Source of the DNA: an uncultured Methanomicrobiaceae archaeon
GTDB lineage: Archaea; Halobacteriota; Methanomicrobia; Methanomicrobiales; Methanoculleaceae
Direction: 5' to 3'
Length of the DNA stretch: 64,000 bases
Assembly: GCA_963826525.1 (NCBI GenBank)
Contig: CAWGXH010000004.1
Span: 96,001 to 160,000, forward strand
The notes beneath the pieces were generated by a model. The model saw only the letters and a program-made list of their open reading frames with translations. It did no database searches and was not told the origin of the DNA. Numbering within the stretch: position 1 is the stretch's first letter; every line of letters begins with the position of its first letter. A program made the position numbers and the translations under genes. This document shows positions 1 to 64,000 of this stretch, piece after piece.

Positions 1-292
1 CCTCGGATACTCGGACTGCATCGGGTTTCGAAATGGAATGTGCCACCCATTCCGGCCGTTCAATTTAAAAACCAATCGGGAGATGGAGATCCTGGAGATC
101 CCGCTCATGCTCATGGATCGGACACTAATTCAATATATGCAGTTAACCATGGAGCAGGCCTGGGATCAGACGGAGCGCCTCCTCGAGACCGTCGAACAAT
201 ATCACGGGACGATCAACATCCTCTGGCATAATACGTTTATGGAAGGTGATGAACTCCGGTTCTACCGGAAGATCCTGGAGGTACTGCCGTAA
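1..292 (+). CDS. Polysaccharide deacetylase-family protein, C-terminal part (truncated by window start)
   Basis: GFRNGMCHPFRP...ILEIPLMLMD...INILWHN resembles the C-terminus of deacetylase-like proteins in glycan loci; true 3' end may be frameshifted a little further. Confidence 0.65.
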   Translation, partial: LGYSDCIGFRNGMCHPFRPFNLKTNREMEILEIPLMLMDRTLIQYMQLTMEQAWDQTERLLETVEQYHGTINILWHNTFMEGDELRFYRKILEVLP

Positions 293-469
293 CAGAGGTG
301 CCTGGATGCCAAGCTGCAGAGAGATTGCGGCGTGGTGGGAAAAGAGTGGAATGCGGGCTCCTGCGACCCTAGAAGACAGGTTGCCCGCACATCTTCCTAC
401 CCTCGCGAACTCAATCGGCAAGTGACCGCGAACCGGAACCGCCATGGAGTTCTCCTCATCGGCACAGGC

Positions 470-1948
470 CTAGAAACGCCGGATCCAATCGATATGTTTC
501 GCCGGAACATAGCTTCCGACAATCCCCATGATCTCTCTGCGCACCAGGGTATCCGTGAAGAAGATAATGAGGTAATAGGCGACCGTAGTCACTCCTGCAA
601 CCCCGATCAGCAGCAGGAACGGGAGATCCAGAAAGACCCCGAACGCGAGGGGGAGGGAGACGGCGATGCTTATCAGCAGGTGCCGCACCAGGCTGGCAGT
701 ACTCTCGCGAAATCCTGCCCCGGACTCTTTTATCAGATATGCACTCTTCGAACCCCACATGAGCACCCCGCCGATGGAGAAGAGGGTGAGGGTGACGAGG
801 GGGTTACCGTAGGCACCTCCGGCCAGGAAGATGAGTGTCCAGGTGCAGAGCGTCATGACCTCGAAAGCAAGGTACGCCCGCTGCCGCTCGAGGACAGCGA
901 ACAGAGATGATATTGGTGAGATCAGGAAGACGGCAAAGAACCACGGAGCAAGGATCCGTGCATAGGTGCCGGCGATGAGCCAGTCTGCACCGAAGATGAA
1001 GGTGAAGAGATCTTCAGAGAGGATCATAAAGGCTATGAAGGGAAAGATGCCGACGGAGATGAGCCGTGTGTGGATCTCCCGAACGACGCCCTGCACGCCT
1101 CCGGTAAGGTTCTTCTCCTCGCTCGCTTTCTGGAAGAAGACCTGTGAGACGGATGTTCCGACCATCGTCATGGGCATCCGTACGGCTACTACGGCGAGGG
1201 CGTAGTAGCCGACAACAGTGGGATTGAAGAAGAAAGCCAGCATAAAGGCAGGGAGTTCCCAGGAGAGGCTGTTCGCAAGGCTCCCGGCGGATCCGTAGAA
1301 CGAAAAGTTTCTGTACCGGACGGCAAGGTTTCTCATCCGTCGTACGGTAACAGACTTTAAGAGTGGTATATCCTGCTTTAAGTTCCGGAGCATGAAGAGA
1401 TCGGCAAGGCCGAACCCGACCACCGAACCGAGGATGAGCCCGAGCGGGGAGACCAGAGCCAGCCCGCCTCCGACCTGAAACGCCCGTGTCGCGACTGTGC
1501 TCACAACAATTCCCCCGGCAAGGATGCCGTACCTCACTTTCCGGGAGAACCACTCATTCAGGATCAGAAAGAGGCTGTTAAAAACGACGAAGACCGGCAG
1601 TAAGATGAGGTAATTCGCGATCAGAGGTGCATTGAGGAGAACTGCAAGCATGTCTCCAAATCCGGCAAAAAAGGCGCCGGAGATCGTGGAGACGCCCAGT
1701 ATACAGACTACGGACAGCGCAAGGACGTTCATGGAGTCTTCATCCTTCTCCGAGACCATGATGGCGAAATGGTAGGAGAGGGAAGAGACCACCACGATCA
1801 ACGCTGCTATGGAGAGGAAGAGCTGGGCGACCCCGAAGTATTCCGGAGAGTAGAGCCGCGTTATCACCGGCACGAGGAGGATGGAGATGACCTGGGCGAT
1901 CATGGTGCCTGTTGTCAGTTTAAAGAGATTGCTGAGAAAACTCGCCAT
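470..1948 (-). CDS. Wzx-type oligosaccharide flippase
   Basis: 492 aa, many TM segments, N-terminal GTMIAQVISILLVPVITRLYSPEYFG signature. Confidence 0.9.
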   Translation of the reverse strand: MASFLSNLFKLTTGTMIAQVISILLVPVITRLYSPEYFGVAQLFLSIAALIVVVSSLSYHFAIMVSEKDEDSMNVLALSVVCILGVSTISGAFFAGFGDMLAVLLNAPLIANYLILLPVFVVFNSLFLILNEWFSRKVRYGILAGGIVVSTVATRAFQVGGGLALVSPLGLILGSVVGFGLADLFMLRNLKQDIPLLKSVTVRRMRNLAVRYRNFSFYGSAGSLANSLSWELPAFMLAFFFNPTVVGYYALAVVAVRMPMTMVGTSVSQVFFQKASEEKNLTGGVQGVVREIHTRLISVGIFPFIAFMILSEDLFTFIFGADWLIAGTYARILAPWFFAVFLISPISSLFAVLERQRAYLAFEVMTLCTWTLIFLAGGAYGNPLVTLTLFSIGGVLMWGSKSAYLIKESGAGFRESTASLVRHLLISIAVSLPLAFGVFLDLPFLLLIGVAGVTTVAYYLIIFFTDTLVRREIMGIVGSYVPAKHIDWIRRF

Positions 1949-2243
1949 ACTGCCTCCAGTGCACTACCGATCCCGAAGCGAGGATAATAAGGTTGTGCTC
2001 GATCTCCCGGAGTACCGCGATACAGGGCAGGGCATAACCCCTGAGGCCTCTCCCCATCCGGCCGGCCGGCCCTCATCCCCCGCAACGGGACAGGTGCCTG
2101 ATTCATGGCCGGTCGGCAGGGAGTGGGGCGGTGGGATCGCTCTCCAGCACGTGTTTCTCTCAAAGAACCACCCCAGCCACGGCGCTTTCTGCAAACCGTC
2201 GTGAGAGGGGGGGCGAATACCCCGGTGTTCACCCCTCATGGAG

Positions 2244-3707
2244 TTACTTCCTGCTCATAATAACCACAAGCGAGTTTAAGATCAGTCCGGCAACAATCAG
2301 GAGCATGCCGAGGATCAGCGAGATGCCGAAGGCGACGGTGAAGCCGAAAGGCATTACGCCCGTTCCGGAGAAGATTGTAAAGGCGTACGACCCGAGGAAG
2401 AGGCTGACGAAGAGGAGGATGACGCCCGTAAGACCGAAGAGCAGCATCGGCCTCTTGTATCCAATCTCCCCGAAGATGTTAGCCACGATGTCGTAGCCAT
2501 GGCTGAACGGGTTCTTCTTATGCTTATGCGGCACGTCGTAGATAGCGGTGATGGGTGCCTCGAGGATCCTGATCCCCTTCTCCGCAAGGTGCGAGATCAT
2601 ATCCGATTCGATACTGTAGCCGTCCGACTCCACGGTGAGGCTCTCCATCGCCCTCCGGTTGAGAGCCCGGAAGCCAGACTGGGAATCGGTCGTCTTCTGG
2701 ACCGAGGCGGCGTTGGTGAGAAGGGTGAGGATCGTCTGCCCGAAGCGGCGGTAGACCGGGACGCTGCCGTTGTTCCCATTGAGGAACCGGGATCCGATCA
2801 CGAGATCGGCCTCTCCGGAGAGGATCGGCTTTGCGAGGGATGGGATCTCCTCAGGCTTATGCTGACCGTCGCCATCCAGCAGGATGAGCAGATCGAACGG
2901 GCGTTCGCGGGCGTACCGGAGAGCGGTCTTCACCCCGGCCGCCTTCCCCTGGTTCTTCTCGTGCCGGATTACCGTGGCCCCGGCCTTCTTCGCCACCTGT
3001 GCCGTCTCGTCCTTCGAGCCGTCGTCGATGACGACCACTTCGTCGACGTACCGGTGGGCCTTCAGAACCACGGATCCGATCGAGACCTCTTCGTTGTAGC
3101 AGGGGATTGCAGCAAGCACCTTCGCAGTGCCGACCGAAGAGAGGTATTCGTACAGCCGCTGAAGTGCAGGCCGGGAGAAGACGACGTAGCCCTGGAACGA
3201 GGCCATCTGTTGCAGGTTCCCGCCTACCAACTTGCAGTGCTGGATGTAGTGAACGTACTCCGACGAAGGGTCCCATTCCTCATACGGCGATGCCGTCCCC
3301 CGCACTCTCGCTATCCAGGCATAGTCCGCTGTTCCCAGGGCAACGGGGTTGAAGAGGTGTGAAAAGAGCACCGGGTTCACTCCATGACTCCCGTCCATCA
3401 CGGCAATCACCTCCATTCCCGCCTCAAGCGCTCTCCGGTACGCCGCACACATCGTAGCCGCCGGAGAATCAGCCTCATCACCCGGAACACACTCAACCCG
3501 GCTACTTTCGGATCTCTCTTCACAGAGGCGGACGATTTCCGGGGAGATGTTCCGCCCTGCAATGAAGATGCTATCGACAAAGGATGGGATGGACTCCACG
3601 ACCGGCCGGAGTGCACCCGCTTCTTCAGAAACCGTAACTATCGCCCCAATTCTGCGCCCCGCGTACATAGTCGGATCCCCCAAACCGACAGAGTCACACT
3701 GCACCAT
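2244..3707 (-). CDS. GT2 glycosyltransferase (degenerate N-terminal GT-A domain + intact DPM-synthase-like domain + 2 TM)
   Basis: IPCYNEE, VVIDDGSKD, LLDGDGQH, DSQSGFRA motifs; start moved to ATG 3707 (or 3668) because the ORF extension overlaps genes on the other strand. Confidence 0.85.
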   Translation of the reverse strand: MVQCDSVGLGDPTMYAGRRIGAIVTVSEEAGALRPVVESIPSFVDSIFIAGRNISPEIVRLCEERSESSRVECVPGDEADSPAATMCAAYRRALEAGMEVIAVMDGSHGVNPVLFSHLFNPVALGTADYAWIARVRGTASPYEEWDPSSEYVHYIQHCKLVGGNLQQMASFQGYVVFSRPALQRLYEYLSSVGTAKVLAAIPCYNEEVSIGSVVLKAHRYVDEVVVIDDGSKDETAQVAKKAGATVIRHEKNQGKAAGVKTALRYARERPFDLLILLDGDGQHKPEEIPSLAKPILSGEADLVIGSRFLNGNNGSVPVYRRFGQTILTLLTNAASVQKTTDSQSGFRALNRRAMESLTVESDGYSIESDMISHLAEKGIRILEAPITAIYDVPHKHKKNPFSHGYDIVANIFGEIGYKRPMLLFGLTGVILLFVSLFLGSYAFTIFSGTGVMPFGFTVAFGISLILGMLLIVAGLILNSLVVIMSRK

Positions 3708-4146
3708 GCCCCCCCGACCCTCACGCACACACGCTCTCCCGGGAGCATTGACGGTGTACCAGGTGAAGCGACAGAGGACACCCAGATATATATATACTTT
3801 CATGTAGCGCAGGAGTCCGGAGGGGCACCCCAACAATCCCCCAAATAAGCCTTTCAGACATTTTAGAACGGTTACCCCGGCATTCATCACCACAGACCTC
3901 TTCCCCACCCGGACGGCAGATCCGGATTGAGGGATGCAGAGCCTCACCGGGCTAACATGTCTGACGAGCGTTGGATGGCTGGCTATGCCCGGGGATACCG
4001 TCCTGAGCACCGTGGGGCGAAGGGCTACGGGGGAATGAGGAGACGGTGCCGGTAGTCCGGCGACACTCCCGAACGTGTACTCTACCGCGTGATCCGTCCG
4101 TGTTCCCGCAGGTTTAATATGCACGAACTCATGATAGAGTTCACCG

Positions 4147-4407
4147 ATGCAGAAAAAGGATGCTGCAGCGATCACGCTGACGGCCTGGATGCTCGCCGTG
4201 AGCGGTCTTTTTGGGATGCTTCGCATTTCGGATTTAGGACTGTTTACGGCCATCGCGCTCGTGGGGTTCTTCGTCATTGTCTACGTGATCCACCCGGTGT
4301 TTTCAACACCGAGGTACATGCGCAACCTCAATTACATGGCAGTGGCCTCTGTGGTGCTCTTTGGGGTGGCTATTACCCTCCGGATACTGGAGTTGCTCCG
4401 CGGGTAA
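4147..4407 (+). CDS. Small 3-TM membrane protein
   Basis: 86 aa hydrophobic ORF downstream of a TTTAATAT box. Confidence 0.65.
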   Translation: MQKKDAAAITLTAWMLAVSGLFGMLRISDLGLFTAIALVGFFVIVYVIHPVFSTPRYMRNLNYMAVASVVLFGVAITLRILELLRG

Positions 4408-4451
4408 GAGGGACTCTCTCCACATCCCGTGGATACTGTTGGGTGAGTGGA

Positions 4452-5237
4452 ATGAAAGTGGATCGATACAAAAACTACAAAATCGGCGCCTACCTCCTCA
4501 TCGGCTTTGCTGCCCTGCTCTTCCTTGCAGCCCTGCTTATCGACCGGTGGGGGTCTCTGCAGCCCCTCCTTCTCATGTTGAGCGCAACCACTTTCGCCGG
4601 AGGAGCATTTCTCTTCGCCCTCGGCGGAGACGACCCCGTACATGCAGCGATCGCCGGTCAGTTCTCATTGCAGGGCATCTCAACCCTGAGCGGAATCATC
4701 CGTGACCGGGGGGGGCGCGGGACGGCGGTATTTCTCCCGCCAAAGAGCGACGGCGGGACGGTTATGCAGTTCATTCCGACCATACGCTCATCCGGGTCGT
4801 ACACAGGAGGTGCGGACGGAACTGCTCTCTGCAACGGGGGCAGCGGGATTCTGATCGCACCCCTGGCGGGCTTCATCCTCGAAGACCTGAAGCGTGACAA
4901 TGATCTTGTCCTCCCCGCCGAGTATGCTCTCCTGGCAGGGGCGGTCAGGGAGGTCTGTGAGGATCTTATCTCGGTCGCCGACCGCGTGGATATACGGAGG
5001 GAAGGCGATCTGATCACGGTTACCCTACAGAACTACCGGTTCCTCTCAGGCTGCGTCGCCCGTCGGGAAGCATCATCAGAGTCCTGCACGCTCTGCCCCT
5101 GCTCGGTCTGCAGCCTGATCATGTGCATGATGGCGGAGGGGCTCGGGTGTGAGGTAAGGTTGAAGCAGGTGGATCTGGATGAGGGGGAGCGGTCGGTTCG
5201 GGTGGAGTTCTCTGTTAAGGGCTGCTCCTCTGACTGA
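4452..5237 (+). CDS. Membrane protein with Cys-rich, V4R-like C-terminal domain
   Basis: MKVDRYK start after GGTGA RBS; two N-terminal TM; CTLCPCSVCSLIMC cluster. Confidence 0.65.
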   Translation: MKVDRYKNYKIGAYLLIGFAALLFLAALLIDRWGSLQPLLLMLSATTFAGGAFLFALGGDDPVHAAIAGQFSLQGISTLSGIIRDRGGRGTAVFLPPKSDGGTVMQFIPTIRSSGSYTGGADGTALCNGGSGILIAPLAGFILEDLKRDNDLVLPAEYALLAGAVREVCEDLISVADRVDIRREGDLITVTLQNYRFLSGCVARREASSESCTLCPCSVCSLIMCMMAEGLGCEVRLKQVDLDEGERSVRVEFSVKGCSSD

Positions 5238-5411
5238 ACTTCGTAGGCATCCAGAGGATTTTAGCCAGGGAGAGAGAAGATAATTTCTCCTATAATAATG
5301 AAGGCCAAAGCAGGAGAAATGGAAGTATTTGCAGGTGTTCCGCTAGGATTCTCAGAAGGTTCGGTCATCGCGAAACAGGAAGGGAAGAAAGATGTGCGTT
5401 TCGAAATGAGG

Positions 5412-6480
5412 TGCCGTGTTGAATAATTCTGGTCACCCGACCGCAAAAGTGAAGATGACGGTCGCCCCTGCCGGTCTTCCATGGTGAAGAAAGAACGCTG
5501 GGGACGGCCGTCCCCTGACACTCGCGACTGGAGTATATATAATGAGCGGCTGGTTCGGCGGGGTGAGTTCTACCTTTCGCTTGACTTCATCAAGCAGTGG
5601 GACGAGCTCCTTGTCGCAGATGAACGCCGGAAAGCGCGGCCGGCCGTATCTGTATCCCGAACCGTTCATTGCGTGGATGGCCTGCATCCACATCTTCCTC
5701 CTGATGCCCTACCGCCAGATGGAGGGATTTGTCCGGAGCCTCGCGGCGTTCATTCCCCGTCTCACGGCAGCAGACTACACCACCCTCTTTCGCCGGATCA
5801 AACTCCTGGATCTCTCGCTCACGGTAACGCCCGAGCTCCTTGCCGAGGACGTGATCATCGCCGTCGACAGCACCGGGATTACCGTCACGAACCGGGGCGA
5901 GTGGATGCGGGAGAAGTGGAAGGTCAGGCGCGGGTGGATCAAGGTGCATGCGATGATCGACGTCGAGACCAACCAGGTCATCGGTCTGGAGATCACCGAC
6001 GAGTCGGTGCAGGACGACCAAATGTTCGCCCCGCTCCTCGAGCAGGTCACACAGCACTGCGGCGAGGAGCATCCCGATCTACCAGGTGCTTGGAGACGGT
6101 GCATACGATAGAAACAAGATCTTCAATCTCCTCGAGAAACGGGGCATCCATGCCGGGATCAAGACGCGAACCGATGCGGCAACCCACTCCACCGGGTCAC
6201 CCTACCGTGCCGAGTGCGTCAGAGATCGCATCAGAGTTGGTGGATATCGGATATGGTCATGGATAACCAACTACGGGATGCGATGGAAAGTTGAAGGACT
6301 CTTCTCCAGTTTCAAACGGATCTTCGGGGAGGGAGTGCGCGCAACGTCCCGGGAGGGGATGTTCCGCGAGATCCGGATGAAAGTGAACTGCTACAACATG
6401 CTGGTTGCTGCGGTGGCCTGAGCGAAGCCGCCGCAGGAAGACCCGGGAGGGAAACCCTTGGGGGATTGTGCAACACGGCA
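5412..6480 (+). mobile_element. IS5-family insertion sequence (IS903-like)
   Basis: Imperfect terminal inverted repeats TGCCGTGTTGAATAAT (5412) / ATTGTGCAACACGGCA (ends 6480) enclosing a DDE transposase; no clear TSD. Confidence 0.85.
5481..6421 (+). CDS. IS5-family DDE transposase (two frameshifts)
   Basis: RDWSIYNERLVRRGE; IAVDSTGI...GEW...GWIKVH; GDGAYD; Y.MRWKVEGLFSSFKR across three frames. Confidence 0.9.
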
Positions 6481-7437
6481 GCCAGTAACTATACTCTGGT
6501 CACAAACACCGGCTCGATTCTCCGGCTCCTCCTCATTGCTCTCTTCTTCTCCGCCGAGATCACCTATGTCATCACTGAGCTCCGGAAACGAGACGACCTC
6601 CGGCGATTCGCTCACATCGACCGGATACCCTCAGCCGAAGAGGTCTACCGGTTTATCAGCCGGATCGATGAAGAGCGGTTTATTGCCCTGATCAACGCCC
6701 TTCTGCGCACCCAGTGCAAACAGCCGAAGCGACGAACCGCCAGGACGTTCATCATTGACGGGTCGGCTATCACGCTCGACCTGAACACCTTCAAGAGGAA
6801 GATCCGGAAGAAAGATCTCGACCGCCGGGATTGCAAATGGGGCTACTCCACCACCAACGGCTATTACCTCGGATTCAAACTGACGCTGGCGATCGAGTAT
6901 CCCTCCCTGATTCCGGTGGCGTTCCTCATCCATTCTGGATCCCCGCACGACACCCACCTCTTCCCGGAGATCCTGGACGACCTCAAGCGCCGCAAAGTGC
7001 TCCGATCCGGAGATACCGTCATCTGTGATAAGGGATACTACGCATATGACAACTATGCAACGGCGGTGAAAAAATACAAGGTCGTTCCTCTGGTCTTTCC
7101 CAAAAAAACCTTCGATACCAGGAAAATGCTCAGCAGAATGAACTGTCCGCTCCCGATCTTTTCGCATCATGACCACCGGAAAACCCAGCAGACCTACAAG
7201 GACATTGTCAGAAAACTTCTGAACCTGCTGAAGCGGTGGGGAGAGTTTCCACCGATACTATCCCTGATCAAAGATCTCTTCAAATTGGCCAAAGAAGCCT
7301 TCGCCCTTCGGGCGGTGCACCGCTACTCAAGGGGCTCGGTTATAAAATTCGTCGCACTGAGTGTACTTTTGCTCGGGGCGGTCATTCTTACCGGGATTAA
7401 CCAGAAGAAACAGATTCAGAGCGTCGCGGGGTGGTGA
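6481..7437 (+). pseudogene. 5'-truncated DDE_Tnp_1-type transposase (IS4/IS5 superfamily)
   Basis: IIDGSAITLD, GYYLGFKL, ICDKGYY motifs; the frame begins directly at the right TIR of the preceding IS. Confidence 0.8.
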
Positions 7438-7544
7438 AGCCAGGAGGGGGCTAAGGAGATAAAGGTGCCGACGGGCTGAGGGGTGGGAGACAGGGAACCC
7501 GATCGGGTCACGAGACTATGCCTTAACCGACAACGTATGGACCG

Positions 7545-8104
7545 ATGCCATGAGGACCCTGCGCGAACTGCAGGGGATCTCGGAGAACTTCAGGCATCAG
7601 TGGAGCGAAGCCCTGCGTGCCCTCCTCATCGAGATGAAAACAGCCGTGGATACCGCCAGGCAGAGCAGCGGTGCTCTGCTGCCGGCCATCTGTGCTGTCT
7701 TCGAAGAACGGTATCGCAGGGTTCTCGAGGCCGGCGGGAAGGAAACGGAAACCACTGGCATTCCTGGGGAACAGGGGAAGCGCGGCAGAAAGAAGCAGTC
7801 CAAAGCGAAGAATCTCCTGGACCGCTGTCACAAGCACCAGTGAGAGATCCTGGCATTCATGAGGGATTTCACCATACCCTTCACCAATAATCAGGCCGAA
7901 CGGGATCTCCAGATGATGAAACTGCAGCAGAAGATCTCCGGAACATTCCAGAGCGAAGAAGGCGCTCGGAACTTCTGTAGGGTCAGAGGATTCATAGCAA
8001 CCGTCAAGAAGCACAGCCGCCCGGTATTACCAGAACTGGCGAGGGTAGTCGAGGGGACGCCCTTCGTCCCGACAACGGCTCACCCCCATACCCTGAACAG
8101 TTAC
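7545..8104 (+). pseudogene. IS66-family transposase 3' fragment with right end
   Basis: LRELQGI, IPFTNNQAERDLQMMKLQQKISGTFQSEEGA motif; in-frame TGA at 7841; ends CCTGAACAGTTAC (reverse complement starts GTAA, the IS66 terminus). Confidence 0.85.
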
Positions 8105-8155
8105 GTTAAGAGGCAACCGACAAGTATATCGCTCAAAAGGAGGGAGGGGGTGGGC

Positions 8156-9891
8156 ATGCCGGGGTTCTGTGGTATTTGTGGGAACTTACCCGATCGGTTC
8201 GATCTGCCCGCTCCCTCAAAAAGTGAACTTTGCTCAACTGCCGAATCCGACATTGCGTTTGAGCGGCATTACGTAAAACAATACGTTATCCCGAAATTTT
8301 TGAACGATAAACTGTTTTTTGACGGTGCCGACATCTTTGTTTGTACAGGACGGAACACTATTAAATGCAAAAGACCTCCGATCGAAGTATGGTGTTCAAA
8401 ACAACAGCACTCTGTTCGAAAGGATGTACGGGCAACAGGGCATCGACTTTGTCTCAGAGATGCGGGGTGACTTTTCGGGTCTGATATACGACAAACCTGA
8501 AGATAAAATCTATGTGTTTACGAACCACATCGGCTCAAAAACAATCTACTATTTTTTGAACGAAGACGAGGCAATGGCCTACGGGTCCGATCTCCAGGTC
8601 GTTTTAAACATAATGCGCACATGTCAGTACCAGACCGAACTTTCGGAACTCAGCGCGTATCTACTTCTGACTTTTGGTTATATGCTGAAAGACAACACAC
8701 TTTGCAGTACTGTCAGAAAGTTGCCTCCGGGATCGATACTCTGCTTTGATCTGGCAAATTGCCGCGCTTCAGTGGAGACGTACTATCTGTTAGAAAATAC
8801 TCCGTATATTACGGATACGAAGGAAAATATCCTCAAAGAGATGGATAGACGGTTTGAAGAAGCGATACGAAAAGAATACGATAAAGACATTGAATATGGG
8901 TATCACCACGTTGCCACGCTCAGTGGCGGGCTCGATTCCCGGATGAACGTCACGAAAGGCAAGACCCTCGGGTACGATGAAATTCTTGCGGTTACTTTTT
9001 CGCAAAGCGATTATCTTGACGAACGCATCGCAAAGCACATCGCCGCTGACTTCGGCTTTGACTATTTGTTCTTTGCGTTGGACAATGGAAACTACCTTAG
9101 AGATATTGATAGTCCCATCATAGCAAATGACGGTCAGGTGCTTTTTTCGGGCGCCGCTCACCTGCTTGCAATGCTGAAGTTACTGGATTGGAACTCGTTG
9201 GGGCTGCTCCATACAGGGCAGATAGGGGATCTGGTGTTGGGCTCGTATCTGCTTGATAAAAGACATTCTCTGGTATCGGACGAGATAATCAGCATGACGG
9301 CACACTCGACGAAGTTAATTCATCGGATTCCGGTCCCTGTTTTGGATGAGCTGATCCAGGCCTATAAAACGGATGAGATGTTTGCCTTCTACGAGAGATG
9401 TGTCAATGGCGTATTCAATGGTTATCAAGTGGTGCAGAACTATTCCGAATTTGCATCACCCTTCCTATATGTAGAGTTCCTTGATTATGTGATGAAGATT
9501 GATCCGGCATACAGGTTCGATAATGCCCTGTATAATGAGTGGATAGAAAAGTATGTCCCCACAGCCTCAAAGTATCCCTGGGAAAAGACCGGGGTACAGG
9601 ATAAATGCGGGATACGGCACGAAAATCCTGTCCGTGGTGACGAAAAAAATCAGAAGAGACATCCTTGGGGACAGATCTCAGATCTCAATGAATCCTTTTG
9701 AATACTGGTATAAGACCAATCCTCGGCTGAAAGAGGCATTTGAGGCCTACCTCAGGACGTTTATACATCTTCTCGATGGGCATCCACAACTTCAGGAAGA
9801 CACGATGTTCCTGTTCGAAAACGGGGGCATGAGTGAGAAGACTCAGGCATTGTCATTGCTTGCAGCAATTAAATTACTGCATCTGAAATAA
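8156..9891 (+). CDS. Asparagine synthase-like (amidotransferase) protein, frameshifted
   Basis: MRGDFSG, NHIGSKTIYY, RKLPPGS, TLSGGLDSR PP-loop; three consecutive frames; GGAGG RBS. Confidence 0.8.
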
Positions 9892-10037
9892 TCCTCAAGC
9901 GGTTACAGACCGGTCACATCTCGAAGGGGATATCGTCTCCTTGAGGAGATCGTCCGGCGGGAGAGGTGGAGCGAAGGGAGTGGCGGATGAATGTGCAGCA
10001 TCTGAAAGAGCAATGATTTCCTGTCGGACGGCCTTAT

Positions 10038-11355
10038 ATGAGGAGTATTGAATCGCACGTGAGATCCTTCGTAAGGACATCCGATATTCTCGATTTTGTG
10101 ATGTCTATTAAAGAGAAAGGGTTTTTCCATATCTTTTTCGCAGATATCGTCAACAAATTCGTCAGTTTCTTTACGGTTTTTGCGCTCGTGAGGATATTAT
10201 CCAAACAGACCTATGGTGAATGGTCATATGCGCTGAATATCGTAAGTATTATTTTACTCTTCCAAGGTATGGGATCGGTTTCTGCTCTCCTGCAGTATTG
10301 CAGCGAAGCTCAGAACACCTCTCAACTATATTCCTATTATAAATTCGGTGTTAGAATCGGCTTAATCTCAAACACAGGTACTGGCAGCGGTCACGATGTA
10401 TATCGCCTTGTTTATCCCGTTGCCTGTTGCAGGCAGTAACAGGATACTCCTTTATCTCTCGTTTTTGCCTCTCATCACGATACTCTTTGATTCGAACCAG
10501 GTGTACTTACGTTCTACGTTCCAGAACAGATCGTTTTCATTCCTCAATGTACTAAATACCGTCTTATTCTTTTTCGGATCGATAGTCGGTGGTTTGATCC
10601 TGAATGTCGTTGGGGTTATACTGGGGCGTTATTTTGCGTACAGTGTGTGTATAGGGGTGGCGTTGCGATCCATTAAACATGAGATCGGAGATATAGTAAA
10701 AGCCAAAGAACTGAAATCCTCTGAGAAAAAGGCCTTTCTGGGATTCGCGGTCACGGCCATGCTTACCGAGAGCATCTCTTCGATGCTGTATTTGATCGAC
10801 ATTCAACTCGTAGGCCTTATTTTAAAAGATGCGTCCATTGTAGCCTCATATCAAACGGCGACTGTCATCCCCTATGCCCTCAATTTTGTACCCCTGGCTA
10901 TTATGACCTTCAGTTATCCGTACTTCGTAAAAAACAGGCATGATGTGACTTGGATACTCTCTCAATACCGCTTTTTATTAAAATATCTGATCCCTCTGAA
11001 TTTAGGGATTTCAGCGACTCTGTTTACCCTGGCACCTATACTCATACCAATCCTGTTCGGGAATCAGTACGTTGATTCGATAGTTCCTTTCAGGATCCTG
11101 TCACTTGGCTATTTTATAGCCGGGACGTTTCGGATACCAGCCGGCAACATTCTTGCGTCAATAAAATTAATCCGTATCAATCTCATCAATTCAACACTCT
11201 GCGGCACCCTGAATATCCTCTTGGATCTCCTGCTGATACCGATTTACGGTTCTACGGGGGCAGCATTGACTACAATCTCAATATTTGCGGTATCATCGAT
11301 CATCAGTAACTATTACATTGCCAGAGTAGTGAGAAAGCAAATATATATCGAGTAA
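10038..11355 (+). CDS. Wzx-type flippase (frameshifted)
   Basis: LVRILSKQTYGEWSY, multiple TM, IPIYGSTGAA; two ORFs joined near 10390. Confidence 0.85.
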
Positions 11356-12267
11356 TATTGCCATACCACGGGATAGCGCCGAATTGCTTCGCTGATACCC
11401 TGCACATAGTACATACGCCGGTAGGTCACCCCAGACCTGGTTGCCTCCGTCATCCGGGTGTTCCATCCCGGAACCATCACGCAGAGAGGTTCTATCTTCT
11501 GGCTCTCTAAATCCTGCTCTTTTGCCGACCGTTCACCAGAACGTGCGACCATCTCACACTTTCTATGCTGAATCCCACCTTTCGCACTTACCCGACCTCT
11601 TCTCTGAATTCTCAAACCACAAGATCCTCGTACTTCAGGAAAAACGCCTATGAGGCCGCGTCTGCTGATCTCATCGAAGGCTTCGACGTCTCGACGGCCA
11701 CCTTGGGATCATCGCCGGGAACCGCGACTCCCATCCCGCTCATCGTGCCCGAACGATCCCCAGGCCTGTTTCCAACAATATATTTCCCTAAAAGGCTCTG
11801 TGTGCTGGAGAATTGTCAATATGACCCCGGCGAAGCCGGTATATCCATGATAAACGTCTGCAACCAGTTTGCGGGAGATGAATAATCAGAGAGATCGAAC
11901 GTCGGTCTCAGATTGTCAGATACATTTAAGTTGGAGTACCTGTTACCAATCCCCGCCGGCGAGTTGTGCTCAAAGGGGTGCGCATGATCCGGGACCGGTC
12001 TTTCCTAGGATACTGTCAACGGTATGTCTCTCTGTACGTGTCCACCCGTAGTCGAGCGAAATCGTGCCGGCGAGAGCATCCGGAAGATACTATCTAATGA
12101 ACCCGGGGGTGACATAACTATCCTTCACATCGTTTGCCTGTGCCTACCGACATGGGAGACCCTTCCTCTGTACCTGCATGACGATAGTATTGGATTCCTG
12201 ATGAAGGGGCTGGATCTGCCCCCACAGCACTCGACTCCGGGAGATGTGTGCCAAAGGAGGCACTGAA

Positions 12268-14186
12268 ATGAGTAGAATCCCCTTCAAGATCCCGGAGGGC
12301 ATTTCAGTCTCGTTTCCGGCGCATTGATATTTCGCTTGCCGCCATCGGCGTCGTTACTGCAGTTATCCAGCTGGTTCGCGGGATCGCCAGCGGCAGCATC
12401 GTCTCTTCCCTCTTTGGGGTCTATCTCCTTGTCCCCTGCGTCGCATGGCTATATATGGGATCGCAAAAAACGCTGATCCCCAATACTCCATGCCACTCCG
12501 GTAAGGCATTCTTTGCTCTCTTCAACATAGGGTTCTGGATACTCGTCGTCGCTGGCATCCTGATGCTCTACCACCAAGGAGACCCCTACCAGCGCCCCCC
12601 GGGCTTTTTGATCACCATCATCCTTATGGCAGGCGTGCTGGTCTGCGAAGTGTTCTACTCCACGGAACAGACCTCTAGGTTAATTCTCCCGCAGATCATC
12701 CTGCTCGGCGTCTCTATCACCTGGTCGCAGGTGATAAATTACCCCAGCATAGTCGGCGTGGATCCGTGGTTCCACCAGATGTTCACAAATCACCTTATTG
12801 AGTACCATCATCTCACACAGGATTACAGTTATGCCCATTTCCCTATCTTCCATCTGATCGTTGGTCAGACTGCAATTCTGACGGGGCTCGACTACAAGAC
12901 GGCAACCCTCTTTTCAGCGAACCTGATACAGATCTCCTGCAACGTGCTCTTTGTCTACCTCCTCACGGTCACCGTCCTCCGGAACCCGAAAGTGGGTATA
13001 CTCGCTTCCCTACTGGTGGTCATCTCACCCTATCATATCTACATGAGTAACTCGCCCATTCCAAACGCATTTGCAGCGGTTTTCATCGTGATTGGACTCT
13101 ACCTCCTGTTCCGTCGCAGAGAGGTCTCCGGATTTTTCATCGGACTCCTTGGCCTTATTCTGGGTACGTTGGCCCTTACCCACACCATCTCCGCCCTCTG
13201 TATGGCGATCCTTCTCTTCACTGCCTGGGGGGCATCGGTTGTCTACCGGAGGTGGCATCCCGGATATGAAAGATATTCCTTCTCCCTTCCCCTGGCAGTT
13301 ATCTTCACGGCAGCGATGCTGGGATGGTGGCTCATGGATACAATCACCGGGAGGACCCTCGCCGAACTCCTTATGGAATCATTCGACGTTCACTTCTTCA
13401 ACACGGGGCCCGCAGATCTTTTGGACTATACACCGTGGTTGCCGGTTGAGGTGGCCTATAACAATACGGGTATATACCTGCCACTCTTCTTCTCGTTAAT
13501 CGGCATTTTATTCATGATCTCGGTGAGAGCCACGCCGCGTCAGTTTGTTGCCGCTTTTGTCGGCCTTGCCCCATTTATCGTAACGTTTCTGGCGCTTTTT
13601 GCCGGGATTGCCATAATCCCCGACAGGTGGTTCTACTTCTCGGGTATCTTTCTCAGCGTCCCGCTGGCTCTGGCTATATTTCTGGTGGCCGAAAACTGGA
13701 AAGATCGTTCCCCGATCATATCGGTTGCGATACCTGTACTCGATTGTTACCTTCTTCGCATTCCTGGCCATCACAAACCCGGTGGCAGAGGTGGCAGACC
13801 ACTGGGATCCATTCGTCTCCCCCAATAGCACCCGTTACGCCCTCTTCGAGTCTGAGATCAGCGCGCTCCATGTGATTGCAGGTGTCAACCAATCTCCAAT
13901 AAAGACCGACAGGTACTACGCAGATAGCCAGAAGTGGATTACTAATCTCACGATCCCGTTCGACGACGAGATCTACCTGCGTGACTACAGGGGGCTCTCC
14001 AGGGATCTAGTCATGGTCCGGAGTGCCGTTGAGGATGAGACATTTTTACTGTACTCGACGCCCTACAGGCTTGACTACAACCTGAGCTCGGACCTATCGA
14101 GGGCAGGTTTTTCGCAGATGTATAACTCCCGGACAGTGAAGGGATATCTCCTCCAGCGTGGATCCAGTCCCCGTGCTCCGGGATAG
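12268..14186 (+). CDS. Polytopic membrane protein, GT-C-like (frameshifted)
   Basis: AGGAGG RBS before ATG 12268; GVDPWFH, YAHFPIFH, LTHTIS motifs typical of archaeal GT-C-like proteins in glycan loci. Confidence 0.65.
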
Positions 14187-14409
14187 CCCCGGCGGGTGGT
14201 TACGACTTAAACTGCCGGGCAGACAATAGACCGGGCGGCGTCGAACGGGTCCGCCTCACTGCCGTCCTCGTGTGTGAGCATATTGAGAATAATGATCGAG
14301 ATGCCGGATCCCGGCAGGCGAGAAGTGAGGGGTGCAGAGGGGATCGCTGCACCGTAAGTGAGTTTGCAGCCTGCTGGAGAATATGGGAGGGAGAGCCCCT
14401 CAGTATCCT

Positions 14410-16230
14410 TTAGATGGGCTTCAGCGTCGGGTTGAAACTGTATATCTGCGCCATCCAGGCCTCGGTGACCTTGAGCGTCCAGGTCCAGGTCTGGTAGCCA
14501 TCTTTCCTCATCTCCACGGCATGCGTACCGATGGTGATCCCCGGGATAACGGCGGGGGTCGTGCCCACGAACTTGCCGTCAAGGTAGATTGCGGCGCCTG
14601 ACGGGGAAGTAGTGAACCGCACAGATGCCGTCGAGGCTGGTTTCAATGTCGGGTTGAAACTGTATATCCGTGCCATCCAGGCCTCGGTGACCTTGAGCGT
14701 CCAGGTCCAGGTCTGGTAGCCATCTTTCCTCATCTCCACGGCATGCGTACCCATGGTGATCCCCGGGATAACGGCGGGGGTCTGTGCCCACGAACTTGCC
14801 GTCAAGGTAGATTGCGGCGCCTGACGGGGAGGTAGTGAACCGCACGGATGCCGTCGATCCGGGCGTCTGTGTTGGCGTTGGTGTTGGCGTTGGTGTTGGT
14901 GTTGGTGTTGGTGAGGAGAGGATCGCACAGTTGACAAATGCCTTTAAGGCACCGCTGACAGCGACATTCTGAACCTGTACCTTGGCCGGTGCACTGTTGT
15001 ACACGCCGTAGCGGTACCCCTGGACACTTGAGTCCTTCAAGCTGGATCGTGTCCGCGTGCGCAACGGTTGACTCGACATTGATCCCGGGATTGGGCTGGC
15101 TAATGCCACCCGAAGAGATCTCCAGGCCCTCTATGAGAAGATTGGCGGTTCCGCTTCGAATCTGAACCGGTATTGTCTCTCCAGTAAGCAAGGATGAAGT
15201 AATCGTCATGCCCGATACGGATGCGATGCTGAAACCGAAGTCGGAACCTACATCGGAACACCGTTCAAGCGTGATCACCCCGGCGTCACCGAGGAAACCA
15301 ATGAAGTTGTTCTCCGAAGTGCAGTTGATGCACGAGACACCCTTACTGATTACTTACCCGGCGCCACAGTCAGGCTCAACACCGGCAAGCTTCTCTTTCT
15401 GGGCGTTATCTTTGCTGACGCAGTCGACAAGCCGGACGCTGGTCTTCGTGGGCAGAGCCTCAAAGTGGAACCCGGACTCCCAGTTGCCTTCTGCGCGGCA
15501 CCGGATCACCTCGGCGTTTTCCAGGTTGTTGCGTTCGGCAAAGTCGAACCCGGTGACCCAGGGGTTGAACCGGCTGGACCGGCCGCAGTTGATCGCCTCG
15601 CACTCGGTAAAGACGACATCCTTGATCGTCAGAGTACTCGGAGGCGCTCAGGAGAAAGCCGTAGGTCCCCGGATCGATCGCCCTGCACCTGAAAAACTCG
15701 ATGTCGGTGATCTGATGGTGGTAGCCGCTGTCGACTTCGCTGACCACGAAGAACACGGCCTGGATCGAGTCGTCGGCAGTCGCTGTGATATCCCGCAGGA
15801 CAGCGTGGCTTGCCCTGACGGTGATCACGCCGCACCACGGGTTGGCGATACAGTCTTTACCGGAGACCGAGAAGTCTTCCAGCGTGACTTACTCTTCGTC
15901 AACGAGAAGGGCGCTGTTTGTGAAGGCGAGCGAGGTCTTCGATTCGCCCTGTCCCCGGAGCGTCGTATGGGCTTTGGGTGCAAGGTTCCCTTTGCACCGG
16001 AAAGTCCCCGCGGTCAGTACCACCTCCCCCCCGGAGGCTGGAAGTGCGGCGAGCGCCGCCTGGATCTCCTGCTGGTCGTTCACCCCGTCGCAGAGGTAAT
16101 CGGCCGAGGCCCGGACAGCAGCGCTGCTGTCGCTTGCGGCTACCGTCACGGTGGCTGCCCCGGCAACATTGATCAGGCTGACGAGGAATAACACTCCCAG
16201 GAGAAGTTTCATCAAATTATTGCTTTCCAT
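14410..16230 (-). CDS. Secreted right-handed beta-helix protein with PT linker and two PEGA domains (frameshifted)
   Basis: Signal peptide; ADYLCDGVNDQQEIQAALAAL...GGEVVLTAGTF pectin-lyase-like N-terminus; TPTPTP linker; two FTTSPSGAAIYLDGKFVGT PEGA repeats. Confidence 0.8.
14425..14855 (-). repeat. Tandem near-identical PEGA-domain coding repeats (about 222-bp period)
   Basis: GTCGGGTTGAAACTGTATATC...CCGCAC occurs at about 14426 and about 14648. Confidence 0.9.
14868..14912 (-). repeat. Hexamer microsatellite (GTTGGY)n encoding Thr-Pro linker
   Basis: GTTGGCGTTGGTGTTGGCGTTGGTGTTGGT... Confidence 0.9.
15392..16146. repeat. 755-bp direct repeat, copy 1
   Basis: Near-identical to 17755-18509 (offset 2363); I saw about 4 differences. 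Confidence 0.95.
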
Positions 16231-16299
16231 ATATAAACCCCCAATATATTTCCAATCCGCCAACGGTCGTCTATAATCCGTCAGGATCGGACAGAAATT

Positions 16300-16420
16300 A
16301 GTGTACATATATAGTATAAAAAGGTTTTTAAATTTATTTTGTTTTTAAACTGGCCTTTATAAAAATTGACCGTCAAATATGACTTAATACACACTTAAAC
16401 CTTATAACGTGGGCCAACGG
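16300..16420 (-). promoter_or_regulatory. AT-rich promoter region of the PEGA/beta-helix gene
   Basis: Very AT-rich tract with TTTTTATACTATATA on the minus strand about 85 bp upstream of ATG 16230. Confidence 0.5.
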
Positions 16421-17293
16421 TTGGCCTCAACTATTATATGGTTCGTGGGCCCGTCCCCGAATTGGTCTCGACCGGACGGGGAGCCCTGTCTGGGCCCCTC
16501 CGACCGGAGGTATTTTCGACAGGTGAAGGCATAGCACGATCATGCGCGCCGCCAGTGCCCGGCCATCCCATTGTAGAGGAGAGCGGCCGGTCGCAGGATA
16601 TGAATTTGAGAACCTGCTGTCTTTCGAGAAGGGCTTGAAGGAAGTATCCCTGCTCGCCTCTCCGGTGTTCGAACCCGGTACGCTGCGCTGATCGTTACCT
16701 GCGCCTGCGAGCGCTCGCACGCCCGAGCGCCGATAGGAGCCCTCGCAAAGGCCAGGGTACATCTCTGCTTTCGGTTGAGCCTGTATGATACAGAGCGCAA
16801 GTATCCGGAAGCAGCCCGGCTCCTCGCGAAGGGATACAGACGATCCCGATGGTTGCGAGGTGCGCTGCCGGGGTGAAGGCCGGTAAACGCCGAGTAACTT
16901 AGAGATTGTCCCAAACACCTTCGCCGGGAGGGGGGCACCTCCTCCCCAGCCCCTCCCCCGTGTTGTGACACCTGAGTAAAGGCCGTTTCCTCATTTGGTC
17001 CCCCGTCAGGGCTCAGGCGGCAGAAATCTCATACATAAATGTTCAGATTAAAGTGTAGCGATAGTTTGCAGACCCTTCTGGACGGCCTCTTACGGAAGAA
17101 GTCGGGGGACGAAAGGGATCTGCCCTGGACGCAGACTCCGCATGTCTGCGGCTATTGCATCCGGAACACTGCAGAGAGGGAAATTAATGCTGACGTTACG
17201 GGAGGCGATCGAACGGTGGAAAATTCACGTGAAAGAGCCTGGCTGCGACAGCGAGCCAATCCGGTTCGTCCAGAATATCGCAATTGATGAAAT

Positions 17294-18692
17294 CTACCGC
17301 ATTCCAGAGACCTCCACGTTTTTGACCCGTACGGCGCCCGCTGCAGTATTGATGATGCCGTATCGGTATCCCTGGATATGAGAGTCCTGTATCAGGATCT
17401 CCGGTGCGTTCCAGACGTCACGTGCCACGGTAATGCCCGCTGTTTCGCCCGATAGATTCTCCGACGATATTGCAAGTCTCCCAAGTGTCACACCAACCAT
17501 GTCCCCCTTCCCGAAGACGATCGGATGTAACTCCCCTGTGGCGCTGGAAGATGTCAGGTGCGCTCCTCGCGAGTCGTTCAGGCAGCTCAGCACGTACCGG
17601 GTCCGGGAGGCTCTCTCCGTGCAATTGACAATCTCGAAACCACCACCGGTACAATAGAAGCCAACATCATTATTCTCCGATGTGCAGTTTAGCAGACGCA
17701 TGTCCCCGTTTACCAGGTATCCTGCGCCAAAGACGATCCTGGCAGCTCCTGTCCTCTCTTTCTGGGCGTTATCTTTGCTGACGCAGTCGACAAGCCGGAC
17801 GCTGGTCTTCGTGGGCAGAGCCTCAAAGTGGAACCCGGACTCCCAGTTGCCTTCTGCGCGGCACCGGATCACCTCGGCGTTTTCCAGGTTGTTGCGTTCG
17901 GCAAAGTCGAACCCGGTGACCCAGGGGTTGAACCGGCTGTACCGGCCGCAGTTGATCGCCTCGCACTCGGTAAAGACGACATCCTTGATCGTCAAGTACT
18001 CGGAGGCGCTCAGGAGAAAGCCGTAGGTCCCCGGATCGATCGCCCTGCACCTGAAAAACTCGATGTCGGTGATCTGATGGTGGTAGCCGCTGTCGACTTC
18101 GCTGACCACGAAGAACACGGCCTGGATCGAGTCGTCGGCAGTCGCTGTGATATCCCGCAGGACAGCGTGGCTTGCCCTGACGGTGATCACGCCGCACCAC
18201 GGGTTGGCGATACAGTCTTTACCGGAGACCGAGAAGTCTTCCAGCGTGACTGTACTCTTCGTCAACGAGAAGGGCGCTGTTTGTGAAGGCGAGCGAGGTC
18301 TTCGATTCGCCCTGTCCCCGGAGCGTCGTATGGGCTTTGGGTGCAAGGTTCCCTTTGCACCGGAAGGTCCCCGCGGTCAGTACCACCTCCCCCCCGGAGG
18401 CTGGAAGTGCGGCGAGCGCCGCCTGGATCTCCTGCTGGTCGTTCACCCCGTCGCAGAGGTAATCGGCCGAGGCCCGGACAGCAGCGCTGCTGTCGCTTGC
18501 GGCTACCGTGATCGCCAGCGCACGCGTAAGGCTTCCATCCGATCCGTTCGCCAGCGCAGCTTGGCTGCCGGGAGAGAAGGGCGTTAGAGTTGGGAAAACC
18601 GCCAGAATCAGGAGTATAGAGAGTAGTGTGCGAGTCAGTCGCTTCACCCAGCTCGGATGATATCTATGGAGATGCTTTCTATGCTCTGTCAT
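17294..18692 (-). CDS. Secreted right-handed beta-helix protein, paralog without PEGA (frameshifted)
   Basis: Hydrophobic leader, same ADYLCDGVNDQ N-terminus and beta-helix core; divergent C-terminus. Confidence 0.8.
17755..18509. repeat. 755-bp direct repeat, copy 2
   Basis: Near-identical to 15392-16146. Confidence 0.95.
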
Positions 18693-18916
18693 GTCATGGC
18701 GTTCTCCGTCCTCCTCCACAGGATATGCCTCCTGAAGGGCGTTTTGTAAGTGACCTTTGTTTCCCAAAGCGCATCGGTGGCTAAGGCGAACCCGGGTCCC
18801 CTGACACCTCTCTCCTCACGAGAACAGCCCGATCCGCCGGCTGTCCGAGCAGTTCCCTCTCCATACCGGGGTTCGTTGGACCGAGGAGGTGCAGCCGTAT
18901 CGATGCGGCCACACCA

Positions 18917-20052
18917 TCAACTCACCACGTTCTGCAGTACGCGTGCAATATAAGCGATCTCAGGGCGTTGCAGGGTTGGATACATCGGCAGGCTGAGTAC
19001 CTTACCGGCAACCTCCTCGGTTACAGGCAGTTCTCCTCCGGTATACCCAAATATATCCCGGAAGTAGCGTGTCAGGTGAACCGGCGGGAAGATGCACACT
19101 TTTCGACGCTATATTGAATTCCTGCAGTTGTCTCATGATGTCATCCCTGTTCGCGCCGGCCCCGTCGATCAGGATCGAGAAGAGTTGATGCACGTTGAGG
19201 CACCCCAGAGGGGTCTTCGGAACCTCGATCCGGCTGATTCCCGATAGTTCATGCCGGTAGTACTCAGGCACAGCGACGTCTCATCTCGATGATCTTGTCG
19301 ACGCTCTCAAGCTGGCTCAACCCCAGGCATGCAAGAATATCTGGCATGCGGAAATTAAATCCCAGGGCAACATAGTCCCCACATTCTGTCGAGGAGAAGT
19401 AGTTGCCCTGTTCCTGTCGCCCGTGAGACCGGATCAGCCTCAGCCGTTCATCGAGGTCCTTTGAGTCGGTGACGATGGCGCCCCCTTCTCCGGTCGTGAT
19501 AATCTTGTTCTGGCAGAAGCTGAACATAGCCAGATCGCCGAATGTTCCAACTCCTGTGCCCCGGACCCTGGCGCCGAATGCCTCTGCCGCATCCTCGAAG
19601 AGAAGGAGGTTATGGTCTGTGGCGATCTCCCGCAGCGCTTCTATTGAGCACGGGCATCCGCCGTAGTGAACAGGTAGGATAGCTCGTGTATTTCGGGTGA
19701 TCTTTTCCTGCACATCTTCCGGATCCAGACCCAGATCCTCTCGCTTGATATCGGCAAAGATCGGTTTTGCACCCACCATGAGCGGTGCATTTGCAGTCGC
19801 AATGAAGGTGAACGAGGGGACGATGACTTCGTCCCCTGCATGGATCCTGTTGGCCAGAAGTCCGGCATGAAGCGCAGAAGTGCCGGAGTTGAACGTCGTG
19901 CAGTATTTCACGCCGATATAATCGCCGATGGCTCTTTCAAACCTCTCGACATCAGGACCGGTTGTCCAGAACATGCCCCGTCTAATTACATCTCTGATCC
20001 TGTCGATATCATCGTCGTTCCAGAAGATCTGAAAAAGCGGTACCTGCATCAT
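18917..20052 (-). CDS. DegT/DnrJ/EryC1/StrS sugar aminotransferase (frameshifted)
   Basis: NSGTSALH, VPSFTFIAT, EDAAEA, FSFCQNKIITTGEGG, LSLPMYP. Confidence 0.92.
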
Positions 20053-20240
20053 ATGACCCCCATTTATGTGGTTACCTCGATCGTTCATCATCACGAGCCC
20101 GGTTGTTGTCCTTGAATGATAGTATTGTGGCTCTTCCAGGAGGCCCGGCACACCATCCGACGCGCCCGGGAAAGGTCAGGATCGCTCTCCAGCCGGTTCC
20201 CGTGCCGTCGGATGGTGTGCCGGGAGTTCTGTGTCCCTCG

Positions 20241-21193
20241 CTACCGTGGCTTTGTCCATTCTTCAAACCGGTAATTCTTATACCAGTTGACGAGTCTGCG
20301 AGGGCCTGGTCGATCGAGTATCGGGTCGCCAGCCCAGTTTATTTGCCTGTGAAATATCAGCGATGAGCCTCTGAACCTCTCCGGGTCTTGGATCTACGTG
20401 AACTGGCTCTATGTCTCTCTCGCAGAGATCGGCGATCTTCTTTGCCAGATCAAGGATTGGATATCAGCCCCCGATCCGAAGTTGATGGGCTCCGTAAGTA
20501 TCCCATCATAGTTGAGAAGGATATCGTACGCCCTCACAATATCATGGATATATGTGTAGTCTCTTGTCTGACTCCCGTCGCCGTAAATGATCGGCGGGCT
20601 CCCGTTCAGCACTCTCCGGATGAAGATGGAGATGACCCCGCCGTACCGGAATCTTTCTGGTGCGGCCCATAGATGTTGAACGGCCGGATGACGGTGATGT
20701 TCATCCCGTAGGTGCAGATATACGCGTAGCACATCCGGTCTGCAGCGATTTTGCTTGCGCCATACGGATGCGGTGCGTTTAACGGATGTGCTTCATCCAT
20801 CGGGGAGTACTGGGCTGAGCCATAGACCTCGCTTGTGGAGGCGTGGATCACTTTTTCAACATCATACATCCGGGCCGCCTCAAGCACTTTCTGCGTCCCG
20901 AGCACGTTTGTTTCATAGGTGAGCTTCGGTTCGATAATTGAGCGGTCGACATGAATCTGTGCTGCCAGGTGAACGACAGCATCCACATCCCGCATCAATT
21001 TCTCCAGGAGATCGAAGTTTTTAATATCTCCAGAAATCAGTTTGAAGTTCCGGAATTTGAGCAAGTGCCGGATATAGGTCAGGTTGCCGTTTAAGAAGTT
21101 GTCCAAGCACAGGACGGTATCCCCCCGCTTCGTATACGTGTCACAGAGATGCGACCCGACAAAGCCCGCACCGCCGGTGATCAGTAACTTCAT
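20241..21193 (-). CDS. NAD-dependent NDP-sugar epimerase/dehydratase (frameshifted)
   Basis: ITGGAGFVGSH, HLAAQIHVDRS, STSEVYG, YGASK. Confidence 0.9.
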
Positions 21194-22299
21194 TTTGCTC
21201 CTCCATTCACCTGGTTCGAGTACACCTCGGCGATCCTCTCCATTTCTTTGTGGTAGTTATACTCTGCTGAAATCTTGCGCCGGTTATTCTTCCCGATCCG
21301 CTCTCGTTCCTGTGGGTGCTCGCAGAGATAGATAATCTTATCTGCAAGTGCCTGGGGAGAGCGAGTCGGAATGACAAACCCATTTTCGTTCTCTTTCACC
21401 CATGCCGCGTTATCACCGAAGTCCGTAATGATCACGGGCAGGCCGCACGCCATCGCTTCGGCGGTGCTGATGGCGAGGCCCGCATCCGAGAGCGACGTTG
21501 AGGCGTAGATGTCAGCGGCACTGAGAAGATGCGGCAGGTCGGTGTTGTGAACGATACCGGGGAAATCGGTCACCTCATCGAGGCCCATCTTCTTTACGGT
21601 CTCCATGAGACCCTCCCGTAGAGGGCCGCCCCCCACGATCGTAAACCGCGCATCCGGGTACTCCCTGATTACGAGCGGGATGGCCTCGATAAGAGTGCCG
21701 AGATCGTAAATGGGGCGGTGCATCCTGGTATTGATAATCCGCCTTACAGTGCCGCCCTCTTCTGCCAGCTGTTCGCTGTCGTATAGGTCAGGCCTGAACT
21801 TTTCCGTATCCACCCCGTAGTAAATGAGCGAGACTTTCGATGGATGAATCCCCTGATCGAGTACCGTCCGATGTGTGATGCTCCCGTCACAGTGAACATG
21901 ATCTGCAACCCTGAGCGTGTGGCGAATGAGCGGTCCCATTGCACCTTTTTGATCGACCAGAACGTCTGAACCCCACACTGACAGGACGAACGGGTGCCTC
22001 CTTGCGAGCAAACCGATAATGCCGTAATCTGTGACGTAGTGCGCGTGGATGATCTCCGGTTGAATCCTGTCAATCTCCCGGCGGGCCCGGATTGCCCGGT
22101 AGGGGAGCGAATAGAACAATCTCCGACGCACCCGCGATCTGCTTGACTCACGCAGATCGTGCATCACAACCCCTTCGGGATCAGAGTCGTACATCGGGTT
22201 GTCGAACGATACGAAATGGACCTCATCCCCTCTCTTAACAAAGTATTTTGCCATTTTTTCAGAGGTTGGCCCCCATACGGATAGGTAACAGATCTTCAT
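21190..22299 (-). CDS. GT4 glycosyltransferase
   Basis: IIHAHY, WGSDV, EAMACGLPVI motifs. Confidence 0.92.
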   Translation of the reverse strand: MKICYLSVWGPTSEKMAKYFVKRGDEVHFVSFDNPMYDSDPEGVVMHDLRESSRSRVRRRLFYSLPYRAIRARREIDRIQPEIIHAHYVTDYGIIGLLARRHPFVLSVWGSDVLVDQKGAMGPLIRHTLRVADHVHCDGSITHRTVLDQGIHPSKVSLIYYGVDTEKFRPDLYDSEQLAEEGGTVRRIINTRMHRPIYDLGTLIEAIPLVIREYPDARFTIVGGGPLREGLMETVKKMGLDEVTDFPGIVHNTDLPHLLSAADIYASTSLSDAGLAISTAEAMACGLPVIITDFGDNAAWVKENENGFVIPTRSPQALADKIIYLCEHPQERERIGKNNRRKISAEYNYHKEMERIAEVYSNQVNGGAK

Positions 22300-22821
22300 C
22301 CCGCCCCCTCTCCCGTATTATGACATATAGTCGTTGCGGTGATGTGTCAGGGATGCCCAGACTCAGTAGTTCGCTAATTTGAGAGCCGGCATACTCTTTG
22401 CCGAATCAGGAAACCAGCATAAAAACGAAAGATCTATAACAGTTGCAGGCGTCCCCTCATGCCTTTTACCCAAAGGAAGAAAACGACCTGCAGAAAGAAT
22501 AGCGACCTCAAACCGAAAGAATGTTGTGTTCATGTCGTCGCGGCACTGGATCAGCACCTGACGATCCCGATCCAGGGACGGCTCACCCAAACAGACCTGT
22601 TTCAGGCCCTGGGCGGCATGGCCGCGATGAATCAATCCATTCACTCGATCACCGGGTTTTTGGAGCACGTACCCTGTGAGACGTCGTTTCACTACCATCT
22701 GAAGAAACTCAATATGGGCGAGTTAGAGCAGAAGAGCACTGCTATCCTCACCCACTTCGTGCACCACGTCCTGAAGCCCGGGAAGTCGTATCAGTTCGCG
22801 ATCGACTACACCAACGATCCG

Positions 22822-24933
22822 GTGCGACAAGAAGTTGTATCGGGGATTGCGGGTCAATCCGCCACCCTATCCGTTTGGGGTGTCCCTACTGTGGCATGCG
22901 CTCTTGGTTAACAGGAGGGTGTGAAGCCCACGGGACAACGCGGAGAAGAGCAGAACCCTGATCTGCTCCATCTGCAAGGGAAACGACGCCAGGGAGAAGC
23001 AAACGCTGAATCATCGAAAGGATCGTTATGGTGAACAAGTGAAAACAGGGTGTTACACTTGGGCCAAAATGGCAAGGAATCAGGCTATTCCGTTAGGATC
23101 ACGGAACAGCAAACGGACGAGCGGTTCCCGGTCTAAAGATGGCTCCTACAGCGTCATTGAGTATCCTCGATACAGAACTTGGAAACCCGTATCCGCCCCT
23201 CGGAAGAGGTATGGAGGTCGTGAGGCCGATAAACGGCGGAGACGGAACAGGATGTCCCAAGAAGCGAATGCCTGCCGGTAACAGGCAGGATAGAGGCAGT
23301 TGCCTCGACCTGAAAGGGTGCTGACGTGGGACAGGTGTTTCACAGCAAAGAAGGGAGGTATACCCGTGAAAGTATGTCATTCAACGACGCCGAACGGCGA
23401 GAAGCATACTGACAAGGAACTCGCCCGGCAATGGAACTCCATTGACTGGGAGAAAGTGGGCTCCGATGTTAACGGGCTACAGACCCGGATTGCAAAGGCA
23501 ACGCAAGAAAGAAAATGGAATCTGGTAAAACGACTCAGTTACCTGCTGACACATTCGCATGCGGCAAAATTGCTATGCAGTACGGATTGTCACGCAGAAC
23601 AAGGGAAAACGCACCCCGGGTGTCGACGGCGAACTCTGGACAACCGCATCGGCGAAGATGCGAGCCGCCCTCAGTCTCACCGATAAACAATACCGGGCGC
23701 AGCCACTCCGCCGTGTCTACATCCCGAAACCTGGGAAGACGACGAAACGTCCTATCTCAATCCCGACAATGTACGACCGGGCAATGCAGGCGCTCTACGC
23801 ACTGGCTCTCCAGCCGATAGCAGAGACAACGGCAGACCCCCGCTCGTTTGGGTTTCGGCTCTTCCGGTGTGCGCAGGATGCGTCACGCTATGCATTCACC
23901 TGCCTCATGAGGCAAGGCTCGACACCGTGGATCCTGGAGGGCGACATCAAAGGGTGTTTCGACGCCATCGCCCACGACTGGCTCCGGGAGAATATCCCGA
24001 TGGACCGGTCGGTGATGACCCAATTCCTGAAAGCCGGGTTCGTCTTCGAGACGACGCTCTACCCTACGGACAAAGGCACGCCCCAGGGCGGGATAATCTC
24101 TCCCATCCTTGCCAACATGACGCTTGACGGGATGAGAAGATTCTCGCTGCACGCCTTCCAAAGACGAACGTGCACTTCATCCGCTACGCGGATGATTTCC
24201 TGGTCACGGCTCCGACGAAGGAGATAGCAGAAGAAGCCCGGGATGTCCTCCGGGAGTTCCTCGCAGAACGGGGTCTCGAACTATCCGGGGAGAAGACGGT
24301 GATTACCCATATTGACGACGGGTTCGACTTTCTTGGATACAACTTCCGGAAATACGAAGGAACGCTCCTGGTAAAGCCGTCCCGGAAGTCAGTCAAGGCA
24401 ATCTCGGAAAAGATCAAGGCGATCGTCAAAAAGGCACGAGCCTGGACACAAGACCGCCTGATCATGGCCTTGAACCCGGTTATCCGGGGCTGGTCAAATT
24501 ACCACCGCCACAACGTGGCCAAGGGGACATTCGGGTTTCTTGACCGCTATGTATGGGCAGTTACTTGGAAGTGGGGCAAACACCGACACCCCAATAAAGG
24601 GCACAAATGGATAGCCCGGAGATACTGGCACCCGGAAGGGAACAGAAACTGGGTATTTCGGACAGAAGAGAACACTCTCCTGTTGTTCGAAGACATAACC
24701 ATCCGGAGACACACTATCCCCAGACTGACTGCAAACCCCTATCTCGACAGGAACTACTTCCTTGACAGAAGAGAACGCATGAAGAGACAGACTCCGTGGA
24801 TTCAAACCAAACTTTCTTTCTTCGCTCTGCCGCCCGAAAATCGGGTAGTGGAATGCATGAGCGTACTGCGGTGAAAGCCGCACGGTGCGTTCTTGGAAGG
24901 GGGGAAGGTGGTAACATCTTCCCCCTATTCGAC
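22822..24933 (+). mobile_element. Group II intron (probably IIB / chloroplast-like class)
   Basis: 5' GTGCG; 34-nt domain V GAGCGTACTGCGGTGAAAGCCGCACGGTGCGTTC at 24859-24892; domain VI hairpin; 3' end ...CTATTCGAC; removal restores the host frame. Confidence 0.95.
23366..24874 (+). CDS. ltrA: Group II intron reverse transcriptase/maturase (frameshifted, no HNH domain)
   Basis: TPGVDG, RRVYIPK, EGDIKGCFD, GTPQGGIISPILAN, RYADDF, LNPVIRGWSNY; GGAGGT RBS before GTG. Confidence 0.93.
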
Positions 24934-26198
24934 TACTACGGAACGACCTCTGGGGAGAACGAACCCTTTATCATCCGAAGCAAACGCAAGAAATCGACGA
25001 ACGAGTTCTACTCCTACGTCACCCTCTACGTGACCACCAAAGACCGGTAGATGACGCTGGCCGTGTACCCGGTGCGTCAGGGAATCTCAAAGGTCGGCTA
25101 CATCGCCCGGTGCCTTGACCGGATCGCCGAGCTTGGTCTTGTCATCGAAGCACTCTGCCTTGACCGGGAGTTCTACACCCGGAAGGTCTTCGGGTTTCTG
25201 ACCCGGACGCAGGTGCCGTTCATCGTTCCTGTCAGGAAACACGGCAAACGGATGAAAGAACTGCTCCAGGGGACGCAGTCCCGATATGCCGAATACCGGA
25301 TGAAAGCCAAACCACCACTTCTTCTGACTATCGCGGTTGCGGTGAAGTATGCCAAGGGAAAGCGAGGTAAGCATGGCGTCGAAAACCTGGGATACGTCAC
25401 CGGCAATCTCCAATGGAGCCCACATCGTGTGCACCAGACCTACCGATCCCGGTTCTCGATCGAATCGTCCTACCGGATGCGCAACCAGGTGAAACCAAGG
25501 ACGAGCACGAAGAATCCGGTGATCCGCTATCTCTATGCTATCATCTCTTTCCTTCTGAAGAACGTCTGGACCGCTTTATTGTGGAAGCACTTCTCTCCGG
25601 TGAAACAGGGGCCGAAAACCATCGAAATGCGCGTCTTCCGATTCGACTGCTTCATTGTCATAATCTGGGAAGCGATCCGAGCATCAATGGGGATGGTAAA
25701 AGGAATCCCCGTGCTAAGGCACCCGGTTTAGAGAAAGGAGTGTGGAGCGAAGGAGAACCGAAGAAGCGAGGAGGAGAAGTTAGCGAAGTACTGGGACTGG
25801 CGGTTTACCGGGATACATGTCGAAAATGTGCAGCGTGACGTCGGCTGCTGCACCGTCGGCCATTTCATCAAGAGAAGTGCATCATCGGGAGCACCGATGC
25901 CCGTGAAGATCGTCCGGATACCCTCCCCCGTACGGTGGTATTCCGGGGGGTCAGTCTCTGGAAAGAGCGCTTGCATCGTAGAAGGTCCTTTGACACTTCA
26001 ATCCCGCTCGATAGTCATTTGTCGCTAAAGCGGTTGTACTATAAATCTGCCCTGAATTCAGCCTCGATTTGAGGAAGTATCCCGCCGCCGTCCCGGTTTG
26101 CACTCCAGCATATTGATGTTCTGGGTCACTGTTTTCTGATGCCCTTGAAGGCAGATCGCCCTGCCCTGCACCTGACAATACAGTGCCTCCGGGCTCCT

Positions 26199-27421
26199 TT
26201 ATTCGCCGTCAACGCGGGAAGACCTGCCGGATCCCCGGATATTGTTGCTCTTGCTCTCACCGACCAGCATCTCCAGGAAGTCCTTGAGCTTTTTCATCTT
26301 CACCGACCAGTCGAGGTGCTCTTCGGCGTAGCGGCGCATTTCCTGCGGGTGGTTGGGGTTGGCGCCGACCTCCCTTGCGAACGCGAGGACCTGCTCGACA
26401 TCAACGGCACTCTCGTCGGCGGGGAGGTAGCAAATGTAGGGAAAATCGGAGGAAAAGTCAGGATCAGCACATGCAATGATATACGGGATCCCCCGGGCGC
26501 AGTATTCCCGTCCCTTCAACTCGGATGTCTGTGTCAGCCCTTTCCTGTGGATACCAAGGCTCCCGACTGCGACATGGCACTGATCGAATAGGGCATCGAG
26601 GGCCTCGCCGGTCAGAAATCCGTGGAAGACCACACGACCGGTGATGCCGAGGTCGGCGGTAAGTTCCCGGAGGTGAGGCAGTTCCGTGCCGTCGCCGGCT
26701 ATATGGAGAGTGACTTCCGGTTTCCCGTTATAGGTGGCGAGACCTTGAAGGAGCCGGTCGAGCCCGTGCCAGTGGCTGACGCTGGCGACACACAGGAAGC
26801 GGAAGTCTGTCTTCGTTTTGGCGTGGAGCCTGTCTTACGGGGACTGACTTGACCACAAAGCCGTTTCCCAGCGTGAGATGCGGCTTCGCCGGATCTCCGG
26901 CACAGGCGATCTCATATCCGGTGATCTCATCGGTGACACCGATAATTGCATCGGATTGCCGTTTAAGTAATTTTCCAAAGAGTAACTCGCACCAATAACT
27001 GAGAGCGCTGTCATACAGTTTGAATTCATCCAGCTCCTTTGTCTGGTGCTCCGTCACAACTCTGCAGGCTCTCAACTGCTTGAGGTAGTTCTTCGGGAAA
27101 TATAGAGGGAACGGGTTGAGATATCTGCAGGTACAGCACCTCGTCGGAACCCAGAGAATTTACCGTTTCACCGAATATCCTGCTGATCTTACGAGCACGC
27201 TTGATCCGCCCAAGGATATCGTTCACCGGAATCGGATCGGTTGTATAGGTTGTCAGGAAGTTGTATGGGGGGTAGCGGACGCCTTCATCATGGACGATCA
27301 CCAATTCAACATCCAGTCCAAGTCGCCTTAATTCCGATACCTGGCTGAATAATTTCTTATACACCCCCTCGGTGGGGTTTTGCCCCCCGAACATGAAATA
27401 TTTTAGTTTCAACGTATCCAC
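26199..27421 (-). CDS. GT4-like glycosyltransferase (several frameshifts)
   Basis: GVYKKLFSQV, VASVSHWHGLDR, SELKGREYCARGIP. Confidence 0.8.
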
Positions 27422-27501
27422 CAGACGGCCGGTATCCGGTACCTTGAGATAAATAGTCTTCTAAACCCGAACGAATCGTTGACAATATTGCAGCAACGCA
27501 A

Positions 27502-28679
27502 TTAAATCTCTTCGAACACGTCTCTCCACCGGGCAACCGCGCGTTCAAACGTGAAATTTTCCTCCACAAACCACCTCCCGTTTTCCACAACTCGCTCCAG
27601 ATCCGGGAAGTTCAGCGCCCGGACCACGTTCGCTGCAATGCACCCAGATGTGTTGTTCTCCATAAGAAACCCGGTTCTTCCGTCCGCAATAACATCCGGT
27701 ATCGCTCCGACCGGTGTCGCGAGCACCGGAGTCCCGCAGGCCATCGCCTCAAGCAGGATATTCGGAAGGCCTTCAAAGTGAGACGGTATCACTAGGAGGC
27801 GGATGGCATTCAGGTACCCGGGCAGATCCCGGTTCTCTATCTTCCCCGTCTGCAGGACTCTTTCAGCAACACCTCCCCGCCTGATCGACGATGCGATAGC
27901 GCCGCCGAGGTCCCCATCGCCGATGATGACTGCTCTCTCCCCCGGTCGATCTGCGAGGAGGAGCGGGAGGGCGTCTGCGAACTCGAGGACGCCCTTTTCT
28001 TCAGAAAGCCGCCCAACGTATCCCACCAGAAACTGCCTGTCGCGGAGCGGGGTCATCGGCGCGAAGGTATCGACGTCGACGAAGAGGGCCCCGGAACGTG
28101 CCCTGCCGGTGTACCCAGCAAGGCCGTAGAGCGGGATCGTTCCGGGCTCTCAGGGACGACCCTGCTTGCCAATCTGTAGGTGAACTGTTCGACCGAACGG
28201 AAGAGGGTGACCTTGAGCGGGCTATATCGCTTCCGGTCGCGCTGCACAACCTGGGACGGCCTCCCATCGGTTCTGACGATTGCCTTCCGGCCGAATGCCC
28301 GTACCAGAAGGATCGGGATGAGGGAGAGATCAGAACCAAAGGCAAAGACGACAGGGGAGTTGCCCGTTTGGAGGAGCGAGGAGGAGACCCGAAGCTGATG
28401 AAGAAAATGGTACCCGAGGTTCATGAGGAGTGACTCCTCCACAAGTCGGTCCGGTATCTCTACCACCCGAACGCGGTCGTCCGCATAGTCGATGCCCCCT
28501 TCCCTCGTCGCGACCCAGGTTATCCCGCCCGATAACTGCTTGAGGATCGCGAGGAGTTTCACCGTTGGGTGGAGGGTCTGACCCGCATCCCACCGCCCGG
28601 TGACGAGGACGATCCCGCCCGATACTCCGTGACAATCACCAGTTCCATTACCATCTGCGTCGCACATGATCCCCATCAC
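27502..28679 (-). CDS. GT4 glycosyltransferase (frameshifted)
   Basis: GYVGRLSEEKG, EGLPNILLEAMACGTPV. Confidence 0.88.
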
Positions 28680-28785
28680 ACTCCTTCGCCGGTTCCATCA
28701 CAGTGATGATCATACCCCTTTCGACTTCACCACTCTTCGATAGAGGGATTCGACGTTTTGTGTGGTCGTCTGGATGGACAGGCTC

Positions 28786-29859
28786 TTATGGAGTTTGGCG
28801 TATCCGTTCTGACCGTGACAGCAGCGTAAGGAGTCGTGCTGCAGGTATTCTCTCAAGGCAGCCTGCCAGATCGTATGGATCTGGTTGTACCGTGAGGCCA
28901 GAATCCTGTAAAAGGTCTTTTATCCCGCAATTTTCAGTTACGATGACCGGCTTTTTGAATGCCCATGCTTCAAGCACTGCGATAGGAAAAGCCTCATAAT
29001 ACGATGGCAGAACATAGATGTCCGAATCGCGATACGCTGCAAATTTAGCCCTGCCGTAAAGTGGGCCCGTAAAGAGCACGTTACTGCAGAGTTTGAGTTC
29101 TCTTGCAAGTGCTTTCAGTCCCGGCAATGACCCGTCTTCAGGGCCTGCGATGACCAGCCTGCAATTCTCGACCTCCTTTAAAACTATCTCAAAGGCACGG
29201 AGTAGCAGATCTATGCCTTTAATCGGGTGCAATCTGCCCAGAAACAGGATTACGTGTGCGCCGGAAGGGATATCATAAAGCGCCCTGAACTCACCCTGCC
29301 GTGGGATATCCTCGGTACTCCGACAGATCAAGACCGTTAGCGATGATGTGAATTTTATCTTCATTCACTCCTTTTTTTAGAGCCTGTTCCGCTTCTGTAG
29401 AGGTCAACGCAATGACTCCTTCAGCATTCCGGAGGATCGTATCCCCCAGACTCTATCGTAGAGTTGTTTTAATCCCTCCTTCTCAACCATCCGGGGCAGT
29501 GAGCCGTGCGGTTGAACGAGATACGGAATGCCATGCTTTTTTGCGTATGTAGAGACGACGGTGTTCTGATACGATCTAAAGTTATGCAAGTGGACGATAT
29601 CGTACTTTGAGATATTCGAGCGTAACCATCCTTTTATCCCCGGGGAGTAGAGGAACAACCCCAGGTTGGAGATCCGCTTGAACGGTATCACTTCGACGTT
29701 TCTAAGGGACCGGGCGTAATCCTGGTCATACCTGTAGTCTGTTGTTATGATAGTGACTTCATGGCCTTTTCTTGCAAGCCAGTGCGAGAGGTGGTACGGC
29801 ATAGCAACGGATCCGCCAAGGGCGGGTGTAAAAAAGGGGATTACTTGCAGTGCCTTCAT
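28786..29859 (-). CDS. GT4 glycosyltransferase (frameshifted)
   Basis: QPHGSL, FLGRLHPIKG, EAFPIAVLEAW. Confidence 0.88.
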
Positions 29860-29914
29860 CGATGCAACCCCCCCAGATGCGATCCGTTCCGGAGATATGC
29901 TCCGGGGAGCATCC

Positions 29915-30915
29915 TCATCGGGATACCCTCTTCAGGTCCGATACCACTTCCTGTTCGCGGGAGTTCCTTAACAGTGCGGCCAGCCTGTAGATGGGCGGCG
30001 AGAGCGGCGAATCCATGACAAGTTTCGCCAGGAGGTCGCTCCGAAAAAGAAGGCCGGAGAGGCGGTCGACGAATGTTTTCTCAACGGAGAAATCCTGCCG
30101 GTACTGTTCCCAGCCATCGTTCAGGTTCACGTCGGCAAGATCGGCGGTGCCCAACCCTTCACGCTCTGCAACGACAATGTGGTCGATATCCTGCGGGTCA
30201 AAACCCATAAGCCGGGTTCCCAGAGCATCGGCAACGACCGGATTATTCGAGGAGAACAGGAAATCAAGCTCTTCAGGAGTCCCGAACATGGGACAGTGCC
30301 CATCGAGACCATAGGTTCCGTCGACAACCACCAGTTTGGGGTTTATAACCCTGGTTAGCAGAGTCAGCGCTTACGAGCGAGGTCGGTATGGTGAAGGCAC
30401 CGCATCGCATCCGGATAACACCCCCAGAGGTTTTTCATCCTCAGGGTAATTGTGGTCATTACATGGACCTTGAGGACTGGCAACGACACAAAACAGTCGA
30501 TATCGTCCAGAAGGAGAGTTGGAACCTGGACCGTCACCGTTTTGCCCTGAATCGTATCCTCGACGTACCGGGAGGGTGAGGCAGAGAGGTTGATCCGTTC
30601 CGCTCCGACGTCTCGACAGATGTCGTCCACTCCATGTCCCTTAAACGCATCATCCGCCGTATACGAATGGTTCCCTCCGTCAGACTCCCCTATGACGACC
30701 TGATCGCAGCGATCTTTCAAAATCCCGCAGAGAGCGCAAAGAACCTCCGGATTTGTCGTGATACCTGCCTTGTAATATGGGTAGGTAAAATTCGGTTTGA
30801 TAAATACCTGGGAATCAGATCGAACGGCATTCCTCCACCCGATGAAATCGAGGCTTCTCCGGATATCGTCTTCTAAATCGGAGATCCGTGAGATGTAAAC
30901 CGAATAATCGGTCAT
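29915..30915 (-). CDS. DUF362 domain protein (frameshifted)
   Basis: VFIKPN, ITTNPEV, SLPVLKVH, MKNLWG, VVDG, NPVVADA. Confidence 0.8.
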
Positions 30916-31085
30916 CCTGATGACCTCCTGCTGGACACGTCACCGGCGACGCAATAGTTCTCTGTCGCCGGGGCTGTCGGGCTCCTACTGAGGGATATAA
31001 TTCTCGTTACGATCATAGATCCAGTACCGGTCACGATTCATGGTGTTCAACCTCCAATGTCTTTTTGTTCCGCGAAGGGAGGCGG

Positions 31086-32326
31086 TCATCTCGCGAAGAG
31101 ACCGTCTCCGTCCAGGGTCTGAAAGATCTGTTCATACAGAGCGACATTCCGTTCCAGGCTCATGTTCCTCTCCAGATAGTCCCTGCCGTTGCTCCCCATG
31201 GTCTCGCGGGCAGGGGCATTCTCCTTGAGGTGAATGATTGCGGACTGTATGCTCTCAATGTTCCCGGGTTTTGCAACAATCCCGCATTGTGCCTCCCGTA
31301 TGACATCGGCGGTCTCGCTTCCCTCTGCGACCATGGCAATGATCGGCTGATTGCAGGCCATGAGGTTGACAGTCTTACCGGGCAGACAGGGAGGCTCTCA
31401 TCCGCTCGTCGAGCGAGATGAATGAGGCATCTGAAGAGTTAATCAGGTTGAAATACTCGGTGCGGGGTAAAAGGGGTAAAAGCCTGGCGTTGCTGATGTT
31501 TTCCTGTCGCACCCTCTCTTCGAGATGCTGTTTTTCCGAGCCGTCCCCTGCGATATAGAATAGGATGTCGTCGTGTTCCTGCAAGGTCTTCGCGGCATCG
31601 AGGATGTTGTCAATACCCTGGTACGGGGAGAGGATCCCCGCGTAGGAGATCAGGAATTTATCCTTGATACCCTCTCGTTCTTTTAGATCCCTCCTCTGGA
31701 CGAGACTGTTGAGTTCGGAGAGGGACACCGAGTTGAAAACATGGGTGACCTTTTCCGAATCGGCACCTCGTTGTCGCACATATTCGATGCCGCCACATGA
31801 GAGGACGGTGATATGGTCGGCATGCCTGTACGCTTCACGTTCGATGTGCTCCAGTATCTTGATCATCACAGGGTTTTTCAATACCCCGACATCAGTAAGT
31901 TCCTGGGGATGAAAATCCTGGAAATTAAGGACTGAAGGGGTACCATCGTAGCGCTTAATCTTCTTTGCGAGGTAGTAGCAGGGGAAGTGGCGGTACATAC
32001 ATCAGGCAGGCGTCATACTTTTTGCCGATCTCACGGTATTTCCTGAAGTAGTAATGGGGCAGATAGAAATGCTCCAACCCTCTGCCGGCGATGTTATCAC
32101 GGATTGCCGGGTGCTTACATCGGTAGATCGTGACGTCTTCTACCTCCTCCTCAAGAGGGAACTCTCTCTTTTGATCCGTCCCGTCCAGATTGAACTTTCG
32201 GGGGTACGAGGTTATGACGTCAACAGCATGACCTTGCCTGGCGAAAGCTCTGGCGAGATCGAAATAGATGTGAGCAGCGCTTCCAATCTCCGGGACGAAA
32301 TAAGCAACGGCCAGTAGTATTCTCAT
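31086..32326 (-). CDS. GT4 glycosyltransferase, WbuB-like (frameshifted)
   Basis: YFVPEIGSAA, YAGILSPYQG, MACNQPII. Confidence 0.88.
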
Positions 32327-32350
32327 AGATGCACCTGAAAGGGGAGCAGA

Positions 32351-33350
32351 CTAAAACTCCGCACTGTTTTTGATGTTCTCCCAGTTCTCCACAAACCACC
32401 GGTACGTCTGCTCAAGCCCCTCCCTGAACTCTGTCTGGGGAGTATACCCAAGGATCGTGCTCGCCTTGTCGATGCAGGAAAGCAGCCGATTCTTCTTGTC
32501 CCAGTCTCTCCGCCCTTTATAAAGTGTCCCCGCATCGTTACCCGTCAGTTCGTTGATCCAGTTCGCGAGGTCGAAAATACGGATCTCCTGGCCGGCGCCG
32601 AGGTTGATCGCCTCGCCGACTGCATTCTCGTGGGCAGCCATTTTCACGAGACCGTTGACCAGATCCCCGACGTAGGTAAAGTCCCGGGTCTCTTCCCCGG
32701 TGCCGGTGATCGGCAGGGCCTGTCCGTTCATCGCCCAGTAGAAGAAGTTTGGAATAACGTTCCGGTACTTCCCGGGAACCTCCCCGGGGCCGTACGCAGT
32801 TGAAGAACCGGGCGTTGACGATGGGTAACCCGTAGAGGTTGTGGAAGTAGTTGGTGTAGAGCTCACCGATCATCTTGGTGACCTGGTAGGGTGTGTAGAG
32901 TTTGATGGAGATGTCGTGCTCCTCAAATGGCATCTTTGAGTCAAGACCGTAGATGCCGCAGCCGGACGAAGCATAGATGAACCGCTCGACATCCACGAGG
33001 TGAGCATACTGCAGGACCTTGAGGATGCCCATGCCGTTGACCATCAGGTCTTTCTCCGGACTGTCGACCGAGTTCTGGTTGGCAAAGTGGGCGGCGAGGT
33101 GGTAGACGATATCGGGCTTTGGCTTGAACGCCCGTTTTAACATCTCATCATCCAGTACGTCGCCATGCACGAACTGGACGGGGTCTGACCGGGTGATATT
33201 CCATTCGTACGAAGAAGAGAGGTCATCGAGGATGATGATCGTCTCCGCACCGAGATCGGAGAGCCTCCTGACCAGGTTCCCGCCGATTGCACCGGCGCCG
33301 CCGGTGACCAGAACCGTCTTTCCTTCAATAACGGATTTTTCGTTCTCCAT
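32351..33350 (-). CDS. NAD-dependent epimerase/dehydratase (frameshifted)
   Basis: VTGGAGAIG, HLAAHFANQNSV, PYQVTK, TRDFTYV. Confidence 0.9.
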
Positions 33351-33355
33351 TCTGC

Positions 33356-34296
33356 TCACTCCTCAATCCGGTAATGCCATTTCATCCACTCAACCGTATG
33401 CCGTATCCCCTCTTCCGGCGACACTCTTGGGTCGTGCCTGAGATCATGGACGGCCTTTGTGAAGTCCATGGTCTTGACTTTCGTCGTGAAGGGCTCTGCT
33501 TCCTCGTAGGTAACGTGCGAGTCGTCTCTGCCGGCTGCCTTGAGAATCAGGTCGGAGTAGTCTTTGATCTCCCGTTCCCACTCGGGACGACCGCCGACGT
33601 TGTAGACCTCTCCGGGAATGAAGTTGTCCATGATGTTCGCCCAGGTCCTGCAGGAGTCTTCGACGAAGTCGATGATCCGCCTGTGGCCCTTGAAGACGGT
33701 ATATGGTTTGTTGAAGAGCGCGTGGTAGATGAATTTGGGGATAAACCCGCGATAGGGGTTGTAGTGCTCGTGCGGCCCGTAACAGTTCACCGGCCGGACG
33801 CGGACCGTCTCTGTCCCGAACATCGCGGCCGAGTTCAGGCACATGAGTTCGCCTGCCCACTTGGTGATGGCATAATCGTTCATCTGATAAGTGTCCCTGA
33901 TGGGGTTGTTCACCATCACGTCCTCGAACATTGTGCCACGATAGTCGCCATAGACCTCGGCGCTGGAGAAGAATATCATCCGGAACTTCAACTTCTCCTG
34001 CAGGCGGAGTATGTGCTTGGTCCCGATCACGTTGGTCTGCCAGAGGTTCTCATAATAGTCTTCGCCGTTCCAGCGGCCGTACTCCGCGGCGAGGTGGTAT
34101 ACGAAATCAAACGTCGAGCGGTCAAAGATCTGTTCCACTGCCGGTAATTCCTCGTATCTGCACGGGTGTAGTTCTCCCGGTCCGCGTTCAGGAGGTCGAG
34201 TGCAACGACCTCGTGGCCCCGGCTGCGAAGTTCGTTGACAAGATTGGTGCCGATGAACCCGGCGCCACCAGTGACAAGAATTCTTTGCGTCTCCAT
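33356..34296 (-). CDS. NAD-dependent epimerase/dehydratase (frameshifted)
   Basis: [26 protein letters not shown]. Confidence 0.9.
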
Positions 34297-34299
34297 AAT

Positions 34300-35397
34300 T
34301 CACCGCGCACATGGACTGCTCTTTTGTGACGGTATGCCGTTGCATATCGTGACGATTATTCTGCTTGCCGTACCGTCCCCGTAGGGGTTCTCCCAGGTTC
34401 CTGACCGGGAGAGCATCTGTCGGGCAGATGCCAGGATCCCGTCGGCCAGTGTCCCGGCCAGAACGTTCGCCCCCACCTCGATCGTCTCCGGCCGCTCGGT
34501 GTTCTCCCGGAGGGTTACACAGGGCACGCCTAGGATACAGGCCTCCTCCTGGACGCCGCCGGAGTCGGTCAGGACGAGGCGGGCGTTGGACTCAGCTGCA
34601 GGAAGTTGAGGAACCCGACGGGGTTCATGGCGGAGATCCCGTCAAGCGGGATCCGTATGCTCGATCATATTTCTGGTGCGGGGGTGCATGGGGAAGACAA
34701 CGGGGAGCGAGTACTCCCGGTGGATCGCCTCAAGTCCCAGAATGATGTTTCGGAGGTTTGCGTGGCTGTCGACGTTCTCCTGCCGGTGAGAGGTGACAAG
34801 GAAGTAGCCTCCCTGCTTCAGTCCGAGGGTGCCGAGGATAGTTGCCTTCTTCTCTGAGAACTCCCGGTTCTGGAAGATCGCGTCGACGATGGTGTTCCCG
34901 GTTACGCAGATCCTGTTCTCCTCGATCCCTTCGTTCTGGAGGTCCTGCCGTGCCGCTTCAGTGGGAGCAAAGAGGTAGTTGGAGATGTGGTCCGCAACCA
35001 CCCGATTGATCTCCTCAGGCATCGTTCGATCAAAACTCCGGAGACCTGCTTCGACATGGCCGACCCGGATCTGCAGTTTCGCGGCCGCGAGTGCTCCGGC
35101 CATGACAGTGTTGGTGTCGCCCTGGACAAGGACGATGTCGGGCTCTTCCTGCACGAGGATCTCCTCGATACCGGTCAGGATCCTGGCTGTCTGCCCGGCA
35201 TGGGTACCCGATCCGACATCCAGGTTATACTGCGGTTCCGGAAGCTCCAGTTCCTCAAAAAAGAGCCTGTCCATATCATAGGAATAATGCTGCCCGGAAT
35301 GAAGGATGAAGTAACCTAGGTTTCGTGCTTCGCATTCCCGGATGATCGGGGACATCTTGATGTACTCCGGTCTGGTTCCAAGAACAATCGCGATCAT
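34300..35397 (-). CDS. wecB: UDP-N-acetylglucosamine 2-epimerase (non-hydrolysing), frameshifted
   Basis: GTRPE, HSGQHY, QGDTNT, HVEAGLRS, PEEINR, TDSGGVQEEA, TERPE. Confidence 0.93.
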
Positions 35398-36512
35398 TCA
35401 AAACCCCCCGTGAGGGGATGCGACGGACTCTCTTCGGCCATCCCGGCCTCTTCTGCAGGCGGGAGGGTATCCGCAGGGTTGGAATCGGAGACCACCCGCC
35501 TCCCCTGCTCCTGCCCCAGCATAATCTGTGCGAGTGAATACAGGATCAGCCCCACCGCGACGAGCAGGAGGCCGAAGATGAGCATGGAGAAGCCGCCGGT
35601 GAAGAGGATGTAGTCGAATTGAGCACTGAGATAATACTCGGAGAAGGTGTGGAGTACTGCACCGATGCTGAAGAGGGTGAAGATCAGACCCGGTATACTG
35701 AAGAACACGAGGGGCCGGCGGAGACTGATCGAGCCTGACGATGTTCATCAGCACCCCGACCCCATGGGAGACCGGGTTCTCGCTCGAGAGTCCCCTCAAT
35801 ATCGTAGCGCACCTGGATCGGCACCTCGGTGACCTTCAGATCGTGGTCACCGGCCTGAATCAGGATCTCGGAGCCGGCGGACATGCCGTCGCCGCTGGGG
35901 TGGATGGCTTCGATCGCCTTCTTCCCGTAAGCCCGAAAACCGCTCTGGGAGTCGGTGGTCGCAGGGCCGCTCCCCACCATCGTGGTGGCGGCGTCGAGCA
36001 CCTTCATGCCGACCTTGCGATAGGCAGGGATCTTGCCGGTCGAACCCTCGACGAATCGGGAGCCGATGACGACGTCGTTGCCGTGCCGGAGATCGGCGAG
36101 GAGTCTGGGAATGTCCTGCGGGTCGTGCTGGCCGTCGGCGTCGATGGTGACGAGCTCCTCCACACCCATAGCCCTCGCGGTGCAGAAGATAGTCTGCAAT
36201 GCCCCCCCGTATCCTTTATTGGTCTTGTGCTGAACGACGAGTGCCCCGAGAGCGCCGGCAATCGGGGCGGTGTCGTCCTTTGAACCGTCGTCGACGACGA
36301 GGACTTTATCAGTGTGCTGCTGCGCGCCTGAGGATGGTCTTTGCGATGTAGGCCTCCTCGTTGTAGGCGGGCATAGCGACGAGAGTTCGGAAGGGTATTT
36401 TTCTTTCAGAAAAGGGTGTCCCAGTTTCGGTGAAACAATGCGGCGATATGACCGACGGTGTAGCGATCACCACTATGCTTCCCTCGAGAGAGGCTATCTT
36501 GGTGCGATCCAT
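35394..36512 (-). CDS. GT2 glycosyltransferase, DPM-synthase-like (frameshifted)
   Basis: MPAYNEE, DDGSKD, DADGQH, DSQSGFRAY, C-terminal TM. Confidence 0.88.
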
Positions 36513-37703
36513 ATTTGCCTCCGATTATAGACGAGATTTTGACGCCGAACGCCAGATCCCAGGAGTCTAAATTTTTATTTCTTCGATGAAATATTTTTGA
36601 CGGCGCCGTATGATCAGGGCTACAATAAAAAACTTCCGGCTGGCGTGCAATGTGAAGCCGGATAGTGTCGGTAATACTGGTTGTCGTTGCAGGGGTGTGC
36701 GGGGAGTGAACACCGGCGTATTGCCTGGAGAAACTCCCCCCTCCGCACTGTACCTCTCCGGCATCACCGCCGAACCAGAGAGACACTCTCCGATGCCTAT
36801 ACGGTTGCAGTCCGAGCCCTGGTGCTGCCCTTCCCAGATCACTGCGGGATGTGCACGATGGGCTGATCATTGGAGATACCGTGAAGAGCACGCTGATCTC
36901 TTGGGAGACCGCGGTGGACATGCCCGAGATCTAGGAACATGACGGTAGCCGCCCAATGTAACAGGTTTCGTTTCCTAACGCTCCCATGACATCGCCGGTG
37001 CTCAAAAGCCTTCGGGAGGAAAGTATCACCAGGTTCGTCCCCCCAACCTCTCTGCGTCTGCAGAGAACATGATCCCCACCTAACCAGACGAAAAAAGTTC
37101 CAGAACCGCTTCACGATCTGCGATCTCGTTGCCCAAGGCCGGATACCATACGATTTCTGAGGCGTTGCGAGTTAGAAATGTCTGGCTTGCCCTGCTGTAA
37201 CCAGATTTCTCCCCGGTGAAACCGGATCCTGGGCCTCGATGCGCGCTTCTTCCAATTCTGTCTATGTCAGTCCATGACCTGGAAATACACCCGATCATCG
37301 GCGGGCGTTGTCAGAAAAGAGACCATGGTGTGACATACGGTTTAGAGGGGCAAGATGCAACGCTGTCGACCAATATTCTGCACGGGAGGGTTGGCAACAT
37401 ACTGAGCTCTTACAAAACCAACGACGGACGGAACATTGCGGCATCAGTCCCCTGCATCATCATCCTTACGTCAGTGGGGGTAACTGTCATCATCTGCCGC
37501 ACGAGATCGTCGGCCCGACGGAAGGGATCGGCAACCACTCTTCATAGATGTATTGCGCGGGATCAGAGATTAGTGTTGAGATCGCACCGGGCAGAAACTG
37601 CCCTTCTATCGCTGCCAATGCACGGTCGAAAACGCGAGGCACGCAACCGTCGGCGGCAAGCGGAGGAATTGTATATAAGGGAATACAATATTTATTGAAT
37701 TAT

Positions 37704-38323
37704 ATGTCAGATAAGAAGGAAGTCACCATCGGCATAACGATTAATCTCGAGAACTACGAAAACCTCCGCCTCGAGGTCGAGGGGAAAGTAGAAAGTCAGC
37801 AGGATGCCGACGAACTGGTCGCCTTCCTCGACGGCATCCTCTCCCGCCTCGGCCGCGGCGACCCGGCCACTGCCGAGCGGATCGATGCCTACCGGCGCCG
37901 CGTCCTCACCACCACCGAGGTCGAGGTCCCCACGGCGGGGAAGGCCGCTCCAAAGCCCCCCGAGAAGACGGGCATAGCGGAGGCAAAGCCGGTGCCTCCC
38001 GCAGGTGTGAGCCGGCAGCCCGTCTCCGAGGAGAAGTGCCCAACGGATGCGACGATCAAACAGGCCATACCCGCTGCACCGGAGCAGCCCCACCCCCCGG
38101 TACACCTGAAACCGCCGGCACGGAAGGAAGAACCGGTACCGGAAAAGCCGGCGCCAGAGCCCGAGCCCGCGGCGAAACCTGCCGTACCGGCAGCCAAACC
38201 CGCAAGCGGAGAGGCTGAAGCCGCCTGTGAGACCTGCGGAGCGCCGGTGACGAAATCGCAGGCGAAACTCGCCCACTCTTTACCGGGAAAACGCTCTGCA
38301 AGAAGTGCATGGAACAGCCGTGA
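37704..38323 (+). CDS. Hypothetical protein with Pro/Ala/Lys-rich linker and C-terminal CxxC...CxxC zinc finger
   Basis: INLENYENLRLEV N-terminus; CETCG...CKKC after a frameshift; TATATAA box upstream. Confidence 0.7.
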
Positions 38324-38397
38324 GGCGTGTCTGACAGTCGTTGAGCGAGAATAAAAACGCTGGAGGTTATATATTCCCAGGTAGAGAGGAATTATTG

Positions 38398-39523
38398 ATG
38401 AAGAAGAACCTGCTCATGTGGGACGAGACGCTCTTTCGCGACCCCGAGGTCTTTGAGATCGACCACGTCCCCGAGCAGTTCGACCACCGCGAGGCACAGC
38501 TCCGCGAACTCGCGTTTCAGGTGCGGCCGGGGCTCCGGGGTGCACGGCCGCTCAATACCATCTGCCGCGGCCTCCCGGGAACGGGGAAGACGACCAGCAT
38601 CAAGAAGATCTTCGCCGAGATCGAGGAGACCACGAAGAAACTCGTGCCGGTCTATATCAACTGCCAGATCGACAACACCAAATTCGCTATCTTCTCTCAG
38701 ATATACAAGAAACTCTCCGGCCACCTTCCCCCTGCATCGGGCACCTCCTTCAAGCAGGTCTTCGACGCCATCGGCCGCATCCTCCAGAAGGAGGAGCAGG
38801 TGCTTGTTGTCGCGCTCGACGACGCGAACTACCTCCTCTACGAGAACGAGATCAACCGCGTCCTCTACGCGCTGCTTCGCTCTCACGAGGCCTACCCCGG
38901 GACGCGCATAGGCGTTATCACCATCATCAGCGATATGAACGTCGACCTCCGCACCGAGGTGGACTCCCGGGTGGCATCGGTCTTCCAGCCGACCGAGATC
39001 TACTTCCCGCCCTACGGTGTCGAGGAGGTGCGGACAGATCCTCGAAGAAAGGGTCACGCAGGGGCTCTATCCCGGTGTGCTCACCTCCGATGACCTTGAT
39101 CTCATCGTCGACCAGACGATGAAGAGCGGCGACCTCCGGGTCGGGATCGACCTGATCAAGCGTGCGGCTCTGAACGCCGAGAAGGAAGCCCGGCGAGCGA
39201 TCGAGCGGGACGATATCTGCAGGGCATACGAGGTCTCGAAGTACCTCCACCTCTCTTACTCCCTCCGGACGCTGAAAGGCGAAGAGAAGCAGCTCCTCGG
39301 GAAGATCGCAGAGATGTCCCGCGAGGAGAAGGAGATGACCGCGGGAGAGGTCTTCCGGTACGTCAAAGAGACGATGCCGCTCGGCTACACCAAGTTCTAC
39401 GAGATCGTCAAGAAGTTCGATGCGATGCGGCTTTTAAATCTCCATTACCGGCAGGGCAGGGGGCGGACGCGCCTGATCAGCCTCCGCTACGATCCCGACC
39501 GCGTACTGGACTATCTGCAGTGA
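38398..39523 (+). CDS. cdc6: ORC1/Cdc6 replication initiator (frameshift near 39030)
   Basis: HREAQL, Walker A GLPGTGKT, VALDDA, FPPY, GDLRVGID, winged-helix C-terminus with GRGRT. Confidence 0.93.
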
Positions 39524-39586
39524 CGGCAGACAATTGGCAAATCTTATCTGTTCAACTGCCACTTGTACTCTGATGAGGTTTTCCAC

Positions 39587-40535
39587 ATGCTCAGCGTAAA
39601 CGAACTTGCACTGGACATATTCGAGGAATTAGCAGAATATGCTGAAGAATACAACGCAGTCTACCACGAACTCGACAACGGGGCACGTATCGTCGACTGC
39701 GGGGTCAGCACTCCCGGCGGCTACCTTGCCGGAAGGCGGTTCACCGAGATCTGTATGGGCGGCCTTGGTGAGGTCAACATCACCATGGGCAAGATCAGGG
39801 AGTTCCCGATCCCGTTCGTCGAGGTCAGCACCGACTTTCCGGCGATCTCCTGCCTCGGCGCACAGAAGGCCGGCTGGACGGTCAACGTCAACAAGTACTT
39901 CGCCATGGGCAGCGGCCCGGCACGCGCACTCTCCCTCAAGCCGAAGCACACCTACGAGGTCATCGAATACGAGGACGAGTTCGACTACGCGGTCATCGCC
40001 CTTGAGTCCGACCACCTCCCGAACGCCGGCGTCATGGAGAAGATCGCCGAGGCCTGCAACGTCGATGTGGCGAACACCTGCGCCGTCGTCGCCCCCACCG
40101 CCTCGATCGTCGGCTCCGTCCAGGTCGCCGGGCGCTGCGTCGAGACCGCGATCTACAAGCTCAACGAGGCTCGGGTTCGACACGAAGAAGATCACCGCCG
40201 GTATCGGGCACGCTCCGATCGCCCCCGTCAAGAAGGACGGCACGAAGGCGATGGGCAGCACCAACGACGCCACCATCTACCACGGCAGCATCTACCTGAC
40301 GATGAACGCCCCCGAGATCACCGAGTACCTCGAGAGGATCCCCTCGAACAAGTCCAAGGGATACGGAAAACCGTTCTACGAGATCTTCAAGGAGGCCAAC
40401 TTCGACTTCTACCAGATCGATACCTCGCTCTTCTCGCCGGCCGAGGTCGTCATCAACGAGCTCTCCGAGGGCAAGATCTACCACGTCGGTGCGGTCAACC
40501 CCGACGTGACCCTGAAGTCCTTCGGCTTCATCTAA
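39587..40535 (+). CDS. mch: Methenyltetrahydromethanopterin cyclohydrolase (frameshift near 40168)
   Basis: [55 protein letters not shown]. Confidence 0.96.
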
Positions 40536-40536
40536 C

Positions 40537-40549
40537 ACTCTTTTTTTTC
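40537..40549 (+). terminator. Oligo-T archaeal terminator after mch
   Basis: CTCTTTTTTTTC directly after the stop codon. Confidence 0.6.
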
Positions 40550-41184
40550 GGCACGGCAGAGACCTCCTCCCGAGGGGGGACGAGAGCAGTATCGTCACAC
40601 GTAGACCAGAACGGTGTTTCTGACTTCAATCCTTCAGAGCATCGCATCTGTCTACAGATGCGGGGCGTCAAAACCAGGGTAGGGATATGAAGGCGGGAGA
40701 GGTATCGATCGCTGACCCTCCGTCCCGGCACAAACGACCCCGGATATCGGGTATTTCCCGATATTTTCGCCGATTTTGGGGGGTGAAAAGTGAGCAGCCG
40801 GTAAAACCTACCTCCTCGCCCGGATCAGAAAAGCAAGGAAAATACTCCGTCGTTATCGGCCGAAATGCGAAGGGGTGATCGCCGGAGGATGGATACCCTT
40901 CCCACCAGTGAGATCGGCCACCTGGCGGCTTCTGTGAGGGTGGTAATTCCGGCAGATTCGGCAGGAAAATCGAGTATTTAAGTCTTGCTTAACCGAACAG
41001 CCCTGCAACGACATACCATGCAGAGCGGCAGCCTGAGGAGAGCGGATCGAAAACGTATCCGTAACCGTCTCATGCGCAGAAGGTTCATCGCCGGTGCTCC
41101 GAATCCAAAGAGACTGCCGGTACATCCCCGCCGGAAGACAGCAACAGATTTAATACGACAGCCGCCCACGTTTTAAGGCTACTC

Positions 41185-41258
41185 GGGCTTGTGGTCTAGC
41201 TGGTCATGACGTCGCCCTTACACGGCGAAGATCTCCGGTTCGAATCCGGACAGGCCCA
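41185..41258 (+). tRNA. tRNA-Val(TAC)
   Basis: GGGCTTG/CAGGCCC acceptor stem, anticodon arm TCGCC-CTTACAC-GGCGA, T-arm GGTTCGAATCC. Confidence 0.96.
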
Positions 41259-41435
41259 CTCCTTTTGCGATATTAAGACTAAAGAGGGCTCTATTCCGTC
41301 AATCAAAGCCCGAATAAGCGCATCTACCAGCTTAGAGGCGTTATCGGTCATCGTTTTGAGATATTCGGCTGATTCTTCCGATAGTGTTAGGTGGACTCTT
41401 GGGCGTTTACGCCCGTAATGATTCTCATTTGTCAT
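41196..41435 (-). pseudogene. Small RHH-like ORF reading antisense into tRNA-Val; probable int(N) remnant of an SSV-type integrase
   Basis: AGGAG RBS, RPRVHLTLSEESAEYL ribbon-helix-helix-like pattern, lower GC than flanks, frame continues through the tRNA 3' half. Confidence 0.55.
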
Positions 41436-41463
41436 TTGCTCCTTTCTCCTTAATTTTTTCTAC

Positions 41464-41498
41464 TGTCCGGACAGTTGTGTTTGTGTCCGGACAGTTGT
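41464..41498. promoter_or_regulatory. Direct repeat pair TGTCCGGACAGTTGT with palindromic core
   Basis: Exact 15-bp copies at 41464 and 41484 (20-bp period), about 30 bp upstream of the RHH-like ORF. Confidence 0.6.
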
Positions 41499-41586
41499 AA
41501 GGGAGGGTATGGGAGCGCAACTTTATGAAACGGGTATGAGTGCATCCGGAGGCCGGTGCAGCGGTGGCGCCGCGGAGCGTCCCTGT

Positions 41587-42793
41587 TCACAAACCGGGCA
41601 GCATGACAATCACACCTTCAGGACAGACATAGGAACAGAGGCTGCACCCGTCACACTGGTCTGCATCGATCACGACATGCCGATCCGCTATCGAGATGGC
41701 GTGGTACCCCCCGTCGCGGCAGGCCGTTACACAACGGCCGCAGGACGTGCATCGTTCCGGAAATCCCATGGTTGCGAAGCGGTATTCATTCCGGGAGAGG
41801 GATGCATGCGTTCCGATGCGGGAAAGGGCACGCCCTTTGAGTGCCCCGACACCCGTAAAGTGCTTGTCTGCAAGATATCCCGACAAACCCGCATTCATCT
41901 CACGGACGATACCTGCCCCTCCCCACATGACCGCCGTACAGATCTGGACTGCCGATGCCCCGGCCGCTATGTACTCGGCAGCGTCCTGCCAGCGGGAGAT
42001 CCCGCCGATCCCCATGAGCGGGATCGGAAGTTCCCGGGCAATCTGCGAGATCACCCGGAGCCCAATGGGTTTTACCGCGGGCCCGGAGTATCCCCCGTAG
42101 GTGCTCGACCCGGCAACCGAGGGGAGAGGTTCAAGCGTCTCAAGGTCGATGCCCATGAGGCACTGGACCGTGTTGATGGCTGAAAGGATATCGGCCCCGC
42201 CAGCCACCGCAGCCTGCGCAACAGGCAGGATATCCGTCACGTTGGGAGTGAGCTTGACGATCAGAGGAACCGTGGCGACCTGCCGCACTGCACGCGTCAC
42301 CCCGCCGACGAGATCGGCGTGCTGCCCGATGGCCGCACCGACCCCCCGTTCCGGCATCCCGTGGGGACAGGAGACGTTCAGCTCGATCGCATCCGCCCCT
42401 GCATCCTGCACGCTGCAGGCAAGTTCCTGCCATTCCGTAGGGTCGGGCGAGGCCATGATGCTCGCAATCAGAACCCGATCCGGATACTCCTTTCTGATGG
42501 CGGCGATCTCCAAAGTCCAGTACCGATTCATCCTTCTTGCTCAAGAGTTCGATGTTCTCAAAACCAAGGAGTCCGGAATGCTCGTCTTTCCAGACCGCAA
42601 AACGGGGCGAGACATCCAGAATGTCCATCGTGTCCGGGACAATGGTCTTGGTGACCGCACCCGCCCAGCCAAGCCGGAACGCATGCCGGATCTGCTCGCC
42701 CGATGCAGTCGGCGGACCCGAGGAAAGCAGGAACGGGTTCTTGAACGTAAGCGGACCAACGGTAGTTTCGAGGGGAAGGTCGGGTGCGGACAT
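41587..42793 (-). CDS. preA: Dihydropyrimidine dehydrogenase subunit PreA (frameshifted)
   Basis: FKNPFLLSSGPPT, ELNVSCPHGM, KLTPNVTDI, GGYSGPAVKPI, two C-terminal 4Fe-4S motifs. Confidence 0.9.
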
Positions 42794-42868
42794 GTGATGT
42801 ATCCTTATCTGAATTGCGCCGGAATACCATATGGTTGTTATTATCAGGCAAGGGCTATCCCCGGCACG

Positions 42869-43735
42869 TCAAAATTTGCCCTCTCCGTGCAGCCACCAGT
42901 CGATGAGTGCCCGGGAGATGCTCATCGTGGACGGCAGGGAAGGAAGGTGGTCGCGGGTGAACCATCCCGCAGCTTCGATCTCGTTATCGTCGACGATCAG
43001 ATCGCCGCCCGCATAGTCGGCAATAAAGCCGATCATCAGGGAGTCAGGGAATGGCCAGGGCTCGCTGCCGAAGTAGCGGATGTTTTCGACCGCTATCCCA
43101 ACCTCTTCTTTGACTTCGCGGCGGACAGCGTGCTCGAGATTCTCACCCGGCTCGACGAACCCGGCGATGATGCTGTACATGCCGGGCGGGAACCGGGGTG
43201 AACGGGCGAGCAGAATCCTCTCACCGTCTCTCACGAGGACGATGATGGCGGGTGAAAGCCGGGGATAGACGATCAGATTGCAGGCAGGACAGGCTTTCGC
43301 CCGTTCGGTGGCGACCGGCCGGGTCTTCGCTCCGCACCTCCCGCAGTACTGCGTCGTCCGGTCGAAATCGACTATCCGGACGGCAAGAGCGGCGATGGCG
43401 AGTTCATCCGCCGGAACCCTGCCGTAGAGGTCGCGCACTCCGCAGACCTCCATCCCCTCCGGGAGGGAACTCTCCGCCGCGGCCTCCACCACATAGCAGG
43501 GCACGGCGCCGCGATGGCCGAGGTACAGGGTCCGTTCCACCCGGCAGCCACCCGAGGCCGGATCTGCATGCAGAAAGACCTGTGGATATTCTTCCGCGGT
43601 AACGCAGAGATCCGATCCCCGGACGAGCACGAAGAGCGCTCCTCCCCCCGGTAGAACCTGTGGTTCCGGATACCGGGCCGTAAGTGTATCCGCAGAGAAT
43701 GCTCCGGTGTGAATGTGAGTGTCGATAGGCTGCAT
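42869..43735 (-). CDS. nudC: NAD(H) pyrophosphatase NudC
   Basis: YCGRCG zinc ribbon, YPRLSPAII, Nudix box AGFVEPGENLEHAVRREVKEE, SEPWPFPDS. Confidence 0.93.
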   Translation of the reverse strand: MQPIDTHIHTGAFSADTLTARYPEPQVLPGGGALFVLVRGSDLCVTAEEYPQVFLHADPASGGCRVERTLYLGHRGAVPCYVVEAAAESSLPEGMEVCGVRDLYGRVPADELAIAALAVRIVDFDRTTQYCGRCGAKTRPVATERAKACPACNLIVYPRLSPAIIVLVRDGERILLARSPRFPPGMYSIIAGFVEPGENLEHAVRREVKEEVGIAVENIRYFGSEPWPFPDSLMIGFIADYAGGDLIVDDNEIEAAGWFTRDHLPSLPSTMSISRALIDWWLHGEGKF

Positions 43736-43828
43736 AGGTATCTTCCGCCATAGAACGTGCTGCAGGGAGGGTCTATCGCCAGGGATATATGCTTTGGGCG
43801 AACGCTACCCTGCACACCGTTCCGTATA

Positions 43829-45022
43829 TCACCAGACCGGCATCAGCCCGGGATGGTCTCCCGTAATGCACCGCCCACCCCCGGGCGTCACCAGGAACGT
43901 ATTCTCGATGCCAACCATCCCGACACCGCGGATCCCTTTCTTCGGCTCGAGCGCGATGACCATCCCCTTCGAAAGAGGCTCGTCAAAACCCCTCGCAATG
44001 ACGGGCGTCTCGTCGATGAGCAGGCCTATTCCATGACCGAGGAACTTCACCTGCCGACTCCCGAATCCCATAAAATCTTTGAGAAACTCCGGGCTCTGCC
44101 CCTCCATAATCGTAGCATATATCTGCGAGGGCGTGATCCCCGGGCGGAGGAGCGACGCCATCTCATTCTGGATCGCAACGCAGATCCCGTGCTGCTCGAT
44201 GGCTTCATCCGGAATTGGTCTTCCGAACATGTAAGTCATCGTTTTGTCGGTATGGTAGCCGTCGACCCCGCACCCGATATCGGCAAAGACCAGGTCGCCG
44301 GCCTTCAGTCTTCGCTCCCGGCTCCCGAGGAGCGGCACTGCGGGGCTCATCCCGTAGTTCCCGCCCGGCCCGTCGAAACAGGTCGGGTAGATCGAACTCT
44401 CGCCGAACCCGATCTGTCCGACGGCAATCTCCGTATCGAACATACCGAAGCGTACAATGCCGTGATGCCCCTCCTCGACGAGGACGGAGTACAGTTCGGT
44501 CACGAACTCAAGTTCGGTCATCCCCTCCCGCAGGATGGCAGGTGCACGCTCTTCCAGCACCCGCCGGTGAATCCGTCCTGCCTGCTCCATGAGCGAGAGT
44601 TCGTACGCGCTCTTCACCTCCCGGACCCGCGCAACCTCCCGGTCGACGGATCTGACCTCGGTGAAGGGGAAGTGTTTCTGGAACCTCCGGAGATGCGCAA
44701 CCGGCAGAAGCTCCGTCTCCAGATATACGGCATCCGGACAGCGCCCATAGATCGCCGCTGCATCCCGGTAGCTGCTCATCGGTCGTATATCCGGGAAGAG
44801 CGATTCGTCGAGCGCCCGCTCGTAACTCCGGCGTACCCAGAAGACAGCCTCGCTATTCCTCGGTATCAGCAGCATCCCGTCCTGCATCGTACCGGTGAAG
44901 TAGTAGAGGCTGATCTTCCCGAAGAGCGCGATCAACTCCCATCCGGGATCGGTCAAATCCATCCGAAGCCTGAAACGATTCATCCGTTCTGCAAGTTCAC
45001 GGAAGGGGACTCTTCGGTGCAT
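43829..45022 (-). CDS. M24 Xaa-Pro peptidase family protein
   Basis: DIGCGVDGYHTD, FLGHGIGL, ALEPK, GIENTF. Confidence 0.9.
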   Translation of the reverse strand: MHRRVPFRELAERMNRFRLRMDLTDPGWELIALFGKISLYYFTGTMQDGMLLIPRNSEAVFWVRRSYERALDESLFPDIRPMSSYRDAAAIYGRCPDAVYLETELLPVAHLRRFQKHFPFTEVRSVDREVARVREVKSAYELSLMEQAGRIHRRVLEERAPAILREGMTELEFVTELYSVLVEEGHHGIVRFGMFDTEIAVGQIGFGESSIYPTCFDGPGGNYGMSPAVPLLGSRERRLKAGDLVFADIGCGVDGYHTDKTMTYMFGRPIPDEAIEQHGICVAIQNEMASLLRPGITPSQIYATIMEGQSPEFLKDFMGFGSRQVKFLGHGIGLLIDETPVIARGFDEPLSKGMVIALEPKKGIRGVGMVGIENTFLVTPGGGRCITGDHPGLMPVW

Positions 45023-45246
45023 AGCAGATGTTGTATGCCGTCGGTATTTACCGGTTGCGAGAGCCCGCTCTCAACCGAATGCACCGCAAAAGGGATCGGA
45101 GCGTGAAGAACTCACTGTATCGGGAGAGGAGAAGGCGGAAGCGGTTTCCTGATCAGGTAGCATACACGCATCCTGATCAGTCCGGCAGAGAGGTTCACCG
45201 AAAAGCAGATGACAGTGGGCGGCATCCACTGCACCGGATCGAAGTG

Positions 45247-45906
45247 ATGCCGATGCAACGAAGGTTTTCCGCCTCCGCAATCGTTATCCTCATGCTCCTC
45301 GTCGTTCCCACGGGCGCCGGGTGTATGCAGGGCGCAAATATCCCCGCAGAGGACCCACCGGTACCTCCAGGAACAGGACCGTATATAGACCACCACATTC
45401 ATCGGCACGGCGAGGCGCTGGAAGAAGGGTATCCGATAATTGCCATAGACTTTCCCACATATACCTTCGACAACGAGACCCGGACGCTTTCGGGGTTGCT
45501 GACGTTCGAGGTCGACCAATCGCTGATCGCTGTCTACGGTAGCGGCCTCTCCCTCTCGGGCGATGCAGGTATCGGTGCGGCAACGGGCCTCTCGGGAGTA
45601 TATAGTATCCCCTATGAGGCCGACGACAGCCTGGTCATCCGGAACGTAACACCAAACGGGACGGCCTGGATAGAGTACCAGAACACCACCATCACCCTTG
45701 CAGCGAACGAAACCTGGGAGAACATCTCCGTGCGGGTCGAGGAGGAACCCACGTATGACGGCATCGAGACCGGGCGGCAGGGCCATCTGAAGATAACCGA
45801 GACCGACACGATCACAAACTACGGTCTCCTTGAGAGAGAAGAGATCGAGAACACCACCAGCCTCGCGGCAGCACCGGAGACTGTCACCCCGAGGAAGCAT
45901 GTCTGA
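45247..45906 (+). CDS. Hypothetical secreted protein / lipoprotein
   Basis: Hydrophobic leader ending GAGC; acidic, Thr-rich, N-x-T sequons. Confidence 0.65.
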   Translation: MPMQRRFSASAIVILMLLVVPTGAGCMQGANIPAEDPPVPPGTGPYIDHHIHRHGEALEEGYPIIAIDFPTYTFDNETRTLSGLLTFEVDQSLIAVYGSGLSLSGDAGIGAATGLSGVYSIPYEADDSLVIRNVTPNGTAWIEYQNTTITLAANETWENISVRVEEEPTYDGIETGRQGHLKITETDTITNYGLLEREEIENTTSLAAAPETVTPRKHV

Positions 45907-46330
45907 TCGGCCGCCACCCCACGATGAAGCCGTCCTCATGAAGTGGATGCGGCTTGAGATCGGCAAAATTAATGAAGGGCTCGTCGCAGAGAGGAAGACC
46001 CTCCGGAGGCTGCTTGAAGAAGAGACGCCGTCATCGACGACCAAGAGCGGCCAGAAATACATCTTCGATGCCGATGTCGTAAGAAGGCTTGGGGAGCAGC
46101 TGCCGCCTGACCTCCACCGCAGGCTCAAACTCCCGATCTTCTTCTACTTCGACATGAACGTCGGGGGCAGCTGTTTTCTCACCGAGGAGGCTGCAATGGA
46201 GGCACTCCAGCATCTCGGCGAGATCAGCCATCTCCGCAGAATGCGGGACGGAAGACTCTGGTTCGCAAAACCGATCGCGTACGACCTGACGAACCGCTAC
46301 CCGACGGTCATCCAGATAGTCATGCGGTGA
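45899..46330 (+). CDS. DUF61-family archaeal protein
   Basis: EIGKINEGL...RKTLRRLLEEE...LKLPI pattern. Confidence 0.7.
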   Translation: MSDRPPPHDEAVLMKWMRLEIGKINEGLVAERKTLRRLLEEETPSSTTKSGQKYIFDADVVRRLGEQLPPDLHRRLKLPIFFYFDMNVGGSCFLTEEAAMEALQHLGEISHLRRMRDGRLWFAKPIAYDLTNRYPTVIQIVMR

Positions 46331-46378
46331 GCCTTCCGATGGCGAGGACGACTACCGCTACGGAGAAAGGAGAACGCT

Positions 46379-46888
46379 ATGGTGCAGTCGAACAGCGGTA
46401 TGGCGCTTGTGGGCATCGTCATCCTCTTTAGCCTGGTGCTTGCACTGGTCGTCATCGGCGGGGCGGTCTTCGAGACGCCGAAACCCGGCAGCTCCGATAC
46501 GACCGGGATCGAGCAGTTTTCCGGCGGAAACGGTACCGTGCCGGCTGAGATCAGCCACCAGGTCCAGGAGTCCTTCTCCCTCTTCGTATCACCGCAGACG
46601 GCAACCACGAGCCCCGGCGGAACCGTTCGCTATATGATACGCATCCAGCCGATGGGCGGGTTTGACGAGCCAGTCCACCTCACGGTATCAGCGACTGCGC
46701 TCGGCGGCGCCGTCAGCCGTGCATCCGATCTCGGAACGGTCGAACCGCCGTACCGGACGACCACCTACGACTTTCCGATTCCAGACCTCCCCCCGCTCGT
46801 CTCAGAGGCCACCGTCGATGCACGGGTAACCGCAACCGGCGGCGGTATGACCAGAACCGAGCAGGTGCAGCTCGTCATCAGGTCGTGA
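46379..46888 (+). CDS. Membrane-anchored Ig-like hypothetical protein
   Basis: AGGAG RBS, N-terminal TM, FSLFVSP...GFDEPVHL beta-sandwich pattern. Confidence 0.7.
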   Translation: MVQSNSGMALVGIVILFSLVLALVVIGGAVFETPKPGSSDTTGIEQFSGGNGTVPAEISHQVQESFSLFVSPQTATTSPGGTVRYMIRIQPMGGFDEPVHLTVSATALGGAVSRASDLGTVEPPYRTTTYDFPIPDLPPLVSEATVDARVTATGGGMTRTEQVQLVIRS

Positions 46889-47225
46889 ACGTGCAAACCC
46901 GGTGACGGCGGCACCACAGAAGAACGGTAAATGCAGTTGACCCACCTCGTCTTCACCCCGTACCAGCCCGGCGCACGTTCCGGATACTTTCACCATCTCA
47001 CCATCGGCGAGAGGATAGACGCTTCATGTAAGTTCGGCTCCGGGAGCAGATGCTTCCCACGGAGCATCTCCGGTACGTCGGTAATGCTCATAAGATTCTC
47101 TCAGAAATCGCGGATAAAACGGAGATCTCTCAGGCAGCCGACCAGCGATCACTGCATCCATACACCCCTACTGCCAGGACAGGAGGTATAGAGATGCCCG
47201 CCAACCACAGAGGCAATCAATAGAA

Positions 47226-47247
47226 CCCCTTTGTTTCCACTGGAAAC
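47226..47247 (-). promoter_or_regulatory. ORB (origin recognition box)-like element
   Basis: Minus strand reads GTTTCCAGTGGAAACAAAGGGG, matching the archaeal ORB consensus with G-string. Confidence 0.6.
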
Positions 47248-47325
47248 CATAGAGAACCCCAGAGCAGAGTCTCGGACAGGTGCCGAAGCCGGGCACCTAT
47301 TGTCCGTGCCCGTACCCCGACGCCA

Positions 47326-47742
47326 TCACGGCATTTCACCCTCGTGCACCGTAAACCACACAGGGTCACGGCAGTCCGGACGACCGCCGTAGTTAATGGT
47401 GATCTCCTCACCCTGCCGGATAGGGCGGCAGGCAATAATCCGGATGACGCCTTCCGTGTATACGAGGATGTGGTCGGCATTCGCCGTGTAGGAGTGATTA
47501 TATAAAGAGCCGTAGCCGAGTGCAATGGCAATCGCCTCTTCGTGCTCGCCCCAGGCAAAATAGTAGTCATAGAGCCCGGTCTTATCGATCTGCTCCTGTG
47601 CGGTTGCTCCGTCCAGCACGAGCACCGGACAGACTTCGATCACGTCACCGGGCCTGATATCCCGACCGGCAAAGACGCCCCGACCCCGCGAGTTCGTTTC
47701 AGCGATGTAGACGGCATCGGATGGAGAGATACTGCTGCTCAT
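47326..47742 (-). CDS. SET-domain protein-lysine methyltransferase
   Basis: GRGVFA, GSLYNHSYTAN, GEEITINYG. Confidence 0.9.
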   Translation of the reverse strand: MSSSISPSDAVYIAETNSRGRGVFAGRDIRPGDVIEVCPVLVLDGATAQEQIDKTGLYDYYFAWGEHEEAIAIALGYGSLYNHSYTANADHILVYTEGVIRIIACRPIRQGEEITINYGGRPDCRDPVWFTVHEGEMP

Positions 47743-47855
47743 GGTATTGAGAACCCGCATATCCCTCTGCAAAAGGAGATGCAGCATGGGAGTTCTGCAC
47801 CGGAGGTTATCAAGGTTTTCAGGACTGGCGCCCCCGGAGCATGGAGAAAAGAGTT

Positions 47856-48371
47856 TCAGTGCGGTTCCGGGATGAAGACCGGAACCCAGTACCCGGAACC
47901 GTCGGGGCTTGGCCGCGGAGCGAGGTATGCACTCAGGGTGCCCTCGACCTGGAGACAGGGTGTGGCGGACGCGGGGTCGGTCTCCCAGATCATATGCACC
48001 ACGCCCATTGTCGTTCCATTATTCTCTTTCAGCGGAGCGGCAACCGAGCAGAAGGTTTTGCCCCCGGAGACCATCCGGCCGGCACGCACCGCATCATGCT
48101 CGAGCGCCTCCCTGCAGAGCGTGCAGGTCTCCTCGATCATCGATGCAGGATACACCTCCGAGCATTGCTGCCCGGATGCCGATTCTCTCCCAACCTGCAG
48201 CAGCTCGGCACCTGCCTGGTTCAGGTAGGTGAGTCGAAGGTCCCTATCCATGGCAGTGATCGGAACAGGGAAGCATTCAAGTGCGCGCAGAACATGCCTG
48301 CCAAGCTGCTGCTGCAGCAATTCCTCTCCAATCGACTGTGATACGACAAAACTCCCGATGACCATCATCAT
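47856..48371 (-). CDS. Stand-alone PAS-domain protein
   Basis: GGAGGTGA RBS; ITAMDRDLRLTYLNQAG...GQQC PAS pattern. Confidence 0.7.
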   Translation of the reverse strand: MMMVIGSFVVSQSIGEELLQQQLGRHVLRALECFPVPITAMDRDLRLTYLNQAGAELLQVGRESASGQQCSEVYPASMIEETCTLCREALEHDAVRAGRMVSGGKTFCSVAAPLKENNGTTMGVVHMIWETDPASATPCLQVEGTLSAYLAPRPSPDGSGYWVPVFIPEPH

Positions 48372-49679
48372 GCAACATCACCTCCCAACGGATAACGGAA
48401 GCTGGGCATCCGTGATATAATAACACTGTGGTCGAAAGTGCATCCTGGAAATCACCATTATTGCCGCCGATTTGGCATTAAACTACATATAACGGGGATA
48501 AAAGAGCCAAGGGCAGTCTGTGAGGCAGCAGACGAAAACCGGCTCGCCCCGGCTTACCGCGGACCCCCGCAAATACCCTTCGTGGATAAAAGAGAACGCT
48601 CACGGCGATTTTGTGCAGATCTTCAGGGAGAAGAGGGTGAACTATCCCCGATATTGCATACGGAAGGATATTCCATTACCAGAGGGCATGCCAGACATCA
48701 TATATCTCTTTAGGACAATAGCGCGTCGGGGAGTATCAGACCGGCAGGAGCGGCGAAGAACCGGCGATCCGGGCGACCCGGTACACTCAGGGCCGCAAAC
48801 GACCATGTAGATCTCAGGAAAAACCAGGAAAGGGTGCGGCTTTCTGCCGCACCACGCTCCCGTGCCCTCCAGCGCTTCGGCAGAGAAAACGGCCGAGTGC
48901 TGCCCGCGACTCCCCGGACGGAAGATGTGCTTCCATGCTTGACCGTCACGGTCACGCTGCCTCGATTATCCGGCGGATACTGCGCATCCGTGACACGGGC
49001 GGTATTCATGAGGTCCTCGCCGGACGTCTCCGTAACCTCGGTGCGGCAGATGGAGTTTCATCCCCCACCCGGATCAGCTCGACCGAGGTCGCCCCGACCG
49101 GCGGTGCAAGAGCCACCGCCAACCCAATCAGCGTATGACCGTCAGTCCAGGTAGGATTTCTCCCATCAAATGCCTCATGATGTCGTCAAACAGTCGTTGC
49201 AACCCCCATCCAGCAGGAAAGGAGCACCGTGAGGTGAACATGGGATCCGTCGGTGAAAAATGGGGTGACTGAATGTCCCTGCCGGCCTTGAAACCGGCGA
49301 ATAGTGGAGAGTGTTCACGAGAACCTACTGTCGATGCTGATCACAATGCAGAACTCATGCAGATCCCGCAGTGAGCCCGGCGGAGCCATGTACCATGGCC
49401 TCGCTCGTACACTTCCCCCCGGAATGTAGTTACCCTGTAACAGGCACTGCCCACGTAACGCTTTTTTATATATAAACATATCGCACCAGTGAAGGGCAGC
49501 CGGCGTACCATGGGGCGATTCCCGCAATCAACCAGAGCCAACTATAAAAATGAGCATATATAAACCGACTGGTATGCTTCAGCAGATCCCGGTGCCGGCC
49601 GTTCCCGGAGAGGAAGAGGCGGAGCACATAGTACCGTTCACCCCTCTGGCTGATCGAAAGAATGTTCAGGGAGGAGAGC

Positions 49680-50615
49680 ATGTATCTCCCGATCACGAGG
49701 GATAACCATCAGAGAGATCATTTCGGCACGGAACCTCGAGAAGCGATTCGGCGACCTGATCGCCGTCGACGGAATCGACTTCGACGTTCGGGAAGGCGAG
49801 ATATTCGGATTTCTGGGCCTAACGGTGCGGGAAAGACCACGACGATGAAGATGATCCAGTGCATCTCTCCAAAGACCGCAGGGAGCCTCCATGTCTTCGG
49901 CATGGACGTGGAGAGACAACCACGGGAGATCAAGAGGATACTCGGCGTCGTGCCGCAGGAGAACAACCTCGACCCCGACTTTACCGCCTATCAGAATCTG
50001 CTGATTTATGCACGCTACTTCGGTATCCCAAAGAAAACGGCCGAAGAGCGGGCAGATGAACTCCTCGACTTTATGCAGCTTGGCGAGAAGCGCGACGTCC
50101 TGATCGACAGACTCTCGGGAGGGATGAAACGCCGTCTGATCATCGCCCGGGCGCTGGTCAACGATCCGAAACTGCTCATCCTTGATGAGCCGACGATCGG
50201 GCTCGACCCGCAGGCACGCCACCTCATCTGGGAAAAGCTCAAGCAGCTCCAGGCAGAGGGGAATACCCAGGTGATGACCACGCACTACCTGGATGAGGCG
50301 GCGAGACTCTGCGATCGCCTCGTCATCATGGACCATGGGAAGATCCTGGTGGAAGGGAGCCCGACGGAGCTCGTCAGGGAGCATGCAGGCACCGATATCG
50401 TCGAGGCGGAGCGGACTCCCGAGGTCCTTTCGTGTCTGGAGGCGGTCGGTGTTGCATTCGACGCGACCGGCGATGTCGTCCAGGTGCTGACGGACCGGCC
50501 GCACGAGGTCGTCAGGGCGCTCATGGAGTCGTGCAGCCATGAAAAAGTTACGGCACGCCCGGCAACCCTTGAGGACGTCTTCCTGAAACTGACCGGGCGA
50601 ACACTCAGGGAGTAG
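49680..50615 (+). CDS. ABC exporter ATP-binding subunit (NodI/DrrA-like), frameshifted near N-terminus
   Basis: GPNGAGKTT, LSGGMKRR, ILDEPTIGLDP, TTHYLDEA. Confidence 0.92.
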   Translation: MYLPITRDNHQRDHFGTEPREAIRRPDRRRRNRLRRSGRRDIRISGPNGAGKTTTMKMIQCISPKTAGSLHVFGMDVERQPREIKRILGVVPQENNLDPDFTAYQNLLIYARYFGIPKKTAEERADELLDFMQLGEKRDVLIDRLSGGMKRRLIIARALVNDPKLLILDEPTIGLDPQARHLIWEKLKQLQAEGNTQVMTTHYLDEAARLCDRLVIMDHGKILVEGSPTELVREHAGTDIVEAERTPEVLSCLEAVGVAFDATGDVVQVLTDRPHEVVRALMESCSHEKVTARPATLEDVFLKLTGRTLRE

Positions 50616-50621
50616 AGGGGT

Positions 50622-51404
50622 ATGGCATACTTCGGCCTTTCGCAGATAACGCGGGGAGCGTTCTCCGTATGGCGGAGAAACTGGGATGCGTTCATCAAGA
50701 CCTACCGGGTCAATTTCATCCCGCCGTTCGTCGAGCCCCTCCTCTACCTCCTCGCCCTCGGCTACGGCCTTGGAGCCTTCGTCGAGGCCATAGACGGCAT
50801 CCCGTATCCGCAGTTCATCGCACCGGCGCTGGTCTCCATCTCGGTGATGTACTCGGCCTTCTTCGAGTGCACCTACTCCTCCTTCGTCCGGATGTACTAC
50901 CAGAAGACCTTCGATGCAATCATCGCAACGCCAATCTCCATCGAGGACGTTATCACCGGCGAGATTCTCTGGGGTGCGACGAGGGGCACGATCTACGCAA
51001 CCCTGATGCTCCCGGTACTCATCGCTTTCGGGGTCGTCGATCTCCCCACATCGCTCCTGCTCATCCCCTTCGCGCTGCCCGCCGGGCTGCTCTTCGCGAG
51101 CATCGGGATGTGCTTCACCGCGATCACGCCGGGAATCGATGCGCTGAACTATCCGTCCTTCCTCTTCATCACCCCGATGTTCCTCTTCTCGGGAACATTC
51201 TTCCCGCTCAACATCCTGCCCGAAGCGCTCCAGTACTTCGCGTTCGGATTCCTGCCGCTCGCCAATGTGGTGAGCGTCAACAGGGCGATCACGCTCGCGG
51301 AGTTCTCCCCGCTCATCCTCTACAACCTGGTCTGGATCGCCGCGGTGACGGTACTCTTCTTCCTTATCGCCCTCCGCCTGATGCGAAGACGGCTGGTCAT
51401 ATGA
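50622..51404 (+). CDS. ABC-2 type permease (NodJ-like)
   Basis: EPLLYLLALGYG, FIAPAL, PMFLFSGTFFP. Confidence 0.92.
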   Translation: MAYFGLSQITRGAFSVWRRNWDAFIKTYRVNFIPPFVEPLLYLLALGYGLGAFVEAIDGIPYPQFIAPALVSISVMYSAFFECTYSSFVRMYYQKTFDAIIATPISIEDVITGEILWGATRGTIYATLMLPVLIAFGVVDLPTSLLLIPFALPAGLLFASIGMCFTAITPGIDALNYPSFLFITPMFLFSGTFFPLNILPEALQYFAFGFLPLANVVSVNRAITLAEFSPLILYNLVWIAAVTVLFFLIALRLMRRRLVI

Positions 51405-51469
51405 AGAGTATGGCGGCGGCGATAGCGATCGCTGCGGAGCCGATTAAAAAAGTAAACAGTGTACCGGAC

Positions 51470-51682
51470 TCAGTCACTCCGTTCTGCCGCGACGTAGGCG
51501 TCGTACATGCTGTAGAGCCAGACGAGGATGTAGAACGGGATACCGATGAGAATGGTCGACAGACCGCCGAAGATGACCGCAAGGGCAAAGAGCAGGATGG
51601 CTTTTAAGAGTTGTCCCGTGTAGAACTGACCGAGACCCGGGATAAAGAATGAGAGTATCACGGCGATGAGTGGTGATGCCAT
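51470..51682 (-). CDS. Small TM2-like membrane protein
   Basis: ILSFFIPGLGQFYTGQ...WLYSMYDAY. Confidence 0.8.
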   Translation of the reverse strand: MASPLIAVILSFFIPGLGQFYTGQLLKAILLFALAVIFGGLSTILIGIPFYILVWLYSMYDAYVAAERSD

Positions 51683-51937
51683 AGATAGACGTGTACTCTG
51701 CACCGGTATGAACGCTTCTCTCCGGTGCCACGAGCCGGATGCCGTGGCGACCTTCCGGAAAAGGCAGCCCGCACACCCGTTCGACGTTGCGCATCGGTAT
51801 CGGAGATCCGCAGAGTCCCAAAGGTCGGGCTTTTGTTCAGGAACTTTCGAAGAAGCGTTTACCCGTACGATGACGACACTCCGGTGCGGGGAGCGATGAA
51901 CATCACCTTCCGCATACGGAAGGAAAACAACGATAGG

Positions 51938-51948
51938 ATAAAAAAAAT
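51938..51948 (-). terminator. Oligo-T terminator of the CxxC-x17-CxxC array
   Basis: T8 run on the minus strand immediately after the stop of the last copy. Confidence 0.55.
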
Positions 51949-52125
51949 TTAGAATCTGGGTTTTCTGTGCTTGGGGAGGCAGTCACGGCAGTAGACGGGA
52001 CGGCCCTCGGTGGGCTTGAAGGGAACTTCGCACTCGACGCCGCAGTCGGCGCAGGTTGTCTTGTGGAACTCACGGGGACGGTCGTCGTAGGAACGGGGAC
52101 CGCGGCTGGGATATCTGTTATCCAT
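51949..52125 (-). CDS. CxxC-x17-CxxC domain protein, copy 1 (58 aa)
   Basis: MDNRYPSRGPRSYDDRPREFHKTTCADCGVECEVPFKPTEGRPVYCRDCLPKHRKPRF; GAGTGA RBS; below the ORF-track cutoff. Confidence 0.9.
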   Translation of the reverse strand: MDNRYPSRGPRSYDDRPREFHKTTCADCGVECEVPFKPTEGRPVYCRDCLPKHRKPRF

Positions 52126-52166
52126 TTTAAATCACTCTCGTATAGATTGAGTATTCAGGGGAGGTA

Positions 52167-52343
52167 TTAGAACCTCGGCTTTCTGTGCTTGGGGAGACAG
52201 TCACGGCAGTAGACGGGACGGCCCTCGGTGGGCTTGAAGGGAACTTCGCACTCGACGCCGCAGTCGGCGCAGGTTGTCTTGTGGAACTCACGGGGACGGT
52301 CGTCGTAGGAACGGGGACCGCGGCTGGGATATCTGTTATCCAT
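52167..52343 (-). CDS. CxxC-x17-CxxC domain protein, copy 2
   Basis: Same 58-aa protein, offset 218. Confidence 0.9.
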   Translation of the reverse strand: MDNRYPSRGPRSYDDRPREFHKTTCADCGVECEVPFKPTEGRPVYCRDCLPKHRKPRF

Positions 52344-52384
52344 TTTAAATCACTCTCGTATAGATTGAGTATTCAGGGGAGGTA

Positions 52385-52561
52385 TTAGAACCTCGGCTTT
52401 CTGTGCTTGGGGAGACAGTCACGGCAGTAGACGGGACGGCCCTCGGTGGGCTTGAAGGGAACTTCGCACTCGACGCCGCAGTCGGCGCAGGTTGTCTTGT
52501 GGAACTCACGGGGACGGTCGTCGTAGGAACGGGGACCGCGGCTGGGATATCTGTTATCCAT
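52385..52561 (-). CDS. CxxC-x17-CxxC domain protein, copy 3
   Basis: Identical to copy 2. Confidence 0.9.
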   Translation of the reverse strand: MDNRYPSRGPRSYDDRPREFHKTTCADCGVECEVPFKPTEGRPVYCRDCLPKHRKPRF

Positions 52562-52602
52562 TTTAAATCACTCTCGTATAGATTGAGTATTCAGGGGAGG
52601 TA

Positions 52603-52779
52603 TTAGAACCTCGGCTTTCTGTGCTTGGGGAGACAGTCACGGCAGTAGACGGGACGGCCCTCGGTGGGCTTGAAGGGAACTTCGCACTCGACTCCGCAGT
52701 CGGAACAGGTTGTTTTGTGGAACTCGCGGGGACGGTCGTCGTAGGAACGAGGACCGCGGCTAGGATATCTGTTATCCAT
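52603..52779 (-). CDS. CxxC-x17-CxxC domain protein, copy 4
   Basis: 58 aa, CSDC variant, several synonymous changes. Confidence 0.9.
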   Translation of the reverse strand: MDNRYPSRGPRSYDDRPREFHKTTCSDCGVECEVPFKPTEGRPVYCRDCLPKHRKPRF

Positions 52780-52820
52780 TTTAAATCACTCACTTAGGAT
52801 GGTTTTACTCAAAAGAGGAC

Positions 52821-52997
52821 TTAGAACCTCGGCTTTCTGTACTTGGGGAGGCAATCCCGGCAGTAAACTGGACGGCCCTCGGTGGGCTTGAAGGGAACTT
52901 CGCACTCGGCGCCGCAGTCGGAACAGACTGTTTTATGGAACTCGCGGGGACGGTCGTCGTAGGAACGGGGACCCCGGCTCTGATATCTCTCATTCAT
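52821..52997 (-). CDS. CxxC-x17-CxxC domain protein, copy 5 (promoter-proximal)
   Basis: MNERYQSRGPRSYDDRPREFHKTVCSDCGAECEVPFKPTEGRPVYCRDCLPKYRKPRF. Confidence 0.9.
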   Translation of the reverse strand: MNERYQSRGPRSYDDRPREFHKTVCSDCGAECEVPFKPTEGRPVYCRDCLPKYRKPRF

Positions 52998-53648
52998 GGA
53001 TTCTACCATGCAGATAATCTGCACACATAGAGGTACGCACAAGGTTAAATAGGTATGCTCACGAGGGACCTCTCCCGGACGTGACCGGCGTGCTCTCTGT
53101 CCGGAGCCTCCATGTTCCGTCCGACTCATCGAGCAGATCCGAAACATATCGGGGGAGAGAGGATCTCCGCGGATTGAAGCACCTCTCTACGGGGTGCCGC
53201 CGATCAGCTCCGCAATGAAAACCGGCTCGGGAGCAGAGGTGCTGCCCTGCTAATCGCGTGAGGGATGGATCTTTCCCTCCCGGCAGAGGGCTTTCCGGAG
53301 GACCCCATCACTCCGATCCCGTGATGGAGCATCACAGCTCCGGGGAGAGTATCCGAATCACGCTGGCGGGCAGGGATTTTTTACCGGGATTGTTTGTCGG
53401 CATCCGGATCACCATCACGGACGGTATGCTGCTTCGAGGGGATATGCGACAGGCGAGGCATGGGAGTGTAACAGAGCGAGATTTGCCGACTTTGCGCGAT
53501 GCAGCACTCCCGGAAGACAGAATGCTTTATATTCATACTCTCTGACTCATTGATCTGCAACGCATGGCAGCTTCAAGAGCGATCTCTTCTTGTATCCGGC
53601 ATCCAGCCGAGATCTCCCCGAATTACTGAGTGAACCGAGGGGCGACGA

Positions 53649-55635
53649 ATGATCAGAGAAATACCAACAGACGAACCGCCTGATAGCAGCCGGCGCGGGC
53701 GGCAGAAAAGCCGCTCGATAGGACCGGTTCACAATCTCGAAGAGCATGTCAAACCTGACTGGTGGCGTGGGATCTTCAATCACCTGTATCTGAAGACCGA
53801 CGGCGATGTCGTCGGAGATCACCGGATTACGGAACGGGAGATAGACCGTATCACCGGGATCCTTGCCCTTTCACCGGAGAGCGAAGTCCTCGACCTCTGC
53901 TGCGGCCAGGGCCGGCATACCCTGGAGTTAGTGCACCGGGGCTACGCTGCTGAGGGACTCGACCGTTCCCACTACCTGATCCAGAAAGCCCGGGCGACAG
54001 CAAAGCGTGGCGGGTTAAAAGTCAGGTTCAAAGAGGGTGATGCTCGGGACTCCCTTACAAGCCGGATACATTCGAGACTGTCCTGATCTTAGGGAACAGC
54101 TTCGGATACTTCGACTCGGTCGAAGAGGATATCCGGGTTCTTCGGGAAGTGCAGCGTGTGCTCAAACCGTGGGGCAGGATACTCCTCGATGTTACCGACG
54201 GAGAATACCTAAAAGAGCGCTTCCAGCCACGCTCCTGGGAGTGGATCGATGAGCAGATGTTCGTCTGCCGCGAGCGTTCGCTCTCGGTCGACGAGCAGCG
54301 GCTGGTTTCGCGTGAAGTCATCACGCACGTCGAGAAAGGGGTCATCGCGGATCAGTTCTATGCAGAACGGCTCTACACCAGAGATGCCCTCCGGGAACTT
54401 CTCGACCTTGCCGGTTTCTCCGATATCGCCTTTCACGAGATGCGGACCGAATCGGTACGGAACCAGGACCTCGGCATGATGGAGCGGCGCCACATTGTGA
54501 CCGCCGTCATCAGGAAAGACTGGACAAAAGTAAAGGCAAAGCGGACGAAGGCGGTCAGAAACGTTACAGTGGTACTCGGCGATGTCTCTCGGCCGGACAG
54601 GATAAAGCCGTCCTGCATCTTTGACGAGGACGATTTTCATACTATCGACCAGATGAAAGCCGCCCTCGCAGAGTTGAAAGACTACCGGTTCACCTTCATC
54701 CAGAAGCATGACACGCTGATCCGGGATCTCTCAAAAGTGAAGGATACGGCTGACTACGTCTTCAACCTCTGCGATGAGGGATTCAACAACGAACCGAGGA
54801 AAGAATTGCACGTGCCTGCGCTCCTCGATATCCTCGGCATTCCCTATACCGGCGCTGGGGCACAGTCGCTCGCTTTCTGCTACGACAAGTCCCTCGTCCG
54901 CGGTGTTGCGCGAGAGACCGGCATTCCCGTACCCGACGCATCTTTCATCGCGCCGGATGATCGGGTCTACGAGATCGGCGTTCCATTCCCGGTCATCGTC
55001 AAACCAAATACAGGCGATTCGAGCTTCGGGATCACCCAAAAGAGCATCGCCCACTCCGTCGAGGAACTCTCTACGGTGATTTCGACGATGCGGGCGACGC
55101 TCGGGTACGGCACGTCGTTCCTCGTCGAAGAGTTCCTGACCGGCAAGGATATCAGCGTCGGGATCATCGGGAACCCTGCCGGGAGGTATACCGTGCTTCC
55201 CATCATCGAGGAAGACTACTCGGCACTCCCCCCGGGGCTGCCCAGGATCTGCGGATACGAGGCCAAATGGCTCCCGGAATCTCCGGTACTGGAAGATCAC
55301 GTCAAAGCCTGCCGAGCTCGATCCGGATACGGAGAAGACGGTTGTGCGATGCTGCCTCGGTACTCTTCGAGCGACTTGAGTGCAGAGACTACTGCCGGTT
55401 CGACTGGCGGCTCGACGCTGGCGGCAAGCCGAAGCTCCTCGAAGTGAACCCGAACCCGGGGTGGTGCTGGGACGGGCACCTTGCCAGGATGGCCGGCCTT
55501 GCAGGGATCTCGTACGCCGGCATGCTTGAACGAATCCTGCGGGCGGCGGAGGTGCGGATAGGCCTTGATACCGATCTCCGCACGCCTCCGGCAGAGCACG
55601 AGGCGGGAACCATAACTCCCACCGAAACGGCATGA
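53649..55635 (+). CDS. Class I SAM methyltransferase / D-Ala-D-Ala-ligase-like ATP-grasp fusion (frameshifted)
   Basis: VLDLCCGQGRH, GNSFGYF; VFNLCDEG, IPYTG, PVIVKP..GDSSFGI, RFDWR, LEVNPNP. Confidence 0.85.
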
Positions 55636-55887
55636 TGCCGACATCTGGACACTCACTTATTCTTTTTGCACCCGGGGCCGGGACGTCCGGGGTGCCTGCG
55701 GGTAAGAATTTCCGGGCAGTACGTCGAGACTACGGCACACACTCCACACCCATCAAGGACGCAGGCGACAAGGAAGCACCGCAGCAGGCCCCCACCGGGG
55801 AGTATGAGACCGGTATCGCATCCGGACGCAACCGTTCCGGGCAGGGAATTTATATATGACTCCGGTCACCAATGGTCTTTACAGGTG

Positions 55888-57106
55888 ATGCAGCTGCCGG
55901 AGATGGCAACCGAAGAGACGTATTTCAAAGAGCTTGAGGCCATTCGCAGCAATGTTTTGGAGGATATCGCCCTGGAGGAGCAGAAGCAGAACACACTTCT
56001 TGCGTACAATGAGAAACTCCATTATACCGGCCTGTTCATCCTTGCAGCGCTGCTCGTCAACATAATTTTCCTGATCTTTCTTCCCCGCTACCTGCTCTAC
56101 TGGATCATCTCAAGTTTCATCCTCTACATGGTAAACCCGTTCATCCTGATGATCCCGACCAACCGGACAAAAGCAACGCTCCCCGACCGCAAGACGATCA
56201 CGGAGTTCGCCGGTGTTCTGCGAGATATCGGGGTCGCGAAGGAGTCCCGGGCAGACCAGACAAAGACGATCGGAAAGGTGCTCTGGGACGTATTCTTCAT
56301 CAACAGCCAGCCGCTTGCGATCGGGTTTGGCCTTATTTACGGCCTCGACATCCTCTTCTCACTCCACAGCGGTTTTATTGTAGGATCTCTCGACAGAACC
56401 GCCGCCATGCTGATCACCCTCCAGTCGCTCGCCATAATCATATTTTACGCCGTAATCTGGCACATCAAGCCCTATAACCCCAGGTTCTTCAACTCCCTCG
56501 TCGGTATGGGGCAGGACGTCCGCAAAAAGATCCGGACGGGTTGGCGCCAGGGAATGCGGGTCGTTCTCTTCGTCGGTGCTCTTGCGGCAGTGTCAGGAGT
56601 ACTGGTCATTTCAGCGATGCTCCTTCCCGGGATGACGCTGAACACCTTTCTCGATTCGATAGACTACTCACTTGGGTGGAGCCTCTTACCCATCATCCTG
56701 ATCTTCCTCTCGCAGGTGATCATCGCCCGCTACCTGCAGGGAGCATACAGCAAGGAGCTTCTCCTGCAGGTAGGGGACAATAAGATCCAGATCTTCCGAG
56801 ACGAGATCCTGCATCGCCTCACGAAACTCCCCCGAACGCCGCAGGAGATCGAAAGTCCGGGCAGCCTCGACCCCCTGATGGCGGAGGCTCGAATCGCTCA
56901 GCGTCGCATACCTCCGGATGAAGGTCTACAAAGCGGAGTACCACGACCTCTTCGGACTCTTCCCGGTCTACCTCGTCGTACCCGACCTGCACCTGATCCT
57001 CGACCGCGATGCCGTCACCATCACGAAGGGCTCCCGGATGACCGAACCACAGCAGGGACTCAAGACAGAGCGAACCGACCAGACCTCGTTCCGGTCGAAC
57101 CAGTAG
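55888..57106 (+). CDS. Hypothetical polytopic membrane protein
   Basis: About 6 TM segments; TTTATATA box upstream; C-terminal frameshift. Confidence 0.7.
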
Positions 57107-57109
57107 ACC

Positions 57110-57137
57110 GAAAGTGCACTTTCCCCAAGATTATATA
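57110..57137 (+). promoter_or_regulatory. nifB promoter: perfect palindrome GAAAGTGCACTTTC followed by TATA box
   Basis: 14-bp palindrome 57110-57123; TTATATA at 57131, 35 bp before the ATG. Confidence 0.55.
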
Positions 57138-57165
57138 GTTTTTCAGCGTGCATACTAGATCAGAC

Positions 57166-58071
57166 ATGTCCGCCGAAGAACTCCCCACAACAACGGTCCA
57201 CGGCAGGAAAGTTCCGTACGACCCGGAACAGCTGCGGAAGATCGCCGAGCACCCCTGCTACTCCGAGAAGGCATGCCACTCCTTCGGCAGATGCCACCTT
57301 CCGGTCGCTCCGAAGTGCAACATCCAGTGCAACTACTGCGTCCGGGACTTCGACTGCGTCAATGAGAGCCGTCCGGGCGTGACGAGCAAAGTTCTCTCCC
57401 CGGAGGAGTCACTCGACCTTGTCCGGCGGGTCGTCAGGGAATATCCGTACGTCAAGGTTATCGGCATCGCAGGCCCCGGAGAGCCGCTTGCGAACCAGGA
57501 CACCTTCGAGACGCTCAGACTGGTGCACGAGGAGTTCCCGAAACTCATCATGTGCATCAGCACGAACGGTCTTCTGCTCCCCGAGTCTATCGACGAGCTC
57601 GACCGCAATGGTGTCGGAACCATCACCGTGACCTTGAACGCTATCGATCCTGCCATAGGCGAGAAGATCTACTCGCACGTCACCTATAAGGGGAAGACTT
57701 ACCACGGCCGGGAAGCGGCAGAACTCCTCCTCTCCCAGCAGATGAAGGGTATCGAGATGGCGGTTGCAAAGAAGATGTTCGTCAAGATCAACACCGTCTA
57801 CATCCCGGGAGTCAATGACGAGCATATCGTGGATATCGCGAAGAAAGTGAGCGAGATGGGGGCTTACACCTTCAACGTCATCCCGCTCATCCCGCAGTAC
57901 AAATTCGCCGATATTGTGCCGCCGACACCGAAAGAGAAGAAGGAGATGCAGGACGCCTGCGCTCCGTACATCAAGCAGATGCGCCACTGCGCACGCTGCC
58001 GGTCGGATGCCATCGGGAAACTCGGCCAGGACGTCCAGTCCTGCATCTACAAAAAGGACCAGACAGAATAA
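57166..58071 (+). CDS. nifB: Radical SAM nitrogenase cofactor biosynthesis protein NifB (stand-alone archaeal form)
   Basis: HPC, CNIQCNYC, ESRPG, AGPGEPL, TNG, CARCRSDAIG motifs. Confidence 0.93.
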   Translation: MSAEELPTTTVHGRKVPYDPEQLRKIAEHPCYSEKACHSFGRCHLPVAPKCNIQCNYCVRDFDCVNESRPGVTSKVLSPEESLDLVRRVVREYPYVKVIGIAGPGEPLANQDTFETLRLVHEEFPKLIMCISTNGLLLPESIDELDRNGVGTITVTLNAIDPAIGEKIYSHVTYKGKTYHGREAAELLLSQQMKGIEMAVAKKMFVKINTVYIPGVNDEHIVDIAKKVSEMGAYTFNVIPLIPQYKFADIVPPTPKEKKEMQDACAPYIKQMRHCARCRSDAIGKLGQDVQSCIYKKDQTE

Positions 58072-58124
58072 TCCCGCTCCCGAACTTTTTTTATCGTGCG
58101 ATGCACTTCGATACCGATCAATCA

Positions 58125-58968
58125 ATGACGACGATTACGCTTGGGCCCGACGAGCCGCTCGATCTCGACCGGACACTCGGCTGCGGTCAGGCGTTCCGCT
58201 GGGAGGGGGAGGGCGGCTGGTGGCAGGGCGTCGTCGACGACCGCGCGATCCGGATACAGCAGGACGGAGATCTGCTGATGTTTTACGGGGCGGATGAAGC
58301 GTTCGTCCGCGACTACTTCCGGCTCGACCAAGACCTCCCCGCCATCCTCGCCTCGATCGATCGCGACCCGATTATCCACGACGCGATCCGGTGCTGCTAC
58401 GGCCTCCGGCTCGTCCGGCAGCGGCCGTGGGAGTGCCTCGTCTCCTACATCTGTGCAACGAACACGAATATCCCGGCGGTGAAACGGAGGGTTTCGCATA
58501 TGGCGGAACGCTACGGCGAGGCGATCGAGGGGCCTTTCGGGACGACCTATACGTTCCCGGAGCCCGAGGCGCTCGCCGGGGTCTGCCATGCCGACCTGTG
58601 GGACTGCAAACTCGGCTACCGGACAGACTACGTCCGCGATGCTGCAGCCTTCGCAGTGGAGAACCCGGGGTGGGCGGAGCATATCGCATCGCTGCCGTTC
58701 GAGGAGGCCAGAGCAGAGTTGATGCGGTTTTCGCGGCGTCGGGCCGAAGGCAGCGGACTGCGTGCTGCTCTTTGCATTCGGGTTCTTCGAAGCGTTTCCG
58801 GTGGATGTCTGGATCAGGCGGATCGTAGCGGAGGCGTATATGCCGGATCTTCCGGGAGAGAACTGTACGCTGGCGGAGTACGACAGAATACGCCGGTTTG
58901 CTCGGGAGCACTTCGGGGAGTATGCGGGATATGCGCAGGAGTACCTTTACTGTGTGCGGGAGGGATAA
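58125..58968 (+). CDS. 8-oxoguanine DNA glycosylase (OGG1-like), frameshifted
   Basis: TLGCGQAFRW, LVSYIC, LGYR, GVGPKAADC HhH, FPVDVW, YAGYAQEYL. Confidence 0.88.
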
Positions 58969-59366
58969 ACGACGGCAGAATCGACCGTATTTTATTGCTG
59001 TTTTCACCGGCCGGAAGGGGCACCTGTATTTGCAGGAGTATCTCTGTTATATTCCGAAACGAAGGAGAATTCTTCGAGTTATATCGACCATATGAGGAGA
59101 GGTAATATCAGGAGGATGAATACCCCTACCGCGGTTGAGATCGGCCGTCTGTGGGCTTCTGTGGGGATGGTAATTCCGGCGCATTCGGCTGGAAATACTG
59201 GTATTTACCTTTTTCCTGACTCATACTGTCCGCCCGGCCAGGGATGCATGACGCCGGGATGATCGTTCCTCGCCAAGCGCCGAGGGTTATCCGGCCCGGG
59301 CGGGATACGGCAGCATTTCTTGATAAAGAAGCCGGATAAGAGGGAGTCCATCGACCCGGACGCTGC

Positions 59367-60107
59367 TCACGACCTCTCAGCGGTGAAATGCCGGCAGCCG
59401 CAGGCGAAGCTCGCGATAAACCCGTTCTCCCGCGACTGCAGCACCTCCTCCGGCGTCCCCTCGACGACCACCTTTCCTTCTTCGAGGAGGCAGACCCGAT
59501 CACCGAGCTCGAGAGCGTCGTTGAGCGTGTGGGTGACGATGACGCACGGAATACCTGCCCGGCGGATCCGGTTCCGGAGCTCGCGCCGCATCTCGCCCTG
59601 TGCCCGGACGTCGACGGCAGCGAGGGGTTCGTCCAGGAGGAGGAGCTCGGGGTTCAGAACGAGTGAGCGGGCGAGAGCGACCCGCTGCCGCTGCCCGCCC
59701 GAGAGCCTGCCGACGTTCACGTCCGCAAGGTCGGCAATATGCATCGCCGCGAGCTGCCCGGCGACACGGTCGGCGATCTCTGCTTTCAGAGTCTTCCGGC
59801 ACCGTAGGCCGAACGCAACGTTCTCGAAGACGGAGAGATGCGGAAAGAGGGCGTAGGACTGGAAGAGATGGCCAATCTTCCGCTCTTCGGTCGGGACGTT
59901 TATCCGGAGCGTATCGGAGAAGAGGGTCAGGCCGGCGAGCGTGATCTCCCCACGGTCGGGGGTGAGGAGCCCCGACGTGAGGTTCAGGATGGTCGATTTA
60001 CCCGCCCCGTTCTCACCGATGAGGACGAGCGTCTCTCCATTCCGGGCGGTGAGGGAGACGTCGAGCTCATAATCGCGCAGGCGTTTGGCGACGTGAATCG
60101 AGAGCAT
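59367..60107 (-). CDS. modC: Molybdate ABC transporter ATP-binding subunit
   Basis: GENGAGKST, LFQSYALFPH, LSGGQRQR; operon with modAB. Confidence 0.88.
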   Translation of the reverse strand: MLSIHVAKRLRDYELDVSLTARNGETLVLIGENGAGKSTILNLTSGLLTPDRGEITLAGLTLFSDTLRINVPTEERKIGHLFQSYALFPHLSVFENVAFGLRCRKTLKAEIADRVAGQLAAMHIADLADVNVGRLSGGQRQRVALARSLVLNPELLLLDEPLAAVDVRAQGEMRRELRNRIRRAGIPCVIVTHTLNDALELGDRVCLLEEGKVVVEGTPEEVLQSRENGFIASFACGCRHFTAERS

Positions 60108-60949
60108 CAGATCTTCCTCCGGGTGACGAACTTAACCGACAGGATGACGGCAAACGAGATGATCACAAGGATGATCGCAAGGCTGATGGCATCGTAGATA
60201 TCGCCCTGCATCGTCGTATAGATGGCAAGCGGCATCGTCTGTGTCCTGCCCTGAAAGTTGCCGGCGAACATGATCGTTGCCCCGAACTCACCGAGCGCCC
60301 GGGCGAAGTCGAGGATCGCTCCCGAGACGAGACCGGTCCAGGCGAGGGGGACGGTGACACGGAGGAGCACGGTCACCCGCCCGGCTCCGAGTGTGCGGGC
60401 GGCATCCTCATAGATCCGGTCGACCGCCTCGAAACTAGCCCGCGCCTGCCGGATGTAGAAGGGCGAGGCGACGAAGACCTGCGCCAGGATCACGGCAAGC
60501 GTGGTGAAGGCGATCTGGATCCCGAAGGCATCCAGGTACTCCCCCACGACACCCCGCCGCCCGAAAGCCATCAGGAGGGCGATACCCGCCACCGCAGGCG
60601 GAAGGACGATGGGAAGGTCGGTGAGGGTGTCGACGATCTCCTTGCCCCGGTAGTTTTCCCGTGCATTGATGTAGGAGAGCGGTGTTCCGAAGAGGATGAC
60701 AATCGCCGTGCTGACCGTCGCCGTGAAGAGGGAGAGCGCCAGAGCGTCAATGACCACCGGCTCTGCAAGCGACCGGAGGAATGCTTCGGGGGTGATCCGC
60801 AGGAAGAGCGACGCTACCGGTAGCGTGACGAAGAGGAGAAAGACGGCCAGAAGGGCAACGAGGAGGAGGGTAAACCCGGCTCCCCGTGCTTTCGTCCAGG
60901 ACACGTTCCTGACAGCGTTACCGGCCTTACGGTATCGGATCGAATCCAT
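60107..60949 (-). CDS. modB: Molybdate ABC transporter permease
   Basis: DLPIVLPPAVAG, EDAARTLGA, FARALGEFGAT. Confidence 0.92.
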   Translation of the reverse strand: MDSIRYRKAGNAVRNVSWTKARGAGFTLLLVALLAVFLLFVTLPVASLFLRITPEAFLRSLAEPVVIDALALSLFTATVSTAIVILFGTPLSYINARENYRGKEIVDTLTDLPIVLPPAVAGIALLMAFGRRGVVGEYLDAFGIQIAFTTLAVILAQVFVASPFYIRQARASFEAVDRIYEDAARTLGAGRVTVLLRVTVPLAWTGLVSGAILDFARALGEFGATIMFAGNFQGRTQTMPLAIYTTMQGDIYDAISLAIILVIISFAVILSVKFVTRRKI

Positions 60950-61748
60950 ACTCCGTCAGGATGGCGCTGCTATCAGTGCCGCGCACGAACATGACGAACG
61001 CCTCGGCAGCATCTTTCTGCTGTGACTCGGCAAGGATGCCGAGCGGATACTCGGCGACGACATTGTACTCGGCCGGGATATCGATCCGCTCAAGTTTGTC
61101 GCGATCCTCCTGCTTGACATCGGACTTGTAGACAAAGGCGGCATCCGCTTCTCCAAGCGTCAGCTTCGGCACGACGGAGCTCACCGCCGTCTCCTCGGAG
61201 ATGACGTTGCCCATTACGGCCTCTCTGTACTCGGGGCCATAGGCGGAGCTGTTCGCCATCTTGTCGAGCACTTGGCGGGTGTATGACCCGAAAGGCACGT
61301 CCTTGGTGCCGATGACGAGCTTCACGCCGGGTTTCGCGAGATCGGCAAGGGTCGTGATATTGCCCGGGTTATCGGCGGGAACGATGACGGCGAGGGAATT
61401 TTCGAGGAAGAGCTCCACAGAATCGTTCTCCATGTAGCCGGCATCCTGCAGCGCCTTCATATGTTTCACATTCGCAGAGACGAAGACGTCGGGGGACGCT
61501 CCCTGCTCAATCTGCGTCCTGAGCGCCTGCGAACCGTCAAAGATGAGATCGATCTGCACATCAGGGTTCTGTGCTTCGTAGGCTGCACCGATATCGGTGA
61601 AAGCACCTGTGAGCGACGCGGCCGTAAAAACGGTCAGTGTCGTCTGCTCCCCGGCCGGCTGTGTGGTGCCGGTGCATCCCGCAACAGCGAGTACTGCAGC
61701 AATAAGGAGAAGCGGCACCAGCAGTATAATGGTACTGTGAGATTTCAT
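60927..61748 (-). CDS. modA: Molybdate-binding lipoprotein
   Basis: VAGC lipobox, FTAASL, GSQAL..QIEQGA, VPFGSY, DAAFVYKSD. Confidence 0.92.
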   Translation of the reverse strand: MKSHSTIILLVPLLLIAAVLAVAGCTGTTQPAGEQTTLTVFTAASLTGAFTDIGAAYEAQNPDVQIDLIFDGSQALRTQIEQGASPDVFVSANVKHMKALQDAGYMENDSVELFLENSLAVIVPADNPGNITTLADLAKPGVKLVIGTKDVPFGSYTRQVLDKMANSSAYGPEYREAVMGNVISEETAVSSVVPKLTLGEADAAFVYKSDVKQEDRDKLERIDIPAEYNVVAEYPLGILAESQQKDAAEAFVMFVRGTDSSAILTEYGFDPIP

Positions 61749-61754
61749 TGTATA

Positions 61755-61852
61755 CTCCCATATGAAGTAAGTTTACATTTCATAATTATAAATTTAAATT
61801 ATTTAAATAGATATACATTCACTTTTTGTTAATAAATTTGAATTTACTTTTC
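61755..61852 (-). promoter_or_regulatory. Extremely AT-rich modABC promoter region
   Basis: ATTTAAAT-T-ATTTAAAT inverted repeat and TATA-like boxes in a GC-rich background. Confidence 0.5.
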
Positions 61853-61873
61853 CCTGGCACCGGAGGTGACGTC

Positions 61874-62537
61874 TCATTGAGCGGCGGGGTCCTTCGTCAG
61901 CCTCACACTGACCTCGTTCTTCCCGTGGAATTCGGTCATCATAGAAAACCCTCTCCGTTCCGCTTCCATCTCGATCCAGGGAGGCACATGATCGCAGATC
62001 ACCTCAAGATCATTGAAATCGCCCCGGCAGATAAATTCCTGAAGAACCTGCTTGCTGCTGATCTCGGGCGCCTTTCCCTGGATCTCCTTAATTGAAATGA
62101 AGAAGTTGCCGGGGGAGATCTCGATCGGCACGGGGATCTCCACAGCCTGTGCAGCTGCCGCTGCACTCTCCGCCGCCTCTTCACCGCGCATCACTCCGTC
62201 GAGAAACGCAGCGGGTCTGCCGGAAACCTCCCATACGCTACACCCCGCCTTCTCGAGCTCGAAGGACATGGCACCGCTTGCGGACCTCGCAACGAAGATC
62301 CTGCAAGGTCCGAGGAACTCCAGAAGTTCGCCCATCGTTGAGCGCAGTTCACGCAGCCCTTTGCTTCGGTCGAGTGCGAGCTCCATCTCGCGGTCGGCCA
62401 CAAAGGAGCATCCGGATCTTCGGTACACGACAACCTTCCCGGGTTCGGAGAGTGTCCCGGAAAAGCCGCCTCTGTCCAGGAGGTACTGCTATCTCCCGGG
62501 CACCAGCACCACCGTGCTCTTCGCGTCTCCTGCACAT
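61874..62537 (-). CDS. anfO: AnfO-like nitrogenase accessory protein (frameshifted near N-terminus)
   Basis: EIAV...GKVVVY, FLGPCRIFVA, SSKQVLQEF, LEVICDHVPPW. Confidence 0.75.
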
Positions 62538-62541
62538 ATCG

Positions 62542-62850
62542 CTAAATCACCAGGCGCTCTACGACGTTGCCACCTTCGATATGCTCATCAAGAATCTCTT
62601 CGACGTCATCGGGCGTAACCGACCCGTACCAGACGTTATCCGGATACACCACGACGATAGGCCCCTTTTCGCAGATACCGAAGCAGCCGGTGTTGTTGAT
62701 GAACACCTCGCCGCCGATCTCGCGCTCTTCGATCTCTTCCATGAACTTCATCATGACAGCCACGCCGTCCTTGGAGTAGCAGAATCCCTTCTGCTGGCCG
62801 TTCGGACGGGAGCTAGAACATACGAAAATATGCTGTCTTGGGTTTTGCAT
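62542..62850 (-). CDS. Thioredoxin-like 2Fe-2S ferredoxin (nif-associated)
   Basis: HIFVCSSSR..GQQKGFC, TGCFGICEKGPIVVVYPD.VWYG. Confidence 0.9.
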   Translation of the reverse strand: MQNPRQHIFVCSSSRPNGQQKGFCYSKDGVAVMMKFMEEIEEREIGGEVFINNTGCFGICEKGPIVVVYPDNVWYGSVTPDDVEEILDEHIEGGNVVERLVI

Positions 62851-62851
62851 C

Positions 62852-64000
62852 TCAGACACCTCCTCTCGTTACCATCTCTTCTCTCTGCAATTGACGATAC
62901 GAACCGGTACTTCTTCTCGAGCAGGGCATTCGTGAACCGATCGAGGAACGCAAGGGTGCCCGCGTAGCCTGCGGAGAGGATTCTCTGCCCCCCTATCCGG
63001 TCGTGAATGGGAAAACCCACCCTGACAAGGGGGATCCCCCGGCGTTCGGTCAGGACCTTTCCCCCGGAGTGGCCTACTGCAACGGTGACGCCTGTCTGCA
63101 CAGCCGCTTCGTCGATAGCCGCGAAGTCCGCCTCTTCCATCAGGACGGGCGGTTCGTCGGCATCCATAAGCAGCTCGTCCAGTAGTCCAGCAAGACGGCC
63201 AGCTCCGGTTCCGCTGGCAATGACCCGGGGAAACGCCCCGTTCTCCGCACATACGCTGGAAAAGGCATATACGAGCTCGGGCTCGCCGTACACGACCGAT
63301 CTACCGTCTGCGTTGAACTTGTGCGAATCCGCCATACCGTCGAGAAGCCAGCCCCGCTCAAGAGCGAGCTCCTCCGGCACGGGCCTGCCGCCGAGCTCCT
63401 GCAGCGCCTCTATGAAGCGATCCGTATTCGCGAGGCCGATGGGCAGGGGCAGATTGATCAGCGGCACGCCGAATTTCTCCTCCAGGAAGAGTCCCGGCGA
63501 GAGGCTGTCGGGGCAGGTCAGCCCGAACTGTATGGTCGCCGGTGCTCCGGGCATACGGGCAATATCCTCCGTCCTGGTACCACCGGGTGGAATCTTCTGG
63601 TAGCGTCCCCCGTAGGGGCGGTCCAGCGTCATGGAATAATCAGGAATGAGCGTATACTCGATACCCATGAGTCCGAGGATGCGCTTGATCTCGCGAATGT
63701 CGGCGGGACTGATATGCGGAACGATCACGTTCACCCGCCGGTGCTGCTCGGTCGGCCGGGCATAGTATGCGATCAGCTGCCGGGTCGCCGCCCAGAATCC
63801 TTCCGTATGGCTCCCGCTGTAACTCGGGGTGGAGACCGGGATGATATCAACGTCCGTGATCGCACGGTCGTTCTTATACGTTGCGACCAGCCTCTCGAGG
63901 TCCTCGCCCATCGTCTCCGCAAGGCAGGTCGTCATGATGCCGATCACTCTAGGTCGGTATACCCGCAGGACATTGTCAAGAGCCCTCCGGAGATTCGCCT
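62852..64000 (-). CDS. nifN: Nitrogenase component-1 family protein, probably NifN (5' part outside window)
   Basis: TTCLAETMGED, STPSYSGSH.EGF, PLPIG..NTD, GFPIHDRIGGQR; nifN rather than nifK inferred from position before the ferredoxin. Confidence 0.75.

Follow-up and report, generated by a model that had tools for sequence, protein, structure and literature searches.

What has split a transposase gene in this DNA, and how did it come to lie there? The earlier note on the window (the whole 64-kb stretch analyzed here) read the interruption as a complete archaeal group II intron, inserted precisely in an ISH3 transposase. We examined the intron, its host insertion sequence (IS), and related copies in public data to assess that reading and its alternatives.

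A group II intron within an ISH3 transposase gene

The element is a real group II intron of a Methanoculleus-like methanogen, inserted precisely and in sense orientation into the transposase gene of an ISH3-family IS. It occupies positions 22822-24933 of the forward strand (2112 nt, a multiple of 3), begins with GTGCGACAAG at 22822, and ends with CTATTCGAC at 24933. The GTGCG at 22822-22826 and the terminal ...GAC at 24933 provide a GUGYG 5' end and an AY 3' end, both conserved features of group II introns. A cmscan of the entire window against Rfam, on both strands and with gathering-score cut-offs, gave three matches at or above the gathering score: one tRNA and two intron models. The first of these, group-II-D1D4-7 (RF02012), aligns over its full length (model positions 1-151) at 22863-23016 with 60.3 bits (cut-off 34, E 6.2e-10), and the intron therewith has the domain I architecture of the group. 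The second is Intron_gpII (RF00029, domains V/VI), the model with which the earlier note had proposed a check; it matches 24857-24933 with 47.6 bits (cut-off 40, E 3.1e-06). Domain V (24859-24892) folds into the usual 34-nt hairpin with an AGC triad, a 2-nt bulge, and a GAAA loop, and domain VI (24895-24930) leaves A24927 unpaired, 7 nt from the intron 3' end, at the branch-point position of −7. The ends, domains V and VI, and YADD reverse transcriptase (RT)/maturase described in the earlier note are all borne out, position for position. Full-length relatives of the intron are 87-93% identical to it. Over 22822-23400, comparison with six relatives reveals one private substitution (23045) and no indels; judged from its sequence, the ribozyme of this copy is well preserved.

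The host IS extends from 22364 to 25793 and forms a 3.43-kb composite with the intron, or 1318 bp without it. Its 14-nt terminal inverted repeats agree at 13 of 14 positions. The left repeat, CAGTAGTTCGCTAA (22364-22377, forward strand), begins where similarity among copies begins and flanks diverge, and the right repeat, at 25780-25793 on the reverse strand, reads TTAGCGAAGTACTG on the forward strand. The adjoining 5-bp target-site duplications, AGACT on the left (22359-22363) and GGACT on the right (25794-25798), match at four of five positions. At the same IS ends, the duplications are perfect in four of seven relatives with both ends (L004, L011, L015, and L016), and the flanking 5-bp sequences do not match in L003, L005, and L006.

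Transposase exon 1 (22459-22821, forward strand, 121 codons) ends in ...AIDYTNDP, is 82-85% identical to uninterrupted Methanoculleus copies, and matches positions 3-78 of the NCBIfam ISH3 transposase profile NF033541 with 43.4 bits. Exon 2 (24934-25731, forward strand) starts with YYG... and matches positions 116-297 with 172.5 bits. It is the split in the gene alone that keeps both pieces under the NF033541 cut-off of 225; relatives without an interruption, 82-89% identical, reach 275.7 and 269.5. The equivalog-model match, the terminal repeats, and the short target duplication are those of an ISH3 family member. Pfam gave no match to a full-length relative of the transposase and only a sub-threshold DDE_Tnp_1 match to exon 2, and neither sequence nor profile searches of the PDB with the transposase matched anything meaningful. 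The candidate DDE residues D116, D198, and E298 are invariant in all seven aligned relatives, and we take them to be catalytic from an IS4-like Y-2-R-3-E motif. The intron lies in the sense strand five codons after the first of these, an invariant Asp that the motif would make the first DDE residue.

Joining CCG (Pro, 22819-22821) to TAC TAC GGA (from 24934) restores AIDYTNDP|YYG, as the earlier note had proposed, and the reading frame so joined is that of uninterrupted relatives. Of the uninterrupted copies of ISH3 that other genomes provide, all 15 that show both sides read ...GAYCCN|TACTAYGG... straight through the site, and the junction ACCAACGATCCG|TACTACGG is identical in three of them. 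The earlier note had assumed a multicopy IS and suggested counting its occupied and empty copies. The count does not support multicopy status in this genome: apart from the occupied ISH3, which is the only full-length one, the assembly contains three fragments, of which C3:494633-494900 likewise reads through an empty site.

Target recognition and recurrence at the ISH3 site

Intron and exon sequences pair as expected of a group II intron and its target. IBS2, CACCA at 22809-22813 (positions −13 to −9), pairs at 5/5 positions with EBS2, TGGTG at 23029-23033, and IBS1, GATCCG at 22816-22821 (positions −6 to −1), pairs at 5/6 with EBS1, AGGATC at 23095-23100, with an A.G mismatch at −1 (all on the forward strand). 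In the 10 related introns with both elements readable, EBS1-IBS1 pairing is 4-6/6 and EBS2-IBS2 pairing is 4-5/5, and both sets of columns covary. Between targets, the EBS and IBS sides change together; EBS1/IBS1 pairs in relatives include CGCCCC/GGGGCG, GTAGGA/TCCTAC, and GGGATC/GATCCC. Pairing also varies within the ISH3-resident set (TGGTG/CACCA, TTGTG/TACGA, and TCGTG/CACGA; GGGATC/GATCCC), and EBS1 pairing is only 4/6 in L026, L029, and L033. For EBS3, no domain I column in three introns is complementary to the first 3'-exon base, the sole match lying in the exon. Selection for splicing alone would also yield EBS/IBS covariation.

The nesting recurs in public data. A junction-pattern search of public genomes and metagenomes matched 14 places, seven of which consist of ISH3 exon 1 followed by an intron of the window type; the other seven are chance matches without an intron protein. 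The same ISH3 site thus holds the same intron in seven other contigs, and with the window these copies occupy five different left-flank contexts. This recurrence bears on whether misassembly of a repeat could have joined an intron to two IS halves, a concern since the genome is a 16-contig metagenome-assembled genome (MAG) with many small errors. The same 5' junction is present in the seven independent contigs and in an RNA-library contig (X15 record 9, 22792-23337), a second contig (X15 record 13) runs to 24943, 10 nt past the intron 3' end, and EBS/IBS pairing is obeyed at both junctions. An assembly artefact is effectively refuted.

RNA evidence for splicing was sought in sequencing runs. 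None contained above 15% of the words sampled from 22300-25900, and runs X1, X15, X16, and X17 gave contigs of 88-99% relatives only. Joined forms (22821->24934) occur in one X16 contig and, in diverged form, in one X17 contig; both are relatives' contigs from metagenomic libraries, in which spliced mRNA would look no different from transcripts or DNA derived from empty ISH3 alleles.

Two histories could account for the recurrence. The intron may have entered ISH3 repeatedly, or it may have entered once, after which the composite of IS and intron transposed as a unit to other loci. The terminal repeats and target duplication that bracket the 3.43-kb composite and the five contexts of the occupied copies are what joint transposition would produce. 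The IS tree is weakly resolved: its best topology needs four changes in occupancy, and well-supported branches force only one, so that a single origin is compatible with them. The sequences themselves argue otherwise. Across occupied copies the introns are 91.6-100% alike (differences of at most 8.4%), whereas the 5' parts of their host ISs are only 62-99% alike (up to 38% different); the window's copy shares 91.6-97.7% identity with the others in the intron and 76.6-81.8% in the IS. L029 and L033, which have different flanks, carry introns identical over 1674 nt in ISs that are 96.1% identical over 458 nt of the 5' part, a difference at 3.9% of sites. The nearest relative of the window's IS is an empty copy, L007, at 87%, closer than any other occupied one. 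On these data the intron appears to have invaded the ISs separately and not to have descended with them, and we consider a single entry followed by joint transposition improbable. The earlier note had suggested that the intron could travel with its IS: the terminal repeats are indeed present, but the transposase carries a premature TAG, the assembly has no other full-length copy, and we found no sign that IS and intron had moved as a unit.

Part of the greater likeness of the introns may arise because a constrained ribozyme and RT evolve more slowly than the N-terminal region of the transposase. Only the set of L029, L033, and L026 escapes this objection, because its introns are almost identical. 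The intron could also have spread by DNA recombination among IS copies.

Taken together, the recurrence at one site, introns more alike than their ISs, and EBS1/EBS2 covariation make ISH3 look like the homing site of this intron lineage, as the earlier note had anticipated in describing an intron that homes into an IS. We think it likely that the element is a mobile group II intron encoding an RT/maturase without an endonuclease domain, with the conserved ISH3 transposase stretch ...I-D-Y-T-N-D-P|Y-Y-G as its natural homing site. The excised intron RNA and its protein would recognize ISH3 DNA by pairing of EBS2 with CACCA and of EBS1 with GATCCG; the RNA would then reverse-splice into the sense strand and be copied into DNA (retrohoming). 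This route, splicing, and any present activity of the window intron are what we infer from these features. With the intron in the sense strand, transposase would be made only from spliced mRNA.

The intron-encoded protein and the state of the window copy

The intron protein contains the Pfam domains RVT_N, RVT_1, and GIIM and matches TIGR04416 of NCBIfam. Its putative start is the GTG at 23366, which follows GGGAGGT. As assembled, the reading frame is divided over three frames of the forward strand by an extra base at 23575 and by one G missing after 24133; both indels are private to the window, relative to all four close relatives. The first piece (23366-23575) matches RVT_N with 62.5 bits and loses its frame at the extra base. 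The second (23576-24133) carries RT domains (RVT_1, 84.5 bits; TIGR04416, 196.8 bits), and the third (24134-24874) carries the YADD motif (24185-24196), the maturase/X domain, and a C-terminal tail without an HNH match (RVT_1, 43.4 bits; GIIM, 80.3 bits; TIGR04416, 126.2 bits). Both TIGR04416 scores lie below the cut-off of 300 because the frame is split; the uninterrupted L033 protein, 87% identical to the window's pieces, scores 334.9. A profile search of the intron protein found no HNH or other endonuclease family at E<=0.01. The description of the intron as complete therefore holds for the ribozyme but not for the protein as assembled.

The transposase is also interrupted. Exon 2 contains an in-frame TAG at 25048-25050, codon 160 of the spliced gene, that replaces a CAG; none of 16 relatives has a stop there (13 CAG, one CAA, and two CGA). 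Decoding of this TAG as pyrrolysine was considered and rejected: no PylS scores above the cut-off in the genome, a Methanosarcina control was positive, and relatives have CAG. In the absence of PylS, the TAG is a stop, and the window copy has no intact DDE transposase. The earlier note's claim that the intron makes transposase expression dependent on splicing is logical where a copy is intact; in the window copy, even the spliced mRNA would stop at codon 160.

These lesions raise the possibility that both partners are pseudogenes, the composite being an inert remnant, incapable of useful splicing or of movement. A stop codon where all 16 relatives have sense, two frameshifts private to the window, the imperfect (4/5) target duplication, and an assembly with no other full-length ISH3 all fit such a fossil, as does a second intron in the genome whose protein is likewise out of frame near its N-terminus. 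The assembly itself weakens the argument from the frameshifts. A congener has intact versions of housekeeping-type genes, spanning 19.7 kb, in which this assembly shows six 1-nt indels, or ≈0.3 per kb, so the indels at 23575 and 24133 may be errors; by this rate ≈0.6 would be expected in 2.1 kb, against the two seen. Apart from these two indels, the 1.5-kb frame of the intron protein has no stop, and the one private substitution in the 5' part of the ribozyme amounts to little decay. We regard the fossil reading as a serious possibility, though one that we do not favor over a homing intron. Given the three-frame protein and the transposase stop, the window copy may be inert. A tRNA scan of the flanks of the second intron found none.

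Relation to known introns and significance

Group II introns inside bacterial insertion sequences are well known, with the class D intron RmInt1 as the model, and most of what is known of such introns in archaea comes from Methanosarcina. No description of a group II intron resident in ISH3 was found in the openly accessible literature searched. The earlier note had called group II introns uncommon in archaea. The survey of Miura et al. gives ≈9% of archaeal genomes and a concentration in the class Methanomicrobia (PMC8919778). Dozens of homologs of the intron protein from Methanoculleus and Methanomicrobiales are already in databases. Among the entries of that survey, six Methanospirillum hungatei introns are typed CL1A, and Methanoculleus marisnigri is listed with zero introns in its supplement (PMC8919778). 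Within a plasmid collection, the intron protein is most similar to that of the Methanomethylovorans hollandica pMETHO01 intron (57.4% identity, with 95% of the query covered), whose host belongs to a different order, Methanosarcinales. Supplementary file 1 of the same survey types the pMETHO01 intron (NC_019972) as CL1A (PMC8919778). The window intron is probably of the CL1A protein class, an assignment based on this one best typed match in place of a phylogeny.

The closest known case is RmInt1 in ISRm2011-2 of Sinorhizobium meliloti. In the accounts given in PMC1802570, PMC3035460, and PMC4238363, RmInt1 has its natural homing site in an IS transposase gene and retrohomes into empty IS copies, as we infer for the window intron; its protein likewise lacks an endonuclease domain, and transposase expression depends on splicing, which for the window intron follows from sequence logic. 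Unlike the archaeal intron, which is nearest to a CL1A-typed archaeal one, RmInt1 has a bacterial host and an unrelated IS, and it is known from experiment whereas the window intron is known from sequence alone. The site also differs: the window intron uses the part of ISH3 around the conserved catalytic motif, and IS copies that differ by 20-38% in DNA carry the intron there. Among archaea, the nested introns of Methanosarcina acetivorans likewise show repeated homing of related introns into mobile DNA, with ORF-less derivatives, but their targets as described are other group II introns without coding exons (PMC4424553); the window intron instead interrupts a protein-coding gene, that of a transposase, and splicing would restore its frame. 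At locus L008, a nest comparable to those of M. acetivorans adjoins an ISH3 end.

A sister intron extends the pattern to a second IS family. At L013, in Methanoculleus frigidifontis FWC-SCC1, an intron that is 87% identical to the window's along its entire 2.1 kb, gives the same Rfam matches, and has an open protein frame lies in the istB gene of an IS21 element (IstB_IS21, PF01695, E 5.3e-52). Its EBS1 and EBS2 are altered to fit the istB site, with pairing of 6/6 and 5/5. In the 3' exon of L013, read by eye, the IstB profile does not continue where expected.

Residence in two transposition genes invites the idea that the intron serves the host as a brake, splicing poorly in place so that transposase stays low and the spread of ISH3 and IS21 is limited. 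Sense-strand insertion five codons after the invariant Asp, the istB-resident sister, and weak EBS1 pairing (4-5/6) in four of seven readable ISH3-resident copies are consistent with this, and RmInt1 offers a precedent in its in vivo splicing efficiency of 0.07%, as read by its authors (PMC3035460; PMC4238363). A selected brake would not predict the rarity of occupancy, however, with none of the 15 ISH3 sites from the transposase search occupied, and the targeting of mobile DNA is explained equally well by what benefits the intron itself, namely sites that are harmless, multicopy, and horizontally mobile. We consider such a brake quite unlikely.

The homing reading makes this an archaeal example of a known pattern, in which a retroelement targets another mobile element. 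A broader version, which we offer only tentatively and hold to be rather unlikely, is that of an archaeal intron clade specialized on the mobility genes of other elements (the catalytic-motif codons of ISH3 and the istB gene of IS21), which a few EBS changes would retarget and which would follow ISs across Methanoculleus and related methanogens.

As a single locus the nest is ordinary: one copy, in an IS transposase with a premature stop, in an error-rich assembly. Its interest is that it adds an archaeal intron lineage whose homing site is defined, is protein-coding, falls where an IS transposase is most conserved, and recurs in public data. New here are this recurrence, the contrast between intron and IS likeness, the covariation of EBS1 and EBS2 with the target, and the sister copy retargeted to IS21; the EBS/IBS changes form a natural series for the study of how introns switch targets. 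Methanoculleus-type methanogens are important in biogas reactors, and to our knowledge Methanomicrobiales lack genetic tools; the lineage could be a point of departure for targetron-style genetics in such methanogens. If the specialized clade proved true, it would provide a ready-made, retargetable gene-disruption tool for Methanomicrobiales, and, were splicing as poor as in RmInt1, a natural heritable silencer of methanogen insertion sequences.

A group II intron in an ISH3 transposase gene

A group II intron occupies positions 22822-24933 (start GTGCGACAAG, end CTATTCGAC), the identity and boundaries that the earlier note had assigned by eye. When all 64 kb of the window are scanned with the Rfam covariance models, three matches reach the gathering score: group-II-D1D4-7 at 22863-23016 (60.3 bits, E = 6.2e-10), Intron_gpII, the model proposed in the note, at 24857-24933 (domains V and VI; 47.6 bits, E = 3.1e-06), and a plus-strand tRNA gene at 41185-41258 (66.5 bits). 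Domain V (24859-24892) forms the typical hairpin, with an AGC triad and a GAAA loop, and in domain VI the adenosine A24927 is unpaired and lies 7 nt from the intron 3′ end. Between the ribozyme elements lies a reverse transcriptase/maturase, matching RVT_N, RVT_1, and GIIM (Pfam) and TIGR04416 (NCBIfam), with a YADD motif at 24185-24196; a profile search of this protein found no endonuclease (HNH) family at E ≤ 0.01. The Rfam domains and the reverse transcriptase/maturase between them therefore establish that the intron is genuine.

The intron flanks encode both halves of an ISH3-family transposase, with exon 1 (22459-22821) covering positions 3-78 of the NF033541 profile and the sequence after 25051 covering 116-297; uninterrupted relatives exceed the profile cut-off (275.7 and 269.5 versus 225). 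The element ends at 22364-22377 (CAGTAGTTCGCTAA) and 25780-25793 (TTAGCGAAGTACTG), is flanked by AGACT (left) and GGACT (right) as the target duplication, and measures 1318 bp without the intron. Relatives share the same ends, and four of the seven with both ends have perfect 5-bp duplications. A TAG at 25048-25050 interrupts the transposase frame where all 16 relatives have CAG (13), CAA (1), or CGA (2). Because no pyrrolysyl-tRNA synthetase scores above cut-off in this genome assembly, we read the TAG as a stop, at codon 160.

In the window assembly, the intron protein is split over three frames. Over 2.1 kb, the intron differs from four close relatives by two indels and no more: one additional base at 23575 and the absence of a G after 24133. 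Contigs of relatives from three sequencing runs differ from the window at both. Where 19.7 kb of the window is aligned to its syntenic counterpart in another genome of the genus (85-88% identical), six single-base indels (42523, 54049, 55282, 55359, 56886, and 58728) split genes that are intact in the relative; this rate, ≈0.3 indels per kb, predicts 0.6 in the intron from assembly error alone versus the two seen. Apart from the two indels the frame is free of stops, and the first 580 nt of the intron contain one private substitution and no indels. Given this indel rate, the otherwise stop-free frame, and the little-changed ribozyme, we do not accept the two indels at face value; they may be real frameshifts or assembly errors. 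The transposase nonsense codon, being a substitution, is more likely to be real. Indel-rich stretches lie at 41300-61000 and also at 19002-21193, where two minus-strand genes beside the IS, encoding a DegT-like aminotransferase (19002-20151) and an epimerase-like protein (20409-21193), each occupy two frames. Any pseudogene call for genes of this assembly depends on the source reads.

Empty and occupied ISH3 sites

Searching with the C-terminal part of the transposase yielded 23 loci, which come from Methanoculleus, Methanoregulaceae, Methanosarcinaceae, and two MAG contigs with odd binning. Sixteen include the intron site; one begins exactly there, leaving 15 with both sides. All 15 run uninterrupted across the site (for example, ACCAACGATCCG|TACTACGG). 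So does an ISH3 fragment of the window's own assembly (C3:494633-494912; 85% identical over 494633-494900), which crosses the empty site and then breaks into unrelated sequence. Intron-free alleles with the joined sequence, whose absence the earlier note had named in its refutation test, are thus present.

A degenerate pattern that covers the 5′ junction matched two places in species-representative genomes and 12 in metagenomes. Seven of these 14 places have ISH3 exon 1 followed by a window-type intron (L026, L029, L030, L032, L033, L035, and L037), with L030 and L037 being one locus in two samples, as are L032 and L035; the other seven are chance matches, with no intron protein. Counting the window, five different contexts are represented among the left flanks, the L026 contig being too short to include its flank. 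The intron protein frame is open in L026 and L033 (all 506 codons covered) and in L029 (all 394 codons covered), and has one break in L035. Two short contigs with Methanoculleus-like ISH3 sequence, L026 (intron present) and L015, are binned as Candidatus Omnitrophota and Bacteroidetes, respectively; this filing is probably mis-binning, and transfer may be an alternative explanation.

The window and the other occupied copies are 91.6-97.7% identical in the intron and 76.6-81.8% in the 5′ part of the IS, and the nearest relative of the window's IS part is an empty copy (L007, 87%). L029 and L033, which have different flanks, share 100% of the intron (1674 nt) and 96.1% of the IS 5′ part (458 nt). 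In a maximum-likelihood IS tree, occupied copies are interspersed with empty copies, requiring four occupancy changes on the best tree and three to four in bootstraps; the well-supported branches by themselves force only one. The closer similarity of the introns may reflect slower evolution of a constrained intron than of the transposase N-terminal region, and occupied sites may have spread through DNA recombination between IS copies. From these comparisons and the EBS pairing described below, we conclude that the ISH3 site appears to be the homing site of this intron lineage, with diverged IS copies invaded separately, most likely by retrohoming with an endonuclease-less protein. In the cases described, such proteins use replication intermediates (PMC8914252).

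The earlier description, of a retroelement nested in an IS and homing into it, was right in kind, but its account of a multicopy IS with which the intron could travel, and of transposase expression that depends on splicing, overreaches for the window copy. ISH3 is single-copy in this assembly, with only three fragments besides (the C3 fragment, C4:286514-286932, and C4:1600111-1600491), the transposase carries a nonsense codon, the intron protein may be disrupted, splicing is putative, and co-transposition is unsupported.

Target recognition and related introns

Two intron segments pair with the upstream exon: EBS2 TGGTG (23029-23033) matches CACCA at −13 to −9 in five of five positions, and EBS1 AGGATC (23095-23100) matches GATCCG at −6 to −1 in five of six. 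A site variant in L017, a Methanosarcinaceae ISH3, GATCCT, would pair 6/6 with the window EBS1, rather than the resident GATCCG. Relatives with other targets have changed on both sides in the same columns (CGCCCC/GGGGCG, GTAGGA/TCCTAC, and GGTGG/CCACC), and two-sided change also occurs among ISH3-resident introns (GGGATC/GATCCC, TTGTG/TACGA, and TCGTG/CACGA). Selection for splicing is also expected to yield such covariation, which fits target recognition.

An intron 87% identical to the window's, with an open protein frame, interrupts istB in Methanoculleus frigidifontis (L013:1730-3849; IstB_IS21, PF01695, E = 5.3e-52), its EBS1 and EBS2 altered to fit that site; read by eye, the 3′ exon seems to omit part of IstB. 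In Methanoculleus methanifontis (L008:1260-2223), a 5′ intron fragment begins at the base that follows the right terminal repeat of an ISH3 (1274). A 754-nt intron that lacks an ORF, and has separate domain I and V/VI matches, splits this fragment at 1469|1470; the arrangement is a twintron-like nest adjoining the end of an IS. The window's assembly contains a second group II intron (C4:575280-577386; L002:1501-3607) that is 72% identical to the first and matches the Rfam D1D4-7 and domain V/VI models. It lies in apparently non-coding DNA, no tRNA being found nearby, and has its own EBS/IBS pairs, EBS1 GTAGGA pairing 6/6 with TCCTAC. Its open frame spans 465 codons, with the N-terminal ≈45 codons in another frame. 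Of the 7999 candidates scored in a protein search with its reverse transcriptase, 7982 matched at E ≤ 0.001; identity is 65-88% across the best 120, of which the named ones are from Methanoculleus and Methanoplanus. The best typed relative of the window intron protein, encoded by an intron on pMETHO01 in Methanomethylovorans hollandica (57.4% identity), is typed CL1A (PMC8919778, supplement), so the window intron is probably CL1A, a class assigned from this one relative rather than from a phylogeny.

A survey of 296 genomes reports archaeal group II introns in 28, chiefly within the class Methanomicrobia and belonging to types C, D, CL1A, and CL1B (PMC8919778). According to a review, archaeal introns include CL, D, and E lineages, and those of Methanosarcina acetivorans include nested ones (PMC4424553), and a preprint describes group II introns as present in all archaeal supergroups yet rare per genome (10.1101/2024.12.10.627823). 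The nearest model is RmInt1, which likewise lies in an IS transposase gene (that of ISRm2011-2), lacks an endonuclease domain, as the window intron lacks an endonuclease match, and retrohomes into empty IS copies; its splicing in place is reported as 0.07% in vivo, so poor that the authors regard RmInt1 as an IS brake (PMC3035460; PMC4238363). Our literature search found no description of an ISH3-resident intron or of Methanoculleus introns. This kind of nest, a retroelement homing into an IS, is already known, and the locus by itself is ordinary; the lineage merits a short study, as its targeting of ISH3 and IS21 is recurrent and covarying.
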